From positions 2,522 to 66,521 of the forward strand of contig CAYVXE010000003.1 in NCBI GenBank assembly GCA_964455375.1: 64,000 nt of DNA, given 5' to 3'. The position numbers and the translations under genes are program-made. Position 1 is the first letter of the stretch, and each line of letters opens with the position of its first letter. The DNA comes from an uncultured Calditrichaceae bacterium. GTDB taxonomy: Bacteria; Zhuqueibacterota; Zhuqueibacteria; Oceanimicrobiales; Oceanimicrobiaceae. The notes below the pieces were generated by a model. That model was not told the origin of the DNA. It searched no databases and worked only from the letters and a program-made list of their open reading frames with translations. Below, one piece after another: positions 1 through 64,000 of this stretch.

Positions 1-395
1 CGTTTCAGAATAGCTCGTTTGAATGTGAAATTTTCTGCCGCCGACCAAAACATCATTGTTCAAACCAAGATTGTCCATAATCTGCACTCGCTAAGTTAAG
101 AAATTAATAGGGGAGATTCATCCGTTTTAGTAAAAACTAACATTTTTCACTTGGTTTGAGGCGCCACTCCCGCCCGGCAGCCACCGGGGAGGAATCTGAA
201 TCTTAGCATGCTATTTAGTGATTTTCTCATAATAGCGATTGCTGTACGTGATCATTTCTCATCAAATTTCTCGCTCTACTCGAAATGACATGTGGCCCTT
301 TTTATTGCTTTTACAATGTAGTGAGAAATGTTAGTAAAAATATAAGATCGTTTCTCTTCCGTTTACTATCGGTAAAACCTTATTAATCCTTTAGG

Positions 396-1589
396 TTAAT
401 CTCCTAATTTCCGTACAGCGTCTTTTATGTTTTTTACGGCTTCCTGCAGCAAATCCAAAGAGGCGGCATAAGAAATTCGAATATGATTTGAAGAACCAAA
501 CGCTTCTCCCGGAACCGCGGCCACACCGGCATCTTTCAGAAGGAACGAACAGAAATCCAGTGCATTTGTCAGCGTGCTGTCGCCGGCTTTTTTCCCAAAG
601 AAGGAAGAAACATTGGGGAACATATAAAACGCACCTTTGGGCAATGCACAGGAAAAACCGGGTATCCCGGAAAGCTGTGCAAACAAAAATTTCCTGCGTT
701 CATTGAAAGCGGTATGCATTGGCCTCAAAATACCGCTGTCCGCCTGCAATGCTGCGACACTCGCTTTCTGGGATATGGAACAGGGATTGGAGGTCGTATG
801 GCTTTGAATTTTTGCAACCGCTTTGCAAACAGCCTCATTGGCGGCAAGATAACCGATGCGCCATCCGGTCATTGCAAAGGATTTTGAAACACCGTTAACG
901 GTCAGAACCCGGTCTTTTATTTCGGAGTAGGATGCCAGGCTCACGTGCTGCATACCGTCGTAAATAATCTTCTCGTAAATTTCATCAAAAATCACAAAAA
1001 AATCATGCGCGTCGATAATTTTCACCAATGCATCAATTTCAGATTTAGAGTAGACGGCTCCGGTGGGGTTCGCTGGTGTATTCAACAGCAGAACTTTTGT
1101 TTGCGGTGTAATGGACGCTTCCAGTTGTTCCGGCGTAATTTTAAACGCCGTCTCTTCAGACGTGTGCAAAATAATCGGGGTTGCACCAACAAAACGAACC
1201 TGCTCCACATAGCTTGCCCAGTACGGCGCGGGAATAACGACGTCATCGCCTTCTTCGCACAAAGCAAGTAGAGCATTAATTATCGCATGTTTCGCTCCAC
1301 AAGTAACAACAATATTCGCCGGTTCAAAATCAATGCCATTTTCATTTTTGTACTTCCGGCATATTGCTTCTTTCAGTTCGAACATTCCGGAAACGGGGGT
1401 ATATTTTGTGAACCCGTCATTTATGGCCTGAATTGCCGCCTGCCTGATGACAGCGGGTGTATCGAAATCCGGTTCTCCGGCGCCGAGGTCAATAACCGTT
1501 TTCCCTTCACGCCGCATGCTGTCCACAAGCGACGTGATCGCCAGAGTCTGAGACGATTGTATGTTAGAGGTACGCAGAGCAAACGGCAT
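396..1589 (-). CDS. Class I/II PLP-dependent aminotransferase (aspartate/aromatic aminotransferase-like)
   Basis: 397-aa ORF. Fold-type I aminotransferase pattern, with the PLP-lysine motif context (...NGVSKSFAMTGWRIGY...) and the PANPTG motif typical of AspC-like enzymes. Confidence 0.85.
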   Translation of the reverse strand: MPFALRTSNIQSSQTLAITSLVDSMRREGKTVIDLGAGEPDFDTPAVIRQAAIQAINDGFTKYTPVSGMFELKEAICRKYKNENGIDFEPANIVVTCGAKHAIINALLALCEEGDDVVIPAPYWASYVEQVRFVGATPIILHTSEETAFKITPEQLEASITPQTKVLLLNTPANPTGAVYSKSEIDALVKIIDAHDFFVIFDEIYEKIIYDGMQHVSLASYSEIKDRVLTVNGVSKSFAMTGWRIGYLAANEAVCKAVAKIQSHTTSNPCSISQKASVAALQADSGILRPMHTAFNERRKFLFAQLSGIPGFSCALPKGAFYMFPNVSSFFGKKAGDSTLTNALDFCSFLLKDAGVAAVPGEAFGSSNHIRISYAASLDLLQEAVKNIKDAVRKLGD

Positions 1590-1601
1590 AGAGTATTCTC
1601 G

Positions 1602-2576
1602 CTAATTTAATAATGAACAAATACAGGCGACGTCCACAATGTCTTTCCATGAACAGCCGCGGGACAAATCGTTTGCCGGTTTGGCAAGGCCCTGGATAAT
1701 CGGGCCCACTGCTCGGGCGCCGGCAAGCCGTTCGGTGATTTTATAGGCAATATTTCCGGCATTTAAATCGGGGAAGATGAAAACATTTGCCTTTCCGGCG
1801 ACCGGACTACCCGGCGCTTTACGCTCACCGATGGATGTCACAATGGCTGCATCGACCTGCAAGTCACCATCGATTTTCAAGGCCGGTTGTTTCGATTTTG
1901 CAATGGCGACCGCTTCCTGAACCTTGTCGACCATCTCATGTTTTGCACTGCCTTTCGTAGAAAAAGAAAGCACCGCCACATACGGTTCCTCCCCCGTTAG
2001 CTTTTTGTGCGTTTCGGCAGATGAAATGGCGATGTCTGCCAACTGTGCCGGATCAGGTTGCGGCACCACCGCACAATCTGCGTAGGTAAGAACTTTTTCA
2101 TTATCAAAAACCATCTCAAAGGTACTGGAAACAAGTTCGATCTCAGGCGCCAGCCCAATGATTTGAATAGCTGCTCTGAGAACATCCCCGGTGGTATTGG
2201 CGGCCCCCGCGACGGAACCGTCGCACTGATTCTCCCGCACCATCATGGCGCCGTAAAACAACGGATTCCTCAAGGCATCAATGCTTTGCTGCCGTGAAAT
2301 GTTTTTATGTTTGCGCAATTGGAAATACGTGTCGGCAAAGGAATCAAAATATTCAGAGGCCGCGGGGTCGACGATTTGCACACCTTCCGAATCGACATGA
2401 TTTTCCCTGGCGACCTGTTTTATGTCATCCGCGTGGCCCAAAACCAGACAATCTAATATGCCTTCCTTTTGCAAATAATTCGCCGCCATTAATACACGTG
2501 CGTCATTTCCCTCCGGAAAAACGATCGTTTTGTTTAAGTCCTTCACTTTTAAACGTACAGCATCTAAAAACTTCAT
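1602..2576 (-). CDS. pta: Phosphate acetyl/butyryl-transferase (Pta/Ptb family)
   Basis: 324 aa. N-terminus MKFLDAVRLKVK...IVFPEGNDARVL and overall length match short-form phosphotransacetylases. Ends 4 nt inside coaD start (translationally coupled). Confidence 0.8.
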   Translation of the reverse strand: MKFLDAVRLKVKDLNKTIVFPEGNDARVLMAANYLQKEGILDCLVLGHADDIKQVARENHVDSEGVQIVDPAASEYFDSFADTYFQLRKHKNISRQQSIDALRNPLFYGAMMVRENQCDGSVAGAANTTGDVLRAAIQIIGLAPEIELVSSTFEMVFDNEKVLTYADCAVVPQPDPAQLADIAISSAETHKKLTGEEPYVAVLSFSTKGSAKHEMVDKVQEAVAIAKSKQPALKIDGDLQVDAAIVTSIGERKAPGSPVAGKANVFIFPDLNAGNIAYKITERLAGARAVGPIIQGLAKPANDLSRGCSWKDIVDVACICSLLN

Positions 2577-3067
2577 GCTTTTCCTAATTTTTCTAACAGC
2601 CTCCGGTTGACTTCCTCCGGTACAAACGTCGAGACATCCCCGGAAAACTTCGCAACTTCTTTCACAATGGTTGAATTCAAATAGGTATATTTTTCATTGG
2701 GCATTAGAAAAACCGTATCGATATTTTCGGCTAATTTTCTATTCATCAAGGCCATTTGAAATTCGTACTCAAAGTCCGTAATCGCCCGCAGTCCACGCAC
2801 AACCGCGTCGGCATTTTTTAATTTTGCATAATGCATGAGCAGACCGTCAAAGTTTTCCACACGAATATTGGTCAGCTTTGACGTTACGGTGTGAATCATC
2901 GCCACGCGTTCTTCAACCGTGAATAGCGGCGTTTTCGCAGGGTTGGTGGTGACTGCAACAATAATGGTGTCGAACAAATCTATGGCACGTTCAATGATAT
3001 CAAGATGGCCATTCGTAATCGGATCAAATGTCCCCGGATAAATAGCTGTTTTATGCTTGGTTGTCAT
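2573..3067 (-). CDS. coaD: Phosphopantetheine adenylyltransferase
   Basis: 164 aa. IYPGTFDPITNGHLDII nucleotidyltransferase signature (T/HxGH) at the N-terminus. Classic CoaD size. Confidence 0.9.
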   Translation of the reverse strand: MTTKHKTAIYPGTFDPITNGHLDIIERAIDLFDTIIVAVTTNPAKTPLFTVEERVAMIHTVTSKLTNIRVENFDGLLMHYAKLKNADAVVRGLRAITDFEYEFQMALMNRKLAENIDTVFLMPNEKYTYLNSTIVKEVAKFSGDVSTFVPEEVNRRLLEKLGKA

Positions 3068-3617
3068 ATTGAAAAAACGAAACGAGCGTGTCTCCCTGCT
3101 TTTTTTGTGATTTTAAAAAAAAACGGCCATTATCCGGAGAAAGCCGGTTGGCGGTTTTAGCTTCATGTTCAAGAATAAGCCAGCCCTTATCTTTTATAAT
3201 TTGCTGTTTTTCAACTTCTCTTAATGTTGACGCCGCGAGGTCTTTATAATATGGCGGGTCGGCGAAGATAATATCAAACTTTGTGCGTGACGCCGAAAAT
3301 CGTTTTATTGCTCTGCTGGTGCTCATTTTAAAAACGTCCGCCTTATTCACAAAGTTTGTTTTTAGCAAATTTTCGGAAATAATTTTTACCGATTTAAAAG
3401 CATTATCAATAAAAATAGCCTTGGCCGCCCCCCGGCTCAAGGCTTCAATTCCTAAGTTACCCGTTCCTGCGTACAAATCCAACACATGACTTCCGCACAT
3501 AAAACCTGCTAACACATTAAACATAACTTCTTTGTTTTGATCGGAAGTTGGTCTTATGGCATTACTTTTAAAAGCAGTTAACCGAATCCCTTTTCTCGAA
3601 CCGGCAATAATCCGCAT
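3051..3617 (-). CDS. rsmD: 16S rRNA (guanine966-N2)-methyltransferase RsmD
   Basis: 188 aa. MRIIAGSRKGIRL start, DLYAGTGNLGIEALSRGA SAM-binding motif and DPPY catalytic motif. rsmD-coaD adjacency is widely conserved. Confidence 0.85.
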   Translation of the reverse strand: MRIIAGSRKGIRLTAFKSNAIRPTSDQNKEVMFNVLAGFMCGSHVLDLYAGTGNLGIEALSRGAAKAIFIDNAFKSVKIISENLLKTNFVNKADVFKMSTSRAIKRFSASRTKFDIIFADPPYYKDLAASTLREVEKQQIIKDKGWLILEHEAKTANRLSPDNGRFFLKSQKKQGDTLVSFFQYDNQA

Positions 3618-3635
3618 TGGGTTAAAAACTCAAAC

Positions 3636-4766
3636 TCAGGACTGTTGATATAAGTACATATAAATCACAAGAACCAGATTCTCGTCACTGAAGGAAACCA
3701 TGTCAGGAGAAATCAGTTGCACCTTTGTGAGTTCAACATTAATGTTTTGGCTTGAAATTTCCTGTAAAAATCCAATGACCGACGACTGTGCACCATAAAT
3801 TCTGGCAAAAATGGGTGTTTTTTGGTAGCCCTGAACAAAAGAAGCCTGCTGCGATTTCAGTTGTTGAAGTTCCAGACCGTATTGCAAGCATGCATTCTTA
3901 ACCCAATCCTGCACCTGAGAAAGGGATAGGAATTCAACCTGTTCACCTGTACTCGCAGACCCCGAGGGTGACATTTTACCCGAAATCAAAATTCTATTAA
4001 GCTGTCCGCCATCTGCGGCAATCCGGTCTTCGGAGACAACAGAAAAAACACCCGAACCAAAACTTTGATTGAGTTGGTCAGCAAAACCATGAACTTGATC
4101 TGAGCTTTTTCCTAAAACTTCAATATGCACCCGTTGCCCGCTCAAAGAAAGCAGGGTTGTATTCAAAGAAGCCGGAACTTCCTGCATCAAACTGGCAACA
4201 GAGTTGACTGTAGAGCGAGTGGTGGACAAAAACTGCGACGAAACATTGTTTACATTTTCACGATTTGATGACGCTGGAACTCTGGGGGTCGTTATGACGT
4301 CCGCGGGTTGTCGTTTTGGCTGCGCCGGTTGTATGTTTTCGGGCTGCGTCTTAAGATCACTATTTGCTTGTGCGTTATCTGCGTTTGCCATCGGTTCTTC
4401 ATCAAAGGTAAATGGTTCCTCATTGTCGGCAGTAATATTTTCGCCAGGGTTCGAATCGGCTAAGTCTTGAGATTCATTTGTGAAGGGTGGAATATCTGCT
4501 TGCTGAGTGGTTGTTTTCCCGCCACTAAAAATAAAATAATATGCGGCAAGCGCCATGACAATGATAACAGCTACGATAATCAACGTAGACATCAAAGAAG
4601 AATAGCTTCTTCTTCTTGACAGTCCCGAGGTCTTGGTTGTGTCGAAAGTTTCCGTTCTTTCTTCAAAAGCCAATTCCTGAGTGTCCATGCTGGAAGTTTG
4701 AGTAAAATCTTCTACTCGTTCTTCTTCCCCAGTCTTATCATCACCAATTAAATTAATATCTACCAT
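3636..4766 (-). CDS. Membrane protein, possible PilN/PilO-like pilus assembly component
   Basis: 376 aa. About 70-aa cytoplasmic N-terminus, a single TM (LIIVAVIIVMALAAYYFIF), a long S/T/N/Q-rich linker and a C-terminal globular domain. Lies immediately downstream of the PilM-like gene, in the same operon context as PilN/PilO. Assignment is by position and architecture only. Confidence 0.4.
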   Translation of the reverse strand: MVDINLIGDDKTGEEERVEDFTQTSSMDTQELAFEERTETFDTTKTSGLSRRRSYSSLMSTLIIVAVIIVMALAAYYFIFSGGKTTTQQADIPPFTNESQDLADSNPGENITADNEEPFTFDEEPMANADNAQANSDLKTQPENIQPAQPKRQPADVITTPRVPASSNRENVNNVSSQFLSTTRSTVNSVASLMQEVPASLNTTLLSLSGQRVHIEVLGKSSDQVHGFADQLNQSFGSGVFSVVSEDRIAADGGQLNRILISGKMSPSGSASTGEQVEFLSLSQVQDWVKNACLQYGLELQQLKSQQASFVQGYQKTPIFARIYGAQSSVIGFLQEISSQNINVELTKVQLISPDMVSFSDENLVLVIYMYLYQQS

Positions 4767-4789
4767 GACTTACTCCAGTGTTTGGTGGA

Positions 4790-5749
4790 TTATTGGATGC
4801 CTCTTAAAGCCGCACCGACCGAAACCGTAAAGCGTTCGCCGCGCTCAGGGAGTCCTTCCCCCTGCTTGCCGATAGCTAGTTTTACTTTTCGAAAAGGGTT
4901 TGTACGATCAATATGGACATCATAATTGTTTTGCAAGCTTTCTAATATCCCATCTTCTACTGCTTCACCGTAGAGAAAAATTTCTTTCAAATCTTCCAGC
5001 GTTTTTCCCAGTTGGTGATCTAAAATCAGCCGCCGTAACTCTTTAGCAATAAAACGTGCGGTGCTCTCTTCATTTTCAGCGGAACCGTTAGGCGACGAGG
5101 AAATGCCGCCTTGAGTCAGAATCAGGTTTTTCCCCTTAATTAACGAAAAGTGAATTTTATTTTCTTCTACTTCAACAATAGCCAGTGTATCATCTTTTTC
5201 ATAATCATAATTTAACTGCAATGTTCGCTGTGCGGAAAACACATCGACGTCAACTACTTTTAATTTTAAGTTTGTGTGCTTAAACACTTGTCGCAAGAAC
5301 TTAATAATTTTTTTCCGAACAACCACAACCAGAATATCGTCCAAACCATTAGACGGCACGGTCTTTAACCTCTCAAAATCAACAACATATTCTTTCATGT
5401 TGGAGATGAGAAACTGACGGACTTCCCAGTTTATGTGATCTTCGATTCGCTCTTCAACCAGGGTGCTGTCGAAGGGAAGTTTTTTCACCATAACCATTTG
5501 CGAGTCAAGCGAAAAGGCGACGTTTTTGACGTCAAAATTTTGGGTTTCATACAGACGCTCAATATCTTCGGCGAGCCTCGGAATATTGTTTTTGTCTTCA
5601 AAAAACGAAAAATCAAACGGCTGTCTCACACGCCCCTGGCTCAGATGCGTTATATGAAACTCTTTTTCGTGCTGTCTTGCTTCAACGATTCTTAGTTGGT
5701 CGTTTACTAAACTAACCCCTAAGATCCCTGAATCCTCTTCCTGAGTCAT
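4790..5749 (-). CDS. pilM: Type IV pilus assembly protein PilM-like (actin-like ATPase fold)
   Basis: 319 aa. Blocks align with PilM: LGVSLVNDQLRIVEA vs IGIDISSTSVKLLEL, LKVVDVDVFSAQR vs LKVVDVEAYALER, LAIVEVEENKIHFSLIKGKNLIL vs [23 protein letters not shown], and the C-terminal TNPF..SVGAALRG motif. Confidence 0.7.
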   Translation of the reverse strand: MTQEEDSGILGVSLVNDQLRIVEARQHEKEFHITHLSQGRVRQPFDFSFFEDKNNIPRLAEDIERLYETQNFDVKNVAFSLDSQMVMVKKLPFDSTLVEERIEDHINWEVRQFLISNMKEYVVDFERLKTVPSNGLDDILVVVVRKKIIKFLRQVFKHTNLKLKVVDVDVFSAQRTLQLNYDYEKDDTLAIVEVEENKIHFSLIKGKNLILTQGGISSSPNGSAENEESTARFIAKELRRLILDHQLGKTLEDLKEIFLYGEAVEDGILESLQNNYDVHIDRTNPFRKVKLAIGKQGEGLPERGERFTVSVGAALRGIQ

Positions 5750-5773
5750 ATACTCCTCCGGTAAAATTTCAGC

Positions 5774-6664
5774 TTATTTTGCTTCCCAGCTTTTTTCGCC
5801 ATTTTCAATTTTACCATAATTTTCTATAGCGAAACCCCCGATTTTTGATTTAAGAAAATCACGCTTTACATTTTCAATATCCAAGCTGTCTATCGGGCAA
5901 TAAATATTGAGGTATTTAATTGTTGACGTATCATTATTCACAAGAACAAACGGTTTATGCGTAAAAGGGTCGTAATAAAGCGAGTCGAGACCATCGCCTC
6001 TATATTGCGGTATTTTTTCTAAAACAACCCGCAATTTACCAACAACTTCGTCAATAATATTGATGACACCTTGAGCGCCTTTGGTCGCATCCTCAAGAGA
6101 CCCATTTTGTGTGGAATTTATCACCACCGACATATCAATGGTAAACTGTTTAGAATCGATGGTCTTATAGGCCGCGGTTAAATCATCAATGGGCGTGTTC
6201 GGTATATTTTTTGTCCGATCATGAATGTATTCCACAAAACCTGCCAACTGTCTTGCATCCGCTTTCATCTTTTGCTGAACGTTTACGATTGAATCGATTA
6301 TCGTCGTGTCTTCCGCCATAGGGATCATCGACAATATTTGTTTCTCAGTTGTTTCAAATTCATTCAACCGGGTAATAATAGAATCTATGCCTCCGACAAT
6401 CACCGAATCAACATCATGTGCAAACGCATCACTCGTTTTTAGAAAATCAAGAACCACTTGCAGCGAATCTGAGTAATGACCATTGTATTTCTGATATTGC
6501 AACTCCGCTTTAAGTATCTGATCCATTCTCCATCGACCCATATCAATGTATTCTTGTTCCTTTTCTTTTAACATCTTCGGGTAAAGAATGGATGCCACCA
6601 ACAGTACCCCTAAAATTACAATGAGTAGTTCATAAACAATAGAACCCTTTCCTTTTTCCGCCAT
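5774..6664 (-). CDS. Type IV pilin-like protein (class III / prepilin-type signal peptide), unusually long
   Basis: 296 aa. N-terminus MAEKGKG|SIVYELLIVILGVLLVASILYP has a short basic leader, a Gly at the cleavage site, Glu at +5 and a hydrophobic helix, which is the prepilin peptidase substrate signature. Position +1 is Ser rather than Phe. Confidence 0.55.
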   Translation of the reverse strand: MAEKGKGSIVYELLIVILGVLLVASILYPKMLKEKEQEYIDMGRWRMDQILKAELQYQKYNGHYSDSLQVVLDFLKTSDAFAHDVDSVIVGGIDSIITRLNEFETTEKQILSMIPMAEDTTIIDSIVNVQQKMKADARQLAGFVEYIHDRTKNIPNTPIDDLTAAYKTIDSKQFTIDMSVVINSTQNGSLEDATKGAQGVINIIDEVVGKLRVVLEKIPQYRGDGLDSLYYDPFTHKPFVLVNNDTSTIKYLNIYCPIDSLDIENVKRDFLKSKIGGFAIENYGKIENGEKSWEAK

Positions 6665-6708
6665 TGTTCCTCCCTCATAAAATTTAAAATACGAATTTCA
6701 CATCTAAA

Positions 6709-7113
6709 TTACTTCAATGATATATACGATTTAATCTTTTCAAAGGTCCGCGCACCAATTCCTTTAATATGTTTCAAATCATCCAATGATTTAAATTGAC
6801 CATTTTTATCGCGATAATCAATAATTTTCTGAGCAGTTACAGGGCCAATGTTAGGGACTTTTTGTAACTCATTACTGTTTGCCTGGTTGATATTTATAAT
6901 TTGTTTTTTATTGCCGTCATTCTTTTGCCGGTGGTTGACGCGCTCTGAATCGATCAACGCAACTTTTTTATAAAATTCCACCCGATTATTTTCTGTACTT
7001 ACCTTATATTCAGCAGGCTGCACCCGCCGATAAAAGAAAACTCCCAACCCTACCAAAAATGTAAAAAGCAGAAACAGTACAACGCCCTGTTCCTGTCTGG
7101 TAAACCCTAACAT
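6709..7113 (-). CDS. comEA: ComEA-like competence DNA-binding protein (helix-hairpin-helix)
   Basis: 134 aa. N-terminal TM plus C-terminal ININQANSNELQKVPNIGPVTAQKIIDYRDKNGQFKSLDDLKHIKGIGARTFEKIK, the canonical ComEA tandem HhH motif. Confidence 0.75.
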   Translation of the reverse strand: MLGFTRQEQGVVLFLLFTFLVGLGVFFYRRVQPAEYKVSTENNRVEFYKKVALIDSERVNHRQKNDGNKKQIININQANSNELQKVPNIGPVTAQKIIDYRDKNGQFKSLDDLKHIKGIGARTFEKIKSYISLK

Positions 7114-7116
7114 TCG

Positions 7117-8265
7117 TTATAAAATAGCTTCCTTTATTCGAGAAAAAAAGCCGCCGTCCTCTTTAGACGGCAAAGAATTCTCACATTTATCCAATTCTTC
7201 AAAGAGCTGCTTTTCTTTCGCCGTCAATTTTGTGGGCGTCCAAACAACAACCCGTACAAGTTGATCGCCTTTTTCGAAACTGTTAAGGCGTGGAAAACCC
7301 TTTTTCCTCATTCTCAGAATTTTATTTGCCTGCGTGCCCGGTGGAATATGTAACCTTGATTTACCCTGTAGCGTAGGCACTTCAACTTCGGTTCCCAGTG
7401 CAACTTGTGCGAAACTCAACGGCAATGTATAAAGAACATCATCTCCGTGGCGCGCAAACAATTCATGTTCGATCTCCTCAATAACAACGATGACATCCCC
7501 GGCCGGCCCACCTCTTGGCGCCGCATTACCTTCATTTCGCACCGTCAAATAATTCCCAGCAGACACACCGGCGGGAATTTCTACGGTAATAACGCCTTGC
7601 CCTTTTACAACGCCTTCTCCGTGACACTCCTTACACGGATCTTTAATAACCTTGCCTTCACCATTGCATTGAGGACAGGTTCCAATATTAACAAACTGGC
7701 CAAACAAGGATTGTGAAACCTGACGAACCTCACCGGAACCGTGGCAATGTGGACACGTTGATTCAGAGGAACCCTTCCGGCTTCCATGACCCTGGCATGC
7801 ACTACAAACAATCCATTTTTTCAGTTTAATTTTTTTCTTAACACCGGTGGCGATTTCCTCATAAGTCAAAGGGAGTTTTACTTGTAAATCGTTACCCCGC
7901 CTTTTTCTTCTTGTACCATTGCCGTGCCCAGCACCAAAAAGGTCTCCGAAACCGAAGCTTTCAGACATGAAAGTGCGTAATGCATCCCCAAGGTCAAAGT
8001 CAAAACCGGCAAATCCCTGCGCCCCGCCTTTCAAACCACTATGCCCGAATCGATCATAGATCTGGCGCTTTTGAGGTTCCCTCAGCACCTCATAAGCTTC
8101 GGCGGCTTCTTTAAACTTACTTTCAGCTTCAGCATTGCCCTGATTGCGGTCGGGATGATACTTCATTGCCAGCTTACGATAAGCTTTTTTTATTTCCTCT
8201 TCGCTCGCAGTTTTTTGAATGCCTAATATTTCATAGTAGTCGCGTTTCGTCATATTGCCCAACAA
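7117..8265 (-). CDS. dnaJ: Molecular chaperone DnaJ
   Basis: 382 aa. J-domain (DYYEILGI...HPDRN), G/F-rich region, and four CxxCxGxG zinc-finger repeats. Confidence 0.95.
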
Positions 8266-8295
8266 ATTTCACATCAGTTACAATTACTTTACAAC

Positions 8296-8868
8296 CTAGT
8301 CACTTTTATTCACTAAAACCTGGGAGTGCCGCAGAACACGATCTCCCATAATATATCCCTTCAGATGTTCATCCACAACAACTCCCGGAGGAAAATTTTT
8401 GTCTTCAACCTGCATAAGCGCATCGTGCTTTTCCGGGTCAAAGGGCTTACCCACAGACTCCATGACTTTTACACCGCGACTCTCGAAAACCTTACTCAGA
8501 TTTTTATAAATTAACTCAACACCGGTAAATAGTGTCTGAAAATCTTTTGACTTTTTTGCCGCTACCAGCGACCGCTCCAAATCATCAAAAACAGGCAGCA
8601 GTTCTTTAATAAGTTCCGCACTCGCCATCATACCAACTTGAAGCATTTCTGCATCTGTTCGTTTTTTATAATTATCAAATTCAGCGACTTTTCTTAAAAA
8701 CTTATCTTTCAACTCCTCGATTTCCTTTTCAAGTCTTTCCGTTTTTCGTTGAAGCCCGGTGTGTGCACGGTTTCCGGATTTTTTCTTGGGGATACCGTTT
8801 TCACCTTTAGTCTTACCATTCTTTTCTTCAACTATCTTTTGAGCAACATTTTTCTCGGAACTACTCAT
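8296..8868 (-). CDS. grpE: Nucleotide exchange factor GrpE
   Basis: 190 aa. Coiled-coil N-terminus, FDNYKKR motif and C-terminal beta-domain typical of GrpE. Located between hrcA and dnaJ. Confidence 0.9.
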   Translation of the reverse strand: MSSSEKNVAQKIVEEKNGKTKGENGIPKKKSGNRAHTGLQRKTERLEKEIEELKDKFLRKVAEFDNYKKRTDAEMLQVGMMASAELIKELLPVFDDLERSLVAAKKSKDFQTLFTGVELIYKNLSKVFESRGVKVMESVGKPFDPEKHDALMQVEDKNFPPGVVVDEHLKGYIMGDRVLRHSQVLVNKSD

Positions 8869-8890
8869 AAAAAAACCTCCCGTTAAAAAT

Positions 8891-9934
8891 CTAACACCAC
8901 ACAGAACAAAGTTTTCGGGTTAGTACATCCCCCATAAAGCTAACAAGAGGAATAATTCTGGAATAATGCATTCTTGTGGGCCCCACAACTCCCAACGTCC
9001 CCACAACACGACCTAAGCGATACCTCGCGGAAATAACACTGTACTCGCTGAACAACTCTCCTTCGTTTTCCCGCCCGATTCTTACGGTAAGATTGTCTGT
9101 CTGGGTCGCATTCAAAAAATGTAAAATATCCTCTTTCTTATCGATGAGTTCAATAATTTTTGACGCATGTACGTGATCAGAAAATTCGGGATTTGACATG
9201 ATATTCATCGTTCCCCCCACATGCAAATCTTTCTGTTTTTGAAAAGAAAACAGCCGGTCGGCAAAACGGATAATTGTCCGCAGCAACATCGGATTGCTTA
9301 TTCCGGTATCCGCCAATCGTTTGTCAAGCGTTTCTTTTACTTCTTTCAATGAAAGTCCGGATAGCCTTTCATTGATTATCCTGCTAGTCTCATGTAGCTG
9401 ATCACGCGACACTTCTGACTGTATTTCCATCATAATGGTATTCACTAAACCCGACTCAATGGTGATAACAGACAAAATCCTGTTATCCGAAATGGAAACC
9501 AGTTCCATTTTGTTAAAAACACCATTGTAGAAACTCGGTTCCAACACAACCCCTAATTGGCTTGAAATTTCACCCAGAACCCGCGATGAAACTTCAAGGA
9601 TCTCTTCGACATCAATGGATAAATTGCTAAAATTAGCTAAAATTAATTGCCGGTCATGCTCACCAAACGCATTGGTGGAGGTTAAACAATCAACATAAAA
9701 CCGGTAACCTTTATCGGTGGGAATTCTACCGGCTGAAACGTGAGGCTGTTTTAAGTAACCCATTTCCTCAAGATCATTCATGACATTGCGAATGGTCGCC
9801 GGACTAATCCCCAAATTATATGTTTTGGCCAAATACCGAGATCCTACAGGCTGCGCATTTCGGACATAGCTCTCAACGATGTGCTTCAATAAGGTACGCT
9901 CTCTTTCTGAGAGCACGCTTGATGTCTTCATCAT
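8891..9934 (-). CDS. hrcA: Heat-inducible transcription repressor HrcA
   Basis: 347 aa. N-terminal winged helix (LLKHIVESYVRNAQPVGSRYLA...GISPATIRNVMNDLEEMGYL) is diagnostic of HrcA. Confidence 0.9.
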   Translation of the reverse strand: MMKTSSVLSERERTLLKHIVESYVRNAQPVGSRYLAKTYNLGISPATIRNVMNDLEEMGYLKQPHVSAGRIPTDKGYRFYVDCLTSTNAFGEHDRQLILANFSNLSIDVEEILEVSSRVLGEISSQLGVVLEPSFYNGVFNKMELVSISDNRILSVITIESGLVNTIMMEIQSEVSRDQLHETSRIINERLSGLSLKEVKETLDKRLADTGISNPMLLRTIIRFADRLFSFQKQKDLHVGGTMNIMSNPEFSDHVHASKIIELIDKKEDILHFLNATQTDNLTVRIGRENEGELFSEYSVISARYRLGRVVGTLGVVGPTRMHYSRIIPLVSFMGDVLTRKLCSVWC

Positions 9935-10071
9935 GCAAAAATCTCAAAATATTTCACGTTTACTATCGATCAAAATCGACGGTATTTCATTATAAATTAA
10001 CTCGAAGATAGTGATTTTTCCCTTGTTTGTCAAGCAAAAACTATTTGTGATAAATTAAGTTAAATTCATAA

Positions 10072-10941
10072 TCATAAATACTTTCGGACTGCAATATAAC
10101 TACCGGAAAACCCCAACAAAGCGCCTAAACTGACAAGAACGAAATACAAGCGCAAATCAACCGTGAAGAAACCGGGGATTTCCAAAGCGGCAACTTTTAA
10201 CAATCCATACAAAAAGAGCGTTGAAAAAAGCCCCCCAAACACACCTTGAATAATACCTTGGATATAGAGAGGAAATCGAATGAAACTTTTGGTTGCCCCC
10301 ACAAGTACCATGGTCTCAATAATTTTGGTTCTTGAGAAAATGATTAGTCGAATATTGTTTGAAACCAATAAAAGAGCGCTTAAACAGACGATGATGCCGA
10401 CGATAAAATCGACGGCGATGGCTGTTTTAATATACTTTTCCAACAACAAAACAAATTCTCTTCTAAAAACCACATCCTCGGGATGAATATCATCTAAAAC
10501 AGAGAGCTTATCATAGACGCTTTCAGCCCCGTCAACGGTACGAAACTCTTCCCTCAGTTTAATTTTAAATGATGCCGGCAGCGGGTTGTAGCCCAACGCC
10601 TGGAAATAATCATCCTCTTTATCTTTAAACAGCTTCCTGTATTCCATCAAAGCCATTTCTTTGGAAACAAATTGAATTTCCTTCACGCCTTCTATCTTTT
10701 TAATTTCGTTTGCAATCATTTGAATTGCATCTTCATCCAAAGAATCATCCAAGAATACTTCTAATTCTACCCGGTTGCGCAACGTTTCCACAACGCCGCC
10801 AAGATTCACCGTGATAATCAAAAATACTCCGATAAGGATAAGCGAGATGGCAACGGTTATCATGGCAACAAATCCGGCAAACCGTGATCGTTTTAAGCCA
10901 ACAAATCCTTCTTTTAAGACAAAGAAGAAACTATCGTTCAA
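10072..10941 (-). CDS. ftsX: Cell division permease FtsX
   Basis: 289 aa. N-terminal TM, periplasmic domain and three C-terminal TMs. Immediately downstream of ftsE with a 4-nt overlap. Confidence 0.85.
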   Translation of the reverse strand: MNDSFFFVLKEGFVGLKRSRFAGFVAMITVAISLILIGVFLIITVNLGGVVETLRNRVELEVFLDDSLDEDAIQMIANEIKKIEGVKEIQFVSKEMALMEYRKLFKDKEDDYFQALGYNPLPASFKIKLREEFRTVDGAESVYDKLSVLDDIHPEDVVFRREFVLLLEKYIKTAIAVDFIVGIIVCLSALLLVSNNIRLIIFSRTKIIETMVLVGATKSFIRFPLYIQGIIQGVFGGLFSTLFLYGLLKVAALEIPGFFTVDLRLYFVLVSLGALLGFSGSYIAVRKYL

Positions 10942-11588
10942 TTCAACGTCCTCCCTTTGTTTATGGAAACGACTCTTTTGTCTGCTTGATTAACCAACTC
11001 GTAATTGTGGGTTGCCATAAGAATAGCGGTTCCCCGAGCATTTACTTTTTCCAGAATATTCATGATTTCCACGGTTGTTTTCGGGTCCAAGTTTCCGGTT
11101 GGTTCATCGGCTAACAGAATGAGCGGGTCGTTTACAATCGCCCTGGCAATTGCCACCCGCTGCTGCTCTCCACCCGACAATTCAAACGGCATTTTACGAC
11201 TCTTGTGGCTTAAGCCAACTTCTGCCAGCGCTCTGAGGGTTCTCTTCTTAATGTTTTTTCTGCGGACACCCGTAACCTGCAAAGCAAACGCTACATTTTC
11301 AAAAATATCTCTATCTTCTAAAAGCTTGAAATCCTGAAAAATGATACCAAGTTTCCGGCGACAATACGGAATTTCTTTTTCCTTAATTTCCAGTGAATTA
11401 TAATTATTGACAATAACCTGGCCAACCTTGGGAAATTCTTCCATATAAACAAGCTTCAGAACCGTACTTTTACCTGCACCTGTTGGCCCCACTAAAAAGA
11501 CAAATTCCCCTCGTTTTACCTCAAGGTTTATCAACGTCAAGCCATCGCCATTGGGGTATTTCATTTTTACATTTTGAATTTTAACCAT
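10938..11588 (-). CDS. ftsE: Cell division ATP-binding protein FtsE
   Basis: 216 aa ABC ATPase. Walker A GPTGAGKST, signature LSGGEQQR, Walker B ILLADEPT. Confidence 0.9.
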   Translation of the reverse strand: MVKIQNVKMKYPNGDGLTLINLEVKRGEFVFLVGPTGAGKSTVLKLVYMEEFPKVGQVIVNNYNSLEIKEKEIPYCRRKLGIIFQDFKLLEDRDIFENVAFALQVTGVRRKNIKKRTLRALAEVGLSHKSRKMPFELSGGEQQRVAIARAIVNDPLILLADEPTGNLDPKTTVEIMNILEKVNARGTAILMATHNYELVNQADKRVVSINKGRTLN

Positions 11589-11627
11589 GTTTATTCCAAA
11601 TCATAAATCATTTTATGTGCCGATAAA

Positions 11628-12404
11628 TCAACGACATTTTCTTAAAACGAAATGCACCCTTTCAGAGTTTTCCGTACCCGCTTCAAAAGAAAATCCATCA
11701 TATTTTCCAACCAAAATAAATTTGTCAGACGGTATCATTTTAATAAATTCATCTAAGCTGTAGATTTTTTGTTTATGGATTTCCCGATAACTTTTCTGTG
11801 GCTTATTAAACCATTGAATCGTAAACTCATTTGATTGAATTTTTTTTATGGGATCGAAAACAGATTGACGAATATACCCATATTCTTTGGTTTGCTCATT
11901 ATCATAAAAATTTCTAAAATGTTTCATGGAATTTTTCTTTGTACAAACATCAAATATAAACAAACCATCACGCTTCAAAACCTCATTGACACATACAAAA
12001 ACCGCTTCACAGGATTGCACCGTTGTGCAATAATTAAAACTGTCATACGTACAGACAACCGCATCATACTGTCTTTTTGTGGAAAAACGCTGCATGGAGC
12101 CTTGCCAAACAGGAACGGGAAAACCGAGTTTATCTAACTTTATTGAAGCCTGCCTGACCATAGGAGCAGATTGATCAAACCCCGACAGACGGTAACCCAA
12201 TTGGGTCAATTTGATCGCCAGCGACCCGGTTCCACAAGAAATATCCAGAATATCCTGTACACTGCCTTGCACATAAACAAATAATTCTGCCAGGTGCACC
12301 GCCCAACGACCATAATCAACATGGCGCATAACAAAGTCGTAAATGAGTGCTAATTGTGAATACGGCTCAACATCTTCAGGTGTTCGTAACCATTTTGACA
12401 GCAA
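11628..12404 (-). CDS. Class I SAM-dependent methyltransferase
   Basis: 258 aa. Motif I LDISCGTGSLAIKL. Substrate unknown. Confidence 0.65.
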   Translation of the reverse strand: MLSKWLRTPEDVEPYSQLALIYDFVMRHVDYGRWAVHLAELFVYVQGSVQDILDISCGTGSLAIKLTQLGYRLSGFDQSAPMVRQASIKLDKLGFPVPVWQGSMQRFSTKRQYDAVVCTYDSFNYCTTVQSCEAVFVCVNEVLKRDGLFIFDVCTKKNSMKHFRNFYDNEQTKEYGYIRQSVFDPIKKIQSNEFTIQWFNKPQKSYREIHKQKIYSLDEFIKMIPSDKFILVGKYDGFSFEAGTENSERVHFVLRKCR

Positions 12405-13383
12405 CTTTAATCGCCTCCTTCATACTACCGGCGTCAGCCTTACCCGTGCCGGCAATATCGAATGCTGTTCCATGGTCAGGTGAGGTTCGAACCACAGGCA
12501 AGCCTGCAGTATAATTGACCGCCTGCCCAAAGGAACGCATTTTTAACGGAATTAACCCCTGATCGTGGTACATTGCAAAATATAAATCAAATGCATTTGG
12601 GGTTGCCGTTGAAAAGATTGTATCTGCCGGGTAGGGACCCCATACGTTCAGACCCTTTTTGTTTGCTGCGTCAATCGCTGGACGGATCACATCTATTTCT
12701 TCCATACCAAACAGACCATTTTCTCCGGCGTGCGGATTCAGCCCTAAAACTGCAATTTTTGGATTTTTACGTAACAAACGCTTTTTTAAATCCCTACTTA
12801 CGGTAACTAATTTGTTCAAAAGCATCTCTGTGTTAATTAGATGTGAGACGTCAGCTAATGCACAATGCGTCGTAGCCAGCCCGACTCGTAAATGTTCACT
12901 CATAAGAACCATAACGACGTCTTTAGCCGACAGCCGGTCGGCCAAAAATTCTGTGTGTCCGGGGAAACGAAAACCGGCCAGATTAAACGACTCTTTTGAA
13001 ATAGGCGCTGTCACCAGAGCTGCGGCAGCATTGCTGCGAACCAGTTCCACTGCATTTTCCAAAGCTTTGCCGGCAATGATTCCACCCGCTCTTGATATGA
13101 TTCCCGGGGTTATTTCATGCAAATCACCGACTTTGAAATCCATCACCCACAATGTTTTCTCGTTGATTGGCCTAGCCTTTAAAATATCCATTTGAGTCAG
13201 TTTTTGCAAAGAACAGTCGCCTCCGACGCTTTTTTTTGCTTTTTCCAAAACGGACACCGGCCCACAAACGACAAAATTCGCCAGTTTCTGAATGTCATGA
13301 TCCATAAAAGATTTCACGATTATCTCAGGGCCGACGCCACACGGGTCACCAAGACTAAAAGCAATGAGCGGTAATTCTTTCAT
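12376..13383 (-). CDS. pdxA: 4-hydroxythreonine-4-phosphate dehydrogenase PdxA
   Basis: 335 aa. LIAFSLGDPCGVGPEI N-terminus and GHTEFLA metal-binding motif. Confidence 0.9.
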   Translation of the reverse strand: MKELPLIAFSLGDPCGVGPEIIVKSFMDHDIQKLANFVVCGPVSVLEKAKKSVGGDCSLQKLTQMDILKARPINEKTLWVMDFKVGDLHEITPGIISRAGGIIAGKALENAVELVRSNAAAALVTAPISKESFNLAGFRFPGHTEFLADRLSAKDVVMVLMSEHLRVGLATTHCALADVSHLINTEMLLNKLVTVSRDLKKRLLRKNPKIAVLGLNPHAGENGLFGMEEIDVIRPAIDAANKKGLNVWGPYPADTIFSTATPNAFDLYFAMYHDQGLIPLKMRSFGQAVNYTAGLPVVRTSPDHGTAFDIAGTGKADAGSMKEAIKVAVKMVTNT

Positions 13384-14222
13384 CCGGATTGTTCCGGTTT
13401 TTTAACCATAATAAACGATCGCACGCCTTCTTTCACAAGCAAGCAAAGTACCGTATTTAATTTCAGCAGGGAACAGCACTTATAAATACCCAGGCTTACT
13501 TTGTCCAAAAGTTTTTTATTCACAGTATGCAGTTGTTTACTCCTAATAAGGCGCCGGTTCAGTTGATCCACAATATGGAAAAACACCACTGGAATCCGTG
13601 TAGAATACTTCACCTCTTTTTCAAAGGTTCCTGCTCGCAAGACAATAAAACCGGCATTTTGTGCAAATTCACTCAATTCCTCGGGACGAAATGCCGTGTG
13701 AAAATATCTCCCGTTCTGAACACCGGAAATGCCGAAATCCGCCATCTCACCAACATCTATCCACGTGGGTTTCACTTTTTTATAATTGGGGGTCGTTAAA
13801 AGCATTTGCCCGCCGTTTTTCAAAACACGGTAACATTCCCTGAAAACCGCTACCGGGTCCGGAACATGTTCAAGCATTTCCGAACATAAGATTGAGTTGA
13901 TGGTAGATAATTTTAAAAATGAAATGTTTTGTGCATCCCCTTGAATGAAGAATTGATTTTTATTGCGTCTTTTTGCCATCTTCAATACAGCAAAGGATAA
14001 ATCGACGCCAACGGCAGGGCCATTTTTATAAGCGGATGTATAGTAGCCCCGGTTACAACCGAGATCTAAAAAACATCCGGCGGCTGTTTTTAACCAAGAG
14101 AGAATGAATTGGCGGCGAACAATACCCCGTAAAGAATGAAACACAAAATCCTCTTCAGGATAGTTCCTTCCCACGAGCTCATAAAAATCTTTGTAATTTT
14201 CCTTTTTAAATGCCGTTTCCAC
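13380..14222 (-). CDS. Class I SAM-dependent methyltransferase
   Basis: 280 aa. Motif I FLDLGCNRGYYT and motif post-I. Second methyltransferase flanking pdxA. Confidence 0.65.
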   Translation of the reverse strand: METAFKKENYKDFYELVGRNYPEEDFVFHSLRGIVRRQFILSWLKTAAGCFLDLGCNRGYYTSAYKNGPAVGVDLSFAVLKMAKRRNKNQFFIQGDAQNISFLKLSTINSILCSEMLEHVPDPVAVFRECYRVLKNGGQMLLTTPNYKKVKPTWIDVGEMADFGISGVQNGRYFHTAFRPEELSEFAQNAGFIVLRAGTFEKEVKYSTRIPVVFFHIVDQLNRRLIRSKQLHTVNKKLLDKVSLGIYKCCSLLKLNTVLCLLVKEGVRSFIMVKKPEQSG

Positions 14223-14301
14223 AAGATATCTAAAAGAATAATTCCATCCTCATTTTATTTCATTATAAGAAAGTTCTCAACGAGGATCAATAGTTGCTCA
14301 C

Positions 14302-14333
14302 AAAAAAGCCTCACAGAAAGAAATCTGTGAGGC
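14302..14333 (-). terminator. Rho-independent terminator downstream of TPR gene
   Basis: Minus-strand reading is GCCTCACAGA-tttcttt-TCTGTGAGGC followed by TTTTTT. Perfect 10-bp stem plus U-tract. Confidence 0.6.
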
Positions 14334-14361
14334 TTACCTATAAAAAATTCAAAGATACGCT

Positions 14362-15771
14362 CTATTTAACAATCACTAGCGCATCGACTTTACCCGCTTT
14401 CACGTAAACATTGAGAGGCTCTTTCACCGTAAGCTTTCCCTTTTTGCCGGGTTTAAATATCCACTCTTCAACGTCTTCAAACTGGTTAGATTCCAGGGGC
14501 TTCACATCATCCGGTGACCCGAGAATTGTTTTTAGTAAATCTCCCTGCATCCCAACAATCACTTTATCATCCAAAACACTTTTTACGGGCTCACCTTTTG
14601 CAAATGCATATCCGGCCAAAGAAATTTTATTCAATTGTCCGGCGATTCTTCCCAAAGTAAACCAGACATTTTCGTCATCCGGGTTCGCTTTTACCGATTT
14701 TTCCAGATAAGGAAGAGCAGATTTAAAATCCGCAAGATATGATTTGTCTTCAGAGTCTTCGGGTAATGCCTCGCGTTTGCCAACAGCACGGTTCAAAAAG
14801 GCCGCACCGAGATTATAGTTAAGGTCGGGTGAACTTGAATCCAGTCGACTCGCTTGTTGTAACTGCTCAATGGCTCCATCATAATCCTTTGCTTCAAGCA
14901 AGATCGTCCCATAATTATAGCGAAACTGAAAATTAGCCGGATTCAGCTCAATTGCATCTTTATATATAGCTTTTGCTTTGTCTATTTCACCTGCACGGAC
15001 ATAGGCACGTGAGAGGTTATCCGCAACCTCCTCGGTTTTTACATTACCCTGCCACAATTCTTCAAGAATGGGTATTGCAAGGCTGTCTGCTTTGCTTGCC
15101 ATATAAACCTGCGCAAGCATGGTTTTTACTTCATTATCATTTGGTTGGTACTGCAATGCTAACTTTAGAGGTTTTACACTGTCTGCATACCGTCCGAGAT
15201 TAAGCAAAGCCGCGGCCCAATTACGGTAAGCAAGTGTACTATCTGGCATAATCATGGCGGCAACCCGGAATGCTTCAACCGCACCTTCGTAGCTCTTGTT
15301 TCGGGATGAATCATCCGCGGCATTTACGGCACTATTAAAAAACTTAACACCTGAATTAAATGAATTTCCCCAGACGATTTTCAAAATGAGACTTGTACCA
15401 AATTTTGAAAGAAACTGGGTGCCCGAATCTTTGCTAATTTTGATGCCTTTGTCCTTAAACTTTGGTTTCAGTTCAACCGCTTTGTTGAACGCTTCGACCA
15501 TTTTATCATATTTCTTCTGGCGAGCATAGATGTAACCCAACAAATACCAGGCATCTTCGTTATTGGGGTTTACTTTTTCAATCTCTTTGTGTAACGCCTT
15601 TAACGCCTGTTGCAAATCGTTTTGCTGAATATAGAGCTTTGCGCCGCTGACATTCGGCCCCCCACCTTTAGCTAAAACGATGGAATCGTTCCAAAACAAC
15701 GTTCCCAATACTAAGCAAACCGTCAACAGACTTGACAACGATTGCCTGCCAATTAAACGAAACTTTCGCAT
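14362..15771 (-). CDS. Secreted tetratricopeptide-repeat protein
   Basis: ORF runs to 15843, but the signal peptide starts at the internal Met (MRKFRLIGRQSLSSLLTVCLVLGTLF...), so the start is trimmed to 15771. Multiple TPR-like helical repeats (AWYLLGYIY..., LAYRNWAAALLNLGRY...). Confidence 0.65.
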   Translation of the reverse strand: MRKFRLIGRQSLSSLLTVCLVLGTLFWNDSIVLAKGGGPNVSGAKLYIQQNDLQQALKALHKEIEKVNPNNEDAWYLLGYIYARQKKYDKMVEAFNKAVELKPKFKDKGIKISKDSGTQFLSKFGTSLILKIVWGNSFNSGVKFFNSAVNAADDSSRNKSYEGAVEAFRVAAMIMPDSTLAYRNWAAALLNLGRYADSVKPLKLALQYQPNDNEVKTMLAQVYMASKADSLAIPILEELWQGNVKTEEVADNLSRAYVRAGEIDKAKAIYKDAIELNPANFQFRYNYGTILLEAKDYDGAIEQLQQASRLDSSSPDLNYNLGAAFLNRAVGKREALPEDSEDKSYLADFKSALPYLEKSVKANPDDENVWFTLGRIAGQLNKISLAGYAFAKGEPVKSVLDDKVIVGMQGDLLKTILGSPDDVKPLESNQFEDVEEWIFKPGKKGKLTVKEPLNVYVKAGKVDALVIVK

Positions 15772-15944
15772 GTCTTTCCTCCTGGATTCATTTACTTTAA
15801 ATTTAAAATCAACAAACATAATAATTATCTTCCATGAAGTCAATAAAAAAACTTGCCTCAGAAAAAAAGTATTTTGGTATATTTTACTTCAAGGACGGTG
15901 AAATGGTTCAATTCCGCATCTTTTCAATAGACGCTTTGTTTCAA

Positions 15945-16958
15945 TTATTTGAGGGTTGGACGAAAATGATCAAAGCCCTGGGCCGCCAAAGGTGCTGCTC
16001 TTTCCCCGTCAATCAGCATGACTCCTTTATCCAGCGACGTTATTTTTCCAATATTCGAACATTGAAGATTGAACACTGTTTTCAATTCTCGAATAATAGA
16101 TGTGCTTTCTGACTTGGGAGCGGTAAATAACAGCTCAAAATCTTCACCGCCATAAAGAGCATAGCTCAGTGGTTTGGCTCCCTGCATCTCCGCAATGTTT
16201 CTCGCTGCCGCAGAAAGCGGAATTTTATCGGCGTAAAGCCGTGCCCCCACATCGCTGCTTTGACAAACATGTCCGATTTCCGAAGCCACACCGTCACTTA
16301 CATCGATCATCGCGTGAATATGAAAGTTTTCCACCAAATGCCGCGCTTCGCGCACGCGGGGTTGCGGGGTTCTATGCTGTTTCACGGCCTCAGGAAATTT
16401 TTCAAGCAAAGACGCCCGCTGTAATTTCAGAATCTCCAGACCGGCAATTGAATTGCCGGGGCTACCGGTGACTAAAACAGCATCTTCTTCCCGGGCGCCA
16501 GACCTTAAAACAAGACGCTCCCGTTCGACGCGTCCGTAAATGGTTAATGAAAAGAACAATCGATCCGGCGTGCGTGTGGTATCGCCGCCAATAATATCAA
16601 CACTAAACTGTTGGGCGATCCCCGACATGCCGCGGTAAAAGTCATCCACGGCGCCAACGGTAAGGTCATCGCGCAGAGCAACGGTCAACACAGCATATTC
16701 AGGTATGCCGCCCATTGCCGCGATATCGCTTAAGTTGGCCGCAAGCAGGCGCCAACCCACGTCGTGAAAAGACATATATTTTAGGTCGAAGTGAACACCT
16801 TCTACAAAAGCATCGGTGGTGAGCAGAGATAATTGTTCGTGTGCTTTAAAGACCGCGGCATCATCATTGATGCCGACCATGAGTTCTGAGGAATGGGATG
16901 CGAGCTTTTTTTTCAAACGACGAATGAGGCCAAACTCGCCCAGATCTTTTAGAATCAT
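15945..16958 (-). CDS. thiL: Thiamine-monophosphate kinase
   Basis: 337 aa. LGEFGLIRRL start and the DDAAV and GGDTT motifs of the AIR-synthase-related/PurM-like fold typical of ThiL. Confidence 0.85.
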   Translation of the reverse strand: MILKDLGEFGLIRRLKKKLASHSSELMVGINDDAAVFKAHEQLSLLTTDAFVEGVHFDLKYMSFHDVGWRLLAANLSDIAAMGGIPEYAVLTVALRDDLTVGAVDDFYRGMSGIAQQFSVDIIGGDTTRTPDRLFFSLTIYGRVERERLVLRSGAREEDAVLVTGSPGNSIAGLEILKLQRASLLEKFPEAVKQHRTPQPRVREARHLVENFHIHAMIDVSDGVASEIGHVCQSSDVGARLYADKIPLSAAARNIAEMQGAKPLSYALYGGEDFELLFTAPKSESTSIIRELKTVFNLQCSNIGKITSLDKGVMLIDGERAAPLAAQGFDHFRPTLK

Positions 16959-16965
16959 TTGTCTG

Positions 16966-17358
16966 TCACGAAAGGGTCACTAAAACGCGGCGGGTTCGCG
17001 GACCGTCGAATTCACAAAAGTAAATCGACTGCCAGGTGCCAAGCAGCAAATTGCCATTTTGAACAAAAACAGCCGCAGAAGAACCCATTAAACTGGCTTT
17101 AATATGTGCGGCTGAATTGCCTTCCGCATGCCGGTAGCCGTCATCAAAAGGTACGATTTTATTAAGTTCCATGATCATATCGCGCCACACATCGGGGTCG
17201 GCACCTTCATTGATGGTTACGCCAGCCGTTGTATGCGGAATATAAATATGACAAACACCATTTTTAAAATCATTTTCGGAAATGATTTTCTGAACATGAC
17301 TGGTGATTTTTGCAAACTCCACCTGTCGCTCGGTACGAATTGAAAATTCCTTTAGCAC
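16966..17358 (-). CDS. YjbQ/UPF0047 family protein (secondary thiamine-phosphate synthase-like)
   Basis: 130 aa. CHIYIPHTTAGVTINEGADPDV and the C-terminal block match the YjbQ family. Adjacent to thiL. Confidence 0.75.
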   Translation of the reverse strand: MLKEFSIRTERQVEFAKITSHVQKIISENDFKNGVCHIYIPHTTAGVTINEGADPDVWRDMIMELNKIVPFDDGYRHAEGNSAAHIKASLMGSSAAVFVQNGNLLLGTWQSIYFCEFDGPRTRRVLVTLS

Positions 17359-17471
17359 CCCGTTTCTCCATTAAAAAAACAACGTTTTTACTTTCTGAAC
17401 AAAATAGAAGAAATGCCGCATAAAAGTCAAGAAGAAATGGATTTTATAAAACTTCAATCATACCGCACAAA

Positions 17472-18755
17472 TTAGGTTTTACGTTTCTTCTTTTTTGCAG
17501 CGGGAAATAGAATATTGTTCAAAATCAAGCGGTAGCCGGGTGAGTTTTTATGCAGCGATAGTTGCGTTGGCGGGTCATACACGTAGTGCTGATAATCTTC
17601 AGGGTCGTGACCACCGTAAAACGTAAACGTTCCGCGACCTAGATTGCCGTGAAGGTATTTTACTTCCTCGGTTCCTTCCATTTCCGCTAAAATAGTGACA
17701 GATTTCTTGATTAAACTCTTTTTAAATCCCGTGGTTTGTCCCATAAATCCTTTGATAACAGACACATGGTTTTGTGTTAACATCGTGGGCACCGGATCGT
17801 ATTTTGCCGAAAATTCAAACAACGTGAAGAAATCTGCATCGGCACTACGAATACGGGGCATGTTACTTGGCGGGAAATCGATATCCGAATGTTCATAAAC
17901 CAACGGGTTAAACTCCGGGGTAAAATTCTCAAAGGCAAGGGTTTTCGAATAGTCCAACATTGCCAGTGCATTCGAAGCCACCGGATCGCCATCAAAAACA
18001 GCCGGGACAATATCGGTCTTTTCTGCCGCAAAAGCTAAATCAATCGTATCTGTTGCAGAACACATAGCAAACAGAAATCCGCCACCCGCCACATAATTTT
18101 TAATGGCCCGGGCAACGGCCTTTTTTTCTTCCGACACTTTTGAGTAACCGGTTTTTTTCGCCATAGCTTCATTTTTCACGACCTCCTCAATATACCAGGA
18201 AGCATTTCGAAAATTCGCATAAAACTTTCCATACTGACCCGTAAAATCTTCATGGTGCAGATGCAGCCAGTCGTACTTTTTTAAATCTCCATCTAAGACA
18301 CCTTCATCCCAAACAGTTTTGTACGGGACTTCTGCATAGGTTAAAGCCAGAGTAACGGCATCATCCCAAACCTGTTTGTTGGGTGGCGTATAAATGACGA
18401 TCCTGGGAGCTTTCTCCAATAATACAACATCCATGTTTTGCTGCTCGATTTCAGCATAAATTTGTGCGGCCTGTGCGCCAGAGATGTTTGAAAAAGCAAC
18501 TCCCCGCAAACGCAGCTCCCGCTCAACCGCCGGATAATAGTCCATCATAAAAGAGCCGCCGCGATAATTCAGCAACCATTCTACGGGAATGGCACGCTGA
18601 AGAGCCCAAAACGCCACACCGTACGCTTTTAAGTGATCGGTCTGTTTTAAATCCATGTTGATAAGGATTTTTTGGGCAAAAACAGTCGTTACATTGTACC
18701 CGCAAAATAAAATTAACAAACCGAAAAAAAGCGAACGAAGTTTTTTTGCTTTCAT
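17472..18755 (-). CDS. Secreted hypothetical protein with class-I glutamine-amidotransferase-like (ThuA/DUF4159-like) core
   Basis: 427 aa with signal peptide. Motif LHLHHEDFTG...YVAGGGFLFAMCSATD parallels LFMTGHGKISFS...YLLAGGFLYADDDYG of the 24002-24679 protein, so the two are paralog-like. Confidence 0.45.
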   Translation of the reverse strand: MKAKKLRSLFFGLLILFCGYNVTTVFAQKILINMDLKQTDHLKAYGVAFWALQRAIPVEWLLNYRGGSFMMDYYPAVERELRLRGVAFSNISGAQAAQIYAEIEQQNMDVVLLEKAPRIVIYTPPNKQVWDDAVTLALTYAEVPYKTVWDEGVLDGDLKKYDWLHLHHEDFTGQYGKFYANFRNASWYIEEVVKNEAMAKKTGYSKVSEEKKAVARAIKNYVAGGGFLFAMCSATDTIDLAFAAEKTDIVPAVFDGDPVASNALAMLDYSKTLAFENFTPEFNPLVYEHSDIDFPPSNMPRIRSADADFFTLFEFSAKYDPVPTMLTQNHVSVIKGFMGQTTGFKKSLIKKSVTILAEMEGTEEVKYLHGNLGRGTFTFYGGHDPEDYQHYVYDPPTQLSLHKNSPGYRLILNNILFPAAKKKKRKT

Positions 18756-18767
18756 ATCGCGCGGAGC

Positions 18768-20600
18768 CTAATTGTTTAATGTTCTTTTTTCCAAACGTCT
18801 GAGACGGTAGCGGACGTCTTCTGTATAAATCGAAGAGGGATAATTGATCAGCACTTTTTCAAATGCTGACGCTGCCTGTGGAAAATTGGCAAGCCCATCC
18901 TCATATACCTCGCCGATACGTTTTTGGGCAAATGCATTGTAGACGCTTTCCGGGTGCTTTTCCAGCAACGTTTTTAGATAGACAATCGATTTGCCGAACT
19001 GTTTTTCATTATATTCCAGCTCAGCTAATTCGATGAGTGTTTTTTCTTCGAGATTGGAGTTTGGGTGTTTTTCAAGAATTGACTGAAAAGCTGCCATGGC
19101 TTTCCGCGGGTTCCTCCGGTACAAAAATCGCCGGGCTTCACTAAACAACTCCAAAGCCTGGTTATCTTTTTTTATATTATCTTCAATGAAAAACATCAAC
19201 TCGAGCGCGTCATTGGCGAAGGTTTGATCTTGCTTTGTGTTTGTAAGATTGCCTGTAACCTTTTTCAAATAGGAAAGCGACTCATCATAATTACCCTTCA
19301 GGAAATCCGCATAGGCTTTTTTATAGTTCACCCGCTCTTCCAACCCGGCATTGGCATTGTTTTGAATAATCGCCCGCCCATACCACGCTTTTGCCTTTTC
19401 CATATCTCCAAGAACAACGTAACAATCACCAATACGAAAGTAGACATCTATGCTGTTCCTCCCATGGGGGTAGTCCTGAATAAACCGATGATAAGCAGTC
19501 AAAGCCCTGGGTATATCAAACAAATCAATCTGGAAAATGATCCCTATTTGGTAAGCCGCGTCTTCTGCCCACGGTGATTTCTGATTCGTTGCTATGAGCG
19601 ACTCATAACTGTTTAACGCGTCCCGGGTGAAACCTTGCTTTTGTTTTGACAAAGCGAACCCATAGAGTGCACGCAAACGATAAGGAGAGTGTCTGTATTT
19701 TTCCAAAATGAGATTAAAGCCTTTCTCTGCATACCGGTAATCTTCGGACTGTAGCGCCTTTTCTGCAAAAAAATAAATTTCTTTCCCATTTGTGCCGTTT
19801 TGCGACTTAAGATAGTCTTTGTTCGTTTCAAGCTGTTTAAATTTTTCAAATGCAAGATCGAAGTCCCGATTCCGCAAATACAAATCCGCAAGCAGCTTGT
19901 CGATTAAATAGGGTTGACGCGCTTTTTCCCGTTTCGATTTCAAGATTGCCGCAACTTTACGGGCTTGTTCTGCATCCTTTGTATAGGCAGCAATGCGCCC
20001 TTCGATGTAGTTAAATTGAGCAGGCGACGTTTCCAAATAATTAAGGTACTCATCGGTGGCATCATTATATTTTAACCTTGCAATGTACATATTCGCCAGT
20101 TCGAAAACAAACGCATTGGGCTGCTGCAAATTTATCCGTGCTTTTTTGTACAAGTTGATGGCTTCATCATACAAACGATTGCTTACCATGGCGCTGGCCA
20201 CATAGGTGTAGGTCGATTTTTTTTGCGGATATTCATCTACAACCTCATTCCAGACCGCCTTTGCTTTTTCATGTTCCCCTTGTTTGTAATACACATTGCC
20301 CAAGTCGGCATGATACTTTGCATCGTTTGTGCGGGCTATTTGAGCATTAATTGTTTCGATGAGCCGTTCATAGCGTTTCAGGCGCAACATGTTCCGCTTA
20401 ACGCCTTCATAATACAACTGGTTGCGTGGAACCTGGTTGAACAACCCGAGAAAAATCCGCAATGACAATTCGTAATTTCCGCGTCGCTCATAATCCTGAG
20501 CCAGTTTGATACGGCTTTTGTCTATTCGGGACTGAGCCCACATACCATTGACGGAAAACAACAAGAGCAGCGCCAAAATGCCGGCAATTTTTTTGTGCAT
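18768..20600 (-). CDS. Secreted TPR-repeat protein
   Basis: 610 aa. Signal peptide followed by about 12 TPR-like repeats (W/LG/Y spacing, AxxxY...). Confidence 0.7.
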   Translation of the reverse strand: MHKKIAGILALLLLFSVNGMWAQSRIDKSRIKLAQDYERRGNYELSLRIFLGLFNQVPRNQLYYEGVKRNMLRLKRYERLIETINAQIARTNDAKYHADLGNVYYKQGEHEKAKAVWNEVVDEYPQKKSTYTYVASAMVSNRLYDEAINLYKKARINLQQPNAFVFELANMYIARLKYNDATDEYLNYLETSPAQFNYIEGRIAAYTKDAEQARKVAAILKSKREKARQPYLIDKLLADLYLRNRDFDLAFEKFKQLETNKDYLKSQNGTNGKEIYFFAEKALQSEDYRYAEKGFNLILEKYRHSPYRLRALYGFALSKQKQGFTRDALNSYESLIATNQKSPWAEDAAYQIGIIFQIDLFDIPRALTAYHRFIQDYPHGRNSIDVYFRIGDCYVVLGDMEKAKAWYGRAIIQNNANAGLEERVNYKKAYADFLKGNYDESLSYLKKVTGNLTNTKQDQTFANDALELMFFIEDNIKKDNQALELFSEARRFLYRRNPRKAMAAFQSILEKHPNSNLEEKTLIELAELEYNEKQFGKSIVYLKTLLEKHPESVYNAFAQKRIGEVYEDGLANFPQAASAFEKVLINYPSSIYTEDVRYRLRRLEKRTLNN

Positions 20601-20618
20601 ATTTCAACTCATATTATG

Positions 20619-23600
20619 TCAATTGCTTAGCGTTCCCTGAGCCTGTTCTTTGGCCAGGGCGTCAAAATACTTTTGGATAAGTTCACGGTAGTCTTTTGAA
20701 TATCCTTCTTTAAGTGCTTTTAAGAGCTCACTTTTTAAACGGATAGACTCTGTCCGGCCAAAATCCGGAAGCGCGCCCGGACTCAAAGCTTGCACCTGTT
20801 TTCCGGTTTTAGCCCGACGCTTATTGCTGAAATCTCTGCTATGCATGGACTTTTGCGCATCCAACAGTCGGGACAAGATGTTCTTCTGCCGGTCAATCGT
20901 TTTTCGGTTCACATTTTTGCGCATGAGATCATTCACTACATCGGCCATTTCGTTCCCCACCTTTTCCAGGTCGCCGAGGATCTCCGAACGGTTTTTGTAT
21001 TCCTTATTTAATTGTTCGAGCGATTTCCGCAGTGCTTCCTGTTGTGCCGCCAGGCGTTGCATAGCAGCGCCCTGTTCCATACTCATGCCCGGCTTCTGAC
21101 CCAGCTCGGATGTTTGCTGGTTGAGACTTTTTTGCTGGCCGGAAATTCCCATGAGCTGCTGCATCATTTCCTGGAAACCAATCCCCGATGAGGCGCCGCT
21201 CATGCTCTGCATGGAATTATGAAGCTGTGAAACGGCTTCATTCAGCCCTCCCATGGCCTGTGCCTGATTTCGCGTTGTTCTGCTGGAATTTCTCGCTTCA
21301 TATTGCTGCAACGCTTTCTGCATTCCGCTGATTGATTTACCCAGTGCCTGCCCAATTTGCGGTGTAATAAAAAACGTCTCTTGCGAAAGGTCATAGAGTT
21401 GGTTTGTCACTCGGGAAAGTCCCGAGAGTAAATTTTCCTGCTCATCTGCCAATTCGGTCATGCCCGGCGTGTTCCGGTCTGTCCCCTCGGTCTTTTTCAT
21501 CAATGCTTCTTGGCGTTTTGACAGATTTAACAAGTCGTTGGAAGAGCGCTTAAACGCCTGCATGAGTTTCTGTTTCTCCTTTTCCGTCATCTGCTCTTTT
21601 GCAGACTGCAACGATTGCAGCATTTGTTTTAGATTCTGAGAAATCTGTTGCCCGGATTGCTGAGCATTTTGCATGTCGCCGGACTGAAACTGATTTGCCG
21701 CCTGCTGCATCTGCTCCTGTAGTTGCGCCCCCGCCTGTTCTTTGGCTTTTTGCATGTCTTCCTGCGGCATCTGCGGAAATTCTCCCATCTGCTTTGAAAG
21801 TTTCGTTAAATCCTTTTCGAGGCTTTGAGTGTCTTGTTTGATTCCCTCTTGATCTTTGGCGTATTTTTCCGATTTCTTTGTATTTTGGGATTCGCCAGCC
21901 TGCTTGTTTAACGCTTCCTGGCGCCGAACAAGTTCCTGCGCTTTTCGCACCATTTCATCCATTTTCTGCTCAATTTGCAATTTCTTCAGTAAATTCACCG
22001 TCCGCTCCATTCCTTTCAAAAAGTCTTCCTGGGACTCAGACAGTTTCTTTACCGCTTCCTGAAGCTTTTGCGGATTCAATTGGTCCATTGACTTTTGCAA
22101 TTCGGCGAGCGCCTTTTTCAAATCTTCCGTGAGCAGCTCTTGCATCAATTGCTGTAACTCACGATATTTATCCAATGTTTCCTGAGAAAGCAAATCATTC
22201 TGCTCCAGTCGGTTAACCATCTCATCCAACTTATTTTGCAACTCCTGCACTTTCTCCTGCACTTTCTCCTGAGCTTGAACCGCATCCTGAATCTTTTGTT
22301 TTTCCTCCCAATTCAGGTCTGGATTGCGCTTCATTTGCTGCACAGCATTATCGAGAGTTGCTTTGAGTGATTTACTTTCCTCCACAAGACTTTTTAACTC
22401 ATCATACGTCTCATCCTGACTCTCCGCAACTTCGTCAAAAATCTCATTCATGGAAGGCAACCGAACGCGGTATTCTTCACTTTTGGCGCTTTTGGGTCCT
22501 GAAACGTCGTCATTATCGAAAACCTCGGCGAAATAACTAACGACATCTCCGGGAGAGAGGCCGTAACCGCCAAGGCTCCAGTTATGATTAACTAATATTT
22601 GATCAGCAGAAGGAGATGGCAGTGGTAGTTGGAGAACCTGTTCTTCTTTAGCTTCAAATCCGCCGCTTAAAACCTGAAATCGCAATCTCAATTGTGAAAA
22701 ACCAAAATCGTCTTGTGCTTCAATACTTAACGGTAAAATCATATCCTTGCCGAGATCAACATCCCGTCCCGGAAAAGCAATTTGTACAAAAGGTATCTGA
22801 TCGGCAATCGTCTCGATGCGATAATTTATTGGAGAATCGTTGGTAAGATGTAATTGGTCTTGCAAAAAAATCTGATAGCTGCCGCTTTTGTTGAGGACAA
22901 ACTGCCCGGAAAGTTCCTGTCCCGAATGTTTGAGCGAGACATTTTTCCCGTCGTTAAATCGAATACTCGCATCGGAAACCGGTTTGTTTGACAACAGCTT
23001 CAACGTGACTTTTGAGCCACGTAACGCAGAAATATCCCCGACATTTTCATCCAAATACTGTGTCCCCAATTTCGAGTATTCCGGAAATGAAATACTCGCC
23101 TGCAAACTGCGGACAAACGGTCGTTCAACCACAGAAATGGCGTACGTTTCCGTTTGTTGTTTCCCTTTTCGAAAATAGTATTCCGTCTCTTCCTTAATCG
23201 CCGGGATCGTATAAACAAACTGGTTCTGGTCAGATGAGGCAAGTTTAATCTCTTCGAATCTTTCAGCAGATGTTTTCTTTAAAAACAATCCTATCTCCGA
23301 CCCCTCCAGTCCCGAAACAAACGCTTTTATTGGAACATCGTCCCCTTTCACGGCCTGATAGTTACCCGGCGCTACTTTAATTGTTACGACCGGCCCGGCA
23401 TTAAATTCCCGAAACGGATGGCTTAACCTAAACGCGGCGTCTTGCAGTGTAACCGGGAAGAGAGCAAAAACCACTACACATAAAACGGTAAATCCTGCCA
23501 CGGGTTTTAACCAACGAATAACTTTTTGACGGTCGGCCACATCACAAAAGTTGATGTTTTTCGTTTCAGAAAAAATCGACTCAAGAGAAGCATTCGCTAA

Positions 23601-23993
23601 TTCCCTTGAATGACTTCCTGTGCCACGACAACTTTCCCGATAAACTTGCAGCGCGTCTGCCAAGCGGTCCTTTATCTGTGAATGAAACTTGCCAACTTTT
23701 AACGCCAGGACAATATCATCCGGTTTTTTTTGTTTTAAAGCCATTAATATCAATGGTTTAATTACAAACCATATTAAAGAAAAGAACAATGTGAGTAAAC
23801 TGAATACGGCCAAGACAGTCCTGATTGGGGATGAAAACCGAAAAAGTGATTCAAATAAAGTCGACAGTACCGACAGAACCACGATGATGAGAAAGCCAAT
23901 AAGCAGGCCCCGCAAAAGGCTAAACTTTTTTTCGCGTCGGCGTAATTTCGCCAGACGGTCTACCAGACTTTTATATTGTTGCTCAACCTTCAT
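20619..23993 (-). CDS. Large membrane-anchored coiled-coil protein (double-TM N-terminus, possible DUF4175-like)
   Basis: 1124 aa. Two N-terminal TM helices and a third near residue 170, a beta-rich middle region and a roughly 450-aa K/E/Q-rich coiled-coil C-terminus. The family name comes from recalled architecture and was not checked. Confidence 0.55.
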   Translation of the reverse strand: MKVEQQYKSLVDRLAKLRRREKKFSLLRGLLIGFLIIVVLSVLSTLFESLFRFSSPIRTVLAVFSLLTLFFSLIWFVIKPLILMALKQKKPDDIVLALKVGKFHSQIKDRLADALQVYRESCRGTGSHSRELANASLESIFSETKNINFCDVADRQKVIRWLKPVAGFTVLCVVVFALFPVTLQDAAFRLSHPFREFNAGPVVTIKVAPGNYQAVKGDDVPIKAFVSGLEGSEIGLFLKKTSAERFEEIKLASSDQNQFVYTIPAIKEETEYYFRKGKQQTETYAISVVERPFVRSLQASISFPEYSKLGTQYLDENVGDISALRGSKVTLKLLSNKPVSDASIRFNDGKNVSLKHSGQELSGQFVLNKSGSYQIFLQDQLHLTNDSPINYRIETIADQIPFVQIAFPGRDVDLGKDMILPLSIEAQDDFGFSQLRLRFQVLSGGFEAKEEQVLQLPLPSPSADQILVNHNWSLGGYGLSPGDVVSYFAEVFDNDDVSGPKSAKSEEYRVRLPSMNEIFDEVAESQDETYDELKSLVEESKSLKATLDNAVQQMKRNPDLNWEEKQKIQDAVQAQEKVQEKVQELQNKLDEMVNRLEQNDLLSQETLDKYRELQQLMQELLTEDLKKALAELQKSMDQLNPQKLQEAVKKLSESQEDFLKGMERTVNLLKKLQIEQKMDEMVRKAQELVRRQEALNKQAGESQNTKKSEKYAKDQEGIKQDTQSLEKDLTKLSKQMGEFPQMPQEDMQKAKEQAGAQLQEQMQQAANQFQSGDMQNAQQSGQQISQNLKQMLQSLQSAKEQMTEKEKQKLMQAFKRSSNDLLNLSKRQEALMKKTEGTDRNTPGMTELADEQENLLSGLSRVTNQLYDLSQETFFITPQIGQALGKSISGMQKALQQYEARNSSRTTRNQAQAMGGLNEAVSQLHNSMQSMSGASSGIGFQEMMQQLMGISGQQKSLNQQTSELGQKPGMSMEQGAAMQRLAAQQEALRKSLEQLNKEYKNRSEILGDLEKVGNEMADVVNDLMRKNVNRKTIDRQKNILSRLLDAQKSMHSRDFSNKRRAKTGKQVQALSPGALPDFGRTESIRLKSELLKALKEGYSKDYRELIQKYFDALAKEQAQGTLSN

Positions 23994-24001
23994 TTTGACC
24001 C

Positions 24002-24679
24002 TCAGTTGGTCAGAGCGTAAACGATGATGTTCGTTCCCATTTCAAATGCTTTTTGCCGGATATTTTCAGGATCTCCGTGGACTTCCGGGTCAGCCCACCC
24101 ATCTGAAATATTTGTATCGAATGTATAAAATACGACCATTCGCCCATCGTGAAAGATTCCGTAGGTTTTCGGAGGGCCGCCGTCATGTTCGTGAATTTTG
24201 GGAGAGCCGCTGGGAAAATTAAAGTGGTTATGAAAAATTTCGTGAGAAAACGGAAGTTCAACTAATTTTTTATCCGGAAAAACTTTTTTAATTTCTTCAC
24301 GAAAAGACTTGTCCATTCCATAATCGTCATCAGCATACAAAAATCCACCTGCAAGTAAATACTTTCGTAATCGTTCGGCTTCACTTTTTGAAAAAGAAAT
24401 TTTTCCGTGGCCGGTCATAAACAACACGGGATAGGAAAATAACTCCTCATCACTAATTTCTACGACCGTTTGATCCTTTCCCGTAGTTATATTCGTATTT
24501 TTTTTCAGAAAACTCAACATATTAGGAATAATAGAAGGATCATTGTACCAATCGCCGCCGCCGCTGTATTTTAAACGCGAGATTGTGAAATCACCGCTGT
24601 CCGTTGTTGGTTGAGCAAACCCAGCGGTAACATAAAGCAAAAGTAAAAAAAGACGTAGCATTTTCGGTTTCATTAGCAA
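24002..24679 (-). CDS. DUF4159-like secreted protein (GATase1/ThuA-like fold)
   Basis: 225 aa. Signal peptide and motifs YPVLFMTGHG...LLAGGFLYADDDYG. Downstream partner of the giant TM protein. Confidence 0.5.
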   Translation of the reverse strand: MLMKPKMLRLFLLLLYVTAGFAQPTTDSGDFTISRLKYSGGGDWYNDPSIIPNMLSFLKKNTNITTGKDQTVVEISDEELFSYPVLFMTGHGKISFSKSEAERLRKYLLAGGFLYADDDYGMDKSFREEIKKVFPDKKLVELPFSHEIFHNHFNFPSGSPKIHEHDGGPPKTYGIFHDGRMVVFYTFDTNISDGWADPEVHGDPENIRQKAFEMGTNIIVYALTN

Positions 24680-24749
24680 AACAGATGTTTTTATTTCATT
24701 AAACAGAGGACTACCTGAGAGATATTTGAGTTCGGTCTGTTGTGTTCAA

Positions 24750-25259
24750 TTAATAAATTCTAAATCCTACCATAACAACCATGGCGACTGCCACCGCTAT
24801 TTTGGTCAGTTTACCACCGAGAGATCCGAGAAAAGCGCCAAAACCAACACGCAATGCTTTATCAAAGTCCTTTGTATTCATATATTCAAAAAGTGTTGCG
24901 CCGACAAATGCACCGGTGAAGGCTCCCAAAAGAGTTCCGATGACAGGAAGGATCGGTGTTCCCCAAATGGCCCCTAAAAATCCACCCAAAATAGCACCAA
25001 ACATACCCTGTTTAGACGCACCATATTTCCCGGCTGTTGCGGCTCCGATAAAAAACTCTACCCCTTCCATAATGATGGCAATGAGTAGCAGCAAACCTAG
25101 AAAACCCCATGAAATTTGAACAAAATGTGTCAGCAGAGCAAAAATAAATGCATTTGCCACAATTAGGAATGTTCCCGGAAGTCCGAGTGGAATAAGGAAC
25201 AGACCGGTAAGCATAATCACCCAAAAAATAATATGTCCGATTATTTGAAGTAAAATCAT
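24750..25259 (-). CDS. DUF456 family membrane protein
   Basis: 169 aa. Four TM helices and a G-rich GxxxG segment (GAILGGFLGAIWGTPILPVIGTLLGAFTGAFVGA) typical of DUF456/YqaE-like proteins. Confidence 0.6.
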   Translation of the reverse strand: MILLQIIGHIIFWVIMLTGLFLIPLGLPGTFLIVANAFIFALLTHFVQISWGFLGLLLLIAIIMEGVEFFIGAATAGKYGASKQGMFGAILGGFLGAIWGTPILPVIGTLLGAFTGAFVGATLFEYMNTKDFDKALRVGFGAFLGSLGGKLTKIAVAVAMVVMVGFRIY

Positions 25260-26539
25260 CAGGTTTTAATCTGAATGTAGACGTCCTTCTTTATTTTCTC
25301 AACCCATTTTTCAAATTCTTTTCGTTGCTTAAGATCCAGCGCCCATTGTTCAATTTGTTCCCAATCGTCTTTAATGTTGAGTTTGCGAGCTTTTTTTCGA
25401 TCTTCCAACAGGATCAAATGATAACCAAATTTGGTTTTTAGAGGATCGGATATCTCACCCTCTTTTAGTCCTACCACCGCTTGTTTAAAAGCTTTAATTT
25501 CGAACTGATCAACATCGAACCAACCGAGTTCTCCACCCTTTTCCGCTGTGGATTTATCCTTCGAGTACTTTTTTGCAGCGTCTGCAAAGGATATTTCACC
25601 GGCTTCAATCTGTTGTCTTAATTTATTAAGCCGTTCAACCGTAGCGACGGCATCATCCGGAGATGTGTCTACCCGGAGGAGAATATGACGCACGTCTATT
25701 TTTTCGCCGACTTTTTTCTTAAGTTGAATGATATGGAGGCCAAATTGCGTTCGGACAATTCCAGAAATTTCACCAGGATTAAGATTGAAGGCGACTTCTT
25801 CGAACTCTTTAACCAGATCGCCACGAGACATCAAGCCGAGCTCCCCACCTTTTGGAGCGGACGGACCCTCAGAATATTTTCGAGCCAGTTCGCCAAAATC
25901 TTCGCCTTTTTTTAACCGTGCCAGCAGCGCGTCCGCTTTTTTTCTGGCTTCAGCCATAGCTGCCTCGCTCGGTTCAATGTCTACTAAAATGTGCCTAAGT
26001 TTAACAGACTCGTTTACCTGAGGCAAACTATCCCGGAAAGTATTGTAAAATCGCTCTACTTCCCGCCTGGAGATTTGTATTTCATGGGCCTTTTGTTCCC
26101 TCAGGCGCTGCACCAACAATCTTTCCTTAACCTCATCCCGGAAGTCCCGTCGAATCTCACGAATTGTGGTGCCAAAATACTCTTCGACTTTCTGTTCCGA
26201 GCCCAATTGCTGCACCATGCCCTGAATCTGCTGGTCCAAAACGGCATCAATCTGTTTGTCGCTGACCTCAACACTATCTTCTTTCGCCTTCACAAGCAAA
26301 ACTTTCTGAATGATTAAATTCTCCAGCGTTTGTTTCATCAGACGCTGAAATTTTGCGGGTTCCTTTTGAACATCAATACCCATTTGCAAAGCTGTACTAT
26401 ACGAAAACTGCTCAAGTTCAGATTTAAGAATGATGTTATCATCCACAATCGCGATGATTTTATCCAGCGGGGTCTGAGAAAAAAGATTACCCGAGATGAA
26501 TAAAACAAGCATTATAACTATGTGCTTAACGTGTTTCAA
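25259..26539 (-). CDS. SurA-like periplasmic chaperone / peptidyl-prolyl isomerase (parvulin domains)
   Basis: 426 aa. Signal peptide, SurA N-terminal-like domain and PpiC/parvulin motifs (FGLHIIQL.., HILL..). Start overlaps the preceding gene by 1 nt. Confidence 0.7.
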   Translation of the reverse strand: MKHVKHIVIMLVLFISGNLFSQTPLDKIIAIVDDNIILKSELEQFSYSTALQMGIDVQKEPAKFQRLMKQTLENLIIQKVLLVKAKEDSVEVSDKQIDAVLDQQIQGMVQQLGSEQKVEEYFGTTIREIRRDFRDEVKERLLVQRLREQKAHEIQISRREVERFYNTFRDSLPQVNESVKLRHILVDIEPSEAAMAEARKKADALLARLKKGEDFGELARKYSEGPSAPKGGELGLMSRGDLVKEFEEVAFNLNPGEISGIVRTQFGLHIIQLKKKVGEKIDVRHILLRVDTSPDDAVATVERLNKLRQQIEAGEISFADAAKKYSKDKSTAEKGGELGWFDVDQFEIKAFKQAVVGLKEGEISDPLKTKFGYHLILLEDRKKARKLNIKDDWEQIEQWALDLKQRKEFEKWVEKIKKDVYIQIKT

Positions 26540-27402
26540 TTTACTTTTTCTCCTTTATTCAATAATGAATCCAGTGTTGCGGCATTGAGAAGTTGGAAAT
26601 TAGTCTGTATTTTGAATTTACTTTTCGTTTGCAGCAAAAAGCGCTGATATTTTTCCCGTTTTTTCTTCGTGGTTAATTTTAAACGAATCTCTTCTTTAAC
26701 CGTCTCAAGCTTTCTTTCATCACCTTTTTTTAGTTTGTCAAGGACAAACAAAACATGATAACCATAATTAGACTTGATCGCTCTCGTAAACCGGCCGGGG
26801 CGGACGTTAAAAACCACATTTGCAATTTCAGGAATGACATCCCCTCTCACAAAATAACCCCAATCCCAATCATCGATCTTTAGAGAGTCTCCAAAAACAG
26901 CTTTAATAATTTCAGGGAATTTCTCACCATTTGCAAGGCGTCTGCGGAAAACATTGGCGGCTTTAGTGGTTTTAAACAAAGCATGGTACGCTTTTACCAT
27001 ATCCTCTTCCAAAATAAAACTGTCTTTATTGTTTTCATAATAGGTCTTTATTTCATCTTCGGAAACCGAAATGTTATTTCCGATAGCAGTTTCAATTAAT
27101 TTACTCACTAACAATTCTTTGCGTAATCTTTCAACTTGTTTTTGCAAATCAGGACGCTCATCAAAACCTCGCTTGTCTGCTTCCTGATAGAGTACTTCAT
27201 TATTAATCCATTGCAGAACCAATTCACGGATTTCAACATCTGAAAGATCGTGCCGTATTTGAACGGGAATATCTTCGATTAAATCCGTTAAGGTCAGGGT
27301 TGCTTTACCCACTCTGGCGATGACTCTCTCATTTTCGTTTTGCTTCTTACAACTTATCACGAACAACAAAACAACACATGCTATCAGTAACCCTTTATTC
27401 AA
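26536..27402 (-). CDS. Peptidyl-prolyl cis-trans isomerase, parvulin/SurA-like
   Basis: 288 aa. Lipoprotein-like signal (VISCKK) and parvulin core (SNYGYHVLFV). Co-operonic with the previous PPIase and mfd. Confidence 0.6.
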   Translation of the reverse strand: MNKGLLIACVVLLFVISCKKQNENERVIARVGKATLTLTDLIEDIPVQIRHDLSDVEIRELVLQWINNEVLYQEADKRGFDERPDLQKQVERLRKELLVSKLIETAIGNNISVSEDEIKTYYENNKDSFILEEDMVKAYHALFKTTKAANVFRRRLANGEKFPEIIKAVFGDSLKIDDWDWGYFVRGDVIPEIANVVFNVRPGRFTRAIKSNYGYHVLFVLDKLKKGDERKLETVKEEIRLKLTTKKKREKYQRFLLQTKSKFKIQTNFQLLNAATLDSLLNKGEKVN

Positions 27403-30400
27403 AAGGAATCCTCCTCCTGTTTAGTCACAATCGGTTCGGAATTATCTTCAGGGTCGTCAGCAGCCGTTAAACTTTGCAAAAATGTTACAACTGTTTGCAA
27501 ATGTTGTTTTTTATCTCCATGCAGTGCTAACCGCAGCCCTAATCTTTTCTCCTGAATGAATTCAAACGGCTCGCTGGCATGCTCCAGAATTGAACCAAGC
27601 CACGATTTAAAATGTTCCCCTTTTAAATTTAATAGTTCGGGAATAAATTTTCCAATCATTTCTTCATTATTTACGCAAATGTAATTTAATGACAGTCTTT
27701 TTGCTAAGATTCTGATGGCGACAAAATTAAGTAAATTATCCACTGCTTCATGCAGCTTACCGAAACGATCGTGCAGCTCCTCACGGATATCATCGATGGA
27801 TTTCAGTGATTCTGCGCTTGTTAATCGTTTATAGATATCGATTCGCTCCGGTGATGCGTTCACATACTCCTCCGGTAAGTAAGCGTCGAATTCAATCTCA
27901 ACCCTGGTTTCGAATTCCGGCTGTCCCGACTCAACCGCATCATGTTCAACCTTTAGCTCCTTCACAGCTTCATCCAGAATTTTATTATAGAGATCAAAGC
28001 CCAGTGCATCGATAAACCCGGTTTGTTCTGCACCTAAAAGATTGCCGGCACCCCGGATTTCCAGATCTCTCATAGCCAGGCTGCCGCCAGAACCTATTTC
28101 AGAAAACTCTTCGATGGCATTTAATCGTTTCAGCGCATCGTGTGTGAGGGTTTCAATTGGTGGGATGAGCAAATACGCATACGCTCTTTGATGCGAACGG
28201 CCCACCCTTCCTCGCAATTGATAGAGCTGTGCTAATCCCAGCTTGTCCGCATGATCAATAATAATTGTATTCACATTCGGCATATCCAATCCGGACTCAA
28301 TGATCATGGTCGCCACTAAAATATCAAAACGCCGGTTCATAAAATCTATCATGATCCGTTCCAATTCCCGTTCATGCAACTGTCCATGCGCGCAGGCAAT
28401 TCGTGCTTCCGGTATCAGGCGTTGTAGCATTTCTTGGATTTTATGAATACTTCTGACACGGTTGTGCACAAAGAACACCTGACCGCCTCGTTCCAGTTCA
28501 CGCAAAATAACTTCACGAATATAACTTCGGTTGAAGCTTAATATTTCCGTAACAATGGGCAGCCTGTTTTTGGGAGGCGTATTAATGTTTGTCATGTCAC
28601 GAGCCCCCATAAGCGAAAACTGCAATGTTCTGGGAATCGGTGTCGCTGTTAAGGTAAGGACATCAATGGTCACACGCATCTTTTTCATTTTTTCTTTGTG
28701 GGTCACGCCGAATCTTTGCTCTTCATCGATAATTAAAAGACCGAGATTTGCAAATTCAACGTCTTTTGAAAGCAACCGGTGCGTACCGATGATAATATCG
28801 ATTGTCCCTTCTTTGAGCTTTTGAACAATCTCTTTTTGCTCCGCGCTCGTTTTGAACCGTGACAGCATTTCCACCCTTACGGGAAACTTTTCCAGACGAT
28901 CCTTAAATGTGTTAAAATGCTGATAGGCCAAAATGGTTGTCGGCACCAGCATTGCCACCTGTTTGCCGTTTTCAGCCGCTTTGAAAGCAGCACGTACCGC
29001 AACTTCTGTTTTGCCGAATCCCACATCCCCACAGACAAGCCGGTCCATAGGGCGCAGACTCTGCATGTCCTGCTTCACTTCAACGGTCGCGGTAAATTGA
29101 TCCGGCGTATCTTCAAAAGGAAACGATGCTTCCAATTCCTGCTGCCAGAGAGAATCCTCATCAAATGCATAACCGTTCTGTGCTTTCCGCTTCGCATAAA
29201 TCTCTATTAACTCTTTGGCAATGTCCTTTATTTTCCTTTTTGTGTTTGCTTTGATCCGTTGCCATTCCGGAGAACCAAGTTTACTCAACGCCGGTTGAGC
29301 ACTGTCTTTAGATGAATATTTGTTCACCCTGTCCATTCTTTCAACACGGACATAAACTTTATCTTTATCTTTGTACTCTAAATGCAAACATTCCCGTTCA
29401 TGCCCCTGAACGGTGATCTTTTTTAACCCAAGAAACCGTCCGATGCCAAAGTCTACATGGACAACAAAATCCCCGATGGCCAACTGTTTCAATTGTTTTG
29501 GTGTGAGACCCGGTGTTGTTCGTTTCAGCGCTTTCAGTCGTTTCGAGCGGCCGTAAAACTGGTGGTCGGTGAAAACGACCAAATTACCTCCCGGGTAGAC
29601 GAACCCGCGATGCAACCCCAAGGCAGCAACGGTCATATTTTCTACCAGTACCTCCTCTTCGGAGAAAATAGATTTGAGCCGTCCCGCTTGTGCCTCTGAG
29701 TCCCCTAAAAACAAAATGGTTGGCGGATCGGGATTGTTACTCAACTTTTCGCCATTAAACCTCTCCAGGCTTTCTTTAAGTAATTTTAAATTGCCATTAA
29801 AAGCAGCCTGCGGCTTACTTTGAAAGTCTATCAAATGTTCATAACGTGAACCAATGGAAACTGTATGAATTTGCTTGAACTGACGCAACGTTTTTTCTAT
29901 AAACGACCATGTTGACTCTGAATTTTGTTTTCCGTTGGACTTGTTGGGAAGAGTGGCTTCCCAATCTGTTATCTCTTTCTTTATAATGTCCGGCTCATCG
30001 AGAACAATAATCGCATCGTCTCGAAAGTAATTTAAAAGACTCTCGTTCTGTCCTTCTGTTGCTATCATCATCAACTCCAGGTCCTGCGGGAAAACCGTCA
30101 CCTTTTTAACTTGAGACGTTGACCTTTGTGTTAATGGATCAAACGTTCTGATAGATTCTATTTGATTTCCCCAGAACTCCAATCGGTATGGCGTCTCGGA
30201 CGAATACGGAAACAAATCAACAATGCCACCGCGCACACAAATCTCGCCAGGCTGCTCAACACGTGATTCATGAGCAAAACCCAAATCCACAAGCCGGGCA
30301 ACAGAAGAATCAAAATTACGTTCTTCTCCGACTTCAAAAGATACCTGCTCCCTTAAAAATTGCTCTCGACGGGGGAATTTTTCCAATAAACACGATGTGT

Positions 30401-30770
30401 GGGCCACCACAAGCTGTTCAACGTTTTGCGCCAATGCTTCCAATGTGGACAAACGAACTTCCTTTGCCGCCCCTTTCGACAGATCAATTCCTCTCCTTCT
30501 ACCAGAACTGTCAGGGAAGAAAGAGACATTCTCCACCCCAAGAAGCCGCTGTAAATCCTCTTTTATTTCCTCGGCATCCAAAGAATGCGAAGCCAGAAAA
30601 ATCACTTGTTTTGCCGTCGCCTGAAAAATGAACGCCAACATCAATGCTTTCAAGCTACCGGCAAGTCCTTTCGCGTGAACAACGGCGCTCTTTTGAAGCA
30701 GCTTTTGCAATTCCCCGGCTTGATCGGATTGCCGAAATTTTTCTAACAAAATGTCTGAAATATTTTTCAC
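27399..30770 (-). CDS. mfd: Transcription-repair coupling factor Mfd
   Basis: 1123 aa. UvrB-homology N-terminus, RNAP-interacting domain, DEAD/DEAH helicase motifs (GDVGFGKTEVA, DEEQRFG) and C-terminal TRCF domain. Confidence 0.95.
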   Translation of the reverse strand: MKNISDILLEKFRQSDQAGELQKLLQKSAVVHAKGLAGSLKALMLAFIFQATAKQVIFLASHSLDAEEIKEDLQRLLGVENVSFFPDSSGRRRGIDLSKGAAKEVRLSTLEALAQNVEQLVVAHTSCLLEKFPRREQFLREQVSFEVGEERNFDSSVARLVDLGFAHESRVEQPGEICVRGGIVDLFPYSSETPYRLEFWGNQIESIRTFDPLTQRSTSQVKKVTVFPQDLELMMIATEGQNESLLNYFRDDAIIVLDEPDIIKKEITDWEATLPNKSNGKQNSESTWSFIEKTLRQFKQIHTVSIGSRYEHLIDFQSKPQAAFNGNLKLLKESLERFNGEKLSNNPDPPTILFLGDSEAQAGRLKSIFSEEEVLVENMTVAALGLHRGFVYPGGNLVVFTDHQFYGRSKRLKALKRTTPGLTPKQLKQLAIGDFVVHVDFGIGRFLGLKKITVQGHERECLHLEYKDKDKVYVRVERMDRVNKYSSKDSAQPALSKLGSPEWQRIKANTKRKIKDIAKELIEIYAKRKAQNGYAFDEDSLWQQELEASFPFEDTPDQFTATVEVKQDMQSLRPMDRLVCGDVGFGKTEVAVRAAFKAAENGKQVAMLVPTTILAYQHFNTFKDRLEKFPVRVEMLSRFKTSAEQKEIVQKLKEGTIDIIIGTHRLLSKDVEFANLGLLIIDEEQRFGVTHKEKMKKMRVTIDVLTLTATPIPRTLQFSLMGARDMTNINTPPKNRLPIVTEILSFNRSYIREVILRELERGGQVFFVHNRVRSIHKIQEMLQRLIPEARIACAHGQLHERELERIMIDFMNRRFDILVATMIIESGLDMPNVNTIIIDHADKLGLAQLYQLRGRVGRSHQRAYAYLLIPPIETLTHDALKRLNAIEEFSEIGSGGSLAMRDLEIRGAGNLLGAEQTGFIDALGFDLYNKILDEAVKELKVEHDAVESGQPEFETRVEIEFDAYLPEEYVNASPERIDIYKRLTSAESLKSIDDIREELHDRFGKLHEAVDNLLNFVAIRILAKRLSLNYICVNNEEMIGKFIPELLNLKGEHFKSWLGSILEHASEPFEFIQEKRLGLRLALHGDKKQHLQTVVTFLQSLTAADDPEDNSEPIVTKQEEDSF

Positions 30771-30771
30771 T

Positions 30772-31485
30772 CTACTCTAAACGTTTTTTTACAATCACGA
30801 TTCTCTGTTTTTGAAACAGCCCCCTCTTGTCACAAGGAAAGAATTCTGACCTCACCTGAACATCTGAATATGCATCTAATAAAATGTCTATTTCATCGTT
30901 TACCTTACTGCCTTTGATCGAGATCATTTGGCCGTCGGACTTCAAAAAAAAACGCGCCATATCATACAGTTCTTTTAAACCGGCTACGGCACGGTTTAAA
31001 ACAAGATCAAACTCTCCAGTGAACGCTGATTCTCGTGCAGATTTTTCCGCTCTATCACAGACAACTGTAGCATGCTCCAACCCTGTAATCTGCAACAGTT
31101 TTTTTAGAAAAAGACATTTCCAGCGCGTTGAATCCAACAAAACCATTTCCAGTTGCGGTTGCATAATTTTTAATGGCACTCCAGGGAAACCACCACCAGT
31201 GCCCAGGTCCACTACTTTTTGGGGACCACTAACTTCATCAAAAAGGACAAGAAGCGCCGACTCCAAAAAATGCCGTTCGACAATTCGTTTCTCATCTCCC
31301 CTGGACATCAAATTTGCTTTTTGATTCCATTGCAGCAACAAATCATAATACTTACCAAACATCTCTTCCTGTTGTAGAGTCAATGGCAATTCATACTCTA
31401 TAAAAAGATTTTGTAGTTTCTCTAAATCCAAAAAGCAAAAACCCTTTTCTCCATAATTTAATGTTTCACGTGAAACATTAACCAT
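30772..31485 (-). CDS. rsmG: 16S rRNA (guanine527-N7)-methyltransferase RsmG (GidB)
   Basis: The ORF in the track extends to 31632. Homology begins at the internal Met (MVNVSRETL...) at 31485, which overlaps the mnmG stop by 8 nt. GTGGGFPG SAM motif. Confidence 0.85.
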   Translation of the reverse strand: MVNVSRETLNYGEKGFCFLDLEKLQNLFIEYELPLTLQQEEMFGKYYDLLLQWNQKANLMSRGDEKRIVERHFLESALLVLFDEVSGPQKVVDLGTGGGFPGVPLKIMQPQLEMVLLDSTRWKCLFLKKLLQITGLEHATVVCDRAEKSARESAFTGEFDLVLNRAVAGLKELYDMARFFLKSDGQMISIKGSKVNDEIDILLDAYSDVQVRSEFFPCDKRGLFQKQRIVIVKKRLE

Positions 31486-33358
31486 GTTCCCGAGACAAGT
31501 GTACAAGCAACACCGATACGTCTGCGGGCGACACCCCGGAAATTCTCGTCGCTTGACCGATCGTTTGCGGCTTAATTTTATGTAGCTTTTCCCGTGCTTC
31601 GGCAGAAAGCGCTGAAATAGCCTTAAAGTCAAATTGGAATGGTATTTTCTTTGCTTCCAGATCCTTTAATCGTTTTGCTTGCTCCGTTTGTCTGCGAATG
31701 AAACCCTCATACTTTATTTCAATTTCAACCTGATTCCGCACGTCATCCCAAAAATCGTCATCCCAAACAGTCAAAACCGTCAACTTTTCCAAGTCTTTCA
31801 AGTTTTCTATTTTAACTTCCGGTCTTTTTATGAGATTATAGATAGACTCTTTTTCCTTTATTGCTGTGGAATCTATTTTTTCTAAACGGGGATTCACGTC
31901 TTGTGCGCGCAACCTACACCTTTCAAAATCCGCAAGTGCTTGCTGAATCCGCTGCCGCTTTTGCAACAAGTGTTCATAGTCCGGTTCTGAAATCAGACCA
32001 AGGTTGTAACCAACCTCCATCAACCGCAAATCTGCATTGTCCTGACGCAAAATCAGCCGGTATTCAGCGCGTGACGTAAACATTCGATACGGCTCTATGG
32101 TTCCTTTCGTTACCAAGTCATCGATCAAAACGCCAACGTACGCTTCGGAACGCTGCAACACAAACGGTTCCTCGTTGCGAATGTTCTTCACCGCGTTGAC
32201 GCCAGCAATTAATCCCTGGCTTGCGGCCTCCTCATAGCCGGTGGTCCCATTTATCTGCCCGGCAAAAAACAGGCCCTCTACCGCTTTTGTTTCAAGCGTC
32301 TGGCGAAGCTGTGTCGGAGAAAAATAATCATATTCCACGGCATAACCAAAGCGAGTTACTTTAACATGCTCCAGGCCAGCGACGGTTCTAATTCCATTGA
32401 ACTGAACATCTTCCGGCAGGCTGGTCGAGAAACCGTTCACGTAATATTCTGTCGTGTGTCTACCCTCCGGTTCGAGAAATATTTGATGTCGATCCCGGTC
32501 TGCAAAACGGTTTAATTTGTCTTCAATAGACGGACAGTATCTGGGCCCGACACCCTTAATCCGGTCCGTAAACATTGGCGACTTGTCAAACCCCTTTTGC
32601 AGCTCTTCATGTGTTTTGGGGTTCGTATAGGTCAAATAGCACGGCATTTGTTCAAGGTTGAGCGCCGCGGTTTTATGGGAAAAAGGAACGGGCTTTTCGT
32701 CTCCTGGCTGGATTTCTGTTTTTGAAAAATCAATGGTGCTGCCATCGATTCGTGGGGGTGTCCCTGTTTTTAGTCTTCCCGACTCAAAACCCAGCGCAAC
32801 AAGACATTCGGTTATTCCCTCGGCGGCAAACTCTCCGGCGCGGCCGGCTTTATATTGGACTTCTCCCACATGAATAATACCATTCAGAAAAGTTCCAGCG
32901 GTCAAAACAACTGCCCGTGTATGAATTACATGACCGGTTTCGGTTTTCACTCCGACAACACGAGAGCCTTTGATTTCCAATTCAACTCCCATTCCTTGCC
33001 GAATATCCAGATTCTTTTGTTCTTCACAACTCTGTCGTAGCGTTTGTGCGTAAAGCAATCTATCGCATTGCGCGCGTGGAGACCAGACAGCAGGACCCTT
33101 GGATCGGTTTAGCATTCGAAACTGAATTCCCGCCGTATCGGTAACCACTCCCATTTCTCCGCCAAGCGCATCTATTTCTTTTACCAATTGACCCTTGGCA
33201 AGGCCACCGATTGCTGGATTACACGACATCTGGCCGATGGTAAAAATATTCATGGTCAGCAACATGGTTTTGGCACCTAAGCGCGCGGCAACTAAGGCCG
33301 CCTCTGTCCCGGCATGACCCCCACCTACGACAACGACATCATATCTCTCTTCTTGCAT
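31478..33358 (-). CDS. mnmG: tRNA uridine-5-carboxymethylaminomethyl synthesis enzyme MnmG (GidA)
   Basis: 626 aa. FAD-binding VVVVGGGHAGTEAA and conserved GidA core. Confidence 0.95.
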   Translation of the reverse strand: MQEERYDVVVVGGGHAGTEAALVAARLGAKTMLLTMNIFTIGQMSCNPAIGGLAKGQLVKEIDALGGEMGVVTDTAGIQFRMLNRSKGPAVWSPRAQCDRLLYAQTLRQSCEEQKNLDIRQGMGVELEIKGSRVVGVKTETGHVIHTRAVVLTAGTFLNGIIHVGEVQYKAGRAGEFAAEGITECLVALGFESGRLKTGTPPRIDGSTIDFSKTEIQPGDEKPVPFSHKTAALNLEQMPCYLTYTNPKTHEELQKGFDKSPMFTDRIKGVGPRYCPSIEDKLNRFADRDRHQIFLEPEGRHTTEYYVNGFSTSLPEDVQFNGIRTVAGLEHVKVTRFGYAVEYDYFSPTQLRQTLETKAVEGLFFAGQINGTTGYEEAASQGLIAGVNAVKNIRNEEPFVLQRSEAYVGVLIDDLVTKGTIEPYRMFTSRAEYRLILRQDNADLRLMEVGYNLGLISEPDYEHLLQKRQRIQQALADFERCRLRAQDVNPRLEKIDSTAIKEKESIYNLIKRPEVKIENLKDLEKLTVLTVWDDDFWDDVRNQVEIEIKYEGFIRRQTEQAKRLKDLEAKKIPFQFDFKAISALSAEAREKLHKIKPQTIGQATRISGVSPADVSVLLVHLSREHG

Positions 33359-33413
33359 TTTTTATAAATGGTTTAATTTTTCCAAGACAAAATGTTTCAC
33401 GTGAAACATTCAA

Positions 33414-34811
33414 TTATTTTCCGATACAAAACCTGGAGAAAACAACCCCGAGAATATCTTCTGTGGTAACTTCTCCAATAATTTCTCCCAAACAGTTAAC
33501 GGCATCCCGGAAATCCTGAGCGACAAACTCTGACGAAAGACCTTTTTTTAAAGAACTCTCTGCAGATCTCAACAATTTAATTGCTTCTTGAAGGGCTTTC
33601 TTTTGCCGGACATTTGTGAGCACAACATCTGTTTGCGATGGCATCTTATTGCCGGTGGCTACTTCAATCAACTTTTTTTCAAGAGCGCTTAGCCCGTCAT
33701 GTGTTTTCGCGGACATCCTTATCACATCCCCCTGGTTCACCAAACATTGAATTTTTAACAAATCGAGTTTGAGAGGTAGGTCTGATTTGTTGATGGAAAA
33801 AATCGTTTGTTTTTTTTTTGATAAAACCTCTTTCAGAATGACAATGTCCCTTTCTGTGAGTTTTTTTGACCCATCGAAAACAAAAAGAACAATATCGGCA
33901 TCTTTTATCTGCTGAAAAGATCGCTTCACACCTTCCTTTTCGATCACGCTTTGCGTTTTGCGAATACCTGCGGTATCGACGATCCTAAAGAGGACCCCCT
34001 GAATATCAAGTTGTTCCTCCAAAACATCCCGGGTGGTCCCGGAAATTTCCGTTACAATTGCCCGTTCCTCTTTGAGCAGTGCGTTTAAAATGCTGGATTT
34101 GCCAACATTGGGTTTTCCCACTATGGTTAGCTTTGCACCCTCGCGGTAAATTTTTCCCCGACGATAGGTTTGCAAAAAAGACTCTATTTCAGAAATGATT
34201 TTTTGTAACCGTATGAGGATGTCGGATTTGTCTGTAAACTCGACATCCTCTTCAGCAAAATCAAGCTCTAATTCCAGCAATGCCGCGATCTCGATTAAAT
34301 CATTGCGGATTTTACGAATTTTCCTGGATAACCCTCCCTGAAATTGTGCAATGGCAGATCTTAACGACCAGTCCGTTTTTGCGGCAATGATATCCGCGAC
34401 CGCTTCCGCCTGCGACAAATCCAGGCGCCCGTTTAAAAAAGCTCGCTCTGTAAATTCACCACGGCGCGCCATCCGTGCGCCATTATCGAGAATCAATTGC
34501 AGCACTCTTCTCGAAAGATAGCGACCACCATGACAGCTTATTTCAACCAGGTCTTCAGTCGTGTACGATTTCGGCGATCTGAAAATCGTTACCAGAACTT
34601 CATCAAGTAGTTGACTTGTTTTGCCTTGGGTTTTATCGAAGACTTTCGCGAGATACGCTTTGTGTGATTCTGCTGCACCAAGGTTTATCTTACAATTCAG
34701 GACTGACTTGGCAATTTCGATTGAATTCGACCCGCTAATCCGTATAATCGCAATACCTCCGGTTCCATGTGGGGTGGAAATCGCCGCTATGGTATCATCA
34801 TAATTATACAT
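33414..34811 (-). CDS. mnmE: tRNA modification GTPase MnmE (TrmE)
   Basis: 465 aa. G-domain GKPNVGKSS, DTAG, and C-terminal CIGK. Confidence 0.95.
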   Translation of the reverse strand: MYNYDDTIAAISTPHGTGGIAIIRISGSNSIEIAKSVLNCKINLGAAESHKAYLAKVFDKTQGKTSQLLDEVLVTIFRSPKSYTTEDLVEISCHGGRYLSRRVLQLILDNGARMARRGEFTERAFLNGRLDLSQAEAVADIIAAKTDWSLRSAIAQFQGGLSRKIRKIRNDLIEIAALLELELDFAEEDVEFTDKSDILIRLQKIISEIESFLQTYRRGKIYREGAKLTIVGKPNVGKSSILNALLKEERAIVTEISGTTRDVLEEQLDIQGVLFRIVDTAGIRKTQSVIEKEGVKRSFQQIKDADIVLFVFDGSKKLTERDIVILKEVLSKKKQTIFSINKSDLPLKLDLLKIQCLVNQGDVIRMSAKTHDGLSALEKKLIEVATGNKMPSQTDVVLTNVRQKKALQEAIKLLRSAESSLKKGLSSEFVAQDFRDAVNCLGEIIGEVTTEDILGVVFSRFCIGK

Positions 34812-34849
34812 CTTAAGTAATTATAAATTAAAAACTTAAATAAAATAAA

Positions 34850-34885
34850 ACCGCCCCACAAAAGAAAAAGGGGGGCGTTTTTATT
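34850..34885. terminator. Bidirectional-looking GC hairpin terminator between yidC and mnmE
   Basis: CCGCCCC-acaaaagaaaaag-GGGGGCG followed by TTTTTATTT on the plus strand, with A-rich 5' flank giving a U-tract on the minus strand too. Sits downstream of yidC (minus strand). Confidence 0.55.
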
Positions 34886-34926
34886 TCGACTCGTAAATTT
34901 ATTGTATCTATCTATTTCTTTTTCGC

Positions 34927-36732
34927 TTAACGTCTTCTTTTGTAGTCGTATTTTTGTGTTCGCTTTTTTGTCTTTTGTTTTTTTGCACGTTTCAATTCGT
35001 CAACACTTCTGGTTTTATAAGGAATCATTTTTTCCTGGACGATCGAAAACAGATTAAATAAGGCGTAATATAAATTTAATCCAGAAGGAAAAGAGTTAAA
35101 CATAAGCGTCAAAAAAATCGGCATAAAATAAACCATCGCCTTTTGTTTTGGATCTTTCATGGTAATTTTCTGTTGGATAAACATGGTAACACCCATAAAC
35201 ACCGGTAAAATGTTGACGGTGTTTCCATACAGAGGTATTGTAAATGGTAAAACAGCAACGGTATCGGGAAGCGAGAGATCTTTTATCCACCAAATAAACG
35301 AGGCCCCTCGCAACTCGATAGTCGTCCTGAAAATGTTAAACAGGGCAATCAGAAGCGGCATCTGTAAAAGCATCGGTATACACCCACCCAAGGGGTTGAT
35401 TCCATACTCCTTATACAGTTTCATGGTCTCTTTCTGCTTTTTCTGAGCATCGTCTTTGTATTTCTCGTTCATTTCCTGCATGAGCGGTTGCAGAGACTGC
35501 ATTTCCTTCATGGACTGGTAACTTTTCCGAGTTAAAGGAAACAACAAGAGTTTAATCAAAATGGAGAAAACAATAATGACCCATCCGTAGTTTGGAATTA
35601 CTTTATGCAGGAGCGTAAAGCTCCATAAAATAAATTTTGCGAAAGGACGGAAAATGGCCATCCCAAATGACATCATCTTTTCCAAACCAACATTGTACGA
35701 TTTAATAATATCGTAGTCCAGCGGCCCGAGAAAGACCTGGTAGCTGTCAAGGATATCATTTGAATTTTCAAAGGGCATTTTCAGTTTGAAGGAATATTTC
35801 TCCAATGGTGTCTTTTGCCCAACATCTATTTCTTCCCCTTTAAAAGAAACCGATTGACCTTTTTTTGTTCGGGGTATGAGTGCCAGTGCGAAATATTTTG
35901 TCCGAATTGCTACCCAGTCTGTTGGATTGTCCCACTCCTTTGGATCAAACGTATCCTTTACTTTGAAGGTCTCCAAATTTCCTTGAAGCGCGTATGCGTT
36001 CGCATTTTTCATATCCATGTTAATATCTGGCTCTGTTGTTTGCAAACCCGAGGTCCAGGAAATAAAGTATGAGTAACCCCCGACAATTTTTTTAAGGTTT
36101 TTTAGCTCGACATCAAAATCAAAGGAGTAACTGCCCGTATGAAATGTGTATGTTTTAATAATCTCCTGTTTGCCGTTCAGTTTGAGGGTAAAAATTAATT
36201 TGTCCGATTGGCCATCCCTCTTGAGTAAGACGTCCGCTTTATTCACGGTAAACAAATATGGACTCGTATCAAGCGTGTCGTGTGCCGTGGGTATTAAAAC
36301 ACCTAAATTGCCGATACCGTTTTCTCCAACCATTTGAACCATGGAACTGTCCCGCATGGAGTATTTTTTTAATGTCCAGGAAATGAGTGATGCTCCTTCG
36401 GTGCTAAACACTGCCCGATAAAGGTCAGTATCAACGATAACGTTTTCACCTTTTCCTGATTGTAGAACAAAATTGTTTTCTGCAGTAGAAACAGCACTGC
36501 TCGGTGGTATTCCTTTTGCTTGTTCTTTTTTGACCTGAACGGGTTTCTCGGGAATTCCAATATCCTCTTTACTTTGTGAGGTAGCTCTTCTAGGTGTGAG
36601 CTCTGTTTCCTGACTTTGTGTTGTTTCGGGTGGAGGCGGCAGAAAATTGGTTTTATAAAAATCTGTTTGGATAAGAATTAGTATTAAACCAATAATCACG
36701 AATGCCAGGATTGTTTTCTTGTCAAAGTCCAT
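34927..36732 (-). CDS. yidC: Membrane protein insertase YidC
   Basis: 601 aa. N-terminal TM, large periplasmic domain and C-terminal 5-TM 60-kDa inner-membrane insertase core. Conserved rnpA-yidD-yidC-mnmE order. Confidence 0.9.
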   Translation of the reverse strand: MDFDKKTILAFVIIGLILILIQTDFYKTNFLPPPPETTQSQETELTPRRATSQSKEDIGIPEKPVQVKKEQAKGIPPSSAVSTAENNFVLQSGKGENVIVDTDLYRAVFSTEGASLISWTLKKYSMRDSSMVQMVGENGIGNLGVLIPTAHDTLDTSPYLFTVNKADVLLKRDGQSDKLIFTLKLNGKQEIIKTYTFHTGSYSFDFDVELKNLKKIVGGYSYFISWTSGLQTTEPDINMDMKNANAYALQGNLETFKVKDTFDPKEWDNPTDWVAIRTKYFALALIPRTKKGQSVSFKGEEIDVGQKTPLEKYSFKLKMPFENSNDILDSYQVFLGPLDYDIIKSYNVGLEKMMSFGMAIFRPFAKFILWSFTLLHKVIPNYGWVIIVFSILIKLLLFPLTRKSYQSMKEMQSLQPLMQEMNEKYKDDAQKKQKETMKLYKEYGINPLGGCIPMLLQMPLLIALFNIFRTTIELRGASFIWWIKDLSLPDTVAVLPFTIPLYGNTVNILPVFMGVTMFIQQKITMKDPKQKAMVYFMPIFLTLMFNSFPSGLNLYYALFNLFSIVQEKMIPYKTRSVDELKRAKKQKTKKRTQKYDYKRRR

Positions 36733-36768
36733 GAATTTAAATATACCCTATTTATTAAATAACTAATT

Positions 36769-36978
36769 CTAGTTTAATGGATCATACCCCCCTGGATGAA
36801 ACGGATGGCACTTTGAGAGCCTCGTTAATCCCTTAACGGAACCGCGAATTAACCCATACTTTTCAATTGCCTGTAAAGTATATTCCGAACAAGTAGGATA
36901 AAAACGGCAAGACGGTGGAAAAAACGGCGAGATCGCTTTCTGGTAAAGCCGAATGATGCCAATTCCAATACGTTTCAT
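36769..36978 (-). CDS. yidD: Membrane protein insertion efficiency factor YidD
   Basis: 69 aa. [25 protein letters not shown] is the YidD/haemolytic-domain signature. Confidence 0.85.
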
Positions 36979-36984
36979 AATAGG

Positions 36985-37323
36985 TTATTTCTCTAATCTG
37001 ATTAATAAGTCTCCATACTCGACTTTTAATCTTTCAAAGGTAACTTGATTAAAACCCTTCCTGGCCATAAGAAGAATCATTTTATTTTCAGGCAGACGAT
37101 TGTTATCTCTTCTGAATAACTCCCGAAGTCTCCTTTTTGCTCTGTTTCGCTTAACTGCACCAGATATTTTTTTTGAAACGGCAAATCCAACCTTTTTTTC
37201 TTCAGCATCTAATGCAATTAATAAAATATGGTTTGAATGGTATCGTTTTCCGTGAGTAAACATCTTGCTAAAGAGTAACGGACTTTTAATGATCAGCCGC
37301 TTTGATAAACGGTGTTTTTTCAC
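36985..37323 (-). CDS. rnpA: Ribonuclease P protein component
   Basis: 112 aa basic protein lying between rpmH and yidD. RnpA-like KR-rich motif. Confidence 0.8.
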   Translation of the reverse strand: MKKHRLSKRLIIKSPLLFSKMFTHGKRYHSNHILLIALDAEEKKVGFAVSKKISGAVKRNRAKRRLRELFRRDNNRLPENKMILLMARKGFNQVTFERLKVEYGDLLIRLEK

Positions 37324-37340
37324 AAAATTGCTTTGGTGGG

Positions 37341-37484
37341 TTACCTGTCACTTACTGTTAAACTTTTTCTTCCTTTAGCCCTCCGGGAACTCAAAACAGC
37401 ACGTCCGGACTTAGTTTTCATTCTTGCCCTGAAACCGTGTTTGTTCACTTTCTTTCTATTGCTTGGCTGAAATGTTCTTTTCAT
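37341..37484 (-). CDS. rpmH: 50S ribosomal protein L34 (not in ORF track because it is under 60 aa)
   Basis: Manual translation of the minus strand gives [47 protein letters not shown] (47 aa). This is the canonical L34 MKRTFQPS...HGFR.RM.T..GR.VL..RR.KGR motif, placed directly upstream of rnpA. Confidence 0.85.
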
Positions 37485-37499
37485 GGCATGCCTTTTAAT

Positions 37500-37940
37500 T
37501 TATATATCCTAAATTCACTTATATTCAAAAAAAACTGTAAAACATATTAATTATCCTGGTAAAAGTCAAGTTATTTCTCAATACCATATTCATCATTTAT
37601 TCAAAATATTTTACCTTGACATTAAACGTGTTATTCTTAAATTTCCAACATCCCCCCTAACCGAAATCTGTATTTAAAAAATGTGGATAATGTATTAATT
37701 TTTACTTTTAAAATAGAAATAACCTGTGTATAAAATAAGTCTTTTACATTCATTATCGTTCAATAGGCATACAAATAGCTTGTATCTTTTCTGTTTTTAT
37801 TTATTTTACTCTTTGCTTTTGTTTTGTGGATAACTTGTGAGTAAGTTTCGTATGTTTGTCAATTTTTTAAAAAAATGGGTTTTTTCTGTTAATACTTTAT
37901 TTTCAGTTAAACTTTTAACATAAATATAGGTTTTTAAATT
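37500..37940. promoter_or_regulatory. AT-rich rpmH/dnaA divergent intergenic region with DnaA boxes (origin-proximal box cluster / dnaA promoter)
   Basis: Perfect TGTGGATAA boxes at 37682-37690 and 37825-37833, plus degenerate boxes (for example TTATCCTGG near 37553). Over 70% AT. The minus-to-plus strand switch occurs here. Confidence 0.7.
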
Positions 37941-39290
37941 ATGTCTGATCCGTGTGTTTCAACTTGGAATGACTGTTTATCTATTATTAAGGACAGTATT
38001 AATCCACAGAGTTACACAACTTGGTTTAAACCGATAACACCGCTAAATCTAAGAGACGAAAAATTGACCGTCGAAGTTCCAAGTCAGTTCTTTTATGAAT
38101 GGCTGGAAGGTCATTATAGTAATTTAATTAACAAGGCATTGCTTCAGGTTCTTGGTGATAGTGCAGAACTCACGTATTCCATCTCTGAAAAAAATAATGG
38201 TGCTTTTTACGATGTCCCATCAATTGATAGAAAAAAAACCAACAATAAATATCAAATTAACAGCAATTTAATGGACCGGTATATTTTTGATACATTTGTT
38301 GAGGGTTCAAATAATCAGTTTGCACGTGCAGCGGCCATGGCGGTTGCTGAATCACCCGGGAAAACAACCTTCAATCCATTGGTTCTATACGGTGGCGTTG
38401 GTCTCGGAAAAACACATCTTATTCATGCAATTGGTCATTATGCCCTTTCCAATAAGACCGCCAGTAATGTTTTATATGTGGACAGTGAAAAATTTACCAT
38501 TGAATTTATTAATTCCATTCAGAATAATAAGACCACCCAATTCAGTTCCATTTACAGAAATGTGGATTTGCTCTTAGTAGATGACATCCAATTCTTCAAT
38601 AATAAAGAAAGAACACAAGAAGAATTTTTTCATACATTTAATGCTCTATACAATGCCGGTAAACAAATTGTTCTATCCTCAGACCGTCCACCAAAAGAGT
38701 TAGATGGCGTGGAAGATAGGTTAATTTCACGATTTCAGTGGGGACTCGTTGCGGATATTCAACCCCCTGATTTTGAAACTCGAATCGCTATTCTTCAGCA
38801 AAAAGCAGATCAGACAGGTGTGGATATGCCTGGTGAAATAATTGAATTCATCGCAGCAAATGTGACATCTAACATTCGGGAGATGGAAGGGGCTCTTATT
38901 CGCTTGCTGGCATTTTCCTCCTTAAATGGAAAGGACTGTACGCTTTCAGACGCAAAAGATGTGCTTAAAAACCTGAGTTTGCGTAAAAAGAAAAAAATAC
39001 TCATTGAGGAAATACAAAGAACAATCTCTGATCACTTTGATATCGAAGATGATCTTCTTAGAGCAAAAACCAGAAAAAAAGAAATTGTCTACATTAGGCA
39101 AGTTGCCATGTATCTCTGTAAAATTCTAACCAAACATTCTCTAAAAACCATCGGGTTGCATTTTGGAGGTCGGGATCATAGCACGGTTATTCATGCAATA
39201 CAAATTATCGAAAAACTAGTCAAAAACGATGAGAAAACCAACGATGAAATAAGTGAGTTAAGAAAGAAAATTGAACTGGCATGTATGTAA
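37941..39290 (+). CDS. dnaA: Chromosomal replication initiator DnaA
   Basis: 449 aa. AAA+ Walker A GGVGLGKTHL, sensor motifs, and C-terminal DnaA-box-binding HTH (YLCKILTKHSLKTIGLHFGGRDHSTVIHA). Confidence 0.95.
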   Translation: MSDPCVSTWNDCLSIIKDSINPQSYTTWFKPITPLNLRDEKLTVEVPSQFFYEWLEGHYSNLINKALLQVLGDSAELTYSISEKNNGAFYDVPSIDRKKTNNKYQINSNLMDRYIFDTFVEGSNNQFARAAAMAVAESPGKTTFNPLVLYGGVGLGKTHLIHAIGHYALSNKTASNVLYVDSEKFTIEFINSIQNNKTTQFSSIYRNVDLLLVDDIQFFNNKERTQEEFFHTFNALYNAGKQIVLSSDRPPKELDGVEDRLISRFQWGLVADIQPPDFETRIAILQQKADQTGVDMPGEIIEFIAANVTSNIREMEGALIRLLAFSSLNGKDCTLSDAKDVLKNLSLRKKKKILIEEIQRTISDHFDIEDDLLRAKTRKKEIVYIRQVAMYLCKILTKHSLKTIGLHFGGRDHSTVIHAIQIIEKLVKNDEKTNDEISELRKKIELACM

Positions 39291-39592
39291 TCCAGTTATT
39301 CACATTCCGCTGTGGATAACATGTTATTTTAACTTTATAATTTGTGGATAATAAAAGAAGGATTAAGTACCCACTACTTTATACACAACAAAGGATATAT
39401 AATTAACAGTTCATCAACATAATTAAAAATGACTTTTCTAAAAATGAACGCCAAAAAATCAATTAGATGCGATACTTATTACGAAAGTTATCCACTTATC
39501 CACAGTCTCTACTACTACTAGTATTTAAAATTATTCTTGAATAATAGCTATTTATTTTATATCTTTTTAAATTATAAAAATTCGAGGTTTTT
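39291..39592. promoter_or_regulatory. dnaA-dnaN intergenic DnaA-box cluster with AT-rich unwinding-element-like tract (probable oriC core)
   Basis: Perfect boxes at 39311-39319, 39343-39351 and 39496-39504, plus an overlapping one-mismatch box at 39488-39496. A highly AT-rich tract lies at 39520-39590, next to dnaN. Confidence 0.7.
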
Positions 39593-40711
39593 ATGAAATT
39601 TAAAGTAAATAAAAAAGTTTTTTTCCAGGCAATTCAAAATATAATTGGTGTGGTGCCGGTCAAAACCACAATCCCTATTTTAGGAAATATTTTGCTTGAC
39701 TTGAAAGGTAACGCACTTATGCTTACCGGCACTGATTTAGAAGTTTCGATTTCGACTGAAATAGATGTTCTGGGTGAAAAAGATGGAGCCGTGGCGATAC
39801 CTGCTAAAATTTTGTTTGAAATAGTTAGGGAACTACCGGACATTCCATTGGAAGTTTCCTGTGACGAAGAGTTTAAAATTACGCTCAACACAGAAAAGGG
39901 TTATTATAAACTATCCGGTGAAACCAAAGATGATTTTCCAAAAATATCTGTTGAAGAAACAAAGGGTTCTTTCACCATCGAGACGGAACGTTTTCAAAGA
40001 ATGATAAATAATACCATTTTTGCTGTATCAACGGATGAATTGCGAACAACATTGATGGGAGTGTTTTTGAAAGTGATGGAGAATGAACTTAGATTAGTTT
40101 CCACTGATGGTCACCGCCTCGTAAAAATTGTCGATAATAACTTTCCTGCGGACGGGTTAGATAGTGAGACGATAATCCCAACCAAAGCTTTGAATTTACT
40201 GGTAAAAAATTTGCAGAATGTCCAGAAAATAAAAATTAACCTCAGTGATGATCATATAGTCTTTGAGTTGGGTAACACAACTATTTTCAGTAAAAGCATT
40301 GAGGGACAGTTTCCGAATTATGAACGCGTTATTCCCAGCGATAATGACAAAAGTTTGGTTGTGAACAGGGAACTTTTAAGTTCGTCCGTGAAACGAGTTG
40401 CTATTTTTTCAAATTCAATTACTCACCAAATTAGACTTTCTATTTCACAAAGAAGCATGCTGATCAAATCAGAGGACATTGAATTTGGCGGTGAGGCTCA
40501 GGAAAGCATCGATATTGATTACAGAGATGAATCATTAGATGTTGGTTATAATGCAAACTATCTTCTTGATATTTTAAGACATCTGGATACAGACGAAGTT
40601 GAAATTAAAGTTAAAGATTCGGTTAGCGCTGGAATCATTTATCCATCTCAGCAAAAAGAAAACGAAGAGATGCTTATGCTTCTAATGCCCATACGACTCA
40701 ACGAAGATTAA
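39593..40711 (+). CDS. dnaN: DNA polymerase III beta sliding clamp
   Basis: 372 aa. Three-domain clamp pattern (MKFKVNKKVF...; LMPIRL C-terminus). Position after dnaA. Confidence 0.95.
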   Translation: MKFKVNKKVFFQAIQNIIGVVPVKTTIPILGNILLDLKGNALMLTGTDLEVSISTEIDVLGEKDGAVAIPAKILFEIVRELPDIPLEVSCDEEFKITLNTEKGYYKLSGETKDDFPKISVEETKGSFTIETERFQRMINNTIFAVSTDELRTTLMGVFLKVMENELRLVSTDGHRLVKIVDNNFPADGLDSETIIPTKALNLLVKNLQNVQKIKINLSDDHIVFELGNTTIFSKSIEGQFPNYERVIPSDNDKSLVVNRELLSSSVKRVAIFSNSITHQIRLSISQRSMLIKSEDIEFGGEAQESIDIDYRDESLDVGYNANYLLDILRHLDTDEVEIKVKDSVSAGIIYPSQQKENEEMLMLLMPIRLNED

Positions 40712-40726
40712 GATAAATGTTTTTGT

Positions 40727-41857
40727 ATGGTACTTAAAAGATTGAGGTTAACTAATTTTCGGAACTATACGAAAGCAGACGTTGCATTTTCATCAAGTAT
40801 GAACATAATTTATGGGTTAAACGCGCAGGGAAAAACGAATTTTTTAGAAGCCATATATTTGCTCTGCTTAGGCAGGAGTTTTAGATTAGCCAGGAACCAG
40901 GATTTGATAAAAGGAGAAGAAGATTTTTTTCTCTTAGAAGGGGAGTTTATTTTAGATAACGGAATAGATAAAAAAGTCGTATTAAACTATATCAGGGATC
41001 GACGAAAAGAAATTAGCGTTAATCGAAAAAAAATAAGAGGTCATTCCGAAATTTTCGGTCATTTTCCGGTTGTCGTAATGGCTCCTGACGAATTTAAAAT
41101 TACGTCCGGTGGTCCAGCAGAGCGACGACGTTTTTTAGATATTCTTTTATCCCAAGTCAGTTTATCTTACCTGGTCAATCTACAGGAATATTCCCGTACT
41201 TTAAAACAAAGAAATAAAATTTTACAGTGTCTTCGGGATGGAAAAAACGTTTCTTCTTCGGCTATGGAACCATGGTCGGATAAATTAGTAGACGTGGGGA
41301 GTAAGATAATCGTTAGCCGCAGAAAATTCATAGAGGACTTTTCATCTCTTCTTACGGATATTTATCAGAATTTTTCACGGACAAAAGATAAGTTGACCGT
41401 TCATCTGCAATCGAAAATTAGTTTTTCCGATGGCGAAAAACTGAAACGTAATTTTGAAGTGGAACTTTTGAAAAATAAGGAAAGGGAAAAAATATTTGGG
41501 TCTACCCTTGTTGGCCCGCATAGAGATGATGTTATTTTTCAAATTAACGGCATGGATTTGCGGAGATTTGGTTCGCGTGGTGAGCATAAATCGGTATTAA
41601 TATCGATAAAAATTGCAGAGTTTCACTATATTCAGGAGAGGCGAAAAGAAGTGCCTCTCTTACTTTTAGATGATTGTTATTCGGAATTAGATGAGTTCAG
41701 AGAAGAACAGGTTTTTGATTCTTTACAAAATCTGGGTCAAATCTGTTTAACAACTCCTAAAGTTGATTCCGCACCGGATAATGAATTTTTGAAAAAATTA
41801 TTTAAAAATCATAGCCAGATCTATATTGAGGGAGGCAACGTTGTCTGCCAGAATTAA
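40727..41857 (+). CDS. recF: DNA replication/repair protein RecF
   Basis: 376 aa. Walker A GLNAQGKTNFLEA, signature LSGGEHK-like (GSRGEHKSV) and Walker B LLLDD. Confidence 0.9.
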   Translation: MVLKRLRLTNFRNYTKADVAFSSSMNIIYGLNAQGKTNFLEAIYLLCLGRSFRLARNQDLIKGEEDFFLLEGEFILDNGIDKKVVLNYIRDRRKEISVNRKKIRGHSEIFGHFPVVVMAPDEFKITSGGPAERRRFLDILLSQVSLSYLVNLQEYSRTLKQRNKILQCLRDGKNVSSSAMEPWSDKLVDVGSKIIVSRRKFIEDFSSLLTDIYQNFSRTKDKLTVHLQSKISFSDGEKLKRNFEVELLKNKEREKIFGSTLVGPHRDDVIFQINGMDLRRFGSRGEHKSVLISIKIAEFHYIQERRKEVPLLLLDDCYSELDEFREEQVFDSLQNLGQICLTTPKVDSAPDNEFLKKLFKNHSQIYIEGGNVVCQN

Positions 41858-42137
41858 AACAGTAGAATCCATCGGTGAGTCTCTTACAAAGATGCTGAAG
41901 AAGATTGGCATTGATCAGAAAGTGCGTGAATATGATGTGATTTATCACTGGCCGGAAATTGTTGGTGAACAGGTGGCTTCGGTAACCAAAGCGCTTCGGA
42001 TCGTCGATGGCGTCCTTTATGTGAAAGTTAAAAACAGCACATGGCGGAATGAATTAACATTTCTAAAAAATGAGATTTTAACAAAAATATCAGAGCAGAA
42101 TGAGTGCGCCTCGGTTTTTGATATAAGGCTCATATAA
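41826..42137 (+). CDS. DUF721 domain protein (recF-gyrB linker gene)
   Basis: 103 aa. Conserved position between recF and gyrB. Overlaps the recF 3' end by 32 nt, so the true start could be a downstream Met. Confidence 0.65.
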   Translation: MREATLSARIKTVESIGESLTKMLKKIGIDQKVREYDVIYHWPEIVGEQVASVTKALRIVDGVLYVKVKNSTWRNELTFLKNEILTKISEQNECASVFDIRLI

Positions 42138-42147
42138 TTTTATTTAA

Positions 42148-44097
<1,950 letters not shown>

Positions 44098-44117
44098 ATT
44101 AGTGGAGCAATGACAGC

Positions 44118-46547
44118 ATGAACCAACGGGACAGAGTAATTCCGATCTTTATTGAAAAGGAAATGAAAGATTCATACATCGACTATTCCATGTCGGTCAT
44201 TGTATCTCGAGCATTACCAGATGTGCGGGACGGTTTAAAACCGGTGCACAGAAGAGTTCTTTACGGTATGAACGACCTGGGCTTGCGACCGGGATCATCG
44301 TATAAAAAGAGCGCAAGGATTGTCGGAGAGGTCTTGGGTAAATATCATCCACACGGGGACTCTGCGGTGTATGACTCTATGGTGCGGATGGTTCAGGACT
44401 TTTCACTCCGCTATCCTTTGGTTGACGGACAGGGAAATTTCGGCTCCGTTGATGGAGATTCTCCTGCGGCCATGCGATACACCGAAGCAAAATTAAAAAA
44501 AATCGCCGAAGAGCTATTACGCGATCTTGACAAAAACACGGTGGATTTTGTTCCCAATTTTGACGACTCTTTAAAAGAGCCGACCGTTCTTCCCTCGGTT
44601 ATTCCCAATTTACTGATTAACGGTTCGTCGGGAATTGCAGTGGGTATGGCGACGAATATTCCCCCCCACAATTTAGGTGAGGTCGTCGATGCCCTGATAA
44701 CCCTTATCGATGATCCGGAAGCGACCATCGAAGCGCTCATGCAGCACATTCACGGCCCGGATTTCCCCACCGCTGCGATTATTTACGGTGCGACCGGTAT
44801 CTCTGATGCCTACAAAACCGGCCGCGGCAGAGTGGTTATTCGTGCCCGGGCCACAACCGAAATCGTAAAGGATAGTCGTGAGCGTATTGTTGTGAGCGAA
44901 CTGCCCTATCAAGTTAATAAAGCAAACCTCATTGAAAAAATAGCCGAACTAACGCGGGAGCGCAAGCTTGAGGGAATTTCTGACATCCGGGATGAATCGG
45001 ACCGTGACGGAATGCGGCTCGTTATTGAGCTCAAACGGGATGCATTTGCCGAAGTTGTCCTCAACCAACTTTATAAACATACGCAGATGCAAAACACCTT
45101 TGGGGTTATAATGCTTGCGCTTGTCCAGGGAGTACCAAAGGTTCTCAATCTCAAAGAAATGTTGCGGTATTTCATTGACTTTCGTCATGAAGTCGTGGTC
45201 AGGAGAGCAAGGTTTGAACTGGAGAAAGCTGAGAAACGCGCACATATTTTAGAAGGATTAAAAATTTGTCTGGATAATATCGATCAAATTGTTGAACTGA
45301 TCAAAAAGTCCAAAAACCCGGAAGATGCCCGCAACGCGTTAATGAAACGGTTTAAATTGTCACAAATTCAAGCACAGGCAATTTTAGATATGCGCCTGCA
45401 GCGCTTAACCGGCCTGGAACGCAAAAAAATTGAAGATGAATACCGTGAAGTGATCAAGCATATTGAAGAAATTAAATCGCTTCTCCAAAATGAGCCGAAA
45501 AGAATGCAGCTTATTAAGGATGAACTGCTTGAGGTTAGGGAAAAATATTCTGATGATCGCAGAACCGAAATAGTAGCTGCAACCGAAGAGTTTTCTATCG
45601 AAGATATGATCGCTGAGGAAGATATGGTGATCACCATATCTCACACCGGTTTTATTAAACGCTTCCCGGTGTCGAGTTACCGGCGGCAGTTGCGCGGTGG
45701 CAGGGGTTCAACGGGTGCCAAGACGAAAGAAGAGGATTTTATAGAACATCTCTTTGTAGCTTCCACACATCACTATATTTTATTTTTCACCAGAAGCGGA
45801 CGTTGCCACTGGTTAAAAGTTCATGAAATACCACAGGCAGGACGGGCAACAAAAGGCAGAGCAATCGTCAATTTACTGCAAATTTCAAAAGATGAAAAAA
45901 TCGCTGCGTTCATTGCCGTGAAAGAATTTGACGAGGAACAGTTTTTGGTGATGGCTACCAAACAGGGTCTTATTAAAAAAACGAAGTTGTCATCATACAG
46001 CCATCCGCGCAAAGGTGGTATAAATGCCATAAATATTCGCGAAAACGACATCCTCATCGATGCAAGACTTTCGAACGGGAACCATGATATTTTGTTAGGA
46101 ACATATAAAGGGCTTTCCATACGGTTCCATGAAAAAGAAGTTCGGGATATGGGACGAACAGCGTCCGGCGTGCGGGGAATTAACCTGAGCGAAGACGATT
46201 ATGTCATTGGCATGGTCGTCATAAAGCGTGAAGGAACGGTGCTGGTTGTCACTGAAAAAGGGTTGGGTAAACGCACGGGACTTGGGGAATATCGCGTGAG
46301 TCACCGGGCCGGGAAAGGAGTTTTTACGATTAAGGCAAATGAGAAAACCGGTAATGTCGTTGCCCTGAAAGAGGTGATGGATGATGATGATATTATGATT
46401 ATCACCATAAATGGCGTCGTTATTCGCCAAAACGTTAAAGCGTTGAAAACTCAGGGTAGAGCGACACAGGGATTTCGATTGATTCGATTAGACGATGACG
46501 ACCGGGTAGCAGATGTTGCAAGAGTCATAAGAGAGGAAGAAGCTTAA
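44118..46547 (+). CDS. gyrA: DNA gyrase subunit A
   Basis: 809 aa. Active-site region [10 protein letters not shown], quinolone-resistance-determining-like segment and C-terminal beta-pinwheel repeats. Confidence 0.95.
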
Positions 46548-46556
46548 ATTTTCCAC

Positions 46557-46583
46557 AGGGTTATCTGGAGGGTAACCCTTTTT
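46557..46583 (+). terminator. Rho-independent terminator after gyrA
   Basis: AGGGTTA-tctggaggg-TAACCCT followed by TTTTT, 10 nt after the gyrA stop. Confidence 0.6.
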
Positions 46584-46612
46584 CCTTAACTTAACCATAG
46601 GGATCAAAAACG

Positions 46613-47932
46613 ATGTTGAATCTATGGGAAACAGAGAAGAAGCGCCTCACCGAAATATTTTTGCATGAAATCGTCGGCAATTCTAGGGCCATTTCGTTTG
46701 CTGTTCTTTTGGAGAAACAAGTTCCCGAGCTGTTTCTGGTCTATCTCAAGCGCAAACTAAAGCAAAATCTCATTCGTGAAAAAATCATTCAATATCAACC
46801 AAGTCAGCGAATTCCTTTATTGGAAGAGATCGTTCATCGTAAAATTGAGAAGCTATTGGACGAACTGACTGCTGATATTGTTTTGGGTAGGGATGAACTC
46901 TCGCGGCTCGCTGGAAAGCTCATCTCCTTCCAGATTGACATTCTGGCCAGGCCACGACAGAAAATGACGGAAATTCTTTTCCACGAATCCGAAACAAGAA
47001 CAACGAAAGATATTATCAAAATTCTCACTGAATTTGATGAAAAGCGTCATTTCATACAAAGTCTTACGAGGACTCTTTCGGCCAGGAAAAGGGATGAAAT
47101 TTCAAAAAAAGTATTTCGTTTGCAGTCCAGAAAAATTGAGCGACAGGTTTACAAGGAAAACCCGATTTCAGCTCTCATGAATGAAATTGATGCTTTTTGT
47201 GAATTTAAGAAAGGTCTCGGTGATAAGAATCACGACGTGATTACGTCAACCATTCTTCTTGGATTTCTGAAGGCCCGCAATTTACACCATGTGTCGGAAG
47301 AGTTTAAAGATGAAGCAGACGAAAAGGAATTCTGGACTCACGACGAAATAGAAAGTGCTCTGCAACGCCACGCAGTCGTGGGCCCCCCGGAGCTTGACGA
47401 AACCTTAAGCGTGGAAGAGACGTCAATAACGGAAAAGGACCCGATGGCAGTGAGATTTGTTCCACCTGAGTCTGAAATAGATTTAGGCATCGAACCGGGA
47501 AACCGTTTGACAACGGACCGAACCATAAAGATTCGTTTTGAGGAAATGTTCGAAAGTGCTCGTGAAGAACCGGAGACAAGCGAGCAGGGGGAATCTTTAA
47601 AAGAAAGCCCTTCGCTTCAACCACAAGAGAATGTATGTCAGGTGCAACGAGAAAACAGATATCAAAAAGATCGGAAACATTCGGAACTTGCCTGGGAGAA
47701 AATTATTAAGCCGGATCAAAGAAAAATTTTGTTAAATAAAATATTTTCTAAAAGTGATCAGGATTTTTCCCGGTTTTTCGATCGGGTTGAAAAAGCGCGG
47801 TTCTGGAATGAGGCAAAGGCGATTATAGATGGGGAGCTGGAAAAACGAAATATCAATATTAATGCCAACGAAGCCTTGCTTTTAGGGGATATTGTCTTTG
47901 CCAGATTTAAAATCAAAAATGAAACGCAATAA
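46613..47932 (+). CDS. Hypothetical protein (no recognisable domain)
   Basis: 439-aa ORF with coding-like composition that fits tightly between gyrA and bioY. Charged and helical, with no motifs I recognise. Confidence 0.5.
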   Translation: MLNLWETEKKRLTEIFLHEIVGNSRAISFAVLLEKQVPELFLVYLKRKLKQNLIREKIIQYQPSQRIPLLEEIVHRKIEKLLDELTADIVLGRDELSRLAGKLISFQIDILARPRQKMTEILFHESETRTTKDIIKILTEFDEKRHFIQSLTRTLSARKRDEISKKVFRLQSRKIERQVYKENPISALMNEIDAFCEFKKGLGDKNHDVITSTILLGFLKARNLHHVSEEFKDEADEKEFWTHDEIESALQRHAVVGPPELDETLSVEETSITEKDPMAVRFVPPESEIDLGIEPGNRLTTDRTIKIRFEEMFESAREEPETSEQGESLKESPSLQPQENVCQVQRENRYQKDRKHSELAWEKIIKPDQRKILLNKIFSKSDQDFSRFFDRVEKARFWNEAKAIIDGELEKRNININANEALLLGDIVFARFKIKNETQ

Positions 47933-48517
47933 ATGATGCATGTCAAGGCGGGAACGAGCTTAAGAAATGCCCCAGTGCGTTTGTATGTTCTGGCAAGCCT
48001 GTTTGCCGGGCTAACCGCGGTGGGAGCGTTCATCAGAATTCCGTTGCCAATCGTTCCGTTTACGCTACAGGACTTTTTTGTTTTGCTTTCAGGTTCCGTG
48101 CTTGGGCCGGCGTTTGGCTTTTTGAGCCAGATGTTGTATTTGACCATGGGGTTGATTGGCTTGCCTGTTTTTGCAAATGGTGGTGGACCCGCATATATTT
48201 TTCAACCGACCTTCGGCTACTTGCTCGCCTTCCCACTCTGTTCGTACTTGATCGGATATTTGCTTTATAGAAAAGGGGCAAAGACCGAACTAACGTTTTC
48301 AACGGTACTCATCGTCAATCTATTGGGCTACCTGGTCATTTACTCGCTTGGAATCTTGATTCTTTATGTGAACTTGAATTACGTTGTTGGTCAGTCAAGA
48401 CTTTTTTCAGAAGTTCTCTGGCTGGGTTGTTTTATCTTTATTCCGGGAAGTCTCATAAAGGCCACCATTAGCGCATTTGTTACGTTGAAATTAACGAATG
48501 TTTTAAACAGGTTATGA
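47933..48517 (+). CDS. bioY: Biotin transporter BioY (ECF S-component)
   Basis: 194 aa. 6-TM protein with PFTLQDFFVLLSG and GGGPAYIFQPTFGYLLAFP, characteristic of BioY. Confidence 0.8.
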   Translation: MMHVKAGTSLRNAPVRLYVLASLFAGLTAVGAFIRIPLPIVPFTLQDFFVLLSGSVLGPAFGFLSQMLYLTMGLIGLPVFANGGGPAYIFQPTFGYLLAFPLCSYLIGYLLYRKGAKTELTFSTVLIVNLLGYLVIYSLGILILYVNLNYVVGQSRLFSEVLWLGCFIFIPGSLIKATISAFVTLKLTNVLNRL

Positions 48518-49722
48518 AAATGTTTGAACCAAGTATGTTAACTCGTATAATGGACATTTCTCAAAAAGGCGAACGCCTGGCCATCGGCTTGATGTCCGGG
48601 ACTTCCGTGGATGGTGTCGATGCCGCATTGGTGAAAATAAAGGGTTCCGGATTGCAAACAGATATAACCCTGGAAGGGTTTCTTTCCTTTCCCTATCCGG
48701 ACGGGTTAAAAGAAGTTGTTCTTGAAAATTCCACGCCGGGACAGGGTAGTGTTGATGGTCTTTGCCGTCTGAATGTTTTGCTGGGAGAAATTTTTGCCCA
48801 CGCGTCCCAGGCACTTTTAAAAGCGGCAGGTGTTTCTCCCGAACAGGTTGATTTTATCGGCTCGCACGGACAAACGGTCCAGCACTTACCAGAAAAAGAA
48901 AAACAATTCGGCTACGATATTCAGGCGACATTACAAATAGCCGAACCAGCGGTTATCGCCAGGCGTACCGGCATTTTGACCGTAGCCGATTTTCGGCCTG
49001 CCGATCTTGCGCTGGGCGGACAGGGCGCACCACTGGTGCCTTATTTTGATTATCTTTTGTTTCGGTCAGATGTGAAAAACAGGGCATTGCTCAATATTGG
49101 TGGTATTTCTAATTTTACCGTTTTAATAAAAAACGGCACGGTGAACGATGTTATCGCATATGATACCGGCCCGGGCAATATGGTGCTCGATTGGCTCATG
49201 CAGGCGTTGCTGAAGAAGCCGTTCGATGAGAGCGGAAAAACAGCACAGTCCGGACAGATTTCTGAACCGTTGTTGAAGACTGCTCTGCTGCATCCGTATT
49301 TTGCAAAGCGACCGCCAAAATCAACCGGTAGAGAAGAATTTGGAGAAGTGTTTTCAAAAACGTTTCTAAAAGAAGCCCAAAAATTGAATCTTTCCGTAGA
49401 AGATACCATTGCAACCGCGGCGCAGTTAACTATCGAAGGTGTTTGGCACAGCTACGAAAGCGATGTAAAGCCGGCCGTTCAGATTGACGAATGGATCATT
49501 AGCGGAGGCGGTGCAAAAAATAAATTTTTACTGGCACAATTAGGAAAAAGGGCCGCACCGGCGCAGGTGAAGATCATAGATGACCTTGGCTTGTCTTCCG
49601 ATGCTAAAGAGGCTGTTTGTTTTGCTGTTCTGGCAAATGAAACGCTTATGGGAAACTGCAACAATGTCCCGTCCGCCACCGGTGCTGCAAAGCAAACGAT
49701 TCTGGGTAAAATATGCTTTTGA
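48514..49722 (+). CDS. anmK: Anhydro-N-acetylmuramic acid kinase
   Basis: 402 aa. GLMSGTSVDGVDAALV N-terminal motif and the DxGPGN motif (YDTGPGNMVLD). Confidence 0.85.
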   Translation: MKMFEPSMLTRIMDISQKGERLAIGLMSGTSVDGVDAALVKIKGSGLQTDITLEGFLSFPYPDGLKEVVLENSTPGQGSVDGLCRLNVLLGEIFAHASQALLKAAGVSPEQVDFIGSHGQTVQHLPEKEKQFGYDIQATLQIAEPAVIARRTGILTVADFRPADLALGGQGAPLVPYFDYLLFRSDVKNRALLNIGGISNFTVLIKNGTVNDVIAYDTGPGNMVLDWLMQALLKKPFDESGKTAQSGQISEPLLKTALLHPYFAKRPPKSTGREEFGEVFSKTFLKEAQKLNLSVEDTIATAAQLTIEGVWHSYESDVKPAVQIDEWIISGGGAKNKFLLAQLGKRAAPAQVKIIDDLGLSSDAKEAVCFAVLANETLMGNCNNVPSATGAAKQTILGKICF

Positions 49723-49744
49723 GGAGAGGACGTACACAAACCGG

Positions 49745-49770
49745 AAAAAAACCGTTAAGCGGTTGTTTTA
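49745..49770 (+). terminator. Candidate terminator after anmK
   Basis: AACCG-ttaag-CGGTT followed by GTTTTAT. Short stem, so moderate confidence. Confidence 0.45.
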
Positions 49771-49875
49771 TAATTGTCTTGATTAACCTGAGTTTAATAT
49801 CTATATTTAACATTCAATATTGGGGGAGAACACGGCGTAAATTATTGTTTAAGACCTAACCCGGTACAAAGAATC

Positions 49876-50451
49876 ATGTTGCGTAAACAAGAAACCCAAA
49901 AAAAATCCGTTTTCAATTTTCATGTCGGTGATGCTATTTGGGGTAATATTTTTAAAAAGGACTCCAGTGAGAAAGAAACGATTCGGGCAATTTTACGGCA
50001 AATACCTCTATTTCGCGGGATGAATAAATACAGTTTAAACGAATTTGAGAAACTTATGCACCGGCGCACCTATAAAGCAGACGAAACAATTTTCTGGGAA
50101 GGCGAACCTGGCGTGGGTATGTACGTGGTATTGGAAGGGAGCATCGGCATATACAAAGAAAGTCTGGAAGCAGGTCGGGAGGAGTTGGCAACATTAAAAC
50201 GAGGGGAGTTTTTGGGTGAGCTTGCATTATTGGATGAATCTCCGCGCTCGGCCTCTGCGGTTGCTCTGGAGAAATCTGTAATTCTGGGACTTTTTCGACC
50301 GGATTTAATGGAATTAATTGAAAGAAAGCCGCGATTAGGAAATAGATTCCTTTTTCAGTTAGCATCGCTCATCGGAGAACGCTTAAAGCACACCAACGAA
50401 GAATTACAGGCCCTGTGGACAAAACTGGAGGAATCGAAAGTCATCACATGA
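49876..50451 (+). CDS. Stand-alone cyclic-nucleotide-binding (cNMP/CAP-family effector) domain protein
   Basis: 191 aa. FWEGEPGVGMYVVLEGSIGIY...GEFLGELALL..PRSASAVA is the cNMP-binding beta-roll signature. No C-terminal HTH. Confidence 0.7.
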   Translation: MLRKQETQKKSVFNFHVGDAIWGNIFKKDSSEKETIRAILRQIPLFRGMNKYSLNEFEKLMHRRTYKADETIFWEGEPGVGMYVVLEGSIGIYKESLEAGREELATLKRGEFLGELALLDESPRSASAVALEKSVILGLFRPDLMELIERKPRLGNRFLFQLASLIGERLKHTNEELQALWTKLEESKVIT

Positions 50452-51524
50452 AAGCCACGGAAAACGGCACGCAAGTATTTACCATCAGCTTCAGTCCCAG
50501 AACCGTCCGTAAATTGGTACTGTGGGGCTTTATTGGCCTGGCTGTCTTAGGAATTATCGCCTTGTTGCCGGCGTTGCGTTCGGTGCTCACCACCATCATT
50601 GTAGCCCTTTTTCTGGCCTTTCTTCTTGAACCGGTGGTCACATTTATTGAAAATCGCGGTGTTGAACGCTTGTTTGCTTCTGCGTTGGTCTTTCTGTTCA
50701 TTCTGATGTTAGCATTGTTAGCATTTAAATATCTGGTGCCGGTTTTTAGCAATGAAATTCATCAATTAAGTACAGGCTTTAGTGAGCAGTCCGGCGATGA
50801 TATTTTAAAGAAGATCCAACAGAAATTAGGTGATACCATTCCGATTTTAGACAATCCGTTACTCCAGGATGAGCTTCGGTCAAAGGTCAATTCAATTTTG
50901 AAAAGTAGCTTTTCCATGGTGGTAAACGCACTGTCGACAATCGTTTCCCTTGTTATGATGGCATTTATGACCTTTTTCTTTTTGAAAGACGGCCGGCGAA
51001 TGAAAAAGGCTGTTATAAGCTGGGTACCAAATCGCTATTTTGAGATGTCTTTAATTCTGTTACATAAAATGTCTACGCAATTAGGCCGGTACATTCGCGG
51101 CCAGTTATTGGTGGCCAGCATCGTCGGAGCGCTTTCAATTTTCGCGCTTTATTTGCTGGATATTCGCTATTATTTTTTCATTGGCGCCATTGCCGGTATC
51201 GCGAATATGATTCCATATTTCGGCCCGTTGGTTGGCGCCGTTCCTGCAATTATTATTGCTCTGATCGATACGGGCTCCATGGGGTCCGTTGCTGCGGTAG
51301 CTGTGGCATTTGCAAGTATCCAATTATTTGAAAATATCTTCGTCTCCCCGGTTATTGTTTCAAAAAGTGTTGAGTTACATCCGCTAACGATAATCATGGT
51401 CATTTTAATTGGCGGTCAGCTTTTGGGTCTTTTGGGCATGCTTCTCGCCGTACCAACGGCAAGTATGATCAAAGTGACGGCGCAAGAGATTTCCTGGGGT
51501 GTAAAACATTACCGGATTTTTTAA
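50448..51524 (+). CDS. AI-2E family transporter (PerM/UPF0118)
   Basis: The ORF in the track starts at 50415. The Met at 50448 gives an ATGA overlap with the upstream stop. Eight predicted TMs with typical AI-2E topology. Confidence 0.7.
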   Translation: MKATENGTQVFTISFSPRTVRKLVLWGFIGLAVLGIIALLPALRSVLTTIIVALFLAFLLEPVVTFIENRGVERLFASALVFLFILMLALLAFKYLVPVFSNEIHQLSTGFSEQSGDDILKKIQQKLGDTIPILDNPLLQDELRSKVNSILKSSFSMVVNALSTIVSLVMMAFMTFFFLKDGRRMKKAVISWVPNRYFEMSLILLHKMSTQLGRYIRGQLLVASIVGALSIFALYLLDIRYYFFIGAIAGIANMIPYFGPLVGAVPAIIIALIDTGSMGSVAAVAVAFASIQLFENIFVSPVIVSKSVELHPLTIIMVILIGGQLLGLLGMLLAVPTASMIKVTAQEISWGVKHYRIF

Positions 51525-51537
51525 ATCGATTTTATTT

Positions 51538-52506
51538 ATGTCCTCTTCTTCCGTTTCGCGTCAAAACCATCTCGTTGCTTTGCTGGCATTCACGACTGTC
51601 CTCTTTGCTTCGTGTACCCGGTCCGTCACCGGCGATGCTTCAATCGTAATGAACTGGCAGGCCGTGGATTCGCTCAACACAAAATTACCCGATGGAATAC
51701 GGGTCTATTCCGGTTCCAACGAGCATTTGCCGTTGAAAGCGTGGTATGTGCGTATTCAAGAGTCCCGGCCAGAGATTTTTACAAAAGTATTGCTGTCGGA
51801 TGATTCCAGAGACAATCGTGAGACCGTCTCCAGTTTTGCCCATGATGAAAACGCCGTCGTCGCAATCAACGCCGGCTATTTTGTAATGGGACAAACGCCA
51901 GCGCGACATGCCGGTTTACTGGTTTGTGATGGCAAAATAATGGCTTCTGCAACGCGATCTGTTATGCGAAAAGCGGTCCGGTATCCCGCAGCCCGCTCAG
52001 CGATCGGCTTTACTGAAGACGATAGAATTGATATCAAGTGGGTGCGCAATCGTCACGATACGCTTTTCGCCTGGTCCGAACCACTTAAAAACAGGCAAAA
52101 CAAACCGAAAAAGTTAGATTTTAAGCGAGCGATCCTGTGGCAGGTGAACGATGCCGTTTCTGCCGGCCCCATGTTAATTTCCAAAGGTAAGGTTCATGTG
52201 GCGACAGACGAGGAAGTGTTCTTCGGGTCTGCCATTCCCAATGTCCATCCGCGGAGCGCCGCGGGAATTACCGCCAATGGCGAGCTTATTTTAATGGCTG
52301 TGGATGGTCGTCAACCGGAGAGCCGCGGCGTTAACCTGGAAGAACTTGCTGATTTAATGCTCGGAGTTGGCTCTGTGTGGGCGCTGAACTTAGATGGTGG
52401 CGGATCCACGACTCTAATCGTGAACGGTCTTCGCCTGAATCGTCCGTCGGGTGGGGACACCGAACGAGAAGTCATGTCGGTGCTGGCGACATTTGTCAGA
52501 AAATAG
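51538..52506 (+). CDS. Phosphodiester glycosidase family lipoprotein (DUF2233-like)
   Basis: 322 aa. Lipobox LFASC and motifs NAGYF...LNLDGGGSTTL shared with the 'uncovering enzyme' (phosphodiester alpha-GlcNAcase) family. Confidence 0.65.
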   Translation: MSSSSVSRQNHLVALLAFTTVLFASCTRSVTGDASIVMNWQAVDSLNTKLPDGIRVYSGSNEHLPLKAWYVRIQESRPEIFTKVLLSDDSRDNRETVSSFAHDENAVVAINAGYFVMGQTPARHAGLLVCDGKIMASATRSVMRKAVRYPAARSAIGFTEDDRIDIKWVRNRHDTLFAWSEPLKNRQNKPKKLDFKRAILWQVNDAVSAGPMLISKGKVHVATDEEVFFGSAIPNVHPRSAAGITANGELILMAVDGRQPESRGVNLEELADLMLGVGSVWALNLDGGGSTTLIVNGLRLNRPSGGDTEREVMSVLATFVRK

Positions 52507-52547
52507 CAAGGCTCAGAGAAAACATGTAGCACCGAAAGGGATCTTGA

Positions 52548-52892
52548 ATGAAAAAAGTAGATTGGTTTTATTTTCGCAACGGCTGAACGAGCTGTAAGAG
52601 AGCGCAAGAGTTTCTTGCCTTGAATCATGTGGACATCAATACGACAGTCAGCGCCTCAAAGAAATTGCAGATTGAGGATGCAAAGAAACTCCTTAGGGAG
52701 AAGGAGCGGCTGTATGTTGCGAAGGGGAAAAAGATCAGACGTTTTAATTTGCAGGAAGACATTGCGACTCCGGAAGAGTTGGTTACATTTCTTTTAGGTC
52801 CTACGGGAAACTTGCGTGCCCCCACGATCCAGGTCGGTCGTACATTACTCGTAGGTTTCAACCAGGCAATTTATGAAGAAGTTTTCAGGTAA
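52548..52892 (+). CDS. Spx/ArsC-family thioredoxin-fold protein with in-frame TGA (candidate selenocysteine, U-T-S-C motif)
   Basis: ATG at 52548 is in frame with the TTG-start ORF at 52620 in the track, with a single TGA at 52584-52586. Translation MKKVDWFYFRNG-U-TSCKRAQEFLALNHVDIN... aligns without gaps to Spx [20 protein letters not shown], so the TGA falls exactly on the first Cys of CxxC. The C-terminus LRAPTIQVGRTLLVGFNQAIYEEVF matches the family's LRRPIIID..LQVGYNEDEI. Full length is 114 aa, which fits the family. Confidence 0.6.
52604..52618 (+). promoter_or_regulatory. Small hairpin 18 nt downstream of the in-frame UGA (candidate bacterial SECIS-like element)
   Basis: GCAAG-aguuu-CUUGC, a 5-bp stem with a G/U-containing apical loop. 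It is shorter than the E. coli fdhF SECIS, so only suggestive. Confidence 0.3.
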
Positions 52893-53739
52893 GGCGTCTC
52901 AAATAAATATACAAAAGAAAAGATGGTTACAGGTGCTGGTCTTTTCTGTTTGCATCGTTGTGATCGTTCTCTTTTTGGTTTCAAACACGCTTAAAATTCA
53001 AACGGTTAATTTACAGCAGTCATCCTTTTCAAACGTCTTGCGGGGCAAGCGGGCAATTTTACTAAGCGACTTGCATCTGAGCGCGGGAAACAAGACGTCT
53101 GTTTCACAATTATTGTTCGCTATCGAAAAGATAAAACCGGACATTATTTTCCTGGTGGGTGATTTTGTTCCCTGGACCTCGACAAAAGAGGATTACAGGA
53201 ATGTTTTCCATTTTCTAAAAGAACTATCTGCTCCGCTTGGTGTGTACGCGGTTTTGGGTGATTCGGATTATCAGCGCAGCAGGGAGAGTTGTACCTTTTG
53301 CCACAGTCAGAATATACGCAAACCGACACCGCTAAATCAGGTTAAATTTATCCGGGACAGTTTTATCGATCTGAACCTGAACGGTCGTTTCTTGCGCATT
53401 GCTGGTGTTGACAGCCGTGAGGGGCTGAGACCGCGACTGCAAAATGTTCCACCGCTTATCGTTCGCACACCGGTCATCTTGCTTAGCCATACATCGACGG
53501 TATATCATAAAATTCCGAAAGGCAGGAATGTACTCGTTCTGTCTGGTGATACCCATGGTGGCCAGGTTTATTTGCCGACTTTTCTATGGAAACTTTGGGG
53601 TCGTAAACCGGACCCGGAGCACATGTACGGTTATTTCAAAGATGGTGAGAAAAGTTTGTATGTTACCAGTGGCACAGGTACATCCGATTTCCCGTTTCGT
53701 TTTGGGGTGCGGCCTGAAATAGCCGTGTTTAAATTTTAG
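52873..53739 (+). CDS. Membrane-anchored metallophosphoesterase (calcineurin-like, YkuE/YaeI-type)
   Basis: 288 aa. N-terminal TM, then LLSDLHLS, GDFVPW, LGDSDY and GDTHGGQV metal-ligand motifs. Confidence 0.75.
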   Translation: MKKFSGKASQINIQKKRWLQVLVFSVCIVVIVLFLVSNTLKIQTVNLQQSSFSNVLRGKRAILLSDLHLSAGNKTSVSQLLFAIEKIKPDIIFLVGDFVPWTSTKEDYRNVFHFLKELSAPLGVYAVLGDSDYQRSRESCTFCHSQNIRKPTPLNQVKFIRDSFIDLNLNGRFLRIAGVDSREGLRPRLQNVPPLIVRTPVILLSHTSTVYHKIPKGRNVLVLSGDTHGGQVYLPTFLWKLWGRKPDPEHMYGYFKDGEKSLYVTSGTGTSDFPFRFGVRPEIAVFKF

Positions 53740-53750
53740 GAAAAGGACCG

Positions 53751-54308
53751 ATGTTTTGCAGTAAGAATCTTTTACAAAAGATCGTTTTTTGGAGCGTCTT
53801 ACCACTTGTTTTTTGTGCCTGTGCGAGGAACGACACAGAAACAGAACCATTTGACTTTGATTTTGAAACGGAAGCCGATTTAAATGCATTGACATGGGAG
53901 TGCCGGCAATTGTACAGCCTGTCTCCGGAACATGTGACGCATGGTAAATTCAGCCTAAAAGCAGAGCTTTATCCCGGTTTGTACCCGGGGTTGAAAATTC
54001 GCCGGTTTGATCCGGACTGGTCGAGATATTCGGCGCTGCATTTTGATCTGTTTAATCCGCTTCCGGATTCCCTGCCGCTACACATTCGCATTGACGATCA
54101 ACAGGAGCACCCTGAGTTTGAGAACCGTTTTAATTTGACGATCATGTTGCAACCGGGTGCCGGGCACTACATCCTGCCATTGAGCAAGGTGATAACCTCC
54201 GGCAGCAAACGGCCATTAAAGTTAAGCTCCATTGAGGCGGTTTACTTGTTTATCGTCCAGCCGAAGAAGGAAGTCGATCTATATTTTGATTTTTTACACC
54301 TGGAGTAA
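53751..54308 (+). CDS. Hypothetical lipoprotein
   Basis: 185 aa. Signal peptide with lipobox LVFCAC. No recognised domain. Confidence 0.5.
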   Translation: MFCSKNLLQKIVFWSVLPLVFCACARNDTETEPFDFDFETEADLNALTWECRQLYSLSPEHVTHGKFSLKAELYPGLYPGLKIRRFDPDWSRYSALHFDLFNPLPDSLPLHIRIDDQQEHPEFENRFNLTIMLQPGAGHYILPLSKVITSGSKRPLKLSSIEAVYLFIVQPKKEVDLYFDFLHLE

Positions 54309-54344
54309 AGCACACATCTGCTACCGCATGAGGTTGAATGAAAC

Positions 54345-55973
54345 TTACCGGTCAACATATTCTATGGTAAAGCCTTTAATGTGTACACTCTCTGCGCCGT
54401 TAATAGATCCGTTTATAAATTGCGGGTATTGGTTTGCAATTTTTGCATAATGATAAACGTTGATGAAATATTTTCCTGGCGAGAAGGGAAACGTTCCACT
54501 GTCGCGCATAACCGTGTGTGGCTCTCCCGGATCATCGGGTACAACTTTGTACCCTCCTGCGTTGGGATTTAGCGGTTTTGTTTTGTTTCCGCTTTCGTCC
54601 TGAAGTTCCAGGTAAAAACTTTCGTTTTTTTGCTCGTCGCCACTGTTGTACCAGACAGTCGTATCGATTCTGTATTTCCCCCGGGTTTTGATGTCGACCT
54701 CAGCTACGTGTAAGTCGGAAGAACCGGACTCTCCGCCATCTGCCAGGACGACGCTTTCGACAGAAACCGTGATTGGTGCAACGGGTTCGACGATTTCAAG
54801 GATTTTTAATCCACCGACACCGTTGGCGACAAAGACAAGATTGTCTTTGGAGGCGACAAAATTCGTTGAACCTTCGAATGTCGCTTTACCTAAAGACACG
54901 ATGCCGGCAAGGGTGATTTTGCCGATCATCAAGCCGTCGCTACCATTTGCCATGAAAAGGCGTCCGTTTGCTACCGAGACGCCATTTGTCTGGCCGCCGG
55001 TTGGCGCCGGAATGGCGGTGGCTACCGTTTCGTTTTTTAAATCTACAACCAAAACGCCACAGCGGAAAGCGGATAGATAAACATTGTCTCCATCGACAGC
55101 CATTTCTGCTTTTTCCTGAAGAAAATTATCACATCCAAGGCTGATTGTTTTAATAAAAGTCAAGGTAGAACGATCAAACAAATGCAGGTTCGTTCCGGTT
55201 CCCTCCAAAACCAAAACATAGGAATCGGTTTTATCGATCGCCTTCGCCCCCTCCAGGGGGATTTGTTTTTCCAGCGAAAGGGCGTGTTGTTTGAACACTG
55301 AGAGCGCCCCGTTTGTCGTACCGGATGTTACAAAGACCGAGTTATCAAAACAGGCCACATCGTTGGCGTTAAAACTTGGCAGGTCAAACCGTTGAGAATT
55401 ATCCGTCAGTCGATTAGCCTGTAAGTCGAGAATTTCAAGGCAGGCCGGTGTGTCAAATACTGGATTGCGGTCACTGGCCGTTGCTTCACCAAGGAAAAGT
55501 TTTCCTGCAAATGCTGTCGCAATGGTGATGTCGGTGTCCAGAAACAGCGCCTGCGATAGTAAAATCGGATGTTCGGGGTTTACCACATCGACGATTTCCA
55601 CAGCGCCACGATATTGATTTTGCGCGGTGCTGTATGAAACATACGCGTGTGAATCGTCAAACGTTACGTGACTGGCATGTAAGAATTGTCCGTCCACAAT
55701 CGGCGGGGAAACTTCAGCCCTTAGTTTCAGTTGAAACGGCACTGTTTGTGAAAGATAGCTTGCACCGGTTTTTCGTGTCGAAAACTCTACCGGAATTGTT
55801 TTGTTTACATAAGTAATTTGAGCACTTAAAGTCGCTTCATCATTTTCGAGTTGTATTCTGTCGCCGTTATTTGCTGGTTCCGTGGGTTGATTGCCGCAGG
55901 CATAAAAGAAACAACTCACAGAGAAGAGAATAAAAACAGAGAAACGTATGCGAGTGCGTGACGTCATAATCAT
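54345..55973 (-). CDS. LVIVD-repeat (beta-propeller-like) lipoprotein
   Basis: 542 aa. Lipobox FFYAC and repeated VEIVDVVNPEHP / GVLVVDLKN / GLKILEIVEP motifs resembling LVIVD repeats. Confidence 0.55.
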   Translation of the reverse strand: MIMTSRTRIRFSVFILFSVSCFFYACGNQPTEPANNGDRIQLENDEATLSAQITYVNKTIPVEFSTRKTGASYLSQTVPFQLKLRAEVSPPIVDGQFLHASHVTFDDSHAYVSYSTAQNQYRGAVEIVDVVNPEHPILLSQALFLDTDITIATAFAGKLFLGEATASDRNPVFDTPACLEILDLQANRLTDNSQRFDLPSFNANDVACFDNSVFVTSGTTNGALSVFKQHALSLEKQIPLEGAKAIDKTDSYVLVLEGTGTNLHLFDRSTLTFIKTISLGCDNFLQEKAEMAVDGDNVYLSAFRCGVLVVDLKNETVATAIPAPTGGQTNGVSVANGRLFMANGSDGLMIGKITLAGIVSLGKATFEGSTNFVASKDNLVFVANGVGGLKILEIVEPVAPITVSVESVVLADGGESGSSDLHVAEVDIKTRGKYRIDTTVWYNSGDEQKNESFYLELQDESGNKTKPLNPNAGGYKVVPDDPGEPHTVMRDSGTFPFSPGKYFINVYHYAKIANQYPQFINGSINGAESVHIKGFTIEYVDR

Positions 55974-56103
55974 CCCTAATCGTTAAAAAGAATTCCTGTA
56001 TAAACGTAGAAATATTATCGACGTCCTTTCGGAGAAATTAACCAATTTGAACGTAATGAAAGATATGGCAGCTCTTGTGGGAATCGGGGTTAAATTGCTC
56101 GAC

Positions 56104-56997
56104 TTAGAAATATATCACGCCCTGATTGTCGGCTGTGAAAATTCGACATACCGCTGGAATATTCAAGGCGCGTGCTTTTTGCTGCCAGGCGTCCTGCAAA
56201 GATGTTCCGTCATCTGCGGTAAAGGCCAGGATCGTTGATCCAGACCCGCTGACACAGACTCCGAGTGCTTTCGATTCGACGGCGACCCCTGCAAATGCGT
56301 CGTAGCCGGGGATGAGTTGTTTGCGATACGGTTGGTGTATTTTATCCTGCATGGCGATGGATAACGCTTCGTAATTTTTACTCATGAACGCATGTGTGAG
56401 AAGAGCGCTGCGTTGAATGTTGAAAACCGCGTCTTTGTGGCTCACCGAACCGGGTAAAATCTGCCGTGCCGCTTTGGTGGAAATGGTCACGTCGGGAATT
56501 AACGCGACCATCGTGAGACTGGGTTCTACGGGAAACGCTTTTGTCACCGGACGGCCTTTCTCAAGGCAATTTATCGTGAAGCCGCCAAACAGTGACGCCG
56601 CGGCATTTTCCGGATGGCCTTCAAGTTCGTTTGCCAGGGAAAGCAGGTACTCTTTTTTTGTGTTTAGGCCGGTGAGTTTTGCGGCACAAGCCAATCCTGC
56701 AATCGTTGCTGCGCCACTGCTTCCAAGACCACGGGACAAAGGAATCTCATTTTTGACTGTGATGTTCAAGGCAGGCAGCATTTGGTTGACATGAAGGAAA
56801 AACTTTTTTACTGCCAGATAAACAAGATTTGTTTCGTCGCGGGGAATTTCATCGGCGCCTTCACCGGAAACCTCGATGTGCAGGTCTGTGGGGCTGACGT
56901 CCATTTTTACGGTCAGGTACATCTGTAGCGCCAGACCGAAGGTGTCGAATCCAGAACCGAGATTCGATGTGGATGCGGGAACCCGGACGTTAACCAT
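56104..56997 (-). CDS. thrB: Homoserine kinase
   Basis: The track ORF (420 aa) has a 123-aa N-terminal extension overlapping pyrE. Homology starts at MVNVRVPASTSNLGSGFDTFGLAL (GHMP kinase motif PxxxNLGxGFD) with ATG at 56997, and contains PLSRGLGSSGA. Confidence 0.8.
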   Translation of the reverse strand: MVNVRVPASTSNLGSGFDTFGLALQMYLTVKMDVSPTDLHIEVSGEGADEIPRDETNLVYLAVKKFFLHVNQMLPALNITVKNEIPLSRGLGSSGAATIAGLACAAKLTGLNTKKEYLLSLANELEGHPENAAASLFGGFTINCLEKGRPVTKAFPVEPSLTMVALIPDVTISTKAARQILPGSVSHKDAVFNIQRSALLTHAFMSKNYEALSIAMQDKIHQPYRKQLIPGYDAFAGVAVESKALGVCVSGSGSTILAFTADDGTSLQDAWQQKARALNIPAVCRIFTADNQGVIYF

Positions 56998-57574
56998 TTT
57001 TTTGCAGGCCCCTGCTTCCCGGCTTGTGTGCCGGGCCGAGATTCTTAACGGCCGGATCATCCGGTTGGAATGTTTCAATCTGCAACTGCATGACCGAAAA
57101 AAAGTCAAGTCCGAACTGTGCGTTCCCCCCGCTGCGATCGACGATGCAGCCGACACCCAAGGGATTGGCGCCAAGTGAATGCACCAGTTCGATGACTTCT
57201 TTGACCGAACCGCCGGTGGTAATGACGTCCTCCACCACGAGAATCGTTTCATCCTTTTGAATGGCAAAGTTTCTGCGTAAAGCCATACGCCCGTTTTCTC
57301 TTTCGGCAAAGATCGCGCGAACCCCCAGCGCGCGGGCAACTTCATGCGCAACGATGATGCCGCCAATTGCAGGCGCGATCACCGACTGAACGTTTCTGTT
57401 TTGATAATGATCGGCGATTTCAGAGCAGAGCTTTTCGGCATACTGCGGATGCTGCAGGACTTTGGCGCACTGGAAATATTGAGTGCTGTGCAATCCGGAC
57501 GTTAAAATGAAATGGCCATTTAGCAGCGCACCGGTTTGTTGAAAAATAGTTAAAACGTCGTCGTTGGTCATCAT
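56990..57574 (-). CDS. pyrE: Orotate phosphoribosyltransferase
   Basis: 194 aa. PRPP-binding motif ILVVEDVITTGGS and an N-terminus typical of PyrE. Confidence 0.9.
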   Translation of the reverse strand: MMTNDDVLTIFQQTGALLNGHFILTSGLHSTQYFQCAKVLQHPQYAEKLCSEIADHYQNRNVQSVIAPAIGGIIVAHEVARALGVRAIFAERENGRMALRRNFAIQKDETILVVEDVITTGGSVKEVIELVHSLGANPLGVGCIVDRSGGNAQFGLDFFSVMQLQIETFQPDDPAVKNLGPAHKPGSRGLQKNG

Positions 57575-58404
57575 ATTTTTTTATGTGAAAGTTTTGCTTT
57601 TCTAAATTGATTTATTTGTTCATTAAGTCTTTCTGCTTCCCTCCCAGCGACCTCAGCAAAGTCATTTTCGGAGGATTTGTAAAGGATGCCGCGGCTTGAA
57701 TTGATAAACGCGCGCCCCCCATTCGGGTCGGTGCCGAACGCAACTGCTGTCTGCAAATTTCCCCCTTGTGCGCCAACCCCGGGAATGAGGAAAGGCAGAC
57801 GAGGAGCTAAGGTGCGAATGGTTTTCATCTGTTGCGGGTGTGTGGCACCGGCAACCAGACCGCAATTCTCATGACGATTCCATGCTAATACCGAACGAAT
57901 CACGTGTGCATAAAGCGGTTCTCCGTCCACCGTGAGGTGTTGGATGTCTTTGGCGCCTGGATTTGATGTGACTCCGAGAATAAAAGCGCCCTTTTCGGAA
58001 CGGCCAATAAAAGGAGCTACCGAGTCGCACCCCATGTACGGGTTCACAGTGACGGCGTCAAAATTCAGATTTTCAAAAATAGCCCGGGCATACATTTCAG
58101 AAGACGTTCCGATGTCGGCACGTTTTGCGTCGGCAATGGTTATGATATCTTCCGGCATGTGATCCATCAGGCGTTCAAGCACGTTCCAGCCTTTGACGCC
58201 CTCTGCTTCGAAAAATGCAAAATTGAGTTTAAATGCCGCAGCGACCTCTTTGGTTGCAGAAATGATTTCAGAACAGAAAACAAATAATGCGTCCGGGTGG
58301 TTCTTTAGAGAGTCAGGAAACTTCCGACAGTCCGGATCCAATCCCACACAAAGTAAACTGTTCTTCTTTTTTATGATTGCATCTGTTTTTTCGTAAAAGG
58401 TCAT
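57571..58404 (-). CDS. pyrF: Orotidine 5'-phosphate decarboxylase (type 2)
   Basis: Start trimmed to the internal Met (MTFYEKTD...). Motifs LCVGLDPD and IADAKRADIGTS (catalytic DxKxxD). Confidence 0.85.
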   Translation of the reverse strand: MTFYEKTDAIIKKKNSLLCVGLDPDCRKFPDSLKNHPDALFVFCSEIISATKEVAAAFKLNFAFFEAEGVKGWNVLERLMDHMPEDIITIADAKRADIGTSSEMYARAIFENLNFDAVTVNPYMGCDSVAPFIGRSEKGAFILGVTSNPGAKDIQHLTVDGEPLYAHVIRSVLAWNRHENCGLVAGATHPQQMKTIRTLAPRLPFLIPGVGAQGGNLQTAVAFGTDPNGGRAFINSSRGILYKSSENDFAEVAGREAERLNEQINQFRKAKLSHKKI

Positions 58405-58439
58405 TGTATCTTTTTGCCGTAAAAACTCATTATTAAGAA

Positions 58440-59351
58440 TCAATGGCCGCCGGGGCCGTGATATGCTTCTTCTCCAGCTTCGATTTTTACCGCCAGTCGA
58501 TTTTGTGCCGGAGGCAACGGACAGGTGGCAAAGCGGGTAAAAGCGCATGGTGGATCATACGCTTTATTAAAGTCGATGGTAAGATTGCCCAAGCTGTCCG
58601 GTTTGTCGATAACCAGGAATCGTCCACCGCCGTAAGTTTCTTCGCCATTGGTTTCATCACCGAAAATAACCCAGTAACCGCCATCGTCGTCCAGAGTGTC
58701 GAGTTTGTAGGTTTTCCCGTGTATTTTAAATGCAAGCGCTCCGGGTGACGGTTCGTGGATTGTGGTCCCGAGAACGGTGGGAATGGGGATGCTTTTAGGT
58801 GGATCATAGGGTTCAAATGTGGCCGTAAGCCGCCAGTTTTGATCCACCGGGAACCTTTCTACTCCGGGAAAATCGGATATGAGTGGGCTGTCGAGGTCGC
58901 GCAATCGTACGCCAAATGCATCACCGCGCTTGATAATGAACCATCTGAGGGAACCGAGTTTTAGAGTCGTTTTGTTGCTTTCCGTATCAGGGGTGAGCGT
59001 CAGGGTGGTCACGTTCTTTTCTTGATAATAAACGTTTACGCCGCTCCTGATTTTCACCGTAACGTGACCATTTTTGAGATAAAAAGTTCCTATCCGTTTG
59101 GGGGCTTGTCCCGGAAAAACAATATCATTCTGCGGACCGGAACCAAAGGTGTTTTTTCCTTGTTTTAGCCAAAACAACCCGACCAGATTCAGCCACCCAG
59201 TATCACTTTTCAGATCAGCAATGCGTTTTTGATGCCAGCTTTCGATGTCAGCGAGATATTGCGTGTTATCCATTCTGGGCGAAGACTGTTGCTGGCATCC
59301 GATAATCGGCATTAGAAAAACAAGTGCGATGAACACGTTTAGCAAGCGCAA
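58440..59351 (-). CDS. DUF1684 domain protein
   Basis: 303 aa. Signal/lipoprotein-like N-terminus (PIIGC) and WHQKRIADLKSDTGWLNLVGLFWL, the DUF1684 signature. Confidence 0.65.
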   Translation of the reverse strand: MRLLNVFIALVFLMPIIGCQQQSSPRMDNTQYLADIESWHQKRIADLKSDTGWLNLVGLFWLKQGKNTFGSGPQNDIVFPGQAPKRIGTFYLKNGHVTVKIRSGVNVYYQEKNVTTLTLTPDTESNKTTLKLGSLRWFIIKRGDAFGVRLRDLDSPLISDFPGVERFPVDQNWRLTATFEPYDPPKSIPIPTVLGTTIHEPSPGALAFKIHGKTYKLDTLDDDGGYWVIFGDETNGEETYGGGRFLVIDKPDSLGNLTIDFNKAYDPPCAFTRFATCPLPPAQNRLAVKIEAGEEAYHGPGGH

Positions 59352-59541
59352 AATTTTTCTCCAGTATAAATAGGTTTGTATTTAGCAATCAATTTAAAGA
59401 TTTTGCAAGAAAGAATCAAAGAAAAATCGGCAGCTTTTTTCTTTACATAATAGAAGAGAATGCGTATTTTACATTTGTATGTGACACACCGAGCAATCGT
59501 TGCTTACCTTAAAACCACTCAATATTGTTCCGGAGGGAAAA

Positions 59542-60846
59542 ATGAAGCTTAAATTGCATTGGCAGATTATTATCGGTTTAATTTTAGGTCTGATTTATGG
59601 AATCGTTGCTGCGATAAATGGTTGGGGTGCGTTTACGTCTGATTGGATCGCTCCTTTCGGGAAAATATTTATTAATTTACTAAAATTGATTGCCATTCCG
59701 CTCATTCTCGGATCACTAATTTCCGGTGTTGCTTCTCTCTCGGATTTAAAAAAGCTTTCCCGTATCGGCGGCAAGACCATTTTTATTTATATAACCACCA
59801 CGGCTGTTTCCGTGACGATAGGGCTACTCATCGTAAATATGCTCAGACCAGGGAAAAGTGTTCCCCAGGATATGCGAGTAAAACTACAGTCCGTCTACCA
59901 AACGGATGTGCAAACGAAGAAACAAGCTGCCCAGCAAGCTAAAGAACGCGGACCGTTACAACCCTTGGTGGATATAGTACCGTCCAATTTTGCCAACTCT
60001 GCTGCCAGTAATCGAAATATGCTGCAAGTTGTGTTTTTCGCAATTTTCATTGGTATTGGCATCATTCAAGTATCCGAAGAGAAGGCGAAACCGTTCCTGG
60101 GTTTTTTCAAGGGGTTAAATGACGTGATTATAAAAATGGTGGATAATATAATGCTTATGGCACCCATCGGTGTCTTTGCTCTCATTGCCGATACCATCAA
60201 CAGTGTTGCTAAAGATAATATTCACCAGGTCGGGGAGTTGTTAGGTGCGTTAGGCTACTACTGTTTGGCGGTTATTCTCGGCCTTCTTGTACAAACACTG
60301 GTCACCTATCCGATCATATTAAAGTTGTTCACGCCGATGCCGATTGTGAAATTTTTCAAAGGTATTTCACAAGCACAGATTTTAGCTTTCTCCACCAGTT
60401 CCAGTGGCGCGACACTTCCGGTTACAATGGAGAGTTGCGAGAAAAATCTCGGTGTTTCAGAAGAAGTGTCTGCTTTTGTTCTGCCGCTTGGTGCTACCAT
60501 AAACATGGATGGCACCGCACTTTACCAGGCGGTTGCAGCGGTTTTTATCGCCCAGACACTCGGGCTTGATTTAGATATTGGCGCCCAACTGACGATCATT
60601 CTGACCGCGGTCTTAGCGTCCATTGGGACGGCTGCAGTGCCGGGAGCCGGTATTATCATGCTAGTGATTATTCTGGAAGCGATTCATGTTCCCAGCGCCG
60701 GGATTGCTCTGATTTTAGGCGTCGACCGAATTCTGGATATGTGCCGAACGGTTACGAATATCACTGGAGATTCAACGGTTGCCGTAACTATCGCGGCCAC
60801 AGAAGGCCAGTTGGCAGACGTAAAGGACGACAATTGGAAAAATTAA
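59542..60846 (+). CDS. Dicarboxylate/amino-acid:cation symporter (DAACS family, GltP/DctA-like)
   Basis: Start chosen at MKLKLHWQIIIGL, which has a GGAGGG RBS 8 nt upstream. Motifs MDGTALYQAVAAVFIAQ and PGAGIIMLVI are conserved DAACS hairpin-loop signatures. Confidence 0.85.
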   Translation: MKLKLHWQIIIGLILGLIYGIVAAINGWGAFTSDWIAPFGKIFINLLKLIAIPLILGSLISGVASLSDLKKLSRIGGKTIFIYITTTAVSVTIGLLIVNMLRPGKSVPQDMRVKLQSVYQTDVQTKKQAAQQAKERGPLQPLVDIVPSNFANSAASNRNMLQVVFFAIFIGIGIIQVSEEKAKPFLGFFKGLNDVIIKMVDNIMLMAPIGVFALIADTINSVAKDNIHQVGELLGALGYYCLAVILGLLVQTLVTYPIILKLFTPMPIVKFFKGISQAQILAFSTSSSGATLPVTMESCEKNLGVSEEVSAFVLPLGATINMDGTALYQAVAAVFIAQTLGLDLDIGAQLTIILTAVLASIGTAAVPGAGIIMLVIILEAIHVPSAGIALILGVDRILDMCRTVTNITGDSTVAVTIAATEGQLADVKDDNWKN

Positions 60847-60899
60847 ATCCTGTATCTGTTAAAATGTTTTAATAAGTAAAAATACACTTGTTTTTTGTG

Positions 60900-61260
60900 A
60901 TTTTTGCTCACTAAGAAGAAAACAGGTAGTGTGAATAAAGTGTGGATAACTTTTAAGAGATGGCTATATTTTCTTTATATCTTAAAATAACGCAAAATTC
61001 TCAAGAAACTGCGAATTTGGGCGAATAATACGGATTTTTTGGCGACAGATAAAACTTCAGCCGTTTTATGGTTGTCATAAGCTTTAAATAATTAATGGTT
61101 TACGTAGATTTATTTGTTGGGATTCAGGTGAGGTGTTCCGGCTAGAACCTTTTATTGCTTTAAGTATTAATAATTGACAACAGATATTGACTTGCATGTC
61201 TCTTAGGCCACAGTGGAATGTTATCCACAAAAAAATGTGGATAACTTGTTGAGGCTAAGG
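60900..61260. promoter_or_regulatory. Distal cluster of DnaA boxes in an AT-rich intergenic region (about 21 kb from dnaA)
   Basis: Perfect TGTGGATAA at 60941-60949, one-mismatch TGTGAATAA at 60930-60938, and an inverted perfect pair TTATCCACA(61221-61229)-aaaaaa-TGTGGATAA(61236-61244). Confidence 0.65.
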
Positions 61261-61370
61261 AAAAGTGATAGTGAGTTTAGATGCTTGTTTTACAACGCAA
61301 TTAGCCGGAAAGATGATGGAGATTGTGTATAAAATATGATTTGAAGGCTTTGGTAAGTGGCAAATAATCG

Positions 61371-61399
61371 TTGACTTTATGTGAAAAGATTCTTAAATA
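61371..61399 (+). promoter_or_regulatory. Sigma70-like promoter upstream of DUF92 gene
   Basis: TTGACT(61371-61376), 17-nt spacer, TAAATA(61394-61399). The predicted TSS lies about 8 nt before the ATG at 61415. Confidence 0.4.
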
Positions 61400-61414
61400 T
61401 CAGCATTATTTTTC

Positions 61415-62236
61415 ATGGAATCAAATGTGGTTTATCTGGGTGGTTTTATTCTTGCCACAACGGCTGCTGTGGTGTCTTATCGATTAAAACTGTTGACCAG
61501 AGGGGGGGCGTTCGTTGCTTTTCTGATGGGGTGGATCGTTTTCAGCCTGGGTCAACTTCCATTTAGTGCGCCGATATTATTCTTTTTTGTCTCGTCTAAC
61601 CTGTTGTCAAAAACTAATCACACGCAAAAGTCAAGGTTATATATTTTTGCTAATGATATGGATCGAAGAAATTGGTTTCAAGTCTTCGCGAATGGATTTG
61701 TACCAACCATTCTGGTCATTGCCTGGAGTTTTAAGCATGACATGCGGGTTGTGTTTCTTTTTCTCATCGCTCTGGCATCGGCAACATCGGACACATGGGC
61801 CAGTGAAATCGGAATTCTGTCACAGAAAAAACCACGTTCCATTATTTCATTTAAGCCGGCAGACGCAGGCAGCTCTGGCGGAGTCACGTTGCTTGGTTTC
61901 TGGGGAGCTGCTATCGGATCTTTTTCCCTTGCAATAACGGGGGGATGGATTTTTTATCGTTTGGCCCACATAAATTTTACCTGGTATCATATCTTTTCGA
62001 TTTTCGCGATCGGAGTGTTTTCACAGACCGTCGATAGTATTTTAGGTGCCAGTTTACAAGCAAAGTATCTTTGTCCGGTTTGCCAAAAAACAATTGAAAA
62101 ACCAACACACCTGGAACACGGTCCGGCCCGCTGTGTTGCCGGGTTTTCCTGGGTGGACAATAGCGTAGTTAACTTATTCTCCATTATCATCGGCACGCTG
62201 GTCGGATGGTTGAGTTTAGGGACAATGCAACAGTAA
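61415..62236 (+). CDS. DUF92/TMEM19-like integral membrane protein with C-terminal Cys cluster
   Basis: 273 aa, multi-TM. C-terminal YLCPVCQKTIEKPTHLEHGPARCVAG carries a CxxC...C motif. Confidence 0.55.
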   Translation: MESNVVYLGGFILATTAAVVSYRLKLLTRGGAFVAFLMGWIVFSLGQLPFSAPILFFFVSSNLLSKTNHTQKSRLYIFANDMDRRNWFQVFANGFVPTILVIAWSFKHDMRVVFLFLIALASATSDTWASEIGILSQKKPRSIISFKPADAGSSGGVTLLGFWGAAIGSFSLAITGGWIFYRLAHINFTWYHIFSIFAIGVFSQTVDSILGASLQAKYLCPVCQKTIEKPTHLEHGPARCVAGFSWVDNSVVNLFSIIIGTLVGWLSLGTMQQ

Positions 62237-62248
62237 AGGAATGAAAAT

Positions 62249-62545
62249 ATGGCACTGAAAAAAAAATGGAAAATCGGTCTGTTCATCACAAGTATTTTTG
62301 TGTTGATTATTTATTTGTTTTTTGCGGGTGACTACAATTTATATCATTTATGGAAATTGAAGCAGAAGAGGAAAGCGTTGATTTCTGAGATTGCAAATCA
62401 GAAGAAAAAAAACTTGGACCTCCAGACAGAAATTCAAAAATTAAAAGCAGATTCCACACATATAGAGAAGATTGCCCGTGAAAAATATACCATGGGCAAA
62501 AAAGGCGAAACGATTTATAAATTCAATCAGAAGGCACAGAAGTGA
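62249..62545 (+). CDS. ftsB: Septum formation initiator (FtsB/DivIC-like)
   Basis: 98 aa. Single N-terminal TM followed by a coiled coil (LKQKRKALISEIANQKKKNLDLQTEIQKLKAD), which is the FtsB/FtsL architecture. Confidence 0.6.
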   Translation: MALKKKWKIGLFITSIFVLIIYLFFAGDYNLYHLWKLKQKRKALISEIANQKKKNLDLQTEIQKLKADSTHIEKIAREKYTMGKKGETIYKFNQKAQK

Positions 62546-63231
62546 GCGATTCAAAACCCTTGGTGCCAAAAGGAGGCATCGGTAAAAAATTCAGAGCTTA
62601 TTTTTTAACCGGATTGCTGGTATTGGTTCCTTTAGCTGTAACGTATTTTATCATCAAACTTTTATTTCTTTCAATCGATGATATCTTAAACGATTTTGTA
62701 TCCAGGCTTCTATACAGATTCGGTCTTGAAATTGGTGGAAGAAGAATTCCAGGCATTGGTTTTATCACGTTAATCTTAATCATTACCTTTACCGGGTTGT
62801 TTACACGAAATTATTTCGGTAAAAAGCTGGTGGATTTGGGCGATCGATTGATGCAGAGAATTCCTTTGATTAATCGTGTTTATGGCGCTACAAAACAAAT
62901 CAGTCAGGCTTTTTTTTCGGCAAAGCGAGAGGTTTTTAAAAAGGCCGTTTTGTTTGAATATCCCAGGAAAGGAATTTATTCCATCGGGTTTTATACGCAG
63001 GATACCAGGGGGTCTGTTCAGGACGCGCTGGAAGACGACGTCGTGAGTGTTTTTTTGCCAACGACCCCAAATCCGACGTCTGGCTTTTTGCTGTTTGTGA
63101 AAAAGGCGGAAATGGTTGAATTAGATCTCACCATTGAAGAAGCGTTGAAGCTGGTTATTTCCGGCGGAGCTATCGTACCTGATGCTAATAAGAATCCAAC
63201 AAGAATTCAAAACCCGAAAAACAAGGGTTAA
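62542..63231 (+). CDS. DUF502 family membrane protein
   Basis: 229 aa. Two N-terminal TMs and a conserved IPLINRVYGATKQ motif. Confidence 0.6.
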   Translation: MSDSKPLVPKGGIGKKFRAYFLTGLLVLVPLAVTYFIIKLLFLSIDDILNDFVSRLLYRFGLEIGGRRIPGIGFITLILIITFTGLFTRNYFGKKLVDLGDRLMQRIPLINRVYGATKQISQAFFSAKREVFKKAVLFEYPRKGIYSIGFYTQDTRGSVQDALEDDVVSVFLPTTPNPTSGFLLFVKKAEMVELDLTIEEALKLVISGGAIVPDANKNPTRIQNPKNKG

Positions 63232-63246
63232 TTTCCATAGAGAAAA

Positions 63247-64000
63247 ATGTGTTTGAGTAAATTAATGGCATGGACCATTTTAGCAACTGGAGTACTTAGC
63301 GGGTCTCCGGACGGTCTGGCGATTGCTCAAACAGGCGTTAACACCGAGCCTCTGCTGATGCAACCGCGGTATTCACGATTAAATTTCAACCGGTCGCTTA
63401 ATATTTACGAATGGTTTTACAGATTCAATTACCATAAACGCGTTGGCAAAAAACTGCAATTCCTTTTGCGAGAGAATTATCGTACAACGTTACAGCAAAC
63501 GAAAGCAAAAGATTTATGGAAGGACGATCAGAATTTTGTGGTGCAGTTCACGTATCCCTTTGCTACAAAGCTTATGTTTGAAGCATCGTTCGACTCCCGT
63601 GTTTTGTCGGATCCCTTGGCTGGCTTTGATAACAGTGTGACCTATTATTCCGGCACCACAAAAATACATTATACGCCGTTTAGGAATATAAGGCTATCAC
63701 CGCAAATCAGTCGTCAGTGGCAAACGCAACTGGAGCAAAGCGACCAGGGGGTGGGGTATGGATTAGCCGCGGATGTTGATCGGTTCGATTTTAATGGCTA
63801 CAGCACGAATTTGACATTTTTCGGAGAAAGGGATATATTCCCAAAACGGAGGAACGATGATATTAAATTTCGCTATACGATTAAGCGGCAGTTTTATGAA
63901 TCCACAGCAGATACGCTGGCGATCATTTTTGACCGGTTACGCCGCGATAGTTTCGATGCGTTTACGACCGGTGTTTTTATACGCAACTTAATCCAGTCCC
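63247..64000 (+). CDS. Partial ORF (3' end beyond window): secreted protein, possibly outer-membrane beta-barrel
   Basis: Manual translation is open from ATG 63247 to the window end (251 codons) and is absent from the track because it has no stop. Signal peptide MAWTILATGVLSGSPDGLAIAQ, with alternating hydrophobic beta-strand-like pattern and aromatic-rich segments. Confidence 0.45.
   Translation, partial: MCLSKLMAWTILATGVLSGSPDGLAIAQTGVNTEPLLMQPRYSRLNFNRSLNIYEWFYRFNYHKRVGKKLQFLLRENYRTTLQQTKAKDLWKDDQNFVVQFTYPFATKLMFEASFDSRVLSDPLAGFDNSVTYYSGTTKIHYTPFRNIRLSPQISRQWQTQLEQSDQGVGYGLAADVDRFDFNGYSTNLTFFGERDIFPKRRNDDIKFRYTIKRQFYESTADTLAIIFDRLRRDSFDAFTTGVFIRNLIQS

Follow-up and report, generated by a model that had tools for sequence, protein, structure and literature searches.

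Our analysis points, with a probability of roughly 45%, to a phylum-wide inner-membrane complex that derives from the platform on which filaments of the type IV class (type IV pili, type II secretion systems and competence pseudopili) are assembled, and for which polymerisation is doubtful. As some of the genomes carrying the module seem to lack the pilus-building enzymes, this pilus-derived complex may do another job. Made constitutively within the hrcA-grpE-dnaJ transcription unit, it would be held together by cytoplasmic PilM clamping the invariant N-terminal tail (MVDINL...) of X4, a single bitopic protein that would stand in for both PilN and PilO and whose transmembrane helix and PilO-fold periplasmic modules would build the platform. 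An abundant pilin-like protein would dock into this platform via its pilin-type N-terminal helix and present a lineage-variable helical bundle in the periplasm, and the neighbouring membrane-anchored ComEA would provide DNA binding. Such a complex would serve as a static scaffold in the periplasm and might be where a route of DNA uptake ends at the inner membrane; its pilin-like protein is more likely to be membrane-anchored, or to form a short periplasmic stub at most, than to extend as a surface pilus. We infer the physical contacts, and likewise the absence of polymerisation and any part played in DNA uptake.

All four open reading frames were verified on the minus strand of the 64 kb stretch analysed here, the window (Table 1), and Pfam agrees with the assignment of the flanks, hrcA, grpE and dnaJ upstream and rsmD, coaD, pta and aspC downstream. 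The sequence-only reading had described an array of eleven genes ending at hrcA, with several overlaps and gaps of 30 nt or less. The overlaps hold (pta/coaD by 4 nt, coaD/rsmD by 17 nt), but the gaps range from 3 to 44 nt, with 44 nt between comEA and the pilin-like gene and 30 or 42 nt between grpE and dnaJ depending on the choice of dnaJ start, and the co-directional run does not end at hrcA but continues up to the replication origin at ~37.5 kb. A second contig of this organism, on which genes were called independently, has a dnaJ product of 378 aa; dnaK is absent from the hrcA-grpE-dnaJ operon. A terminator-like hairpin with a T-run in the 3' end of dnaJ is judged fortuitous, the T-run being conserved Phe-Phe codons and the GC stem being unconserved across 36 orthologous loci.

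Table 1. Features of the four-gene module and its surroundings, in window coordinates.
Feature	Position	Strand	Remark
promoter-like site, sigma-70 type, TTGACA-17-TATCTT	10005..10033	-	71 nt upstream of hrcA
hrcA	8891..9934	-	Pfam HrcA, 183 bits
grpE	8296..8868	-	Pfam GrpE, 162 bits
dnaJ	7117..8265 (alternative ATG at 8253)	-	Pfam DnaJ, DnaJ_C, DnaJ_CXXCXGXG
terminator-like hairpin + T-run	7141..7173	-	within dnaJ 3' end; judged fortuitous
ComEA-like, 134 aa	6709..7113	-	starts 3 nt past dnaJ stop
Shine-Dalgarno GAGGGAGGA	6668..6676	-	strong; 3 nt 5' of pilin-like ATG
pilin-like protein, 296 aa	5774-6664	-	no Pfam match
leader MAEKGKG, residues 1-7	6644..6664	-	ends at conserved Gly
N-terminal helix, residues 8-61	6482..6643	-	Glu+5, Pro+22; AF2
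helical-bundle insert, residues 68-229	5978..6463	-	variable part of the family
C-terminal domain, residues 230-296	5777..5977	-	conserved; alignments, AF2
PilM, 319 aa	4790..5749	-	actin-like ATPase of type IV pilus platform
X4 (PilN/O-like), 376 aa	3636-4766	-	
X4 N-terminal tail MVDINLIGDD	4737..4766	-	candidate PilM-binding motif, PilN-like
X4 second cytoplasmic motif FTQTSSMDTQELAFEERTETFDTTKT	4629..4706	-	near-invariant in close clade
X4 transmembrane helix, residues 57-80	4527..4598	-	AF2, pLDDT ~90
X4 periplasmic linker, residues 81-167	4266..4526	-	disordered, compositionally biased, length-variable
X4 folded periplasmic region, residues 168-376	3639..4265	-	helix + two alpha/beta modules
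rsmD	3051-3617	-	Pfam
coaD	2573-3067	-	
pta	1602-2576	-	
aspC	396-1589	-	

With dozens of full-length homologues each, at 20-67% identity, and a kept order, the four reading frames are genuine genes. The arrangement ftsEX-hrcA-grpE-dnaJ-comEA-pilin-like-pilM-PilN/O-rsmD-coaD is retained in ~40 species-level loci, down to 20-30% identity, and the four-gene slot behind dnaJ recurs across the uncultured phylum KSB1, in every lineage examined. Spacing is retained as well: comEA lies -14 to +9 nt from dnaJ in most of 36 loci, and X4 is followed by rsmD after 3-29 nt in 34 of 36.

The pilM call stands firmly. PF11104 matches with 88.9 bits (E 4e-25; cut-off 27), no FtsA-family match appears at E <= 1, and the top PDB matches are all PilM, from Myxococcus xanthus (7.6e-15) and from Pseudomonas aeruginosa and Thermus (~6e-6); the stricter subfamily model TIGR01175 gives 67.9 bits, below its cut-off of 133. 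PilN proteins have a short cytoplasmic N-terminus carrying a PilM-binding motif of the INLLP type, one transmembrane helix and a periplasmic ferredoxin-like domain. In X4, residues M1-L6 (MVDINL) are invariant in 46 homologues, down to 22% identity, and in 35 of 35 genome loci; PilM is known to bind a conserved N-terminal motif of PilN (PMC5805733). X4 is bitopic, and its confidently modelled periplasmic modules have the fold of PilO, GspM and the periplasmic part of GspL, with matches to PF04350 or PF10741. A PilN-like tail and a PilO/GspM-fold domain are joined in one protein, as the PilN/O-like call had it. The low-complexity linker of about 200 aa reported earlier shrinks to ~87 disordered residues (pLDDT 39-64, many indels in the alignment), the remainder being folded.

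The prepilin-type leader of the pilin-like protein was verified: its 296 residues begin MAEKGKG followed by SIVYELLIVILG, with Ser+1 and Glu+5 (Glu12). The MAEKGKG/SIVYELLIVILGVLLVASILYP junction has the short basic leader and Gly-1 of a class III signal peptide. Type IV pilins begin with a short hydrophilic leader that ends in Gly and is followed by ~21 mostly hydrophobic residues (Berry & Pelicic 2015, PMC4471445). In the 225 members of the family with the Gly motif, the leader mostly measures 7-9 aa, K or R occupies -2 in 199, +1 is Ser in 176 and Asn in 34, and Pro+22 is present in 224. Position +5 is split (E 135, K 83, R 4, Q 2, D 1; 60% Glu, 37% Lys), the change from Glu to Lys having arisen independently in several clades, and some distant relatives lack Gly-1. 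In bacterial pilins Glu5 is almost invariant and required for homopolymerisation (PMC4471445); Lys in 83 of 225 members, and the lack of Gly-1 in some, count against polymerisation.

The pilin-type part comprises the N-terminal ~80 residues, with a helix modelled over residues 6-61 (AF2, pLDDT ~90); next come an insert that forms a four-helix bundle and a C-terminal domain that is small and conserved. The latter carries the blocks CPIDS and N(H/Y)GKIExGEKSW, small AF2-modelled beta strands at 240-245, 250-255 and 285-287, and a Cys pair without co-variation. In pilins, an antiparallel beta-sheet packs against the C-terminal half of alpha-1, and many have a disulfide near the C-terminus; a fold search with the globular part of the pilin-like protein returned no pilin or other informative match. 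The family has no Pfam model; its 435 cluster representatives occupy a single orthologous locus, with lengths from ~150 up to 690 aa. Its profile finds Thermus PilA (6xxd, E 0.001) and the major pilin PilA (8tj2, E 0.035) in the PDB; GspG matches 53 of 63 members (best E 1.5e-6), all below the cut-off, and N_methyl (PF07963) matches 7 of 63 at E >= 0.048. Curated pilin profiles (PF07963, NCBIfam) give no match above threshold, and for the window protein itself GspG reaches E 0.0094, scoring 16 bits where the cut-off stands at 88.9. Judged by these alignments, the N-terminal helix is homologous to alpha-1 of type IV pilins and GspG. The pilin call accordingly survives for the N-terminus, backed by Thermus PilA and GspG, but not for a profile above threshold or a pilin fold, and Lys+5 in 37% weighs on it. 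The gene has the strongest Shine-Dalgarno sequence of the unit, and GAGGGAGGA or AAGGAGGGA precedes it in nearly all of ~36 loci, rsmD having none.

The comEA call is likewise sound. The protein consists of an N-terminal FT(K/R)QE motif, one transmembrane helix and a C-terminal HhH DNA-binding domain, which HHH_3 recognises with 83.3 bits and TIGR00426 with 66.5 bits (cut-off 53.1); the full-length model TIGR01259 stays below its cut-off (92.6 against 152.35 bits), aligning with the C-terminal 78 residues alone. The adjacency of comEA is the one source of the earlier 'competence pilus' label, which is not supported, and also of the suggestion that the module may act in DNA uptake.

What, then, of a pilus? 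A complete type IV pilus, competence or type II secretion machine comprises an extension ATPase (PilB/GspE/ComGA), PilC/GspF, a prepilin peptidase and, in diderms, a secretin. Such a set is missing from the window and from the flanks of ~40 related loci: a scan of the window's reading frames of 110 aa or more revealed neither a secretin nor PilB/PilT, PilC or PilD, as had been noted for the vicinity, no further class III-type signal peptide occurs on the window's other reading frames, and precomputed Pfam labels within 8-10 kb on either side in those loci include no pilus or type II secretion ATPase, platform, peptidase or secretin. On the genome scale, the part of Table S7 of Li et al. (2022) covered here scores the prepilin peptidase genes pilD and cpaA (K02654, K02278), gspE and gspD as zero in at least five MAGs that have the module (GCA_011775825.1, GCA_011774205.1, GCA_004357015.1, GCA_002084535.1 and GCA_002085355.1), and lacks gspD, gspF and gspG for most KSB1 MAGs. 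In the same rows pilD is clade-structured (0/6, 9/11, 1/12 and 9/15), and some lineages possess pilD, gspE and gspD. The distribution is thus patchy: an extending pilus is weakened by the at least five MAGs for which these rows give neither prepilin peptidase nor GspE-type ATPase, and other clades are pilD-positive. This evidence is indirect: the KO calls come from MAGs of 700-800 contigs and KOfam thresholds, with pilB, pilC, pilQ and comEC outside the rows covered, and incompleteness matters, since a species that is pilD-positive includes one MAG with a count of zero.

A canonical type IV or competence pilus with scattered genes is a serious contender all the same, although we hold it at less than even odds. 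The pilin-like protein would be cleaved after Gly7 and polymerised, the locus would supply PilM with a merged PilN/O subcomplex, one pilin and the DNA receptor ComEA, and the ATPase, PilC, prepilin peptidase, secretin and more pilins would be encoded elsewhere; members with Lys+5 would be tip or minor-type subunits. Pilus genes are often dispersed in genomes, and pilD, gspE and gspD do occur in some KSB1 lineages in the table rows above. The class III signature is kept (Gly-1, basic leader of 7-9 aa, hydrophobic helix, Pro+22, Glu+5 in 60%), and recognition by a prepilin peptidase most easily accounts for how strictly Gly-1, Pro+22 and the fixed length of the short basic leader are retained, which speaks against our preferred reading. 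The N-terminal matches to major pilins and GspG, the very strong Shine-Dalgarno sequence, fitting a structural subunit, and the hypervariable exposed insert, like that of surface pilins, argue in the same direction. Furthermore, PilM, PilN and PilO serve filament assembly in every studied system (PMC4471445, PMC6325625), which also counts against the static complex, and in Thermus the major pilin is a binding partner of PilMNO, which works for the pili as well as for the DNA translocator (PMC6325625). What disfavours a classical pilus is Lys+5 in 37% of the family, the absence of core genes from the 64 kb and the gaps in the KO rows covered.

A type II secretion-like pseudopilus platform for protein secretion, not DNA uptake, is highly improbable. 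PilM and X4 would then represent GspL/GspM in split form. The pilin-like protein would be a pseudopilin into which a helical domain has been inserted, much like GspK, which bears an insert and lacks Glu5. GspG is the top NCBIfam model for 53 of 63 pilin-like members, X4 matches the periplasmic domains of GspL and GspM nearly as well as PilO (T2SSM_b, at 8e-9, is the best Pfam match within its family), and the HhH domain of ComEA weakly matches T2SSK models. In one distant lineage (locus L044), moreover, PilM and X4 give way to one protein of 470 aa whose N-terminal half is PilM-like and which has a transmembrane helix, a GspL-like fused architecture; its periplasmic half, however, is not significantly similar to X4. 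Similarity to GspG is limited to the shared N-terminal helix, type II secretion genes are absent nearby, and the KO rows covered lack gspD, gspF and gspG for most KSB1 MAGs.

Could the genes simply be neighbours, functionally unlinked to each other or to the chaperones, their order a frozen relic of a slowly rearranging, origin-proximal, leading-strand housekeeping block? The block also holds the functionally unrelated ftsEX, rsmD, coaD, pta and aspC, lies 31-34 kb from oriC, and ties comEA more closely to dnaJ than to the pilin-like gene, from which an unrelated gene separates it at one locus (L043). We consider this unlikely: in all studied systems PilM and PilN/O are known to partner physically with a pilin-type helix (PMC4471445, PMC6325625), and the pilin-like/pilM/X4 trio remains contiguous even where its flanks vary. 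The order shared by ~40 loci and the single-protein replacement in L044, an apparent fusion of PilM to a transmembrane helix, lead us to treat the module as one unit.

The promoter-like site before hrcA, a near-perfect one, is the probable start of the transcription unit, a copy with at most one mismatch lying 51-82 nt 5' of hrcA in ~29 related loci. Nothing comparable was found between hrcA and coaD in these loci, nor any conserved terminator downstream of the promoter within the unit. Together with the tight or overlapping dnaJ-comEA junction, this makes co-transcription of the pilus-like genes with hrcA-grpE-dnaJ plausible, in line with the coupling first suggested; rsmD, coaD, pta and aspC (396..3617) probably belong to the same unit. 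The proposed control by HrcA fares differently. The promoter region is conserved yet holds no CIRCE-like inverted repeat, and the operator, searched as TTAGCACTC-N9-GAGTGCTAA, has no match within three mismatches in the window or within four in 40 related loci. As HrcA has no CIRCE to act on, neither 'HrcA-controlled' chaperone genes nor HrcA-mediated stress co-regulation of pilus or competence genes is supported. In pneumococcus, chaperones belonging to the regulons under HrcA and CtsR are expressed together with the DNA-uptake machinery (PMC6560143), but there the connection is one of regulation, with operons that are separate and sites bound by HrcA, whereas the one in KSB1 would be physical co-transcription without CIRCE.

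How does the module compare with known systems? The 'pili-like' cluster Amuc_1098-Amuc_1102 of Akkermansia muciniphila, from another phylum and genomic context and only marginally similar in sequence, has a secretin-type gene (Amuc_1098) and lacks ComEA. In contrast to GspL/GspM of type II secretion, PilM and its membrane partner are separate genes, L044 possibly excepted; there is no GspD/E/F context, and similarity to GspG ends after ~70 residues. The type IVa platform PilM-PilN-PilO(-PilP) of Pseudomonas, Myxococcus and Thermus likewise combines PilM with a bitopic partner that has a conserved cytoplasmic N-terminal tail, one transmembrane helix and a periplasmic PilO fold, and it too is encoded beside a protein with a pilin-type N-terminal helix. 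Unlike it, the KSB1 module uses one gene in place of pilN and pilO, whose product has two alpha/beta modules, an additional cytoplasmic motif and a linker that is long and disordered; it lacks pilP and pilQ, sits in an hrcA-grpE-dnaJ unit instead of a pil operon, and occurs in genomes for which the table rows covered annotate no PilD or ATPase. The DNA translocator of Thermus thermophilus (PilMNO, ComEA, PilA1-4, ComZ) likewise pairs a platform of the PilM/N/O type with ComEA anchored in the membrane and a pilin-like protein of unusual size. Its genes lie in separate operons with PilW, PilQ and PilF, whereas the KSB1 locus has no secretin or ATPase nearby, and the KSB1 insert is a helical bundle, unlike ComZ, which carries a beta-solenoid. 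In Thermus, PilMNO both binds pilin and provides coupling to the ATPase (PMC6325625), and it is Thermus PilA that gives the best PDB match to the pilin-like family profile.

What do the genes behind dnaJ encode? PilM, a PilN/PilO-type bitopic partner (X4), a protein anchored by a helix of pilin type and a DNA-binding protein of the ComEA type are firmly established as a conserved four-gene unit. A probe of the invariant X4 motifs, applied to a single genome of each species, yielded 35 loci, and their gene order, read by tblastn with the window proteins, is ftsE-ftsX-hrcA-grpE-dnaJ-comEA-pilin-like-pilM-X4-rsmD-coaD(-pta-aspC) wherever the contig is long enough, the three pilus-type proteins being 20-60% identical, DnaJ and CoaD 60-80%. 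Loci reached through distant relatives of the pilin-like protein show the same order, and the module is present in every KSB1 lineage examined; the records of the homologues and of the 35 loci are labelled KSB1 (Zhuqueibacterota), some of them Calditrichaeota or Caldithrix. That the four genes form a mere gene neighbourhood is unlikely. Lineages more distant still retain the slot in altered form: at the locus L042, pilM leads directly to rsmD, with no X4-type gene, and the pilin-like protein lacks the Gly-Ser site; at L043, a PEBP-family gene is inserted between comEA and the pilin-like gene; and at L044, PilM and X4 are replaced by one protein of 470 aa, in which a PilM-like half is followed by a TM helix and a periplasmic part, a layout like that of GspL. 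The N-terminal half of this protein resembles PilM weakly (24% identity, E 3e-4), and a clean PilM-X4 fusion was rejected, as the periplasmic half has neither significant similarity to X4 nor a Pfam match. Searches of the literature for competence or pili in KSB1/Zhuqueibacterota turned up no account of the module; among known systems, it comes closest to the PilMNO platform, the Thermus DNA translocator, GspL/M with GspG/K and the Akkermansia Amuc_1098-1102 cluster.

In the window, the order of the eleven genes from hrcA to aspC is as the sequence-only reading gave it, all on the minus strand; HrcA, GrpE, DnaJ and RsmD have Pfam support, and DnaK is absent between them. The tight packing with overlaps likewise holds, but the proposed limit of 30 nt does not, as the gaps between neighbouring genes, where these do not overlap, reach 44 nt. 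Past hrcA, the array extends through ftsX, ftsE and about 20 more minus-strand genes to rnpA at 37.3 kb, beyond which strand bias and GC skew flip. Here, rnpA, yidC, mnmE, mnmG and rsmG on the minus strand are opposed to dnaA, dnaN, recF, gyrB and gyrA on the plus strand, the sign of the GC skew switches at 36-40 kb, and perfect DnaA boxes (TGTGGATAA) lie between the two divergent gene sets, marking the chromosomal replication origin. The module lies on the leading strand, 31-34 kb from oriC, and this position suffices to explain the long co-directional array. The start of dnaJ is ambiguous between a TTG (382 aa) and an ATG (378 aa) codon, the latter being used by the independent gene call on a second contig of the same organism (L046).

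Features of the window and of altered loci in distant lineages (positions are those of the window unless a locus is named)
Feature	Position	Strand	Details
Eleven-gene array	396-9934	-	
X4	3636-4766	-	376 aa
X4 TM helix	residues 57-80 of X4		upstream of folded periplasmic domain
X4 second cytoplasmic motif	4629-4706	-	
PilM	4790-5749	-	PF11104, 88.9 bits
Pilin-like protein	5774-6664	-	296 aa
ComEA	6709-7113	-	one N-terminal TM helix, C-terminal HhH domain
ComEA FT(K/R)QE motif	7090-7113	-	residues 1-8
dnaJ/comEA junction	7114-7119	-	
hrcA-grpE-dnaJ operon with promoter	7117-10033	-	
dnaJ start, ATG	8253	-	
dnaJ start, TTG	8265	-	
Promoter-like site	71 nt upstream of hrcA		TTGACA-17-TATCTT
ORF, 427 aa	17472-18755	-	
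DUF4175 protein and neighbours	20619-24679	-	
Replication origin	36985-39290		gene layout, GC skew, DnaA boxes; intergenic 37324-37940
DnaA box	37682-37690		perfect
DnaA box	37825-37833		perfect
ORF, 439 aa	46613-47932	+	
ORF, 185 aa	53751-54308	+	
ORF, 542 aa	54345-55973	-	
L042, pilM to rsmD without X4	7515-9533 of L042		
L043, inserted PEBP-family gene	1065-4939 of L043		
L044, 470-aa protein	3694-5106 of L044		

ComEA and PilM are what their domains had been taken to indicate. The HhH domain of ComEA matches HHH_3 with 83 bits and TIGR00426 above its cut-off, the full-length ComEA model not being reached as the alignment covers the C-terminal 78 residues only; PilM shows no FtsA signal, and its PDB matches are PilM proteins only. 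Orthologues of ComEA share an N-terminal FT(K/R)QE motif directly before the TM helix. LGFTRQE, as this stretch reads in the window, was considered as a second prepilin site and rejected, since its Gly lies outside the conserved motif and is lacking from the divergent clade.

X4 can be read as a single-chain stand-in for PilN and PilO. Of the two features previously ascribed to it, the cytoplasmic N-terminus comprises 56 residues, and the linker of about 200 aa comes down to about 87 disordered residues between the TM helix and the folded domain. Residues 1-6, MVDINL, are invariant family-wide, down to 22% identity. The PilN motif that is bound by PilM reads INLLP, so that MVDINLIG of X4 is a plausible counterpart; binding of PilM to a strongly conserved N-terminal motif of PilN is known (PMC5805733). 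In the close clade, X4 has a second cytoplasmic motif, FTQTSSMDTQELAFEERTETFDTTKT, of 26 acidic, Thr-rich residues, which hardly varies and surpasses the folded periplasmic domain in conservation; the divergent clade lacks it. From the known biology of the parts (PMC4471445, PMC6325625), PilM is predicted to clamp the N-terminal tail of X4, and the platform to bind the pilin-type helix of the pilin-like protein.

Is this pilin-like protein a pilin? The prepilin-type leader that had been recognized in it, MAEKGKG/SIVYE, is present and is followed by a hydrophobic stretch. Its family, for which a word-indexed search gave 98 homologues and an exhaustive profile search 435 cluster representatives, has no Pfam domain. 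Among 225 members, position -2 is K or R in 199 and position +1 is S in 176 and N in 34, the leader mostly comprises 7-9 residues, and Pro is found at +22 in all but one (224/225); the leader Gly is missing altogether in a few distant members. That Gly-1, leader length and Pro+22 are so strictly conserved argues for a canonical pilus machine that builds a filament, a possible reading to which we give less than an even chance. The best PDB matches of the family profile are indeed type IV pilins, with residues 11-79 covered (Thermus PilA, E 0.001; the major pilin PilA of 8tj2, E 0.035), and of 63 members, 53 match the GspG model and 18 ComGE, all below cut-off and in the N-terminal region only; N_methyl is matched by only 7 of the 63. 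The pilin assignment thus holds as an N-terminal similarity to type IV pilins and GspG, but all pilin thresholds are missed, and fold searches with the predicted model (pLDDT 88.9; a 56-residue N-terminal helix, a helical bundle at 68-229 and a small C-terminal domain with few strands) returned helical bundles only and no pilin, both of which speak against a filament. A secretion-type pseudopilus is very improbable.

Family members range from about 150 to about 690 aa. The short forms consist of the N-terminal ~95 and the C-terminal ~70 residues, with CPIDS and NHGKIExGEKSW blocks, and forms of 154 and 669 aa occupy the identical slot between comEA and pilM; the family therefore has a pilin-sized core with a lineage-variable middle insert, the core accepting 0 to ~500 inserted residues at one locus. 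Such a variable exposed insert is in keeping with a filament. Position +5 carries a charged residue as a rule (Glu in 135 members, Lys in 83, Arg in 4), with Glu/Lys switches in several clades. In true pilins, Glu5 mutants lose homopolymerisation (PMC4471445), and this split counts against a filament; together with the loss of Gly in some members, it does not fit a classical pilin. In X4, neither the TM nor the juxtamembrane segment gave a co-variation signal with Glu/Lys at +5. Cys232/Cys256 as an obligatory pilin-type disulfide was rejected, as the two conserved C-terminal Cys residues of the family are not lost together; the window protein has one.

Further against a filament stands the absence of pilus genes nearby: among ORFs of at least 110 aa in the 64-kb window we found no secretin, PilB/PilT or PilC, as had been noted, nor PilD, and no further ORF with a class III-type signal. 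In the part of a KofamKOALA table for 44 KSB1 MAGs that we used (Li et al. 2022 Table S7; KO rows excluding pilB, pilC, pilQ and comEC), pilD is counted in 0/6, 9/11, 1/12 and 9/15 MAGs of clades I/II/III/IV and gspE in 0/6, 11/11, 1/12 and 9/15, gspD in 5 clade IV MAGs only and cpaA/tadV in 5 clade III MAGs only; clade II is ranked as a sister phylum in a later study. Pairing by accession and isolate name identified five module-bearing MAGs with zero pilD, gspE, gspD and cpaA/tadV in these rows (GCA_011775825.1, GCA_011774205.1, GCA_004357015.1, GCA_002084535.1 and GCA_002085355.1; loci L013, L047, L006, L038 and L032), zeros that come from fragmented MAGs and KOfam thresholds which may miss divergent enzymes, one MAG of a pilD-positive species also scoring zero. 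As far as these rows go, the pilD/gspE pattern is clade-structured, whereas the module is present in all clades, and the lack of an annotated peptidase or ATPase in several module-bearing genomes weighs against a filament.

How the module is expressed can be gauged from its upstream signals and junctions. The promoter-like site before hrcA has a perfect or one-mismatch copy in about 29 loci, 51-82 nt upstream of hrcA, and no comparable promoter recurs from hrcA to coaD across related loci. From the dnaJ stop to the comEA start, the distance is -14 to +9 nt in most of 36 loci, frequently a 4-nt overlap (3 nt apart in the window; 4- or 14-nt overlaps in many species); X4 and rsmD are 3-29 nt apart in 34 of the 36 loci, and all gaps within the module are below 75 nt in the window's clade. 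Terminator-like sites are no more frequent in the region than in shuffles, and a systematic strict scan found hairpin-terminators in 2 of about 100 intergenic gaps. With a promoter before hrcA only, tight junctions and few terminators, co-transcription from the hrcA promoter is the simplest account, although further promoters may lie inside coding regions, and the module is probably transcribed together with hrcA-grpE-dnaJ, in line with the sequence-only reading. The junctions further suggest a phylum-wide translational coupling of dnaJ and comEA, which would join a chaperone to a membrane protein that binds DNA. A hairpin and T-run at the 3' end of dnaJ was rejected as an attenuator before comEA, the T-run representing conserved Phe-Phe codons and the stem not being conserved. 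In the divergent clade, imperfect hairpins with T-runs were seen by eye between comEA and the pilin-like gene (L031) and between the pilin-like gene and pilM (L034, L036); these one-offs, not conserved and outside the strict-scan matches, could attenuate transcription locally.

The Shine-Dalgarno sequence of the pilin-like gene, GAGGGAGGA, is very strong phylum-wide, weaker for pilM and X4 and absent for rsmD, which suggests that translation is most abundant for the pilin-like protein; this strong ribosome-binding site would also suit a filament. The proposed stress control through HrcA finds no support: CIRCE is absent within 3 mismatches in the window and within 4 in 40 loci, and nothing therefore links the promoter to HrcA. 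In pneumococcus, competence is linked to the HrcA regulon (PMC6560143), a precedent for the idea and not evidence at the KSB1 locus. The phylum's hrcA-grpE-dnaJ operon (window and L002-L039) has neither dnaK nor CIRCE, and its promoter is almost perfectly conserved including the spacer (…AAAAATTAGTATCTT), which hints at a regulatory input other than HrcA/CIRCE.

On evidence that is about evenly divided, we slightly favor a filament-derived, non-extending inner-membrane complex over a canonical pilus, with a probability of about 0.45. With slightly less confidence, and tentatively, we consider that it may be a phylum-wide complex derived from a pilus platform whose filament was lost or never built, and in which PilM, PilN/PilO in a single chain and a 'pilin' held in the membrane would work without prepilin peptidase, ATPase or secretin. 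In such a complex, the pilin helix would dock and so anchor a helical bundle, hypervariable and periplasmic, and the whole would be tied firmly to the DnaJ/GrpE chaperone operon and coupled in translation to the DNA-binding ComEA, possibly as the inner-membrane part of a route for DNA uptake or envelope sensing that needs no pilus. A role in DNA uptake is suggested by ComEA alone, and the earlier designation as a competence pilus is not upheld. The general view of PilM/N/O and pilins is that they are devoted to filament machines. If true, the filament-less complex would constitute a new functional class in the type IV filament superfamily: its presence in all KSB1 lineages examined, the housekeeping-type promoter, the charge-flipping +5 and, in the table rows used, the lack of an annotated peptidase or ATPase would mean that the platform can persist under selection without a pilus, which bears on the evolution of type IV filament machines and on the mechanism of the platform. 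The 435 cluster representatives define an unannotated protein family without a Pfam model, and the junctions offer a concrete case of a DNA-binding ComEA with suggested translational coupling to DnaJ.

Elsewhere in the window, four sizeable ORFs (427, 439, 185 and 542 aa) are without a Pfam match at E <= 1e-5. The leading-strand array that carries the module also contains a 1124-aa DUF4175 protein adjoining a DUF4159 protein, flanked by TPR proteins.

Follow-up and report, generated by a model that had tools for sequence, protein, structure and literature searches.

A compact cluster of four genes for predicted envelope proteins

The window, a stretch of 64,000 nucleotides from an uncultured Calditrichaceae bacterium, contains four tightly packed minus-strand ORFs, as the first-pass annotation had proposed (Table 1). 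All four are real genes, with homologue matches reaching E=0, and they are separated by 8 bp (DUF4159/DUF4175), 18 bp (DUF4175/TPR) and 12 bp (TPR/p427). The cluster is bordered upstream by a DUF456 gene (70 bp gap) and downstream by yjbQ (113 bp gap). The four genes are probably co-transcribed; promoter and terminator scans gave results at chance level. In the wider surroundings lie mfd, surA, thiL, pdxA and ftsEX, with dnaA ~14 kb away. A literature search returned no experimental data on any of the four protein families, and nothing on DUF4159 or FCB-type DUF4175, the sole AdvA mention being of a short N-terminal match in Acinetobacter.

Signal peptides were called by eye together with a hydropathy scan, with cleavage predicted at the slash: residues 1-27 of the 427-aa protein, hereafter p427 (VFA/QK), residues 1-22 of the DUF4159 protein, from hydropathy and its N-terminus (GFA/QP), and residues 1-22 of the TPR protein (MWA/QS), in agreement with the secretion signal previously assigned to the latter.

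Table 1. Genes and sequence features of the cluster (window coordinates).
Feature	Position	Strand	Remarks
DUF4159 protein, 225 aa from TTG start	24002-24679	minus	
DUF4175 protein, 1124 aa	20619-23993	minus	
DUF4175 residues 1-190	23424-23993	minus	Basic N-terminus and three hydrophobic segments (Kyte-Doolittle scan)
DUF4175 residues ~204-511	22461-23384	minus	Three tandem Ig-like beta-sandwich domains (model)
DUF4175 residues ~515-1124	20622-22451	minus	Q/K/E/L-rich helical region (composition, consensus, model)
TPR protein, 610 aa	18768-20600	minus	
p427, 427 aa	17472-18755	minus	
p427 residues 167-174, HHEDFTGQ loop	18234-18257	minus	Near-invariant; after third strand of GATase-like domain (163-166, model)
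p427 residues 224-237, GGGFLFAMCSATDT	18045-18086	minus	Elbow region; holds motif common to DUF4159
p427 Cys232 codon	18060-18062	minus	
p427 residues 381-387, GGHDPED	17595-17615	minus	Directly after strand 375-380 (model)
p427 C-terminus, polybasic tail AAKKKKRKT	17475-17501	minus	Alignment; consensus A[KR]KK[KE]xKT

The gene for a small GATase1-fold protein adjoins that for a large protein with a predicted membrane anchor

The DUF4159 and DUF4175 families had been proposed in the first-pass annotation, and profile searches bore out both. The 225-aa protein matches PF13709 over its full length (profile positions 2-202 of 202; E 1.4e-65, 221 bits against a gathering cut-off of 25.9) and is also similar to PDB 4i66 (Hoch_4089 from Haliangium ochraceum; E 6e-10). 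It has a GATase1-like fold, and Pfam, going by structure, assigns DUF4159 to the class-I glutamine amidotransferase clan (PMC4702930). A conservation map shows that the protein has zero cysteines and carries an Asp at the elbow position (GGFLYADDD). Compared with the Pfam DUF4159 family it has no distinguishing trait, except that its gene adjoins DUF4175 here rather than MoxR. The protein more likely starts at the ATG at 24673 (223 aa) than at the TTG (225 aa), and the JGI gene call is likewise 223 aa.

The 1124-aa protein matches PF13779 over residues 296-943 (E 2e-21, 76.2 bits against a gathering cut-off of 27.3) and shows the arrangement of that family, in which a transmembrane anchor at the N-terminus precedes a long, low-complexity helical region predicted to be extracytoplasmic. 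Its anchor is not the two-helix hairpin initially described; instead, three hydrophobic segments are found at residues ~28-50, 58-84 and 163-187. A conserved FPxIxDRLxNxLQL loop in the family consensus lies between segments 2 and 3 and, by the positive-inside rule, would be cytoplasmic. The beta-rich middle and the long helical region noticed earlier are both recovered: the former is modelled as three Ig-like domains, the third of which carries invariant acidic motifs (DDFG 428-431 and DND 493-495), and helix begins at residue 326 of the model. The remaining ~600 residues are coiled-coil-like or helical-bundle-like, with weak matches only, to coiled-coil and helical-bundle chains, and include a conserved C-terminal block in the consensus (ILSRLLDA...KYFEAL).

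A long, putatively exported protein with CpoB- and BamD-type repeats

The 610-aa protein matches TPR_6, TPR_2 and YfiO, and contains repeated TPR modules of the CpoB/YbgF and BamD/YfiO types. Its scores fall just below the cut-offs of the corresponding models (89.8 against 90.1 for TIGR02795; 80.2 against 81.4 for TIGR03302), and, since they are summed over repeats, they indicate that the repeats are of the same type, without implying orthology. The protein is also two to three times longer than CpoB/YbgF and BamD/YfiO and, unlike them, has no lipobox cysteine. An orthologue in Dyadobacter is collinear with the 610-aa protein and matches the TPR profile with E 4e-92.

The cluster consists of two separable gene pairs

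Whether the gene order recurs in related genomes had been raised as a check on the first-pass annotation, and it does: all four genes occur in the window order in ~16 other genomes among 80 species-level genomes, from several FCB candidate phyla, the phylum labels numbering at least five (Neomarinimicrobiota, Latescibacterota, Eisenbacteria, Krumholzibacteriota and KSB1-like). The view of the cluster as one conserved unit nevertheless did not hold, as it resolves into two separable pairs, DUF4159+DUF4175 and TPR+p427. The second pair is present without DUF4159/DUF4175 in 28 of the 80, and the p427 gene is solitary in 32 of 80 loci, among them those of four Pedobacter species for which 10 kb of upstream sequence was available. 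Because the modules separate so freely across genomes, a single four-protein complex is weakly supported.

The same distribution lends itself to the explanation that the four genes form no functional unit, but are housekeeping envelope genes or pairs, two or three in number and independent of one another, that have kept an inherited order within a long co-oriented run near the replication origin. Besides the 32 solitary p427 genes and the 28 loci with TPR+p427 only, this explanation draws on the order in Caldithrix (lepA-lepB-hemN-TPR-p427-yjbQ, lacking DUF4159/DUF4175), on Ignavibacteria (Ignavibacterium), in which clpX separates the TPR gene from p427, on the DUF4175 homologues of Bacteroidota, which stand alone before ybeY-mnmG, and on Dyadobacter, where the TPR orthologue lies 5.5 kb away; the neighbours of the cluster in the window, from mfd to ftsEX, and its distance from dnaA point the same way. 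Against it, the exact order, with gaps or overlaps of a few bases, persists in ~16 species-level genomes, which would be unusual for unrelated genes, and all four products are predicted to be extracytoplasmic. We regard the absence of a functional unit as a serious possibility, somewhat short of probable.

The DUF4159/DUF4175 pair is linked to a MoxR/Bat operon in Gemmatirosa

A connection between DUF4159/DUF4175 and MoxR/Bat operons had been suggested in the first-pass annotation, and we observed it directly on plasmid 1 of Gemmatirosa kalamazoonensis, where a single co-oriented run encodes DUF4159, MoxR(AAA_3), DUF58, BatA/VWA and a DUF4175 homologue. A profile-profile comparison (hhalign) aligned the window DUF4175 protein with this homologue over residues 9-526 (probability 100, E 5e-40), and the two are built alike, with transmembrane segments at the N-terminus, three Ig-like domains and a long tail of helix. 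The difference lies in the neighbours: MoxR, DUF58 and BatA/vWA adjoin DUF4175 in Gemmatirosa, while in the window, as already remarked in the first-pass annotation, no MoxR, DUF58, BatA or vWA domain was found. Specifically, the window has 51 ORFs of at least 150 aa; 47 of them were scanned and gave no AAA_3, DUF58, BatA or VWA match, and the other four (mnmG, rsmG and two overlapping ORFs) were read or left aside.

The Gemmatirosa arrangement, with MoxR-DUF58-BatA enclosed by DUF4159 on one side and a true DUF4175 homologue on the other, allows the cluster to be seen as part of a split Bat/MoxR system, with MoxR, DUF58 and BatA supplied from elsewhere in the genome and the ATPase remodelling or inserting the stalk complex. 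We consider this less likely than not, given the negative scan of the window and the finding that no four-gene locus has extra genes between DUF4159 and DUF4175.

p427 carries a conserved putative active site on an amidotransferase-like fold

The p427 model has a GATase1-type, flavodoxin-like alpha/beta fold, in which an extra N-terminal alpha/beta domain (~29-113) precedes a ThuA/class-I-GATase-like domain (~117-420). Pfam and NCBIfam searches with E up to 0.01 assigned the protein to no family, ThuA (PF06283) and GATase1_like (PF07090) included, and a p427-family profile search against PDB sequences gave chance-level matches only. Its best structural matches are ThuA-like proteins, the GH42 middle domain, STM3548 and the IFT52/OST48 GIFT domains. 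Relative to the ThuA-like/GATase1-like/GH42-middle group (4jqs, 1t0b, 3rht, 2gk3), identity is 9-13% with no Pfam match, and p427 additionally has the N-terminal domain, a large insertion at ~244-330, a signal peptide and the polybasic tail.

Residue conservation was counted over 98 sequences spanning many phyla, and three motifs are near-invariant. In the HHEDFTGQ loop, whose position would correspond to the lining of the active-site/oxyanion region in class-I GATases, D170, F171 and G173 are present in all 98 sequences and H168 in 97. In the second motif, Cys232 (97/98) sits between strand 227-231 and helix 233-243 (DSSP on the model), at the 'nucleophile elbow' position, with G225, G226 and M231 conserved in 98/98. 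The third, GGHDPED (H383 97/98, D384 96/98, P385 98/98, E386 95/98), resembles the class-I GATase His-Pro-Glu, which in a true TrpG reads ...GVQFHPES. From sequence and secondary-structure position, Cys232, His383 and Glu386 look like the catalytic-triad residues of a putative active site, and, since they are kept where class-I enzymes carry their triad, we take p427 to be a candidate thiol-dependent enzyme.

This set of residues also separates p427 from the protein with which it had been paired. The 427-aa and 225-aa proteins had been called paralogues on the strength of a shared motif block; a common superfamily and one motif stand, but close paralogy does not. BLASTP aligns the two at 27% identity over 89 aa (E 9e-5), and hhalign of the two families retains 16 columns only, ARAIKNYVAGGGFLFA against AERLRKYLLAGGFLYA (P 0.0012, probability 19%), so that the common motif, though real, is short; neither significant similarity along the domain nor mutual best structural matches were found. 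The proteins differ in kind, p427 having Cys/His/Glu at the catalytic positions and the 225-aa protein being cysteine-free with an elbow Asp.

p427 also differs from the catalytic class-I GATases and clan PC peptidases, with no detectable sequence or profile similarity to HisH, PabA/TrpG, Pdx2, PurQ or gamma-glutamyl hydrolase, and no significant alignment when profiles were compared with a genuine TrpG. Those enzymes are cytoplasmic, whereas p427 is predicted to be exported and has no evident synthase partner. The family is placed outside the cytoplasm on account of its signal peptides and of type IX secretion (T9SS) sorting domains, which homologues carry at the C-terminus: some members from Bacteroidota have one in place of the polybasic tail. 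PF18962 was detected in six homologues, and 'T9SS type A sorting domain-containing protein' is among the names used by NCBI. The window protein has no such domain (PF18962/TIGR04183), ending in AAKKKKRKT with no Pfam match.

The structural matches listed above are mostly non-catalytic, which counts against catalysis and would suit a binding or scaffold module akin to ThuA-like, GH42-middle and GIFT proteins (IFT52, OST48, GldG), its Cys/His/Asp/Glu residues binding a metal or ligand. Such members have usually lost the elbow cysteine, as illustrated within this operon by the Asp of the cysteine-free DUF4159 protein, and most ThuA-like/GATase1-like/GH42-middle domains lack the Cys/His/Glu set that p427 conserves, with Cys in 97/98 and an H-(D)-P-E motif in its canonical place. 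Identity of ~60% across phyla is also unusually high for a pure scaffold. The contrast within the cluster is marked, cross-phylum identity being 59-77% for p427, 26-42% for the DUF4175 stalk and 20-31% for the TPR protein, a pattern in keeping with an enzyme under constraint and scaffolds that evolve quickly. A non-catalytic p427 is a real possibility, though less likely than not. The name 'asparagine synthetase B', carried by many NCBI records of the family, is extremely improbable as a description of p427, which has a signal peptide (and T9SS sorting domains on some homologues), a predicted class-I/ThuA-like fold, no match (E up to 0.01) to asparagine synthase or class-II amidotransferase models of Pfam and NCBIfam, and 427 residues compared with ~554 in E. 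coli AsnB.

A proposed stalk module beside a proposed scaffold-plus-enzyme module

The reading that we favour, plausible though still tentative, is that an ATPase-less, Bat-like membrane stalk module (DUF4159+DUF4175) lies beside an FCB-wide scaffold-plus-enzyme module (TPR+p427). It builds on gene structure, family assignments, predicted folds, conservation and neighbourhoods, and extends from these to a presumed topology, catalysis, role of the tail and complex. Module A would be the counterpart of the outermost gene pair in a MoxR-DUF58-BatA envelope operon, minus the ATPase and vWA genes. In it, DUF4175 would be held in the inner membrane by a three-helix anchor, projecting three Ig-like domains and a ~600-residue helical stalk into the periplasm, with DUF4159 as a small, soluble, non-catalytic GATase1-fold stalk partner. 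Module B, the TPR and p427 pair found across the FCB superphylum, would combine a periplasmic scaffold with CpoB/BamD-like repeats and a putative thiol-dependent amidohydrolase or acyl-transferase acting on a substrate in the envelope. The polybasic tail may hold p427 against an anionic surface, and certain Bacteroidota would instead send it to the cell surface through type IX secretion. One tight operon brings both modules together in KSB1 and in several of its sister phyla, an arrangement suggesting that the putative enzyme is held in place within the envelope by the stalk and the TPR scaffold.

As 'domain of unknown function' families, DUF4159 and DUF4175 occur widely in MoxR/Bat envelope operons; finding the pair here without neighbouring ATPase genes narrows what the pair needs. 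p427 matters more, as a protein ~60% identical between phyla and predicted to be exported, with an amidotransferase-like site and no family model. It is possible, although we would not yet call it probable, that the p427 family is an unrecognised extracytoplasmic Cys hydrolase or transferase of class-I-amidotransferase fold, perhaps a new clan PC family, near-universal in the FCB superphylum and systematically mislabelled, which with its TPR partner modifies a conserved envelope component, is coupled to a Bat-type stalk in KSB1-like phyla and bears interchangeable C-terminal tags. If p427 is an enzyme, its target would be shared by the envelopes of Bacteroidota and related groups, which could be tested in cultured Pedobacter or Spirosoma. 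The 'asparagine synthetase B' label, a misannotation, should at least be corrected; the family occurs in at least several hundred species. Of the two tags, the polybasic ...KKKKxKT tail is that of most phyla, and the type IX sorting domain that of certain Bacteroidota.

Four genes within a housekeeping run

Four open reading frames of 225, 1124, 610 and 427 codons, in order of transcription, form a compact cluster with intergenic spacings of 8, 18 and 12 bp; a gap of 70 bp separates it from a DUF456 gene upstream and one of 113 bp from yjbQ downstream. Domain searches of the window ORFs showed that the cluster is embedded in a long same-strand housekeeping run, in the order mfd, two SurA/PpiC-type chaperones, DUF456, cluster, yjbQ, thiL, TPR, methyltransferase, pdxA, ftsE, ftsX, hrcA, grpE, dnaJ, with a mnmG-mnmE-yidC / dnaA-dnaN-recF-gyrB-gyrA block ~14-20 kb away at a sign change of GC skew. 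DUF456 was rejected as a cluster member, because it lies upstream of the cluster in just one other locus. Promoter and terminator scans remained at chance level, and an Rfam search of the window returned no RNA element; the 113-bp gap ahead of yjbQ-thiL, too, showed no riboswitch. Close homologues come from records named as candidate division KSB1 or Calditrichaeota metagenome-assembled genomes.

Features of the window and of the retrieved loci (locus positions are those of the retrieved stretch)
Feature	Record	Position	Strand	Remarks
Four-gene cluster	window	17472-24679	-
p427 gene	window	17472-18755	-	427 aa
SurA-like chaperone genes	window	25259-27402
pdxA	window	12376-13383
Second TPR protein	window	14362-15843	-	493 aa; directly downstream of thiL; N-terminal hydrophobic segment
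Likely replication origin region	window	31478-46547		mnmG, mnmE, yidC (-); dnaA, dnaN, recF, gyrB, gyrA (+)
ORF	window	46613-47932	+	439 aa; no Pfam match at thresholds used
ORF	window	54345-55973	-	542 aa; no Pfam match at thresholds used
ORF	window	3636-4766	-	376 aa; no Pfam match at thresholds used
PilM-like gene	window	4790-5749
ORF	window	5774-6664	-	296 aa; no Pfam match at thresholds used
ORF	window	53751-54308	+	185 aa; no Pfam match at thresholds used
clpX	L032, Ignavibacterium sp.	8672-9931		between TPR and p427 genes
DUF4175 homologue	L082, Dyadobacter	10001-15852		directly before ybeY-mnmG
DUF4175 homologue	L083, Bacteroidota	10001-15961		directly before ybeY-mnmG
DUF4159 gene	L085, Corynebacterium crudilactis plasmid pCRULAC1 (NZ_CP015623.1)	11968-12585
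Co-oriented Bat-type run	L086, Gemmatirosa kalamazoonensis plasmid 1, NZ_CP007129.1 731724-756383	~8369-20890

The cluster is best read as two modules

With each species represented by one genome, the scan yielded at least 597 loci with p427 relatives, of which we kept 80, their titles naming Ignavibacteria, Kapabacteria, Calditrichaceae, Neomarinimicrobiota, Latescibacterota, Zixibacteria, Eisenbacteria, Krumholzibacteriota, Cloacimonadota and Pedobacter; neighbouring genes were detected in them with profiles built from the window proteins. All four genes occur in the same order in ~16 of the 80 loci, so the gene order, whose recurrence in other genomes the first-pass annotation had set as a check, does recur. 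TPR and p427 genes are present without DUF4159 and DUF4175 in 28 further loci, and p427 stands alone in 32, including some that lie on short contigs. Caldithrix carries lepA-lepB-hemN-TPR-p427-yjbQ, Pedobacter has the p427 gene by itself, and Ignavibacteria, as exemplified by an Ignavibacterium sp., have clpX separating the TPR and p427 genes, with this ~1.3-kb spacing recurring in about a dozen loci. Bacteroidota DUF4175 homologues are solitary, and in Dyadobacter the TPR-protein orthologue lies 5.5 kb beyond. In the window, mnmG lies ~7.5 kb upstream of the DUF4175 gene; its proximity to DUF4175 both here and in Bacteroidota suggests that this linkage is old.

The best-supported reading of the cluster is one of two modules. 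The first would be a Bat-like module without its ATPase, in which DUF4175 would act as an inner-membrane stalk carrying Ig-like domains and prolonged by a long helical region, with DUF4159 as its small, non-catalytic partner of GATase1 fold. The second, FCB-wide, would pair the TPR protein, as a periplasmic scaffold, with p427, a predicted and probable thiol amidohydrolase or acyl-transferase, presumably kept at an anionic surface through its tail or, in some Bacteroidota, sent via type IX secretion to the cell surface. Because the modules are joined in one tight operon in several phyla, the arrangement suggests that they cooperate at the envelope, which is the weakest step of the reading. The main rival explanation takes the same adjacency as inherited gene order alone. 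The anatomy of the cluster is clear; its function is what we infer.

p427 as a putative exported enzyme, and the TPR protein

Pfam, NCBIfam and the full set of PDB sequences contained no significant match to either p427 or its family profile, and Foldseek agreed on a predicted class-I/ThuA-like fold. In the model, Cys232 falls precisely where strand 227-231 gives way to helix 233-243, the position of a nucleophile elbow, and GGHDPE (381-386), which directly follows strand 375-380, resembles the ...QFHPE of genuine class-I amidotransferases, as compared with Dyadobacter TrpG. Of 98 family sequences drawn from many phyla, 97 keep C232, 97 keep H383 and 95 keep E386; D170 is conserved in all 98 and H168 in 97. 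Position and conservation would thus place a candidate Cys/His/Glu triad in p427. In the second rival explanation, p427 would serve as a binding module without catalysis. When the family profile was compared with genuine TrpG by hhalign, so as to line up the catalytic residues, the two did not align meaningfully (probability 0.3%). Compared with eleven four-gene loci, the window proteins show identities of 59-77% for p427, 43-67% for DUF4159, 26-42% for the stalk protein and 20-31% for the TPR protein. For a protein that is exported, an inter-phylum identity of ~60% is very high, and it is more in keeping with an enzyme under constraint than with a scaffold.

The C-terminal tail of the family is polybasic and conserved (A[KR]KK[KE]xKT); in at least six members a PF18962 type IX secretion sorting domain takes its place, lending independent support to the view that the family works outside the cytoplasm. 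At the sequence level p427 and its relatives form a new family, of a fold that is well known. What sets the family apart is export, an additional N-terminal domain, a large insertion, the retention of a catalytic-looking site and C-terminal tags that can be swapped.

NCBI records widely label this family 'asparagine synthetase B' (the window protein and homologues such as P0008, P0025, P0031 and P0370). Asparagine synthase and class-II amidotransferase models gave no match to the family, no test supported the name, and no tie to the family was established for the 'asparagine synthetase B' named in a Bizionia paper. The label looks like a propagated misannotation that is worth correcting.

A signal peptide without a lipobox begins the 610-aa protein, whose repeats in profile searches are of CpoB/YbgF and BamD type and score slightly below those families' cut-offs. 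We rejected its identity as BamD or CpoB proper, since it is too long, lacks a lipobox and accumulates its scores over repeats; it is a generic periplasmic TPR scaffold.

DUF4159, DUF4175 and the Bat operon

Over its full length the 225-aa protein belongs to DUF4159 (PF13709, E 1.4e-65), and it matches 4i66, the sole solved member, at E 6e-10. Its N-terminus is signal-peptide-like, it contains zero cysteines, and the ATG at 24673 is its more likely true start. The two small proteins had been proposed as paralogues sharing a motif; a local match of 16 columns between DUF4159 and the p427 family is consistent with the motif, but global profile alignment failed.

The proposed kinship with Bat/MoxR operons was borne out on a Gemmatirosa megaplasmid, where the order is TPR/peptidase - DUF4159 - MoxR(AAA_3) - DUF58 - BatA/VWA - DUF4175 homologue. 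The first gene encodes a TPR/Peptidase_MA protein, and the 1268-aa DUF4175 homologue matches the family of the window protein at E 5e-40 (hhalign); the PLSDB copy of this record is unannotated. The first-pass annotation had noted that MoxR ATPase and vWA proteins are absent here; among the window ORFs that were scanned, all 150 aa or longer, no AAA_3, DUF58, BatA or VWA domain was found. In the window's version of the Bat operon, the two outer genes have come to lie side by side; the third rival explanation places MoxR/BatA partners elsewhere in the genome. The DUF4159 and DUF4175 proteins are ordinary members of known, uncharacterised families, and our literature search found no study on DUF4159, FCB-type DUF4175 proteins, the TPR protein or the p427 family.

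Among the matches listed in the DUF4159 homologue search all were close relatives, and distant contexts were taken from tblastn of a plasmid collection, which also gave a second DUF4159 match elsewhere on the Gemmatirosa plasmid. The Corynebacterium crudilactis DUF4159, 45% identical to the window protein, is encoded alongside a dihydrofolate reductase gene within a multi-resistance region (aph, aac, sul2) rich in IS26/Tn3. This setting is unusual for a DUF4159 gene, which may be a passenger that came from the chromosome of a non-actinobacterium.

Other features of the window

GC skew flips sign and GC content falls to 35% at ~36-40 kb, inside the likely origin region. In E. coli, surA and pdxA are adjacent within the lptD-surA-pdxA operon; here ~12 kb separates the SurA-like genes from pdxA, an interval that takes in the four-gene cluster, yjbQ-thiL and the further TPR protein. 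Among NCBIfam models, that 493-aa protein matches MamA best, scoring 113 bits where the cut-off is 200 bits. The PilM-like gene is sandwiched between the 376-aa and 296-aa ORFs.

Follow-up and report, generated by a model that had tools for sequence, protein, structure and literature searches.

The gene at positions 52548–52892 of the forward strand of the window—by which we mean the whole 64,000-nucleotide stretch of DNA analysed here—very probably encodes a genuine selenoprotein that belongs to the ArsC/Spx superfamily, has a thioredoxin fold and carries an in-frame UGA that would be decoded as selenocysteine (Sec), as judged from the sequence and from its comparison with homologs. Within the frame of 114 codons a single TGA occurs, at 52584–52586. 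The features on which the argument draws are the following:

52535–52541, forward strand: putative Shine–Dalgarno-like, purine-rich stretch AAAGGGA, 6 nt 5' of the ATG, as read from the sequence
52548–52892, forward strand: predicted selenoprotein coding sequence of the ArsC/Spx superfamily, family NF041106; 114 codons, UGA-13 among them, followed by the stop codon
52548–52550, forward strand: ATG start, 12 codons 5' of the UGA, with an in-frame stop directly upstream
52584–52586, forward strand: in-frame UGA, predicted to be read as Sec (U13) of a U-T-S-C redox motif; TGA in 82 of 83 loci, in the Cys column of the family and aligned with Spx Cys10
52593–52595, forward strand: TGT codon of Cys16, the putative resolving Cys of the U-x-x-C motif; present in all 81 Sec forms
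52602–52620, forward strand: SECIS-like hairpin with a core stem of 52604–52609 paired to 52613–52618, an apical GUU loop at 52610–52612, a single mismatch and, further out, a single G-U pair
52797–52826, forward strand: codons of the signature G-P-T-G-N-L-R-A-P-T (residues 84–93), in invariant or near-invariant columns that align with the Spx stretch G-L-L-R-R-P-I

The sole open reading frame that a mechanical caller offers at this place is, as the initial annotation had stated, one of 90 aa with a TTG start (52620–52892); translation likewise bore out its statement that the frame stays open back to the ATG at 52548 save for the TGA. Read from that ATG, the protein begins with MKKVDWFYFRNG and continues beyond the TGA as TSCKRAQEFL, which places the U-T-S-C motif at the TGA; over a longer stretch the translation reads MKKVDWFYFRNG, the TGA, and then TSCKRAQEFLALNH. 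The product would comprise 113 residues plus Sec, the stop codon being at 52890–52892. Since the codon that precedes it is a stop, the ATG at 52548 is the only start in frame upstream of the TGA, and an ATG is found 12–14 codons before the TGA in most of the 83 loci considered below. Ahead of the TTG at 52620 we found no stretch comparable to AAAGGGA.

For the database searches of the product the UGA was read as Cys. The protein search returned 606 relatives, the best 120 of which were inspected for length: about 100 of these were fragments of 77–104 aa that start shortly after the U column, precisely the truncation by automated callers that the initial annotation had foreseen. Those database homologs that were full-length carried Cys in the U column (P0005–P0012, P0014, P0015 and P0030) or, in three ENA entries (P0002–P0004, alongside which the site L087:640–642 is listed), Trp. 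The nearest database relative is 92% identical to the window protein, and the best one among the species-representative genomes 57%. When one genome per species was scanned, at least 592 loci encoding a relative were obtained, the best 80 of which we analysed; these came from Gammaproteobacteria, Planctomycetota, Acidobacteriota, Myxococcota, Bdellovibrionota, KSB1, Zixibacteria, Ignavibacteriales, Actinomycetota and others, and 79 of those best 80 had the Sec form. With the addition of the window itself and of two contigs from a close relative, they make up the 83 loci in which the codon was read directly from the DNA: at the U position, 82 have TGA and the remaining one, L026, has TGC. The DNA of L026 and of L083–L086 indeed shows the TGC codon, so that Cys-containing orthologs are documented at this position both as database proteins and as DNA.

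The conservation extends to both sides of the TGA. The pattern of a W-x-Y-x-R-x-G strand followed by U-x-x-C, which in the window reads DWFYFRNG-U-TSC, is common to the 83 loci; among the 81 Sec forms the Trp at –7, the Tyr at –5 and the Arg at –3 relative to the U are each present in 81 of 81, and the Gly at –1 in 78 of 81. The ten codons 5' of the TGA are thus coding. Downstream of the UGA, C16 and a Phe are likewise found in 81 of 81 sequences, and in the DNA alignment the bases T10 and G11 of the Cys16 codon (columns 10–12) are invariant. These data bear on the possibility that the true product be the 90-aa protein from the TTG at 52620, or one from some other downstream start, in which circumstance the upstream 72 nt of the present frame would be an untranslated leader and the protein would lack the redox motif. 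Such a short product is what the ORF caller delivers, here as well as for about 100 among the 120 best homologs in the databases, and the TTG of the window is replaced in the close relative L081 by GTG, still a start codon; but the 12 codons before and the 11 after the TGA are conserved as protein across phyla, with the W, Y, R and C16 in every one of the 81 sequences, and the match to the family model NF041106 begins as early as residue 4. The downstream starts, moreover, vary in position—whence database calls of 77 to 104 aa—and the thioredoxin fold, as far as a structure model can tell, would be incomplete without its strand 1 and helix 1. We therefore regard a short product as extremely unlikely, and the peptide preceding the TGA, by being conserved, indicates that the orthologs do not start downstream of it.

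If, alternatively, the TGA marked a pseudogene or had arisen through an error in sequencing or assembly, a Cys codon, TGC or TGT, would have been changed into TGA, for which one base change suffices; Cys forms do exist in the family, and the Sec machinery was not seen within the window. To this explanation we attach next to no credence. The relatives, in which a TGC or TGT codon had been envisaged as one outcome, carry TGA at this very position, as 82 of the 83 independent loci show; the frame is otherwise undisrupted, and the hairpin described below is conserved in the Sec forms and confined to them. The TGA is also present in the close relative (L081, and also L082), which comes from two other samples, has the same gene order and shares 96% DNA identity with the window across the gene. 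Between L081 and the window the TGA and the 40 nt that follow it are identical, the 36 bases before the TGA differ by one change, a conservative one from Val to Ile, and the upstream intergenic stretch differs by one indel and several substitutions. A sequencing error private to the window is excluded by this second occurrence of the TGA in L081 and L082, the pair being nevertheless too close for that comparison to be decisive. The reading of the codon as Sec, occupying the first of the two redox positions in U-x-x-C, as the initial annotation had proposed, accordingly finds agreement in the codon counts, in the NF041106 match and in the alignment with Spx Cys10.

The hairpin GCAAG-AGUUU-CUUGC at 52604–52618, to which attention had also been drawn at the outset, is present as described, with an A-U closing pair that leaves a GUU loop. 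When the columns are numbered from the U of the UGA, RNAfold extends the hairpin from G21-C35 through A26-U30, again with a GUU loop, and adds two or three outer pairs past a one-base bulge or mismatch; the whole lies 18–37 nt 3' of the UGA, the apical G-U-U being 24–26 nt after it. Considered alone, the hairpin of the window is at chance level: its z was +0.62 over nt 52584–52650 against dinucleotide shuffles, and –0.72 against synonymous-codon resamples, 20% of which fold as well. It is the comparative data, and only these, that render it significant.

Those data derive from the 54 nt counted from the TGA, over which the 81 Sec forms align without a gap and in which G27, U28 and U29 are invariant; column 27, a wobble position, is G in 81 of 81 sequences across codons for Lys, Glu, Arg and Gly. 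RNAalifold, run on the 81 pooled Sec forms, predicted no pairs, which lack of a pooled consensus is explained by the use of two pairing registers. To the register i+j=57 belong 55 sequences, mostly from Gammaproteobacteria, with the peptide A-S-K-F-L-E-A and a GUUY loop; to the register i+j=56 belong 24, the window among them, mostly from Planctomycetota and Acidobacteriota, with the peptide A-Q-E/G-F-L-A and a GUU loop. Two further sequences, L043 (3028–3081) and L045 (3034–3087), fit neither register well and yet keep the apical GUU; these are the Sec forms from Zixibacteria and Ignavibacteriales, and L045 has a run of three pairs only. Each sequence was assigned to a class by its best register, by virtue of which the percentages paired are somewhat inflated: in class 56 (n = 24) 83.9% of the cells were paired, as against 36–68% in slid controls, with compensatory change in three pairs (for example, A-U to G-C in 7 sequences); and in class 57 (n = 55) 88.2% were paired, as against 19–47%, with compensatory change in four pairs (A-U to G-C in 11 sequences, C-G to U-A in 3). 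In neither class did any of 500 shuffles reach the covariation score. Upon synonymous resampling across the family, the native minimum free energy averaged –9.3 kcal/mol versus –5.4 kcal/mol for the resamples, with a mean z of –1.47. The five Cys-form genes (L026 and L083–L086), for their part, are without the hairpin, and their columns 27–29 are not conserved. The proposal of a SECIS-like hairpin at the right distance from the UGA thus draws its support from the family, through the invariant GUU together with the pairing and covariation. Rfam returned no SECIS or other relevant family, either for the whole window at gathering thresholds or for 52400–53000 at E ≤ 10. From the alignments it appears that the RNA signal dictates amino acids of helix 1, each of the two peptides being tied to its own register.

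A third alternative is that the UGA is decoded otherwise than as Sec, whether through near-cognate read-through with Trp or Cys or through a reassigned code in which TGA specifies Trp or Gly. The ENA entries P0002–P0004, which give Trp at the homologous codon, would speak for it, as would the outcome of the search for the Sec machinery, in which no selA, selB, selD or tRNA-Sec, and indeed no tRNA at all, was found within the 64-kb window. Of the 51 ORFs with a length of 150 aa or more, that scan took in 50, the remaining one being nested on the opposite strand within the PdxA gene. Two ORFs of 465 and 626 aa, similar in size to SelA and SelB, are MnmE and MnmG, and an ORF with AIRS and AIRS_C domains (15945–16958, reverse strand) was rejected as SelD in favour of ThiL, the thiamine-phosphate kinase (TIGR01379, 315.7 against a cutoff of 184; SelD models below cutoff); the remaining scanned ORFs, unrelated to the Sec machinery, comprise housekeeping genes from around the replication origin as well as others. 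Against these points, TGA terminates 17 of the 50 long ORFs in the window, conserved genes among them, and when every in-frame TGA flanked on either side by an open frame was considered throughout the 64 kb, no second selenoprotein candidate emerged; since TGA is an ordinary stop and there is no other plausible in-frame TGA in the window, a reassigned code is excluded. As to the deposited Trp, P0002 shows at the DNA level a plain TGA with a SECIS-type hairpin behind it, and its locus, read under the standard code, does not give the deposited protein. Simple read-through, finally, would leave the SelB-type hairpin with its invariant apical GUU unexplained. We consider a decoding other than Sec very unlikely on these grounds, and Sec insertion remains our preferred reading, under which the source organism is probably a user of selenocysteine, as suggested by the gene itself.

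The surroundings of the gene are uneventful. A NAGPA-domain gene precedes it by 41 nt, and it shares 20 nt with a metallophosphoesterase gene; a scan for promoters and terminators around it gave background levels, with no such signal between these genes. No recurrent neighbour was found across 81 loci, whose 395 neighbouring ORFs fell into 283 clusters, the largest represented in 6 loci; nor were there ars genes (arsR, arsB, ACR3) near the window gene. Elsewhere in the window, positions 36000–40000 look like a chromosomal replication origin, with a change of sign in the GC skew and a GC content down to 0.349: perfect TTATCCACA DnaA boxes flank dnaA (37941–39290) at 37682–37833 and 39296–39504, and the gene order is rsmG-mnmG-mnmE-yidC / dnaA-dnaN-recF-gyrB-gyrA. 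A third cluster of DnaA boxes, three perfect and two with one mismatch, lies at 60930–61332, some 21 kb from dnaA, within a gap of 569 nt between a sodium:dicarboxylate symporter gene and a DUF92 gene. At 56104–57574 on the reverse strand, a GHMP-kinase ORF of 420 aa with a TTG start overlaps a phosphoribosyltransferase ORF of 194 aa by about 375 nt; since the former is called as 297 aa in L081, it is probably over-extended at its 5' end.

Regarding the family to which the product belongs, the NCBIfam model NF041106, "ArsC family (seleno)protein", matched with a score of 122.9 bits, its cutoff being 85 (E = 7.8e-36), residues 4–109 aligning to profile positions 1–107. The threshold of the Pfam ArsC model PF03960 was passed marginally (25.8 bits; gathering score, 24). 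The models for Spx and MgsR failed (TIGR01617, 38.3 against 75.05; NF002459, 28.7 against 123; NF009210, 21.2 against 159), by which measure the protein is not Spx itself. When the family profile was compared with the PDB, the putative arsenate reductase 2m46 came out best (E = 3e-9), with Spx (1z3e, 6ghb and 7f75) at about 6e-7 and YffB (1rw1) at 2e-4. The profile alignment puts the U position opposite Cys10 of the C10-T-S-C13 motif of Spx (1z3e, 6ghb), which agrees with the original placement of the U at the Spx/ArsC active-site Cys, and C16 opposite Spx C13; further along, the L-R-A-P of the window protein stands opposite the Spx L-R-R-P. The earlier designation "Spx/ArsC-family" therefore holds at the level of the superfamily, for which NF041106, PF03960 and the PDB profile search speak, and falls with respect to Spx proper, whose cutoffs were not reached.

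The structure model was made for P0008, a Cys-form homolog 46% identical to the window protein, and had a pLDDT of 91.6 and a pTM of 0.84. In it the first Cys comes after strand 1 and directly before helix 1, and the second Cys sits in the first helical turn; residues 54–67, in the middle region, form a beta-hairpin. A Foldseek search with this model listed YffB, Spx and ArsC-like structures first (TM of about 0.52–0.57), the best being YffB 1rw1, and then glutaredoxins and NrdH. Superposed on YffB, Spx and ArsC, the model gives a TM of about 0.55 and an rmsd of 6–8 Å. The modelling suggests that the insert of the subfamily differs from that of the solved relatives. From the profile and model matches taken together, the protein is a thioredoxin-fold protein of the ArsC/Spx superfamily, where it represents a separate subfamily distinct from Spx.

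In the mechanism that we propose, translation would initiate at the ATG at 52548, and the hairpin at 52602–52620 would, in this genome, recruit through its apical G-U-U the elongation factor SelB with Sec-tRNA(Sec) to the UGA at 52584, upon which selenocysteine would be inserted in place of termination. The mature protein would most likely cycle between the selenol/thiol and the selenenylsulfide (Se-S) states, and might serve as a small thiol oxidoreductase of the glutaredoxin or Spx type or as a redox sensor. Spx and MgsR are redox-sensing regulators of Firmicutes that bind RNA polymerase. That the U-x-x-C protein be likewise an Spx-like selenium redox sensor, whose selenenylsulfide switch acts on a partner such as RNA polymerase, is a speculation that we judge improbable.

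As far as annotation is concerned, the correct entry would be a coding sequence at 52548–52892 with the Sec codon at 52584, and neither a 90-aa fragment nor a pseudogene. The novelty that the initial annotation had implied is not borne out, since an NCBIfam model names the family and a literature on it has existed since 2006–2008. With the family already curated and published, what had been recognised is therefore the correct call of an ordinary and commonly mis-annotated gene: a good annotation correction and not a discovery, and a new sequence in a known family. Mis-annotation of the ArsC-like selenoprotein family is widespread, most of its public gene calls being truncated in the same manner and some carrying Trp. 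What role an abundant, stand-alone selenoprotein of this kind fulfils is a question for the whole family and not for a single locus.

Among known systems, the SECIS of the E. coli fdhF type is resembled by the hairpin of the present family, in which G27 is invariant and the loop begins 24 nt after the UGA. The family hairpin is, in contrast, much shorter, with 6–9 pairs and, for the copy in the window, an energy of about –8 kcal/mol; no bulged U was recognised in it, two pairing registers are in use across lineages, and Rfam has no match for it.

To YffB and the glutaredoxin-coupled ArsC (1rw1, 3rdw, 3f0i and 2m46) the protein is linked by a Pfam ArsC domain just above threshold, whereas classical ArsC has a single catalytic Cys in a C-x-x-S motif and the window protein a U-x-x-C. 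Glutaredoxin-coupled ArsC is also marked by a triad of conserved arginines; the only Arg after the motif that is invariant in the family alignments is R90. Most of the PDB chains named ArsC were weaker than Spx in the profile search, the top one, 2m46, having been deposited as a putative arsenate reductase. With Spx (1z3e, 6ghb and 7f75) the protein shares fold and superfamily, U13-x-x-C16 standing opposite C10-x-x-C13, and the P0008 Cys-form model matches it at a TM of about 0.53–0.56; it differs from Spx in being some 18 residues shorter, in having Sec for Cys, and in failing the family cutoffs.

Like the thioredoxin-, glutaredoxin-, DsbA- and peroxiredoxin-like UxxC selenoproteins, the window protein would carry Sec where the CxxC motif that opens helix 1 has its N-terminal Cys, and with these other thioredoxin-fold selenoproteins it has in common that Cys-form homologs coexist and that the SECIS is situated in the coding region just past the UGA (PMC1794560; PMC2398784). 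Unlike them, it stands on the ArsC/Spx branch, and is without a signal peptide or a fused domain.

ArsC-like selenoproteins themselves were reported in 2006 by Zhang et al. from Desulfotalea and Desulfuromonas (PMC1794560); in 2008 the selenoproteome of the Global Ocean Sampling listed an "Arsenate reductase 2, cd03032, UxxC" with 42 Sec sequences and 238 Cys homologs (PMC2398784), and a review of 2022 an "Arsenate reductase-like protein, COG1393, UxxC" (PMC9312934). In the NCBI annotation pipeline, NF041106 is a dedicated model that names the family a selenoprotein; we equate it with the published ArsC-like families through the shared domain assignment and motif, and not through a comparison of accessions. 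The window protein has all the marks of NF041106—the N-terminal U-x-x-C, the occurrence of Sec and Cys forms, a length of about 115 aa, and the GPTGNLRAPT signature—and departs from that family in no essential respect, the sequence from the window being itself a new one.

Follow-up and report, generated by a model that had tools for sequence, protein, structure and literature searches.

Ectopic DnaA-binding loci that govern initiation, or tie it to other processes, are understood in detail for only few model bacteria, chiefly E. coli, B. subtilis and Caulobacter. The locus described here is a group of boxes 21.65 kb away from the end of dnaA, ahead of a gene for a core divisome protein, in an uncultivated, KSB1-like bacterium of the FCB group. 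The window, i.e. the whole stretch of 64,000 nucleotides that was analysed, contains eight perfect DnaA boxes against 0.56 expected from shuffles, and eight or more were obtained in 0 of 100 shuffles. Five of them (37682, 37825, 39311, 39343 and 39496) flank dnaA, which occupies 37941-39290, in agreement with the count made for the origin region in an initial annotation of this DNA. The other three are TTATCCACA sites at 60941-60949 (-), 61221-61229 (+) and 61236-61244 (-).

The initial annotation had listed three perfect boxes and one with a single mismatch in the ectopic cluster. The perfect boxes are as described, but there are two single-mismatch boxes rather than one; all five together span 403 bp (60930-61332), the three perfect ones 304 bp. 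The inverted perfect pair split by A6 at 61221-61244 was also read correctly, as GTTATCCACA-AAAAAA-TGTGGATAAC, and the cluster does lie ahead of DUF92, FtsB-like and DUF502 genes, in a gene-free gap of 568 bp (60847-61414) with an SDF symporter gene on its other side. The chance rate assumed for a perfect box (one per 130 kb per orientation) proved about two-fold too high for the composition of the window, so the enrichment was if anything understated. The features of the locus are as follows.

Upstream border of the gap: SDF symporter gene
60930-60938, minus strand: box A', weak, one mismatch; TTATTCACA on the minus strand, TGTGAATAA on the plus strand
60941-60949, minus strand: box A, perfect, distal anchor; extended form TGTGGATAACTT, invariant in 15 sequences
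60950-61220, no strand: AT-rich spacer between the box sites, poorly conserved in sequence, conserved in length
61009-61015, plus strand: internal motif CTGCGAA; family consensus AAnTTGCGAA
61221-61229, plus strand: box B', perfect, inverted relative to box B, with AAAAAA between the two
61236-61244, minus strand: box B, perfect, proximal anchor; aTGTGGATAACTT, invariant across the element family
61324-61332, minus strand: box C, one mismatch; TTATACACA, lineage-specific
61371-61399, plus strand: sigma-70-type promoter of the operon; TTGACT, spacer of 16-17 bp, TTAAAT/TAAATA
61415-62236, plus strand: gene for a DUF92 membrane protein, first in the operon (Pfam PF01940, E = 2.4e-61)
62249-62545, plus strand: gene for a DivIC/FtsB-like septum-formation initiator (Pfam PF04977, E = 1e-19)
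62542-63231, plus strand: gene for a DUF502 membrane protein (Pfam PF04367, E = 1.9e-36)

Architecture, spread and linkage of the element

The boxes are strongly conserved in the syntenic relative L001, whose DUF92 protein is 83% identical to that of the window. All 45 box positions are the same in both sequences, compared with 74% of positions in the remainder of the gap (permutation P = 0.0003), a favourable outcome of the check for conservation in syntenic regions of relatives that the initial annotation had set. The boxes occupy precisely the three longest perfectly conserved runs of the gap (38, 28 and 24 nt), box C being in the 28-nt run, and the CTGCGAA motif falls within a perfectly conserved run of 17 nt. 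The gap carries a 10-bp indel between the two sequences.

Related loci were fetched by protein only (DUF92 or DUF502), and the sample is therefore without bias toward boxes. A first genome scan with the DUF92 protein as sole query gave no matches, and exact-protein records were found neither for the DUF92 product of the window nor for P0001. Compared across these loci, the ectopic cluster is a conserved element, composed of a site A, an AT-rich spacer and a site B. This layout recurs in 14 other lineages, with two perfect boxes of the same orientation in each, and the boxes at the anchors are of the strongest kind, TGTGGATAAC. Perfect boxes are concentrated accordingly: in 519 kb of related loci, 28 lie within elements and 2 elsewhere. 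L137 and L138 have apparent pairs of one-mismatch boxes ∼264 bp apart, and L159 has a comparable site; none of these was accepted as an element, as the conserved sequence there looks protein-coding.

Site A consists of a weak box followed by a perfect one, TGTGAAyAAnnTGTGGATAACTT, and across the family holds two to three boxes arranged head-to-tail with an 11-bp repeat. The start-to-start distance from box A' to box A is likewise 11 bp, and the TGTGAAyAA form at -11 is kept in most element-bearing lineages. Site B has one perfect TGTGGATAACTT, which becomes an inverted pair in the lineage of the window. An inverted partner at a 6-bp gap is present in only 3 of 15 sequences, namely the window, L001 (9/9 positions of box B' matched) and L018 (8/9), and weaker versions at an 11-bp gap occur in L092 and L095. 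The distance between the anchors is conserved: box A and box B lie 295 bp apart, start to start, in the window and 263-312 bp apart in the family (mean 289.5, sd 14), with a spacer of 254-303 bp. GC content of the spacer is 0.33 versus 0.43 for the window.

The element is always found 5' of the operon and in one orientation, with site B nearer to the operon and site A farther off, while its upstream neighbours vary (SDF, peptidase M28, DUF3078). It is kept in three loci (L086, L099 and L100) in which the operon has no DUF92 and starts with divIC. Conversely, in L170 the same origin-proximal SDF gene precedes a different gene and no element is present. Origin proximity was also followed through AI-2E transporter homologues, but synteny is lost on the three contigs obtained in this way (L168-L170), which contain neither operon nor element. 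The constant linkage and orientation could in part reflect shared ancestry instead of selection. Many close relatives are without the element, and four of them (L006, L085, L009 and L022) have the same promoter and operon, so the module is dispensable.

The promoter TTGACTTT...TTAAAT is kept in nearly all relatives, box-free ones included, and was found 3' of site B in all element-bearing loci except L014, where none was identified. A promoter resembling it also precedes dnaA, at 37616. Box B and the -35 hexamer are separated by widely differing distances in the individual loci (61, 78, 110, 113, 118, 135, 137, 140, 150, 253, 270, 274, 275 and 345 bp). Box C starts 47 bp ahead of the start of the -35 hexamer, and apart from this box, in the window and L001, no boxes with up to two mismatches were found from -60 to +45 around the -35. 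A promoter-proximal box was thus rejected as a general feature, being confined to these two sequences. The variable distance and, outside the lineage of the window, the absence of a box on the core promoter argue against simple contact activation or occlusion.

Contents of the spacer and position of the origin

The spacer contains a second conserved motif, TTGCGA, whose position (+67 to +69, counted from the beginning of box A) is fixed. Of 13 dereplicated lineages, 6 have an exact copy within +50 to +100 of box A, where shuffles give 0.12, and one-base variants are found at +69 in the window (CTGCGAA) and in L133 (TTGCGT). The motif may be the binding site of a second factor. Only 4 of the 13 lineages have an IHF-like core, CAAnnnnTTG, at the fixed place (+60 to +61); the motif of L089, AATCAAGATATTG, is a perfect match to the IHF consensus WATCAAnnnnTTR (PMC10380432). 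IHF is reportedly confined to few phyla (PMC10380432).

Weak boxes with up to two mismatches were not enriched in the 15 spacers (22 versus 15.3 expected), and the surplus lies mostly beside the anchors. Several other kinds of content were considered and rejected. No known RNA family matched at the gathering score in the window and 14 related loci, and a lax threshold returned only weak Rfam matches (E = 0.45 or higher), far under that score. Folding of the spacers gave no indication of a structured RNA (mean z of -0.1 and -0.26 on the two strands, 15 loci). A small protein gene in the gap was dismissed, as no ORF is common to the loci in position or strand and the 10-bp indel separates the window from L001. 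A good terminator hairpin is present in the spacer of L032 only, with no consistent pattern of a transcription unit, and the TTGCGA hexamer is not accompanied by a conserved -10 element at 16-18 bp, as a promoter built on it would be.

The initial annotation had also raised the possibility that the cluster is the second half of a split origin, and had proposed GC skew as a means to place the origin. Computed within the window, the skew changes sign at ∼37-39 kb, at dnaA, and from there to 64 kb it remains positive, also where the genes are on the minus strand. The same region holds an origin unwinding module:

39488-39560, plus strand: origin unwinding module in the dnaA-dnaN spacer, with tandem boxes TTATCCACT and TTATCCACA that overlap by one base

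Here the tandem boxes are followed by GTCTC, the DnaA-trios TACTACTACTAGTAT at 39509-39523 and an AT-rich tract, in this order. Site A resembles this module in its head-to-tail boxes with a periodicity of ∼11 bp, but its boxes are not followed on the 3' side by a GC cluster, a trio array or an AT-rich tract for unwinding, and the element sits 21 kb from the origin placed by GC skew. DnaA-trios are missing on the 3' side of both box A' and box B, in the window as in its relatives. It is therefore very improbable that the cluster is another replication origin or the other half of a split oriC, in spite of high-affinity boxes in AT-rich intergenic DNA and a tandem pair at the 11-bp spacing typical of origin boxes: the skew stays positive through 61 kb, the genuine unwinding module is at dnaA, the spacer has no array of weak boxes, and both anchors face one way. 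In E. coli oriC, boxes R1 and R4 converge. The cluster is neither an origin nor a gene for an RNA or a protein.

Possible roles of the element

A DnaA-regulated promoter for the ftsB-like operon is the best supported of the three options raised in the initial annotation: the module travels with the operon and its conserved promoter in the 14 other lineages. However, its boxes are off the core promoter, 61-345 bp ahead of the -35 element. We give a probability of about 0.5 to the reading that the cluster is a cis-acting, DnaA-dependent upstream control module of the DUF92-ftsB(divIC)-DUF502 operon, which would also sequester some DnaA. The conserved box pair is always found just upstream of the operon, and for this reason it probably links replication initiation to operon expression rather than acting as a second origin. 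DnaA would occupy both anchors for most of the cell cycle, and the two bound sites could interact through known DnaA-DnaA contacts, giving a loop or some higher-order complex ahead of the promoter, perhaps assisted by a DNA-bending protein at the TTGCGA motif. If the state of this complex tracks the level of active DnaA, it would tune transcription of the envelope and division operon, most likely by upstream activation, as in the case of B. subtilis sda, and production of FtsB and of its partners in the membrane would thereby be tied to the initiation of replication. The module is near oriC in the genome of the window, and for this reason it would also be duplicated early and soak up a few DnaA molecules, in the manner of box clusters in B. 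subtilis.

In B. subtilis, DnaA binds stably to intergenic box clusters, several of which are close to oriC. It switches on sda from boxes on the upstream side of this gene and acts as a repressor of ywlC and yydA; the yllB-ftsL division-gene operon is cited among its targets (PMC2533591). The non-origin clusters of this species resemble the element in having intergenic consensus boxes away from the unwinding site that regulate the adjacent gene. There is no sequence homology between them, and the element differs in its target operon, DUF92-ftsB-DUF502, in its two anchors, which enclose a second conserved motif and are ∼290 bp apart, and in its much lower box density. The density score A of Ishikawa, computed from the box coordinates with the weights of PMC2533591, is (1+4+4+4)/102 = 0.13 and (4+4+4+2)/127.7 = 0.11 for successive sets of four boxes, compared with a threshold above 0.3 for stable clusters (Ishikawa 2007).

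In another account, the element is a passive high-affinity sink for DnaA, or a transcriptional insulator against read-through, with no graded regulation. The anchors are indeed boxes of the strongest type, most element-bearing loci have an upstream gene that runs in the direction of the operon, and the SDF gene of the window has no intrinsic terminator after it. Three to five boxes have a small titration capacity, however, at a density well under that of the stable B. subtilis clusters, and in L005, L014 and probably L018 the upstream gene is divergent, so that there is no read-through to block. Neither version explains the ∼290-bp spacing or the TTGCGA motif, and we regard this account as distinctly unlikely. 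The same two features also weigh against the control module, as the conserved internal spacing and the fixed motif amount to a self-contained architecture, which could act on DnaA itself, as datA and DARS do, and not on the promoter. On that interpretation, a DnaA complex that controls DnaA activity would assemble on the two box sites and on a site for a bending protein within the spacer, the position of the locus near oriC would set timing by gene dosage, and adjacency to the operon would be incidental. A datA-like complex would promote hydrolysis of DnaA-bound ATP after initiation, whereas in a DARS-like locus the inverted pair would regenerate active DnaA by release of ADP.

E. coli datA shares several features with the element: both loci are non-coding and near oriC, and both have high-affinity boxes of the same orientation around AT-rich DNA and an accessory inverted box. 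Between its boxes datA has an IHF site, whose spacing matters; the fixed motif of the element, with the perfect IHF-consensus match in L089, may be a comparable site for a bending protein. The boxes of datA are 162 bp apart compared with ∼290 bp in the element, the IHF-type site is matched only loosely, its core being correctly placed in 4 of 13 lineages, and datA is not tied to a downstream operon. With DARS1 and DARS2 the resemblance is restricted to site B of the window, where the core is likewise an inverted pair of the same polarity with the same flanks, GTTATCCAC...TGTGGATAAC, and a gap of 6 instead of 5 bp; the window reads TTATCCACA-N6-TGTGGATAA and boxes I-II of DARS1 read TTATCCACt-N5-TGTGGATAA. 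Box III, which lies 3 bp past box II in DARS1, is absent: its sequence there is TGTGTATTA, the window has GTTGAGGCT at this place (2/9 positions match), and the nearest box of the same orientation is 88 bp off. The element also has an additional distal box array and a long spacer, and most family members have no inverted partner.

The datA/DARS option of the initial annotation is favoured by the DARS1 polarity of the inverted pair and by the origin-proximal position of the element in a second genome (KSB1 genome GCA_029262055.1, 18.2 kb from dnaA). The variable distance to the promoter is also in its favour. On the other side, box III is absent, the inverted partner is specific to a lineage, the boxes are less dense than in the stable clusters of B. 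subtilis, the element tracks the operon and not an origin-proximal position, and it is missing from many close relatives. We consider a locus of this type possible but on balance doubtful. A combination of the two functions, in a previously undescribed, self-contained DnaA loop device with its two anchors placed around a site for a second factor, which would both adjust the pool of active DnaA and gate the ftsB-operon promoter, is a more speculative proposal and one we regard as unlikely. If true, an uncultivated phylum would have a functional analogue of datA and DARS of its own, and initiation of replication would be coupled to cell division directly and physically. Whatever its role, the element is a sharply defined and phylogenetically conserved example, with a geometry of its own, from outside the model bacteria. 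Its boxes, spacing and second motif are exact targets, which makes a link between replication and division testable beyond model organisms.

A search of the literature on DnaA together with DUF92 returned nothing relevant. In a subset of Anaerolineae, two to three tandem perfect boxes, 21-22 bp apart, lie directly ahead of DUF92, and from sequence this is an independent hint from another phylum of a connection between DnaA and DUF92. A related reading, likewise unlikely, is that DUF92 membrane proteins are recurrent members of DnaA regulons in unrelated phyla, the KSB1-like bacteria and the Anaerolineae, which, if true, would tie initiation to a membrane process so far unconnected with the cell cycle. 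The Anaerolineae boxes also suggest what DUF92, a widespread family with no assigned role, may be involved in.

Ectopic DnaA boxes and the replication origin

Eight perfect DnaA boxes (TTATCCACA) are present in the window against 0.56 expected, a count reached by 0 of 100 shuffles. Five flank dnaA (37941-39290), in agreement with the initial annotation. The other three lie in a 568-bp gap (60847-61414) without a plausible ORF, bordered by an SDF-family symporter gene on one side and co-directional DUF92, DivIC/FtsB-like and DUF502 genes on the other. A clustering far beyond chance is thereby confirmed. The three perfect boxes and the inverted pair (GTTATCCACA-A6-TGTGGATAAC) are as originally described, but the single one-mismatch box reported there has a second companion that had been missed.

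Box cluster and origin module of the window
60930-60938 (-), one-mismatch box A', TTATTCACA
60941-60949 (-), perfect box A, TTATCCACA
61221-61229 (+), perfect box B', TTATCCACA
61236-61244 (-), perfect box B, TTATCCACA
61324-61332 (-), one-mismatch box C, TTATACACA
39488-39560, origin unwinding module in the dnaA-dnaN spacer, GTTATCCACTTATCCACA-GTCTC-TACTACTACTAGTAT-TTAAAATTATT

One-mismatch boxes are ∼3-fold enriched across the whole window (45 vs 15.7 expected); ∼20 are at oriC or in the gap cluster, and the ∼25 scattered ones still exceed expectation.

The cluster starts 21.65 kb from the dnaA end, on the right replichore, and had been considered as the second half of a split origin. GC skew stays below zero over the first ∼37 kb and above zero from ∼39 kb to the window end, also across the minus-strand genes at 54-59 kb. 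By its sequence, the dnaA-dnaN spacer has the layout of a canonical origin unwinding module, with overlapping boxes (TTATCCACT and TTATCCACA), a short GC-containing element (GTCTC), five DnaA-trios (TACTACTACTAGTAT) and an AT-rich tract. Two further perfect boxes are found 5' of dnaA (37682 and 37825), and with the module downstream oriC is therefore bipartite around dnaA. No DnaA-trio array follows the ectopic boxes 3', either in the window or in relatives. Given the skew switch and the module at dnaA, the split-origin reading was rejected, and origin function of the cluster is highly improbable.

A conserved two-site element upstream of the operon

Related loci were chosen by protein alone, hence unbiased toward boxes, as 80 species genomes found via DUF92 alignment and 80 metagenome contigs found via DUF502 alignment. 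By the names of its closest DUF92, DnaA and AI-2E homologues, the source organism is KSB1/Calditrichota-like, within the FCB group. The close syntenic relative L001 (ENA contig k141_725235; DUF92 83% identical, synteny >10 kb) retains all five boxes in the same places and orientations. Gap identity is 76% overall and 74% outside the boxes, vs 45/45 identical box positions (permutation P = 0.0003). Perfectly conserved runs in the gap are longest at the inverted pair, with 38 nt, then at box C with 28 nt and at A'-A with 24 nt; next come 18 nt at the -35 region and 17 nt containing TGCGAA.

Among loci with the gene order DUF92-divIC-DUF502-(∼625 aa)-HATPase, many have exactly two same-orientation perfect boxes 263-312 bp apart, both reading TGTGGATAA on the operon strand. 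The pair is found in L005, L014, L018, L032, L086, L089, L092, L099, L100, L105, L133, L140, L147, near-duplicates, L001 and the window. After dereplication, 13 loci show a mean spacing of 289.5 (sd 14), with L105 and the window as two further cases. Of the perfect boxes in these loci (519 kb in all), 28 fall within elements and 2 elsewhere. No pair was seen in 39 loci with ≥2.3 kb of upstream sequence, a figure that overcounts absence because the operon start of some lies beyond the fetched DNA.

The distal site A (yTGTGAAyAArnTGTGGATAACTT) comprises a weak box, 2 bp and a perfect box, often with an extra weak box beginning 11-13 bp further on; together they make a head-to-tail array on a single helix face. 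The proximal site B reads a(a/g)TGTGGATAACTT. Ahead of it, an inverted partner stands 6 bp away in L001, L018 and the window, and a weaker one 11 bp away in L092 and L095; in L005, L133 and L140 its place is taken by a weak tandem box. The spacer is 4-17 GC points under the locus average and aligns poorly. Spacers showed no weak-box enrichment (22 vs 15.3 expected), no common ORF, no RNA-structure signal (mean z -0.1 and -0.26 on the two strands), no consistent terminator and no Rfam match above threshold.

One internal feature is conserved in these otherwise unalignable spacers, AAnTTGCGA(A/T), fixed at +67 to +69 from the box A start (window 61009-61015; equivalent place in L032, L005, L089, L092, L099 and L133). 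Exact TTGCGA occurs at +50 to +100 of box A in 6/13 lineages vs 0.12 expected, with one-base variants at +69 in the window and L133, and CAAnnnnTTG lies ahead of the motif in four lineages. The L089 motif region, AATCAAGATATTG, matches the IHF consensus as given in PMC10380432, which at most hints at another DNA-binding factor.

The element is invariably 5' of the operon promoter (window 61371-61399, +). This promoter, TTGACTTT-N-TTAAAT(A), stands ahead of the first gene in nearly every locus, box-less L006, L009 and L022 among them. It is probably of a housekeeping type, because a very similar promoter is found upstream of dnaA at 37616. That promoter-like site (37616-37645, TTGACATTAAACGTGTTATTCTTAAAT) closely resembles the one at 61371 and is followed by boxes at 37682, 37725 and 37825, a classic autoregulation layout.

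Upstream of the element is an SDF gene in the window, L001, L032, L086, L099 and L100, a peptidase M28 gene in L005 and DUF3078 in L014. DUF92 is missing in L086, L099 and L100, where the element is followed by divIC-DUF502. L170 keeps the origin-proximal block (dnaA ... AI-2E, pyrE, pyrF, SDF), but an MFS gene comes after its SDF gene, and the element is absent. The element therefore follows the operon, and not the SDF gene or map position. In KSB1 genome GCA_029262055.1 (contig JAJDAD010000024.1; DnaA 71% identical), dnaA is at 37,056-38,420 and the element (L032) at 56,626, 18.2 kb downstream, with the window's gene order dnaA-dnaN-recF-dciA-gyrB-gyrA ... AI-2E ... pyrE-pyrF-SDF-element; at least two diverged genomes thus keep the element near the origin. 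These comparisons show a conserved non-coding, non-origin element of two predicted high-affinity DnaA sites at fixed separation with a second fixed motif, strictly linked to and oriented relative to one operon.

Possible roles of the element

Ectopic DnaA-box regulatory loci are already known, and the element is a fresh variant among them. We give cis-regulation of the operon a probability of about one half. DnaA bound at A and B would form a bridged complex 5' of the promoter and modulate its output, which would couple ftsB-operon expression to initiator status, and some DnaA might be sequestered as a by-product. Precedents are B. subtilis sda, activated by DnaA from upstream boxes, and the yllB-ftsL division operon, for which repression is cited (PMC2533591). 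A DnaA-regulated promoter was among the first proposals, and the boxes are indeed linked to this operon. Site B is 61, 78, 110, 113, 118, 135 (window), 137, 140, 150, 253, 270, 274, 275 or 345 bp from the -35. This variability is the main weakness of the cis-regulatory model, together with the relatives that do without the element.

Less likely is a locus of the datA or DARS type, which would act on DnaA itself. E. coli DARS1, read directly, is TTATCCACt-N5-TGTGGATAA-N3-TGTGTATTA; site B of the window shares its polarity, at a 6-bp gap, but no box III follows, and most members of the family have no such inverted partner. E. coli datA, with same-orientation boxes 162 bp apart, an intervening IHF site and an accessory inverted box, may be a loose architectural parallel. 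Less probable again is a passive sink or insulator; B. subtilis stable clusters have an Ishikawa density score >0.3, whereas the window cluster reaches 0.11-0.13 (PMC2533591).

A regulatory role gains modest support from a second phylum, where boxes are independently associated with DUF92 in an arrangement unlike that of the window element. In the DUF92-based genome sample, five Anaerolineae/Chloroflexota loci carry arrays of one to three perfect TTATCCACA boxes and additional near-perfect ones, spaced 21-22 bp and uniform in orientation.

Chloroflexota box arrays
L042, 3946-3976
L049, 1158-1208
L062, 3833-3884
L069, 3945-3974
L064, 887-916

The arrays occupy the short stretch that separates DUF92 from a bPH_5-domain gene, confirmed by Pfam in 4/5 loci, and stop a few bases to ∼35 bp ahead of the DUF92 start codon. 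Ten other Chloroflexota loci have no boxes before DUF92, and dnaA was not found within 4 kb of the arrays. This association merits its own study.

Genes in and around the operon

In L100 (3764-4171) and L099 (3250-3780), which lack DUF92, the conserved promoter and divIC are separated by 400-530 bp in which no ORF is convincing; this stretch may be a remnant of DUF92 or a long leader. Elsewhere DUF92 forms the C-terminal half of a ∼500-aa protein (L014 3281-4792, L018 3287-4798, L105 1044-2540, L147 831-2324), whose N-terminal ∼240 aa had no Pfam match at E ≤ 0.001 in L014, the one examined. After DUF502, many lineages of the clade carry a ∼625-aa conserved protein without a Pfam domain (L001 11845-13716; the window homologue runs off the 3' end) and a small HATPase_c_2 (anti-sigma-kinase-like) gene. 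TPP riboswitches are found 3' of the operon in L032 (8200-8299) and L099 (7173-7270), and the corresponding place in L001 carries a ThiC gene (PF01964); in the window's own sequence that place would fall past the end.
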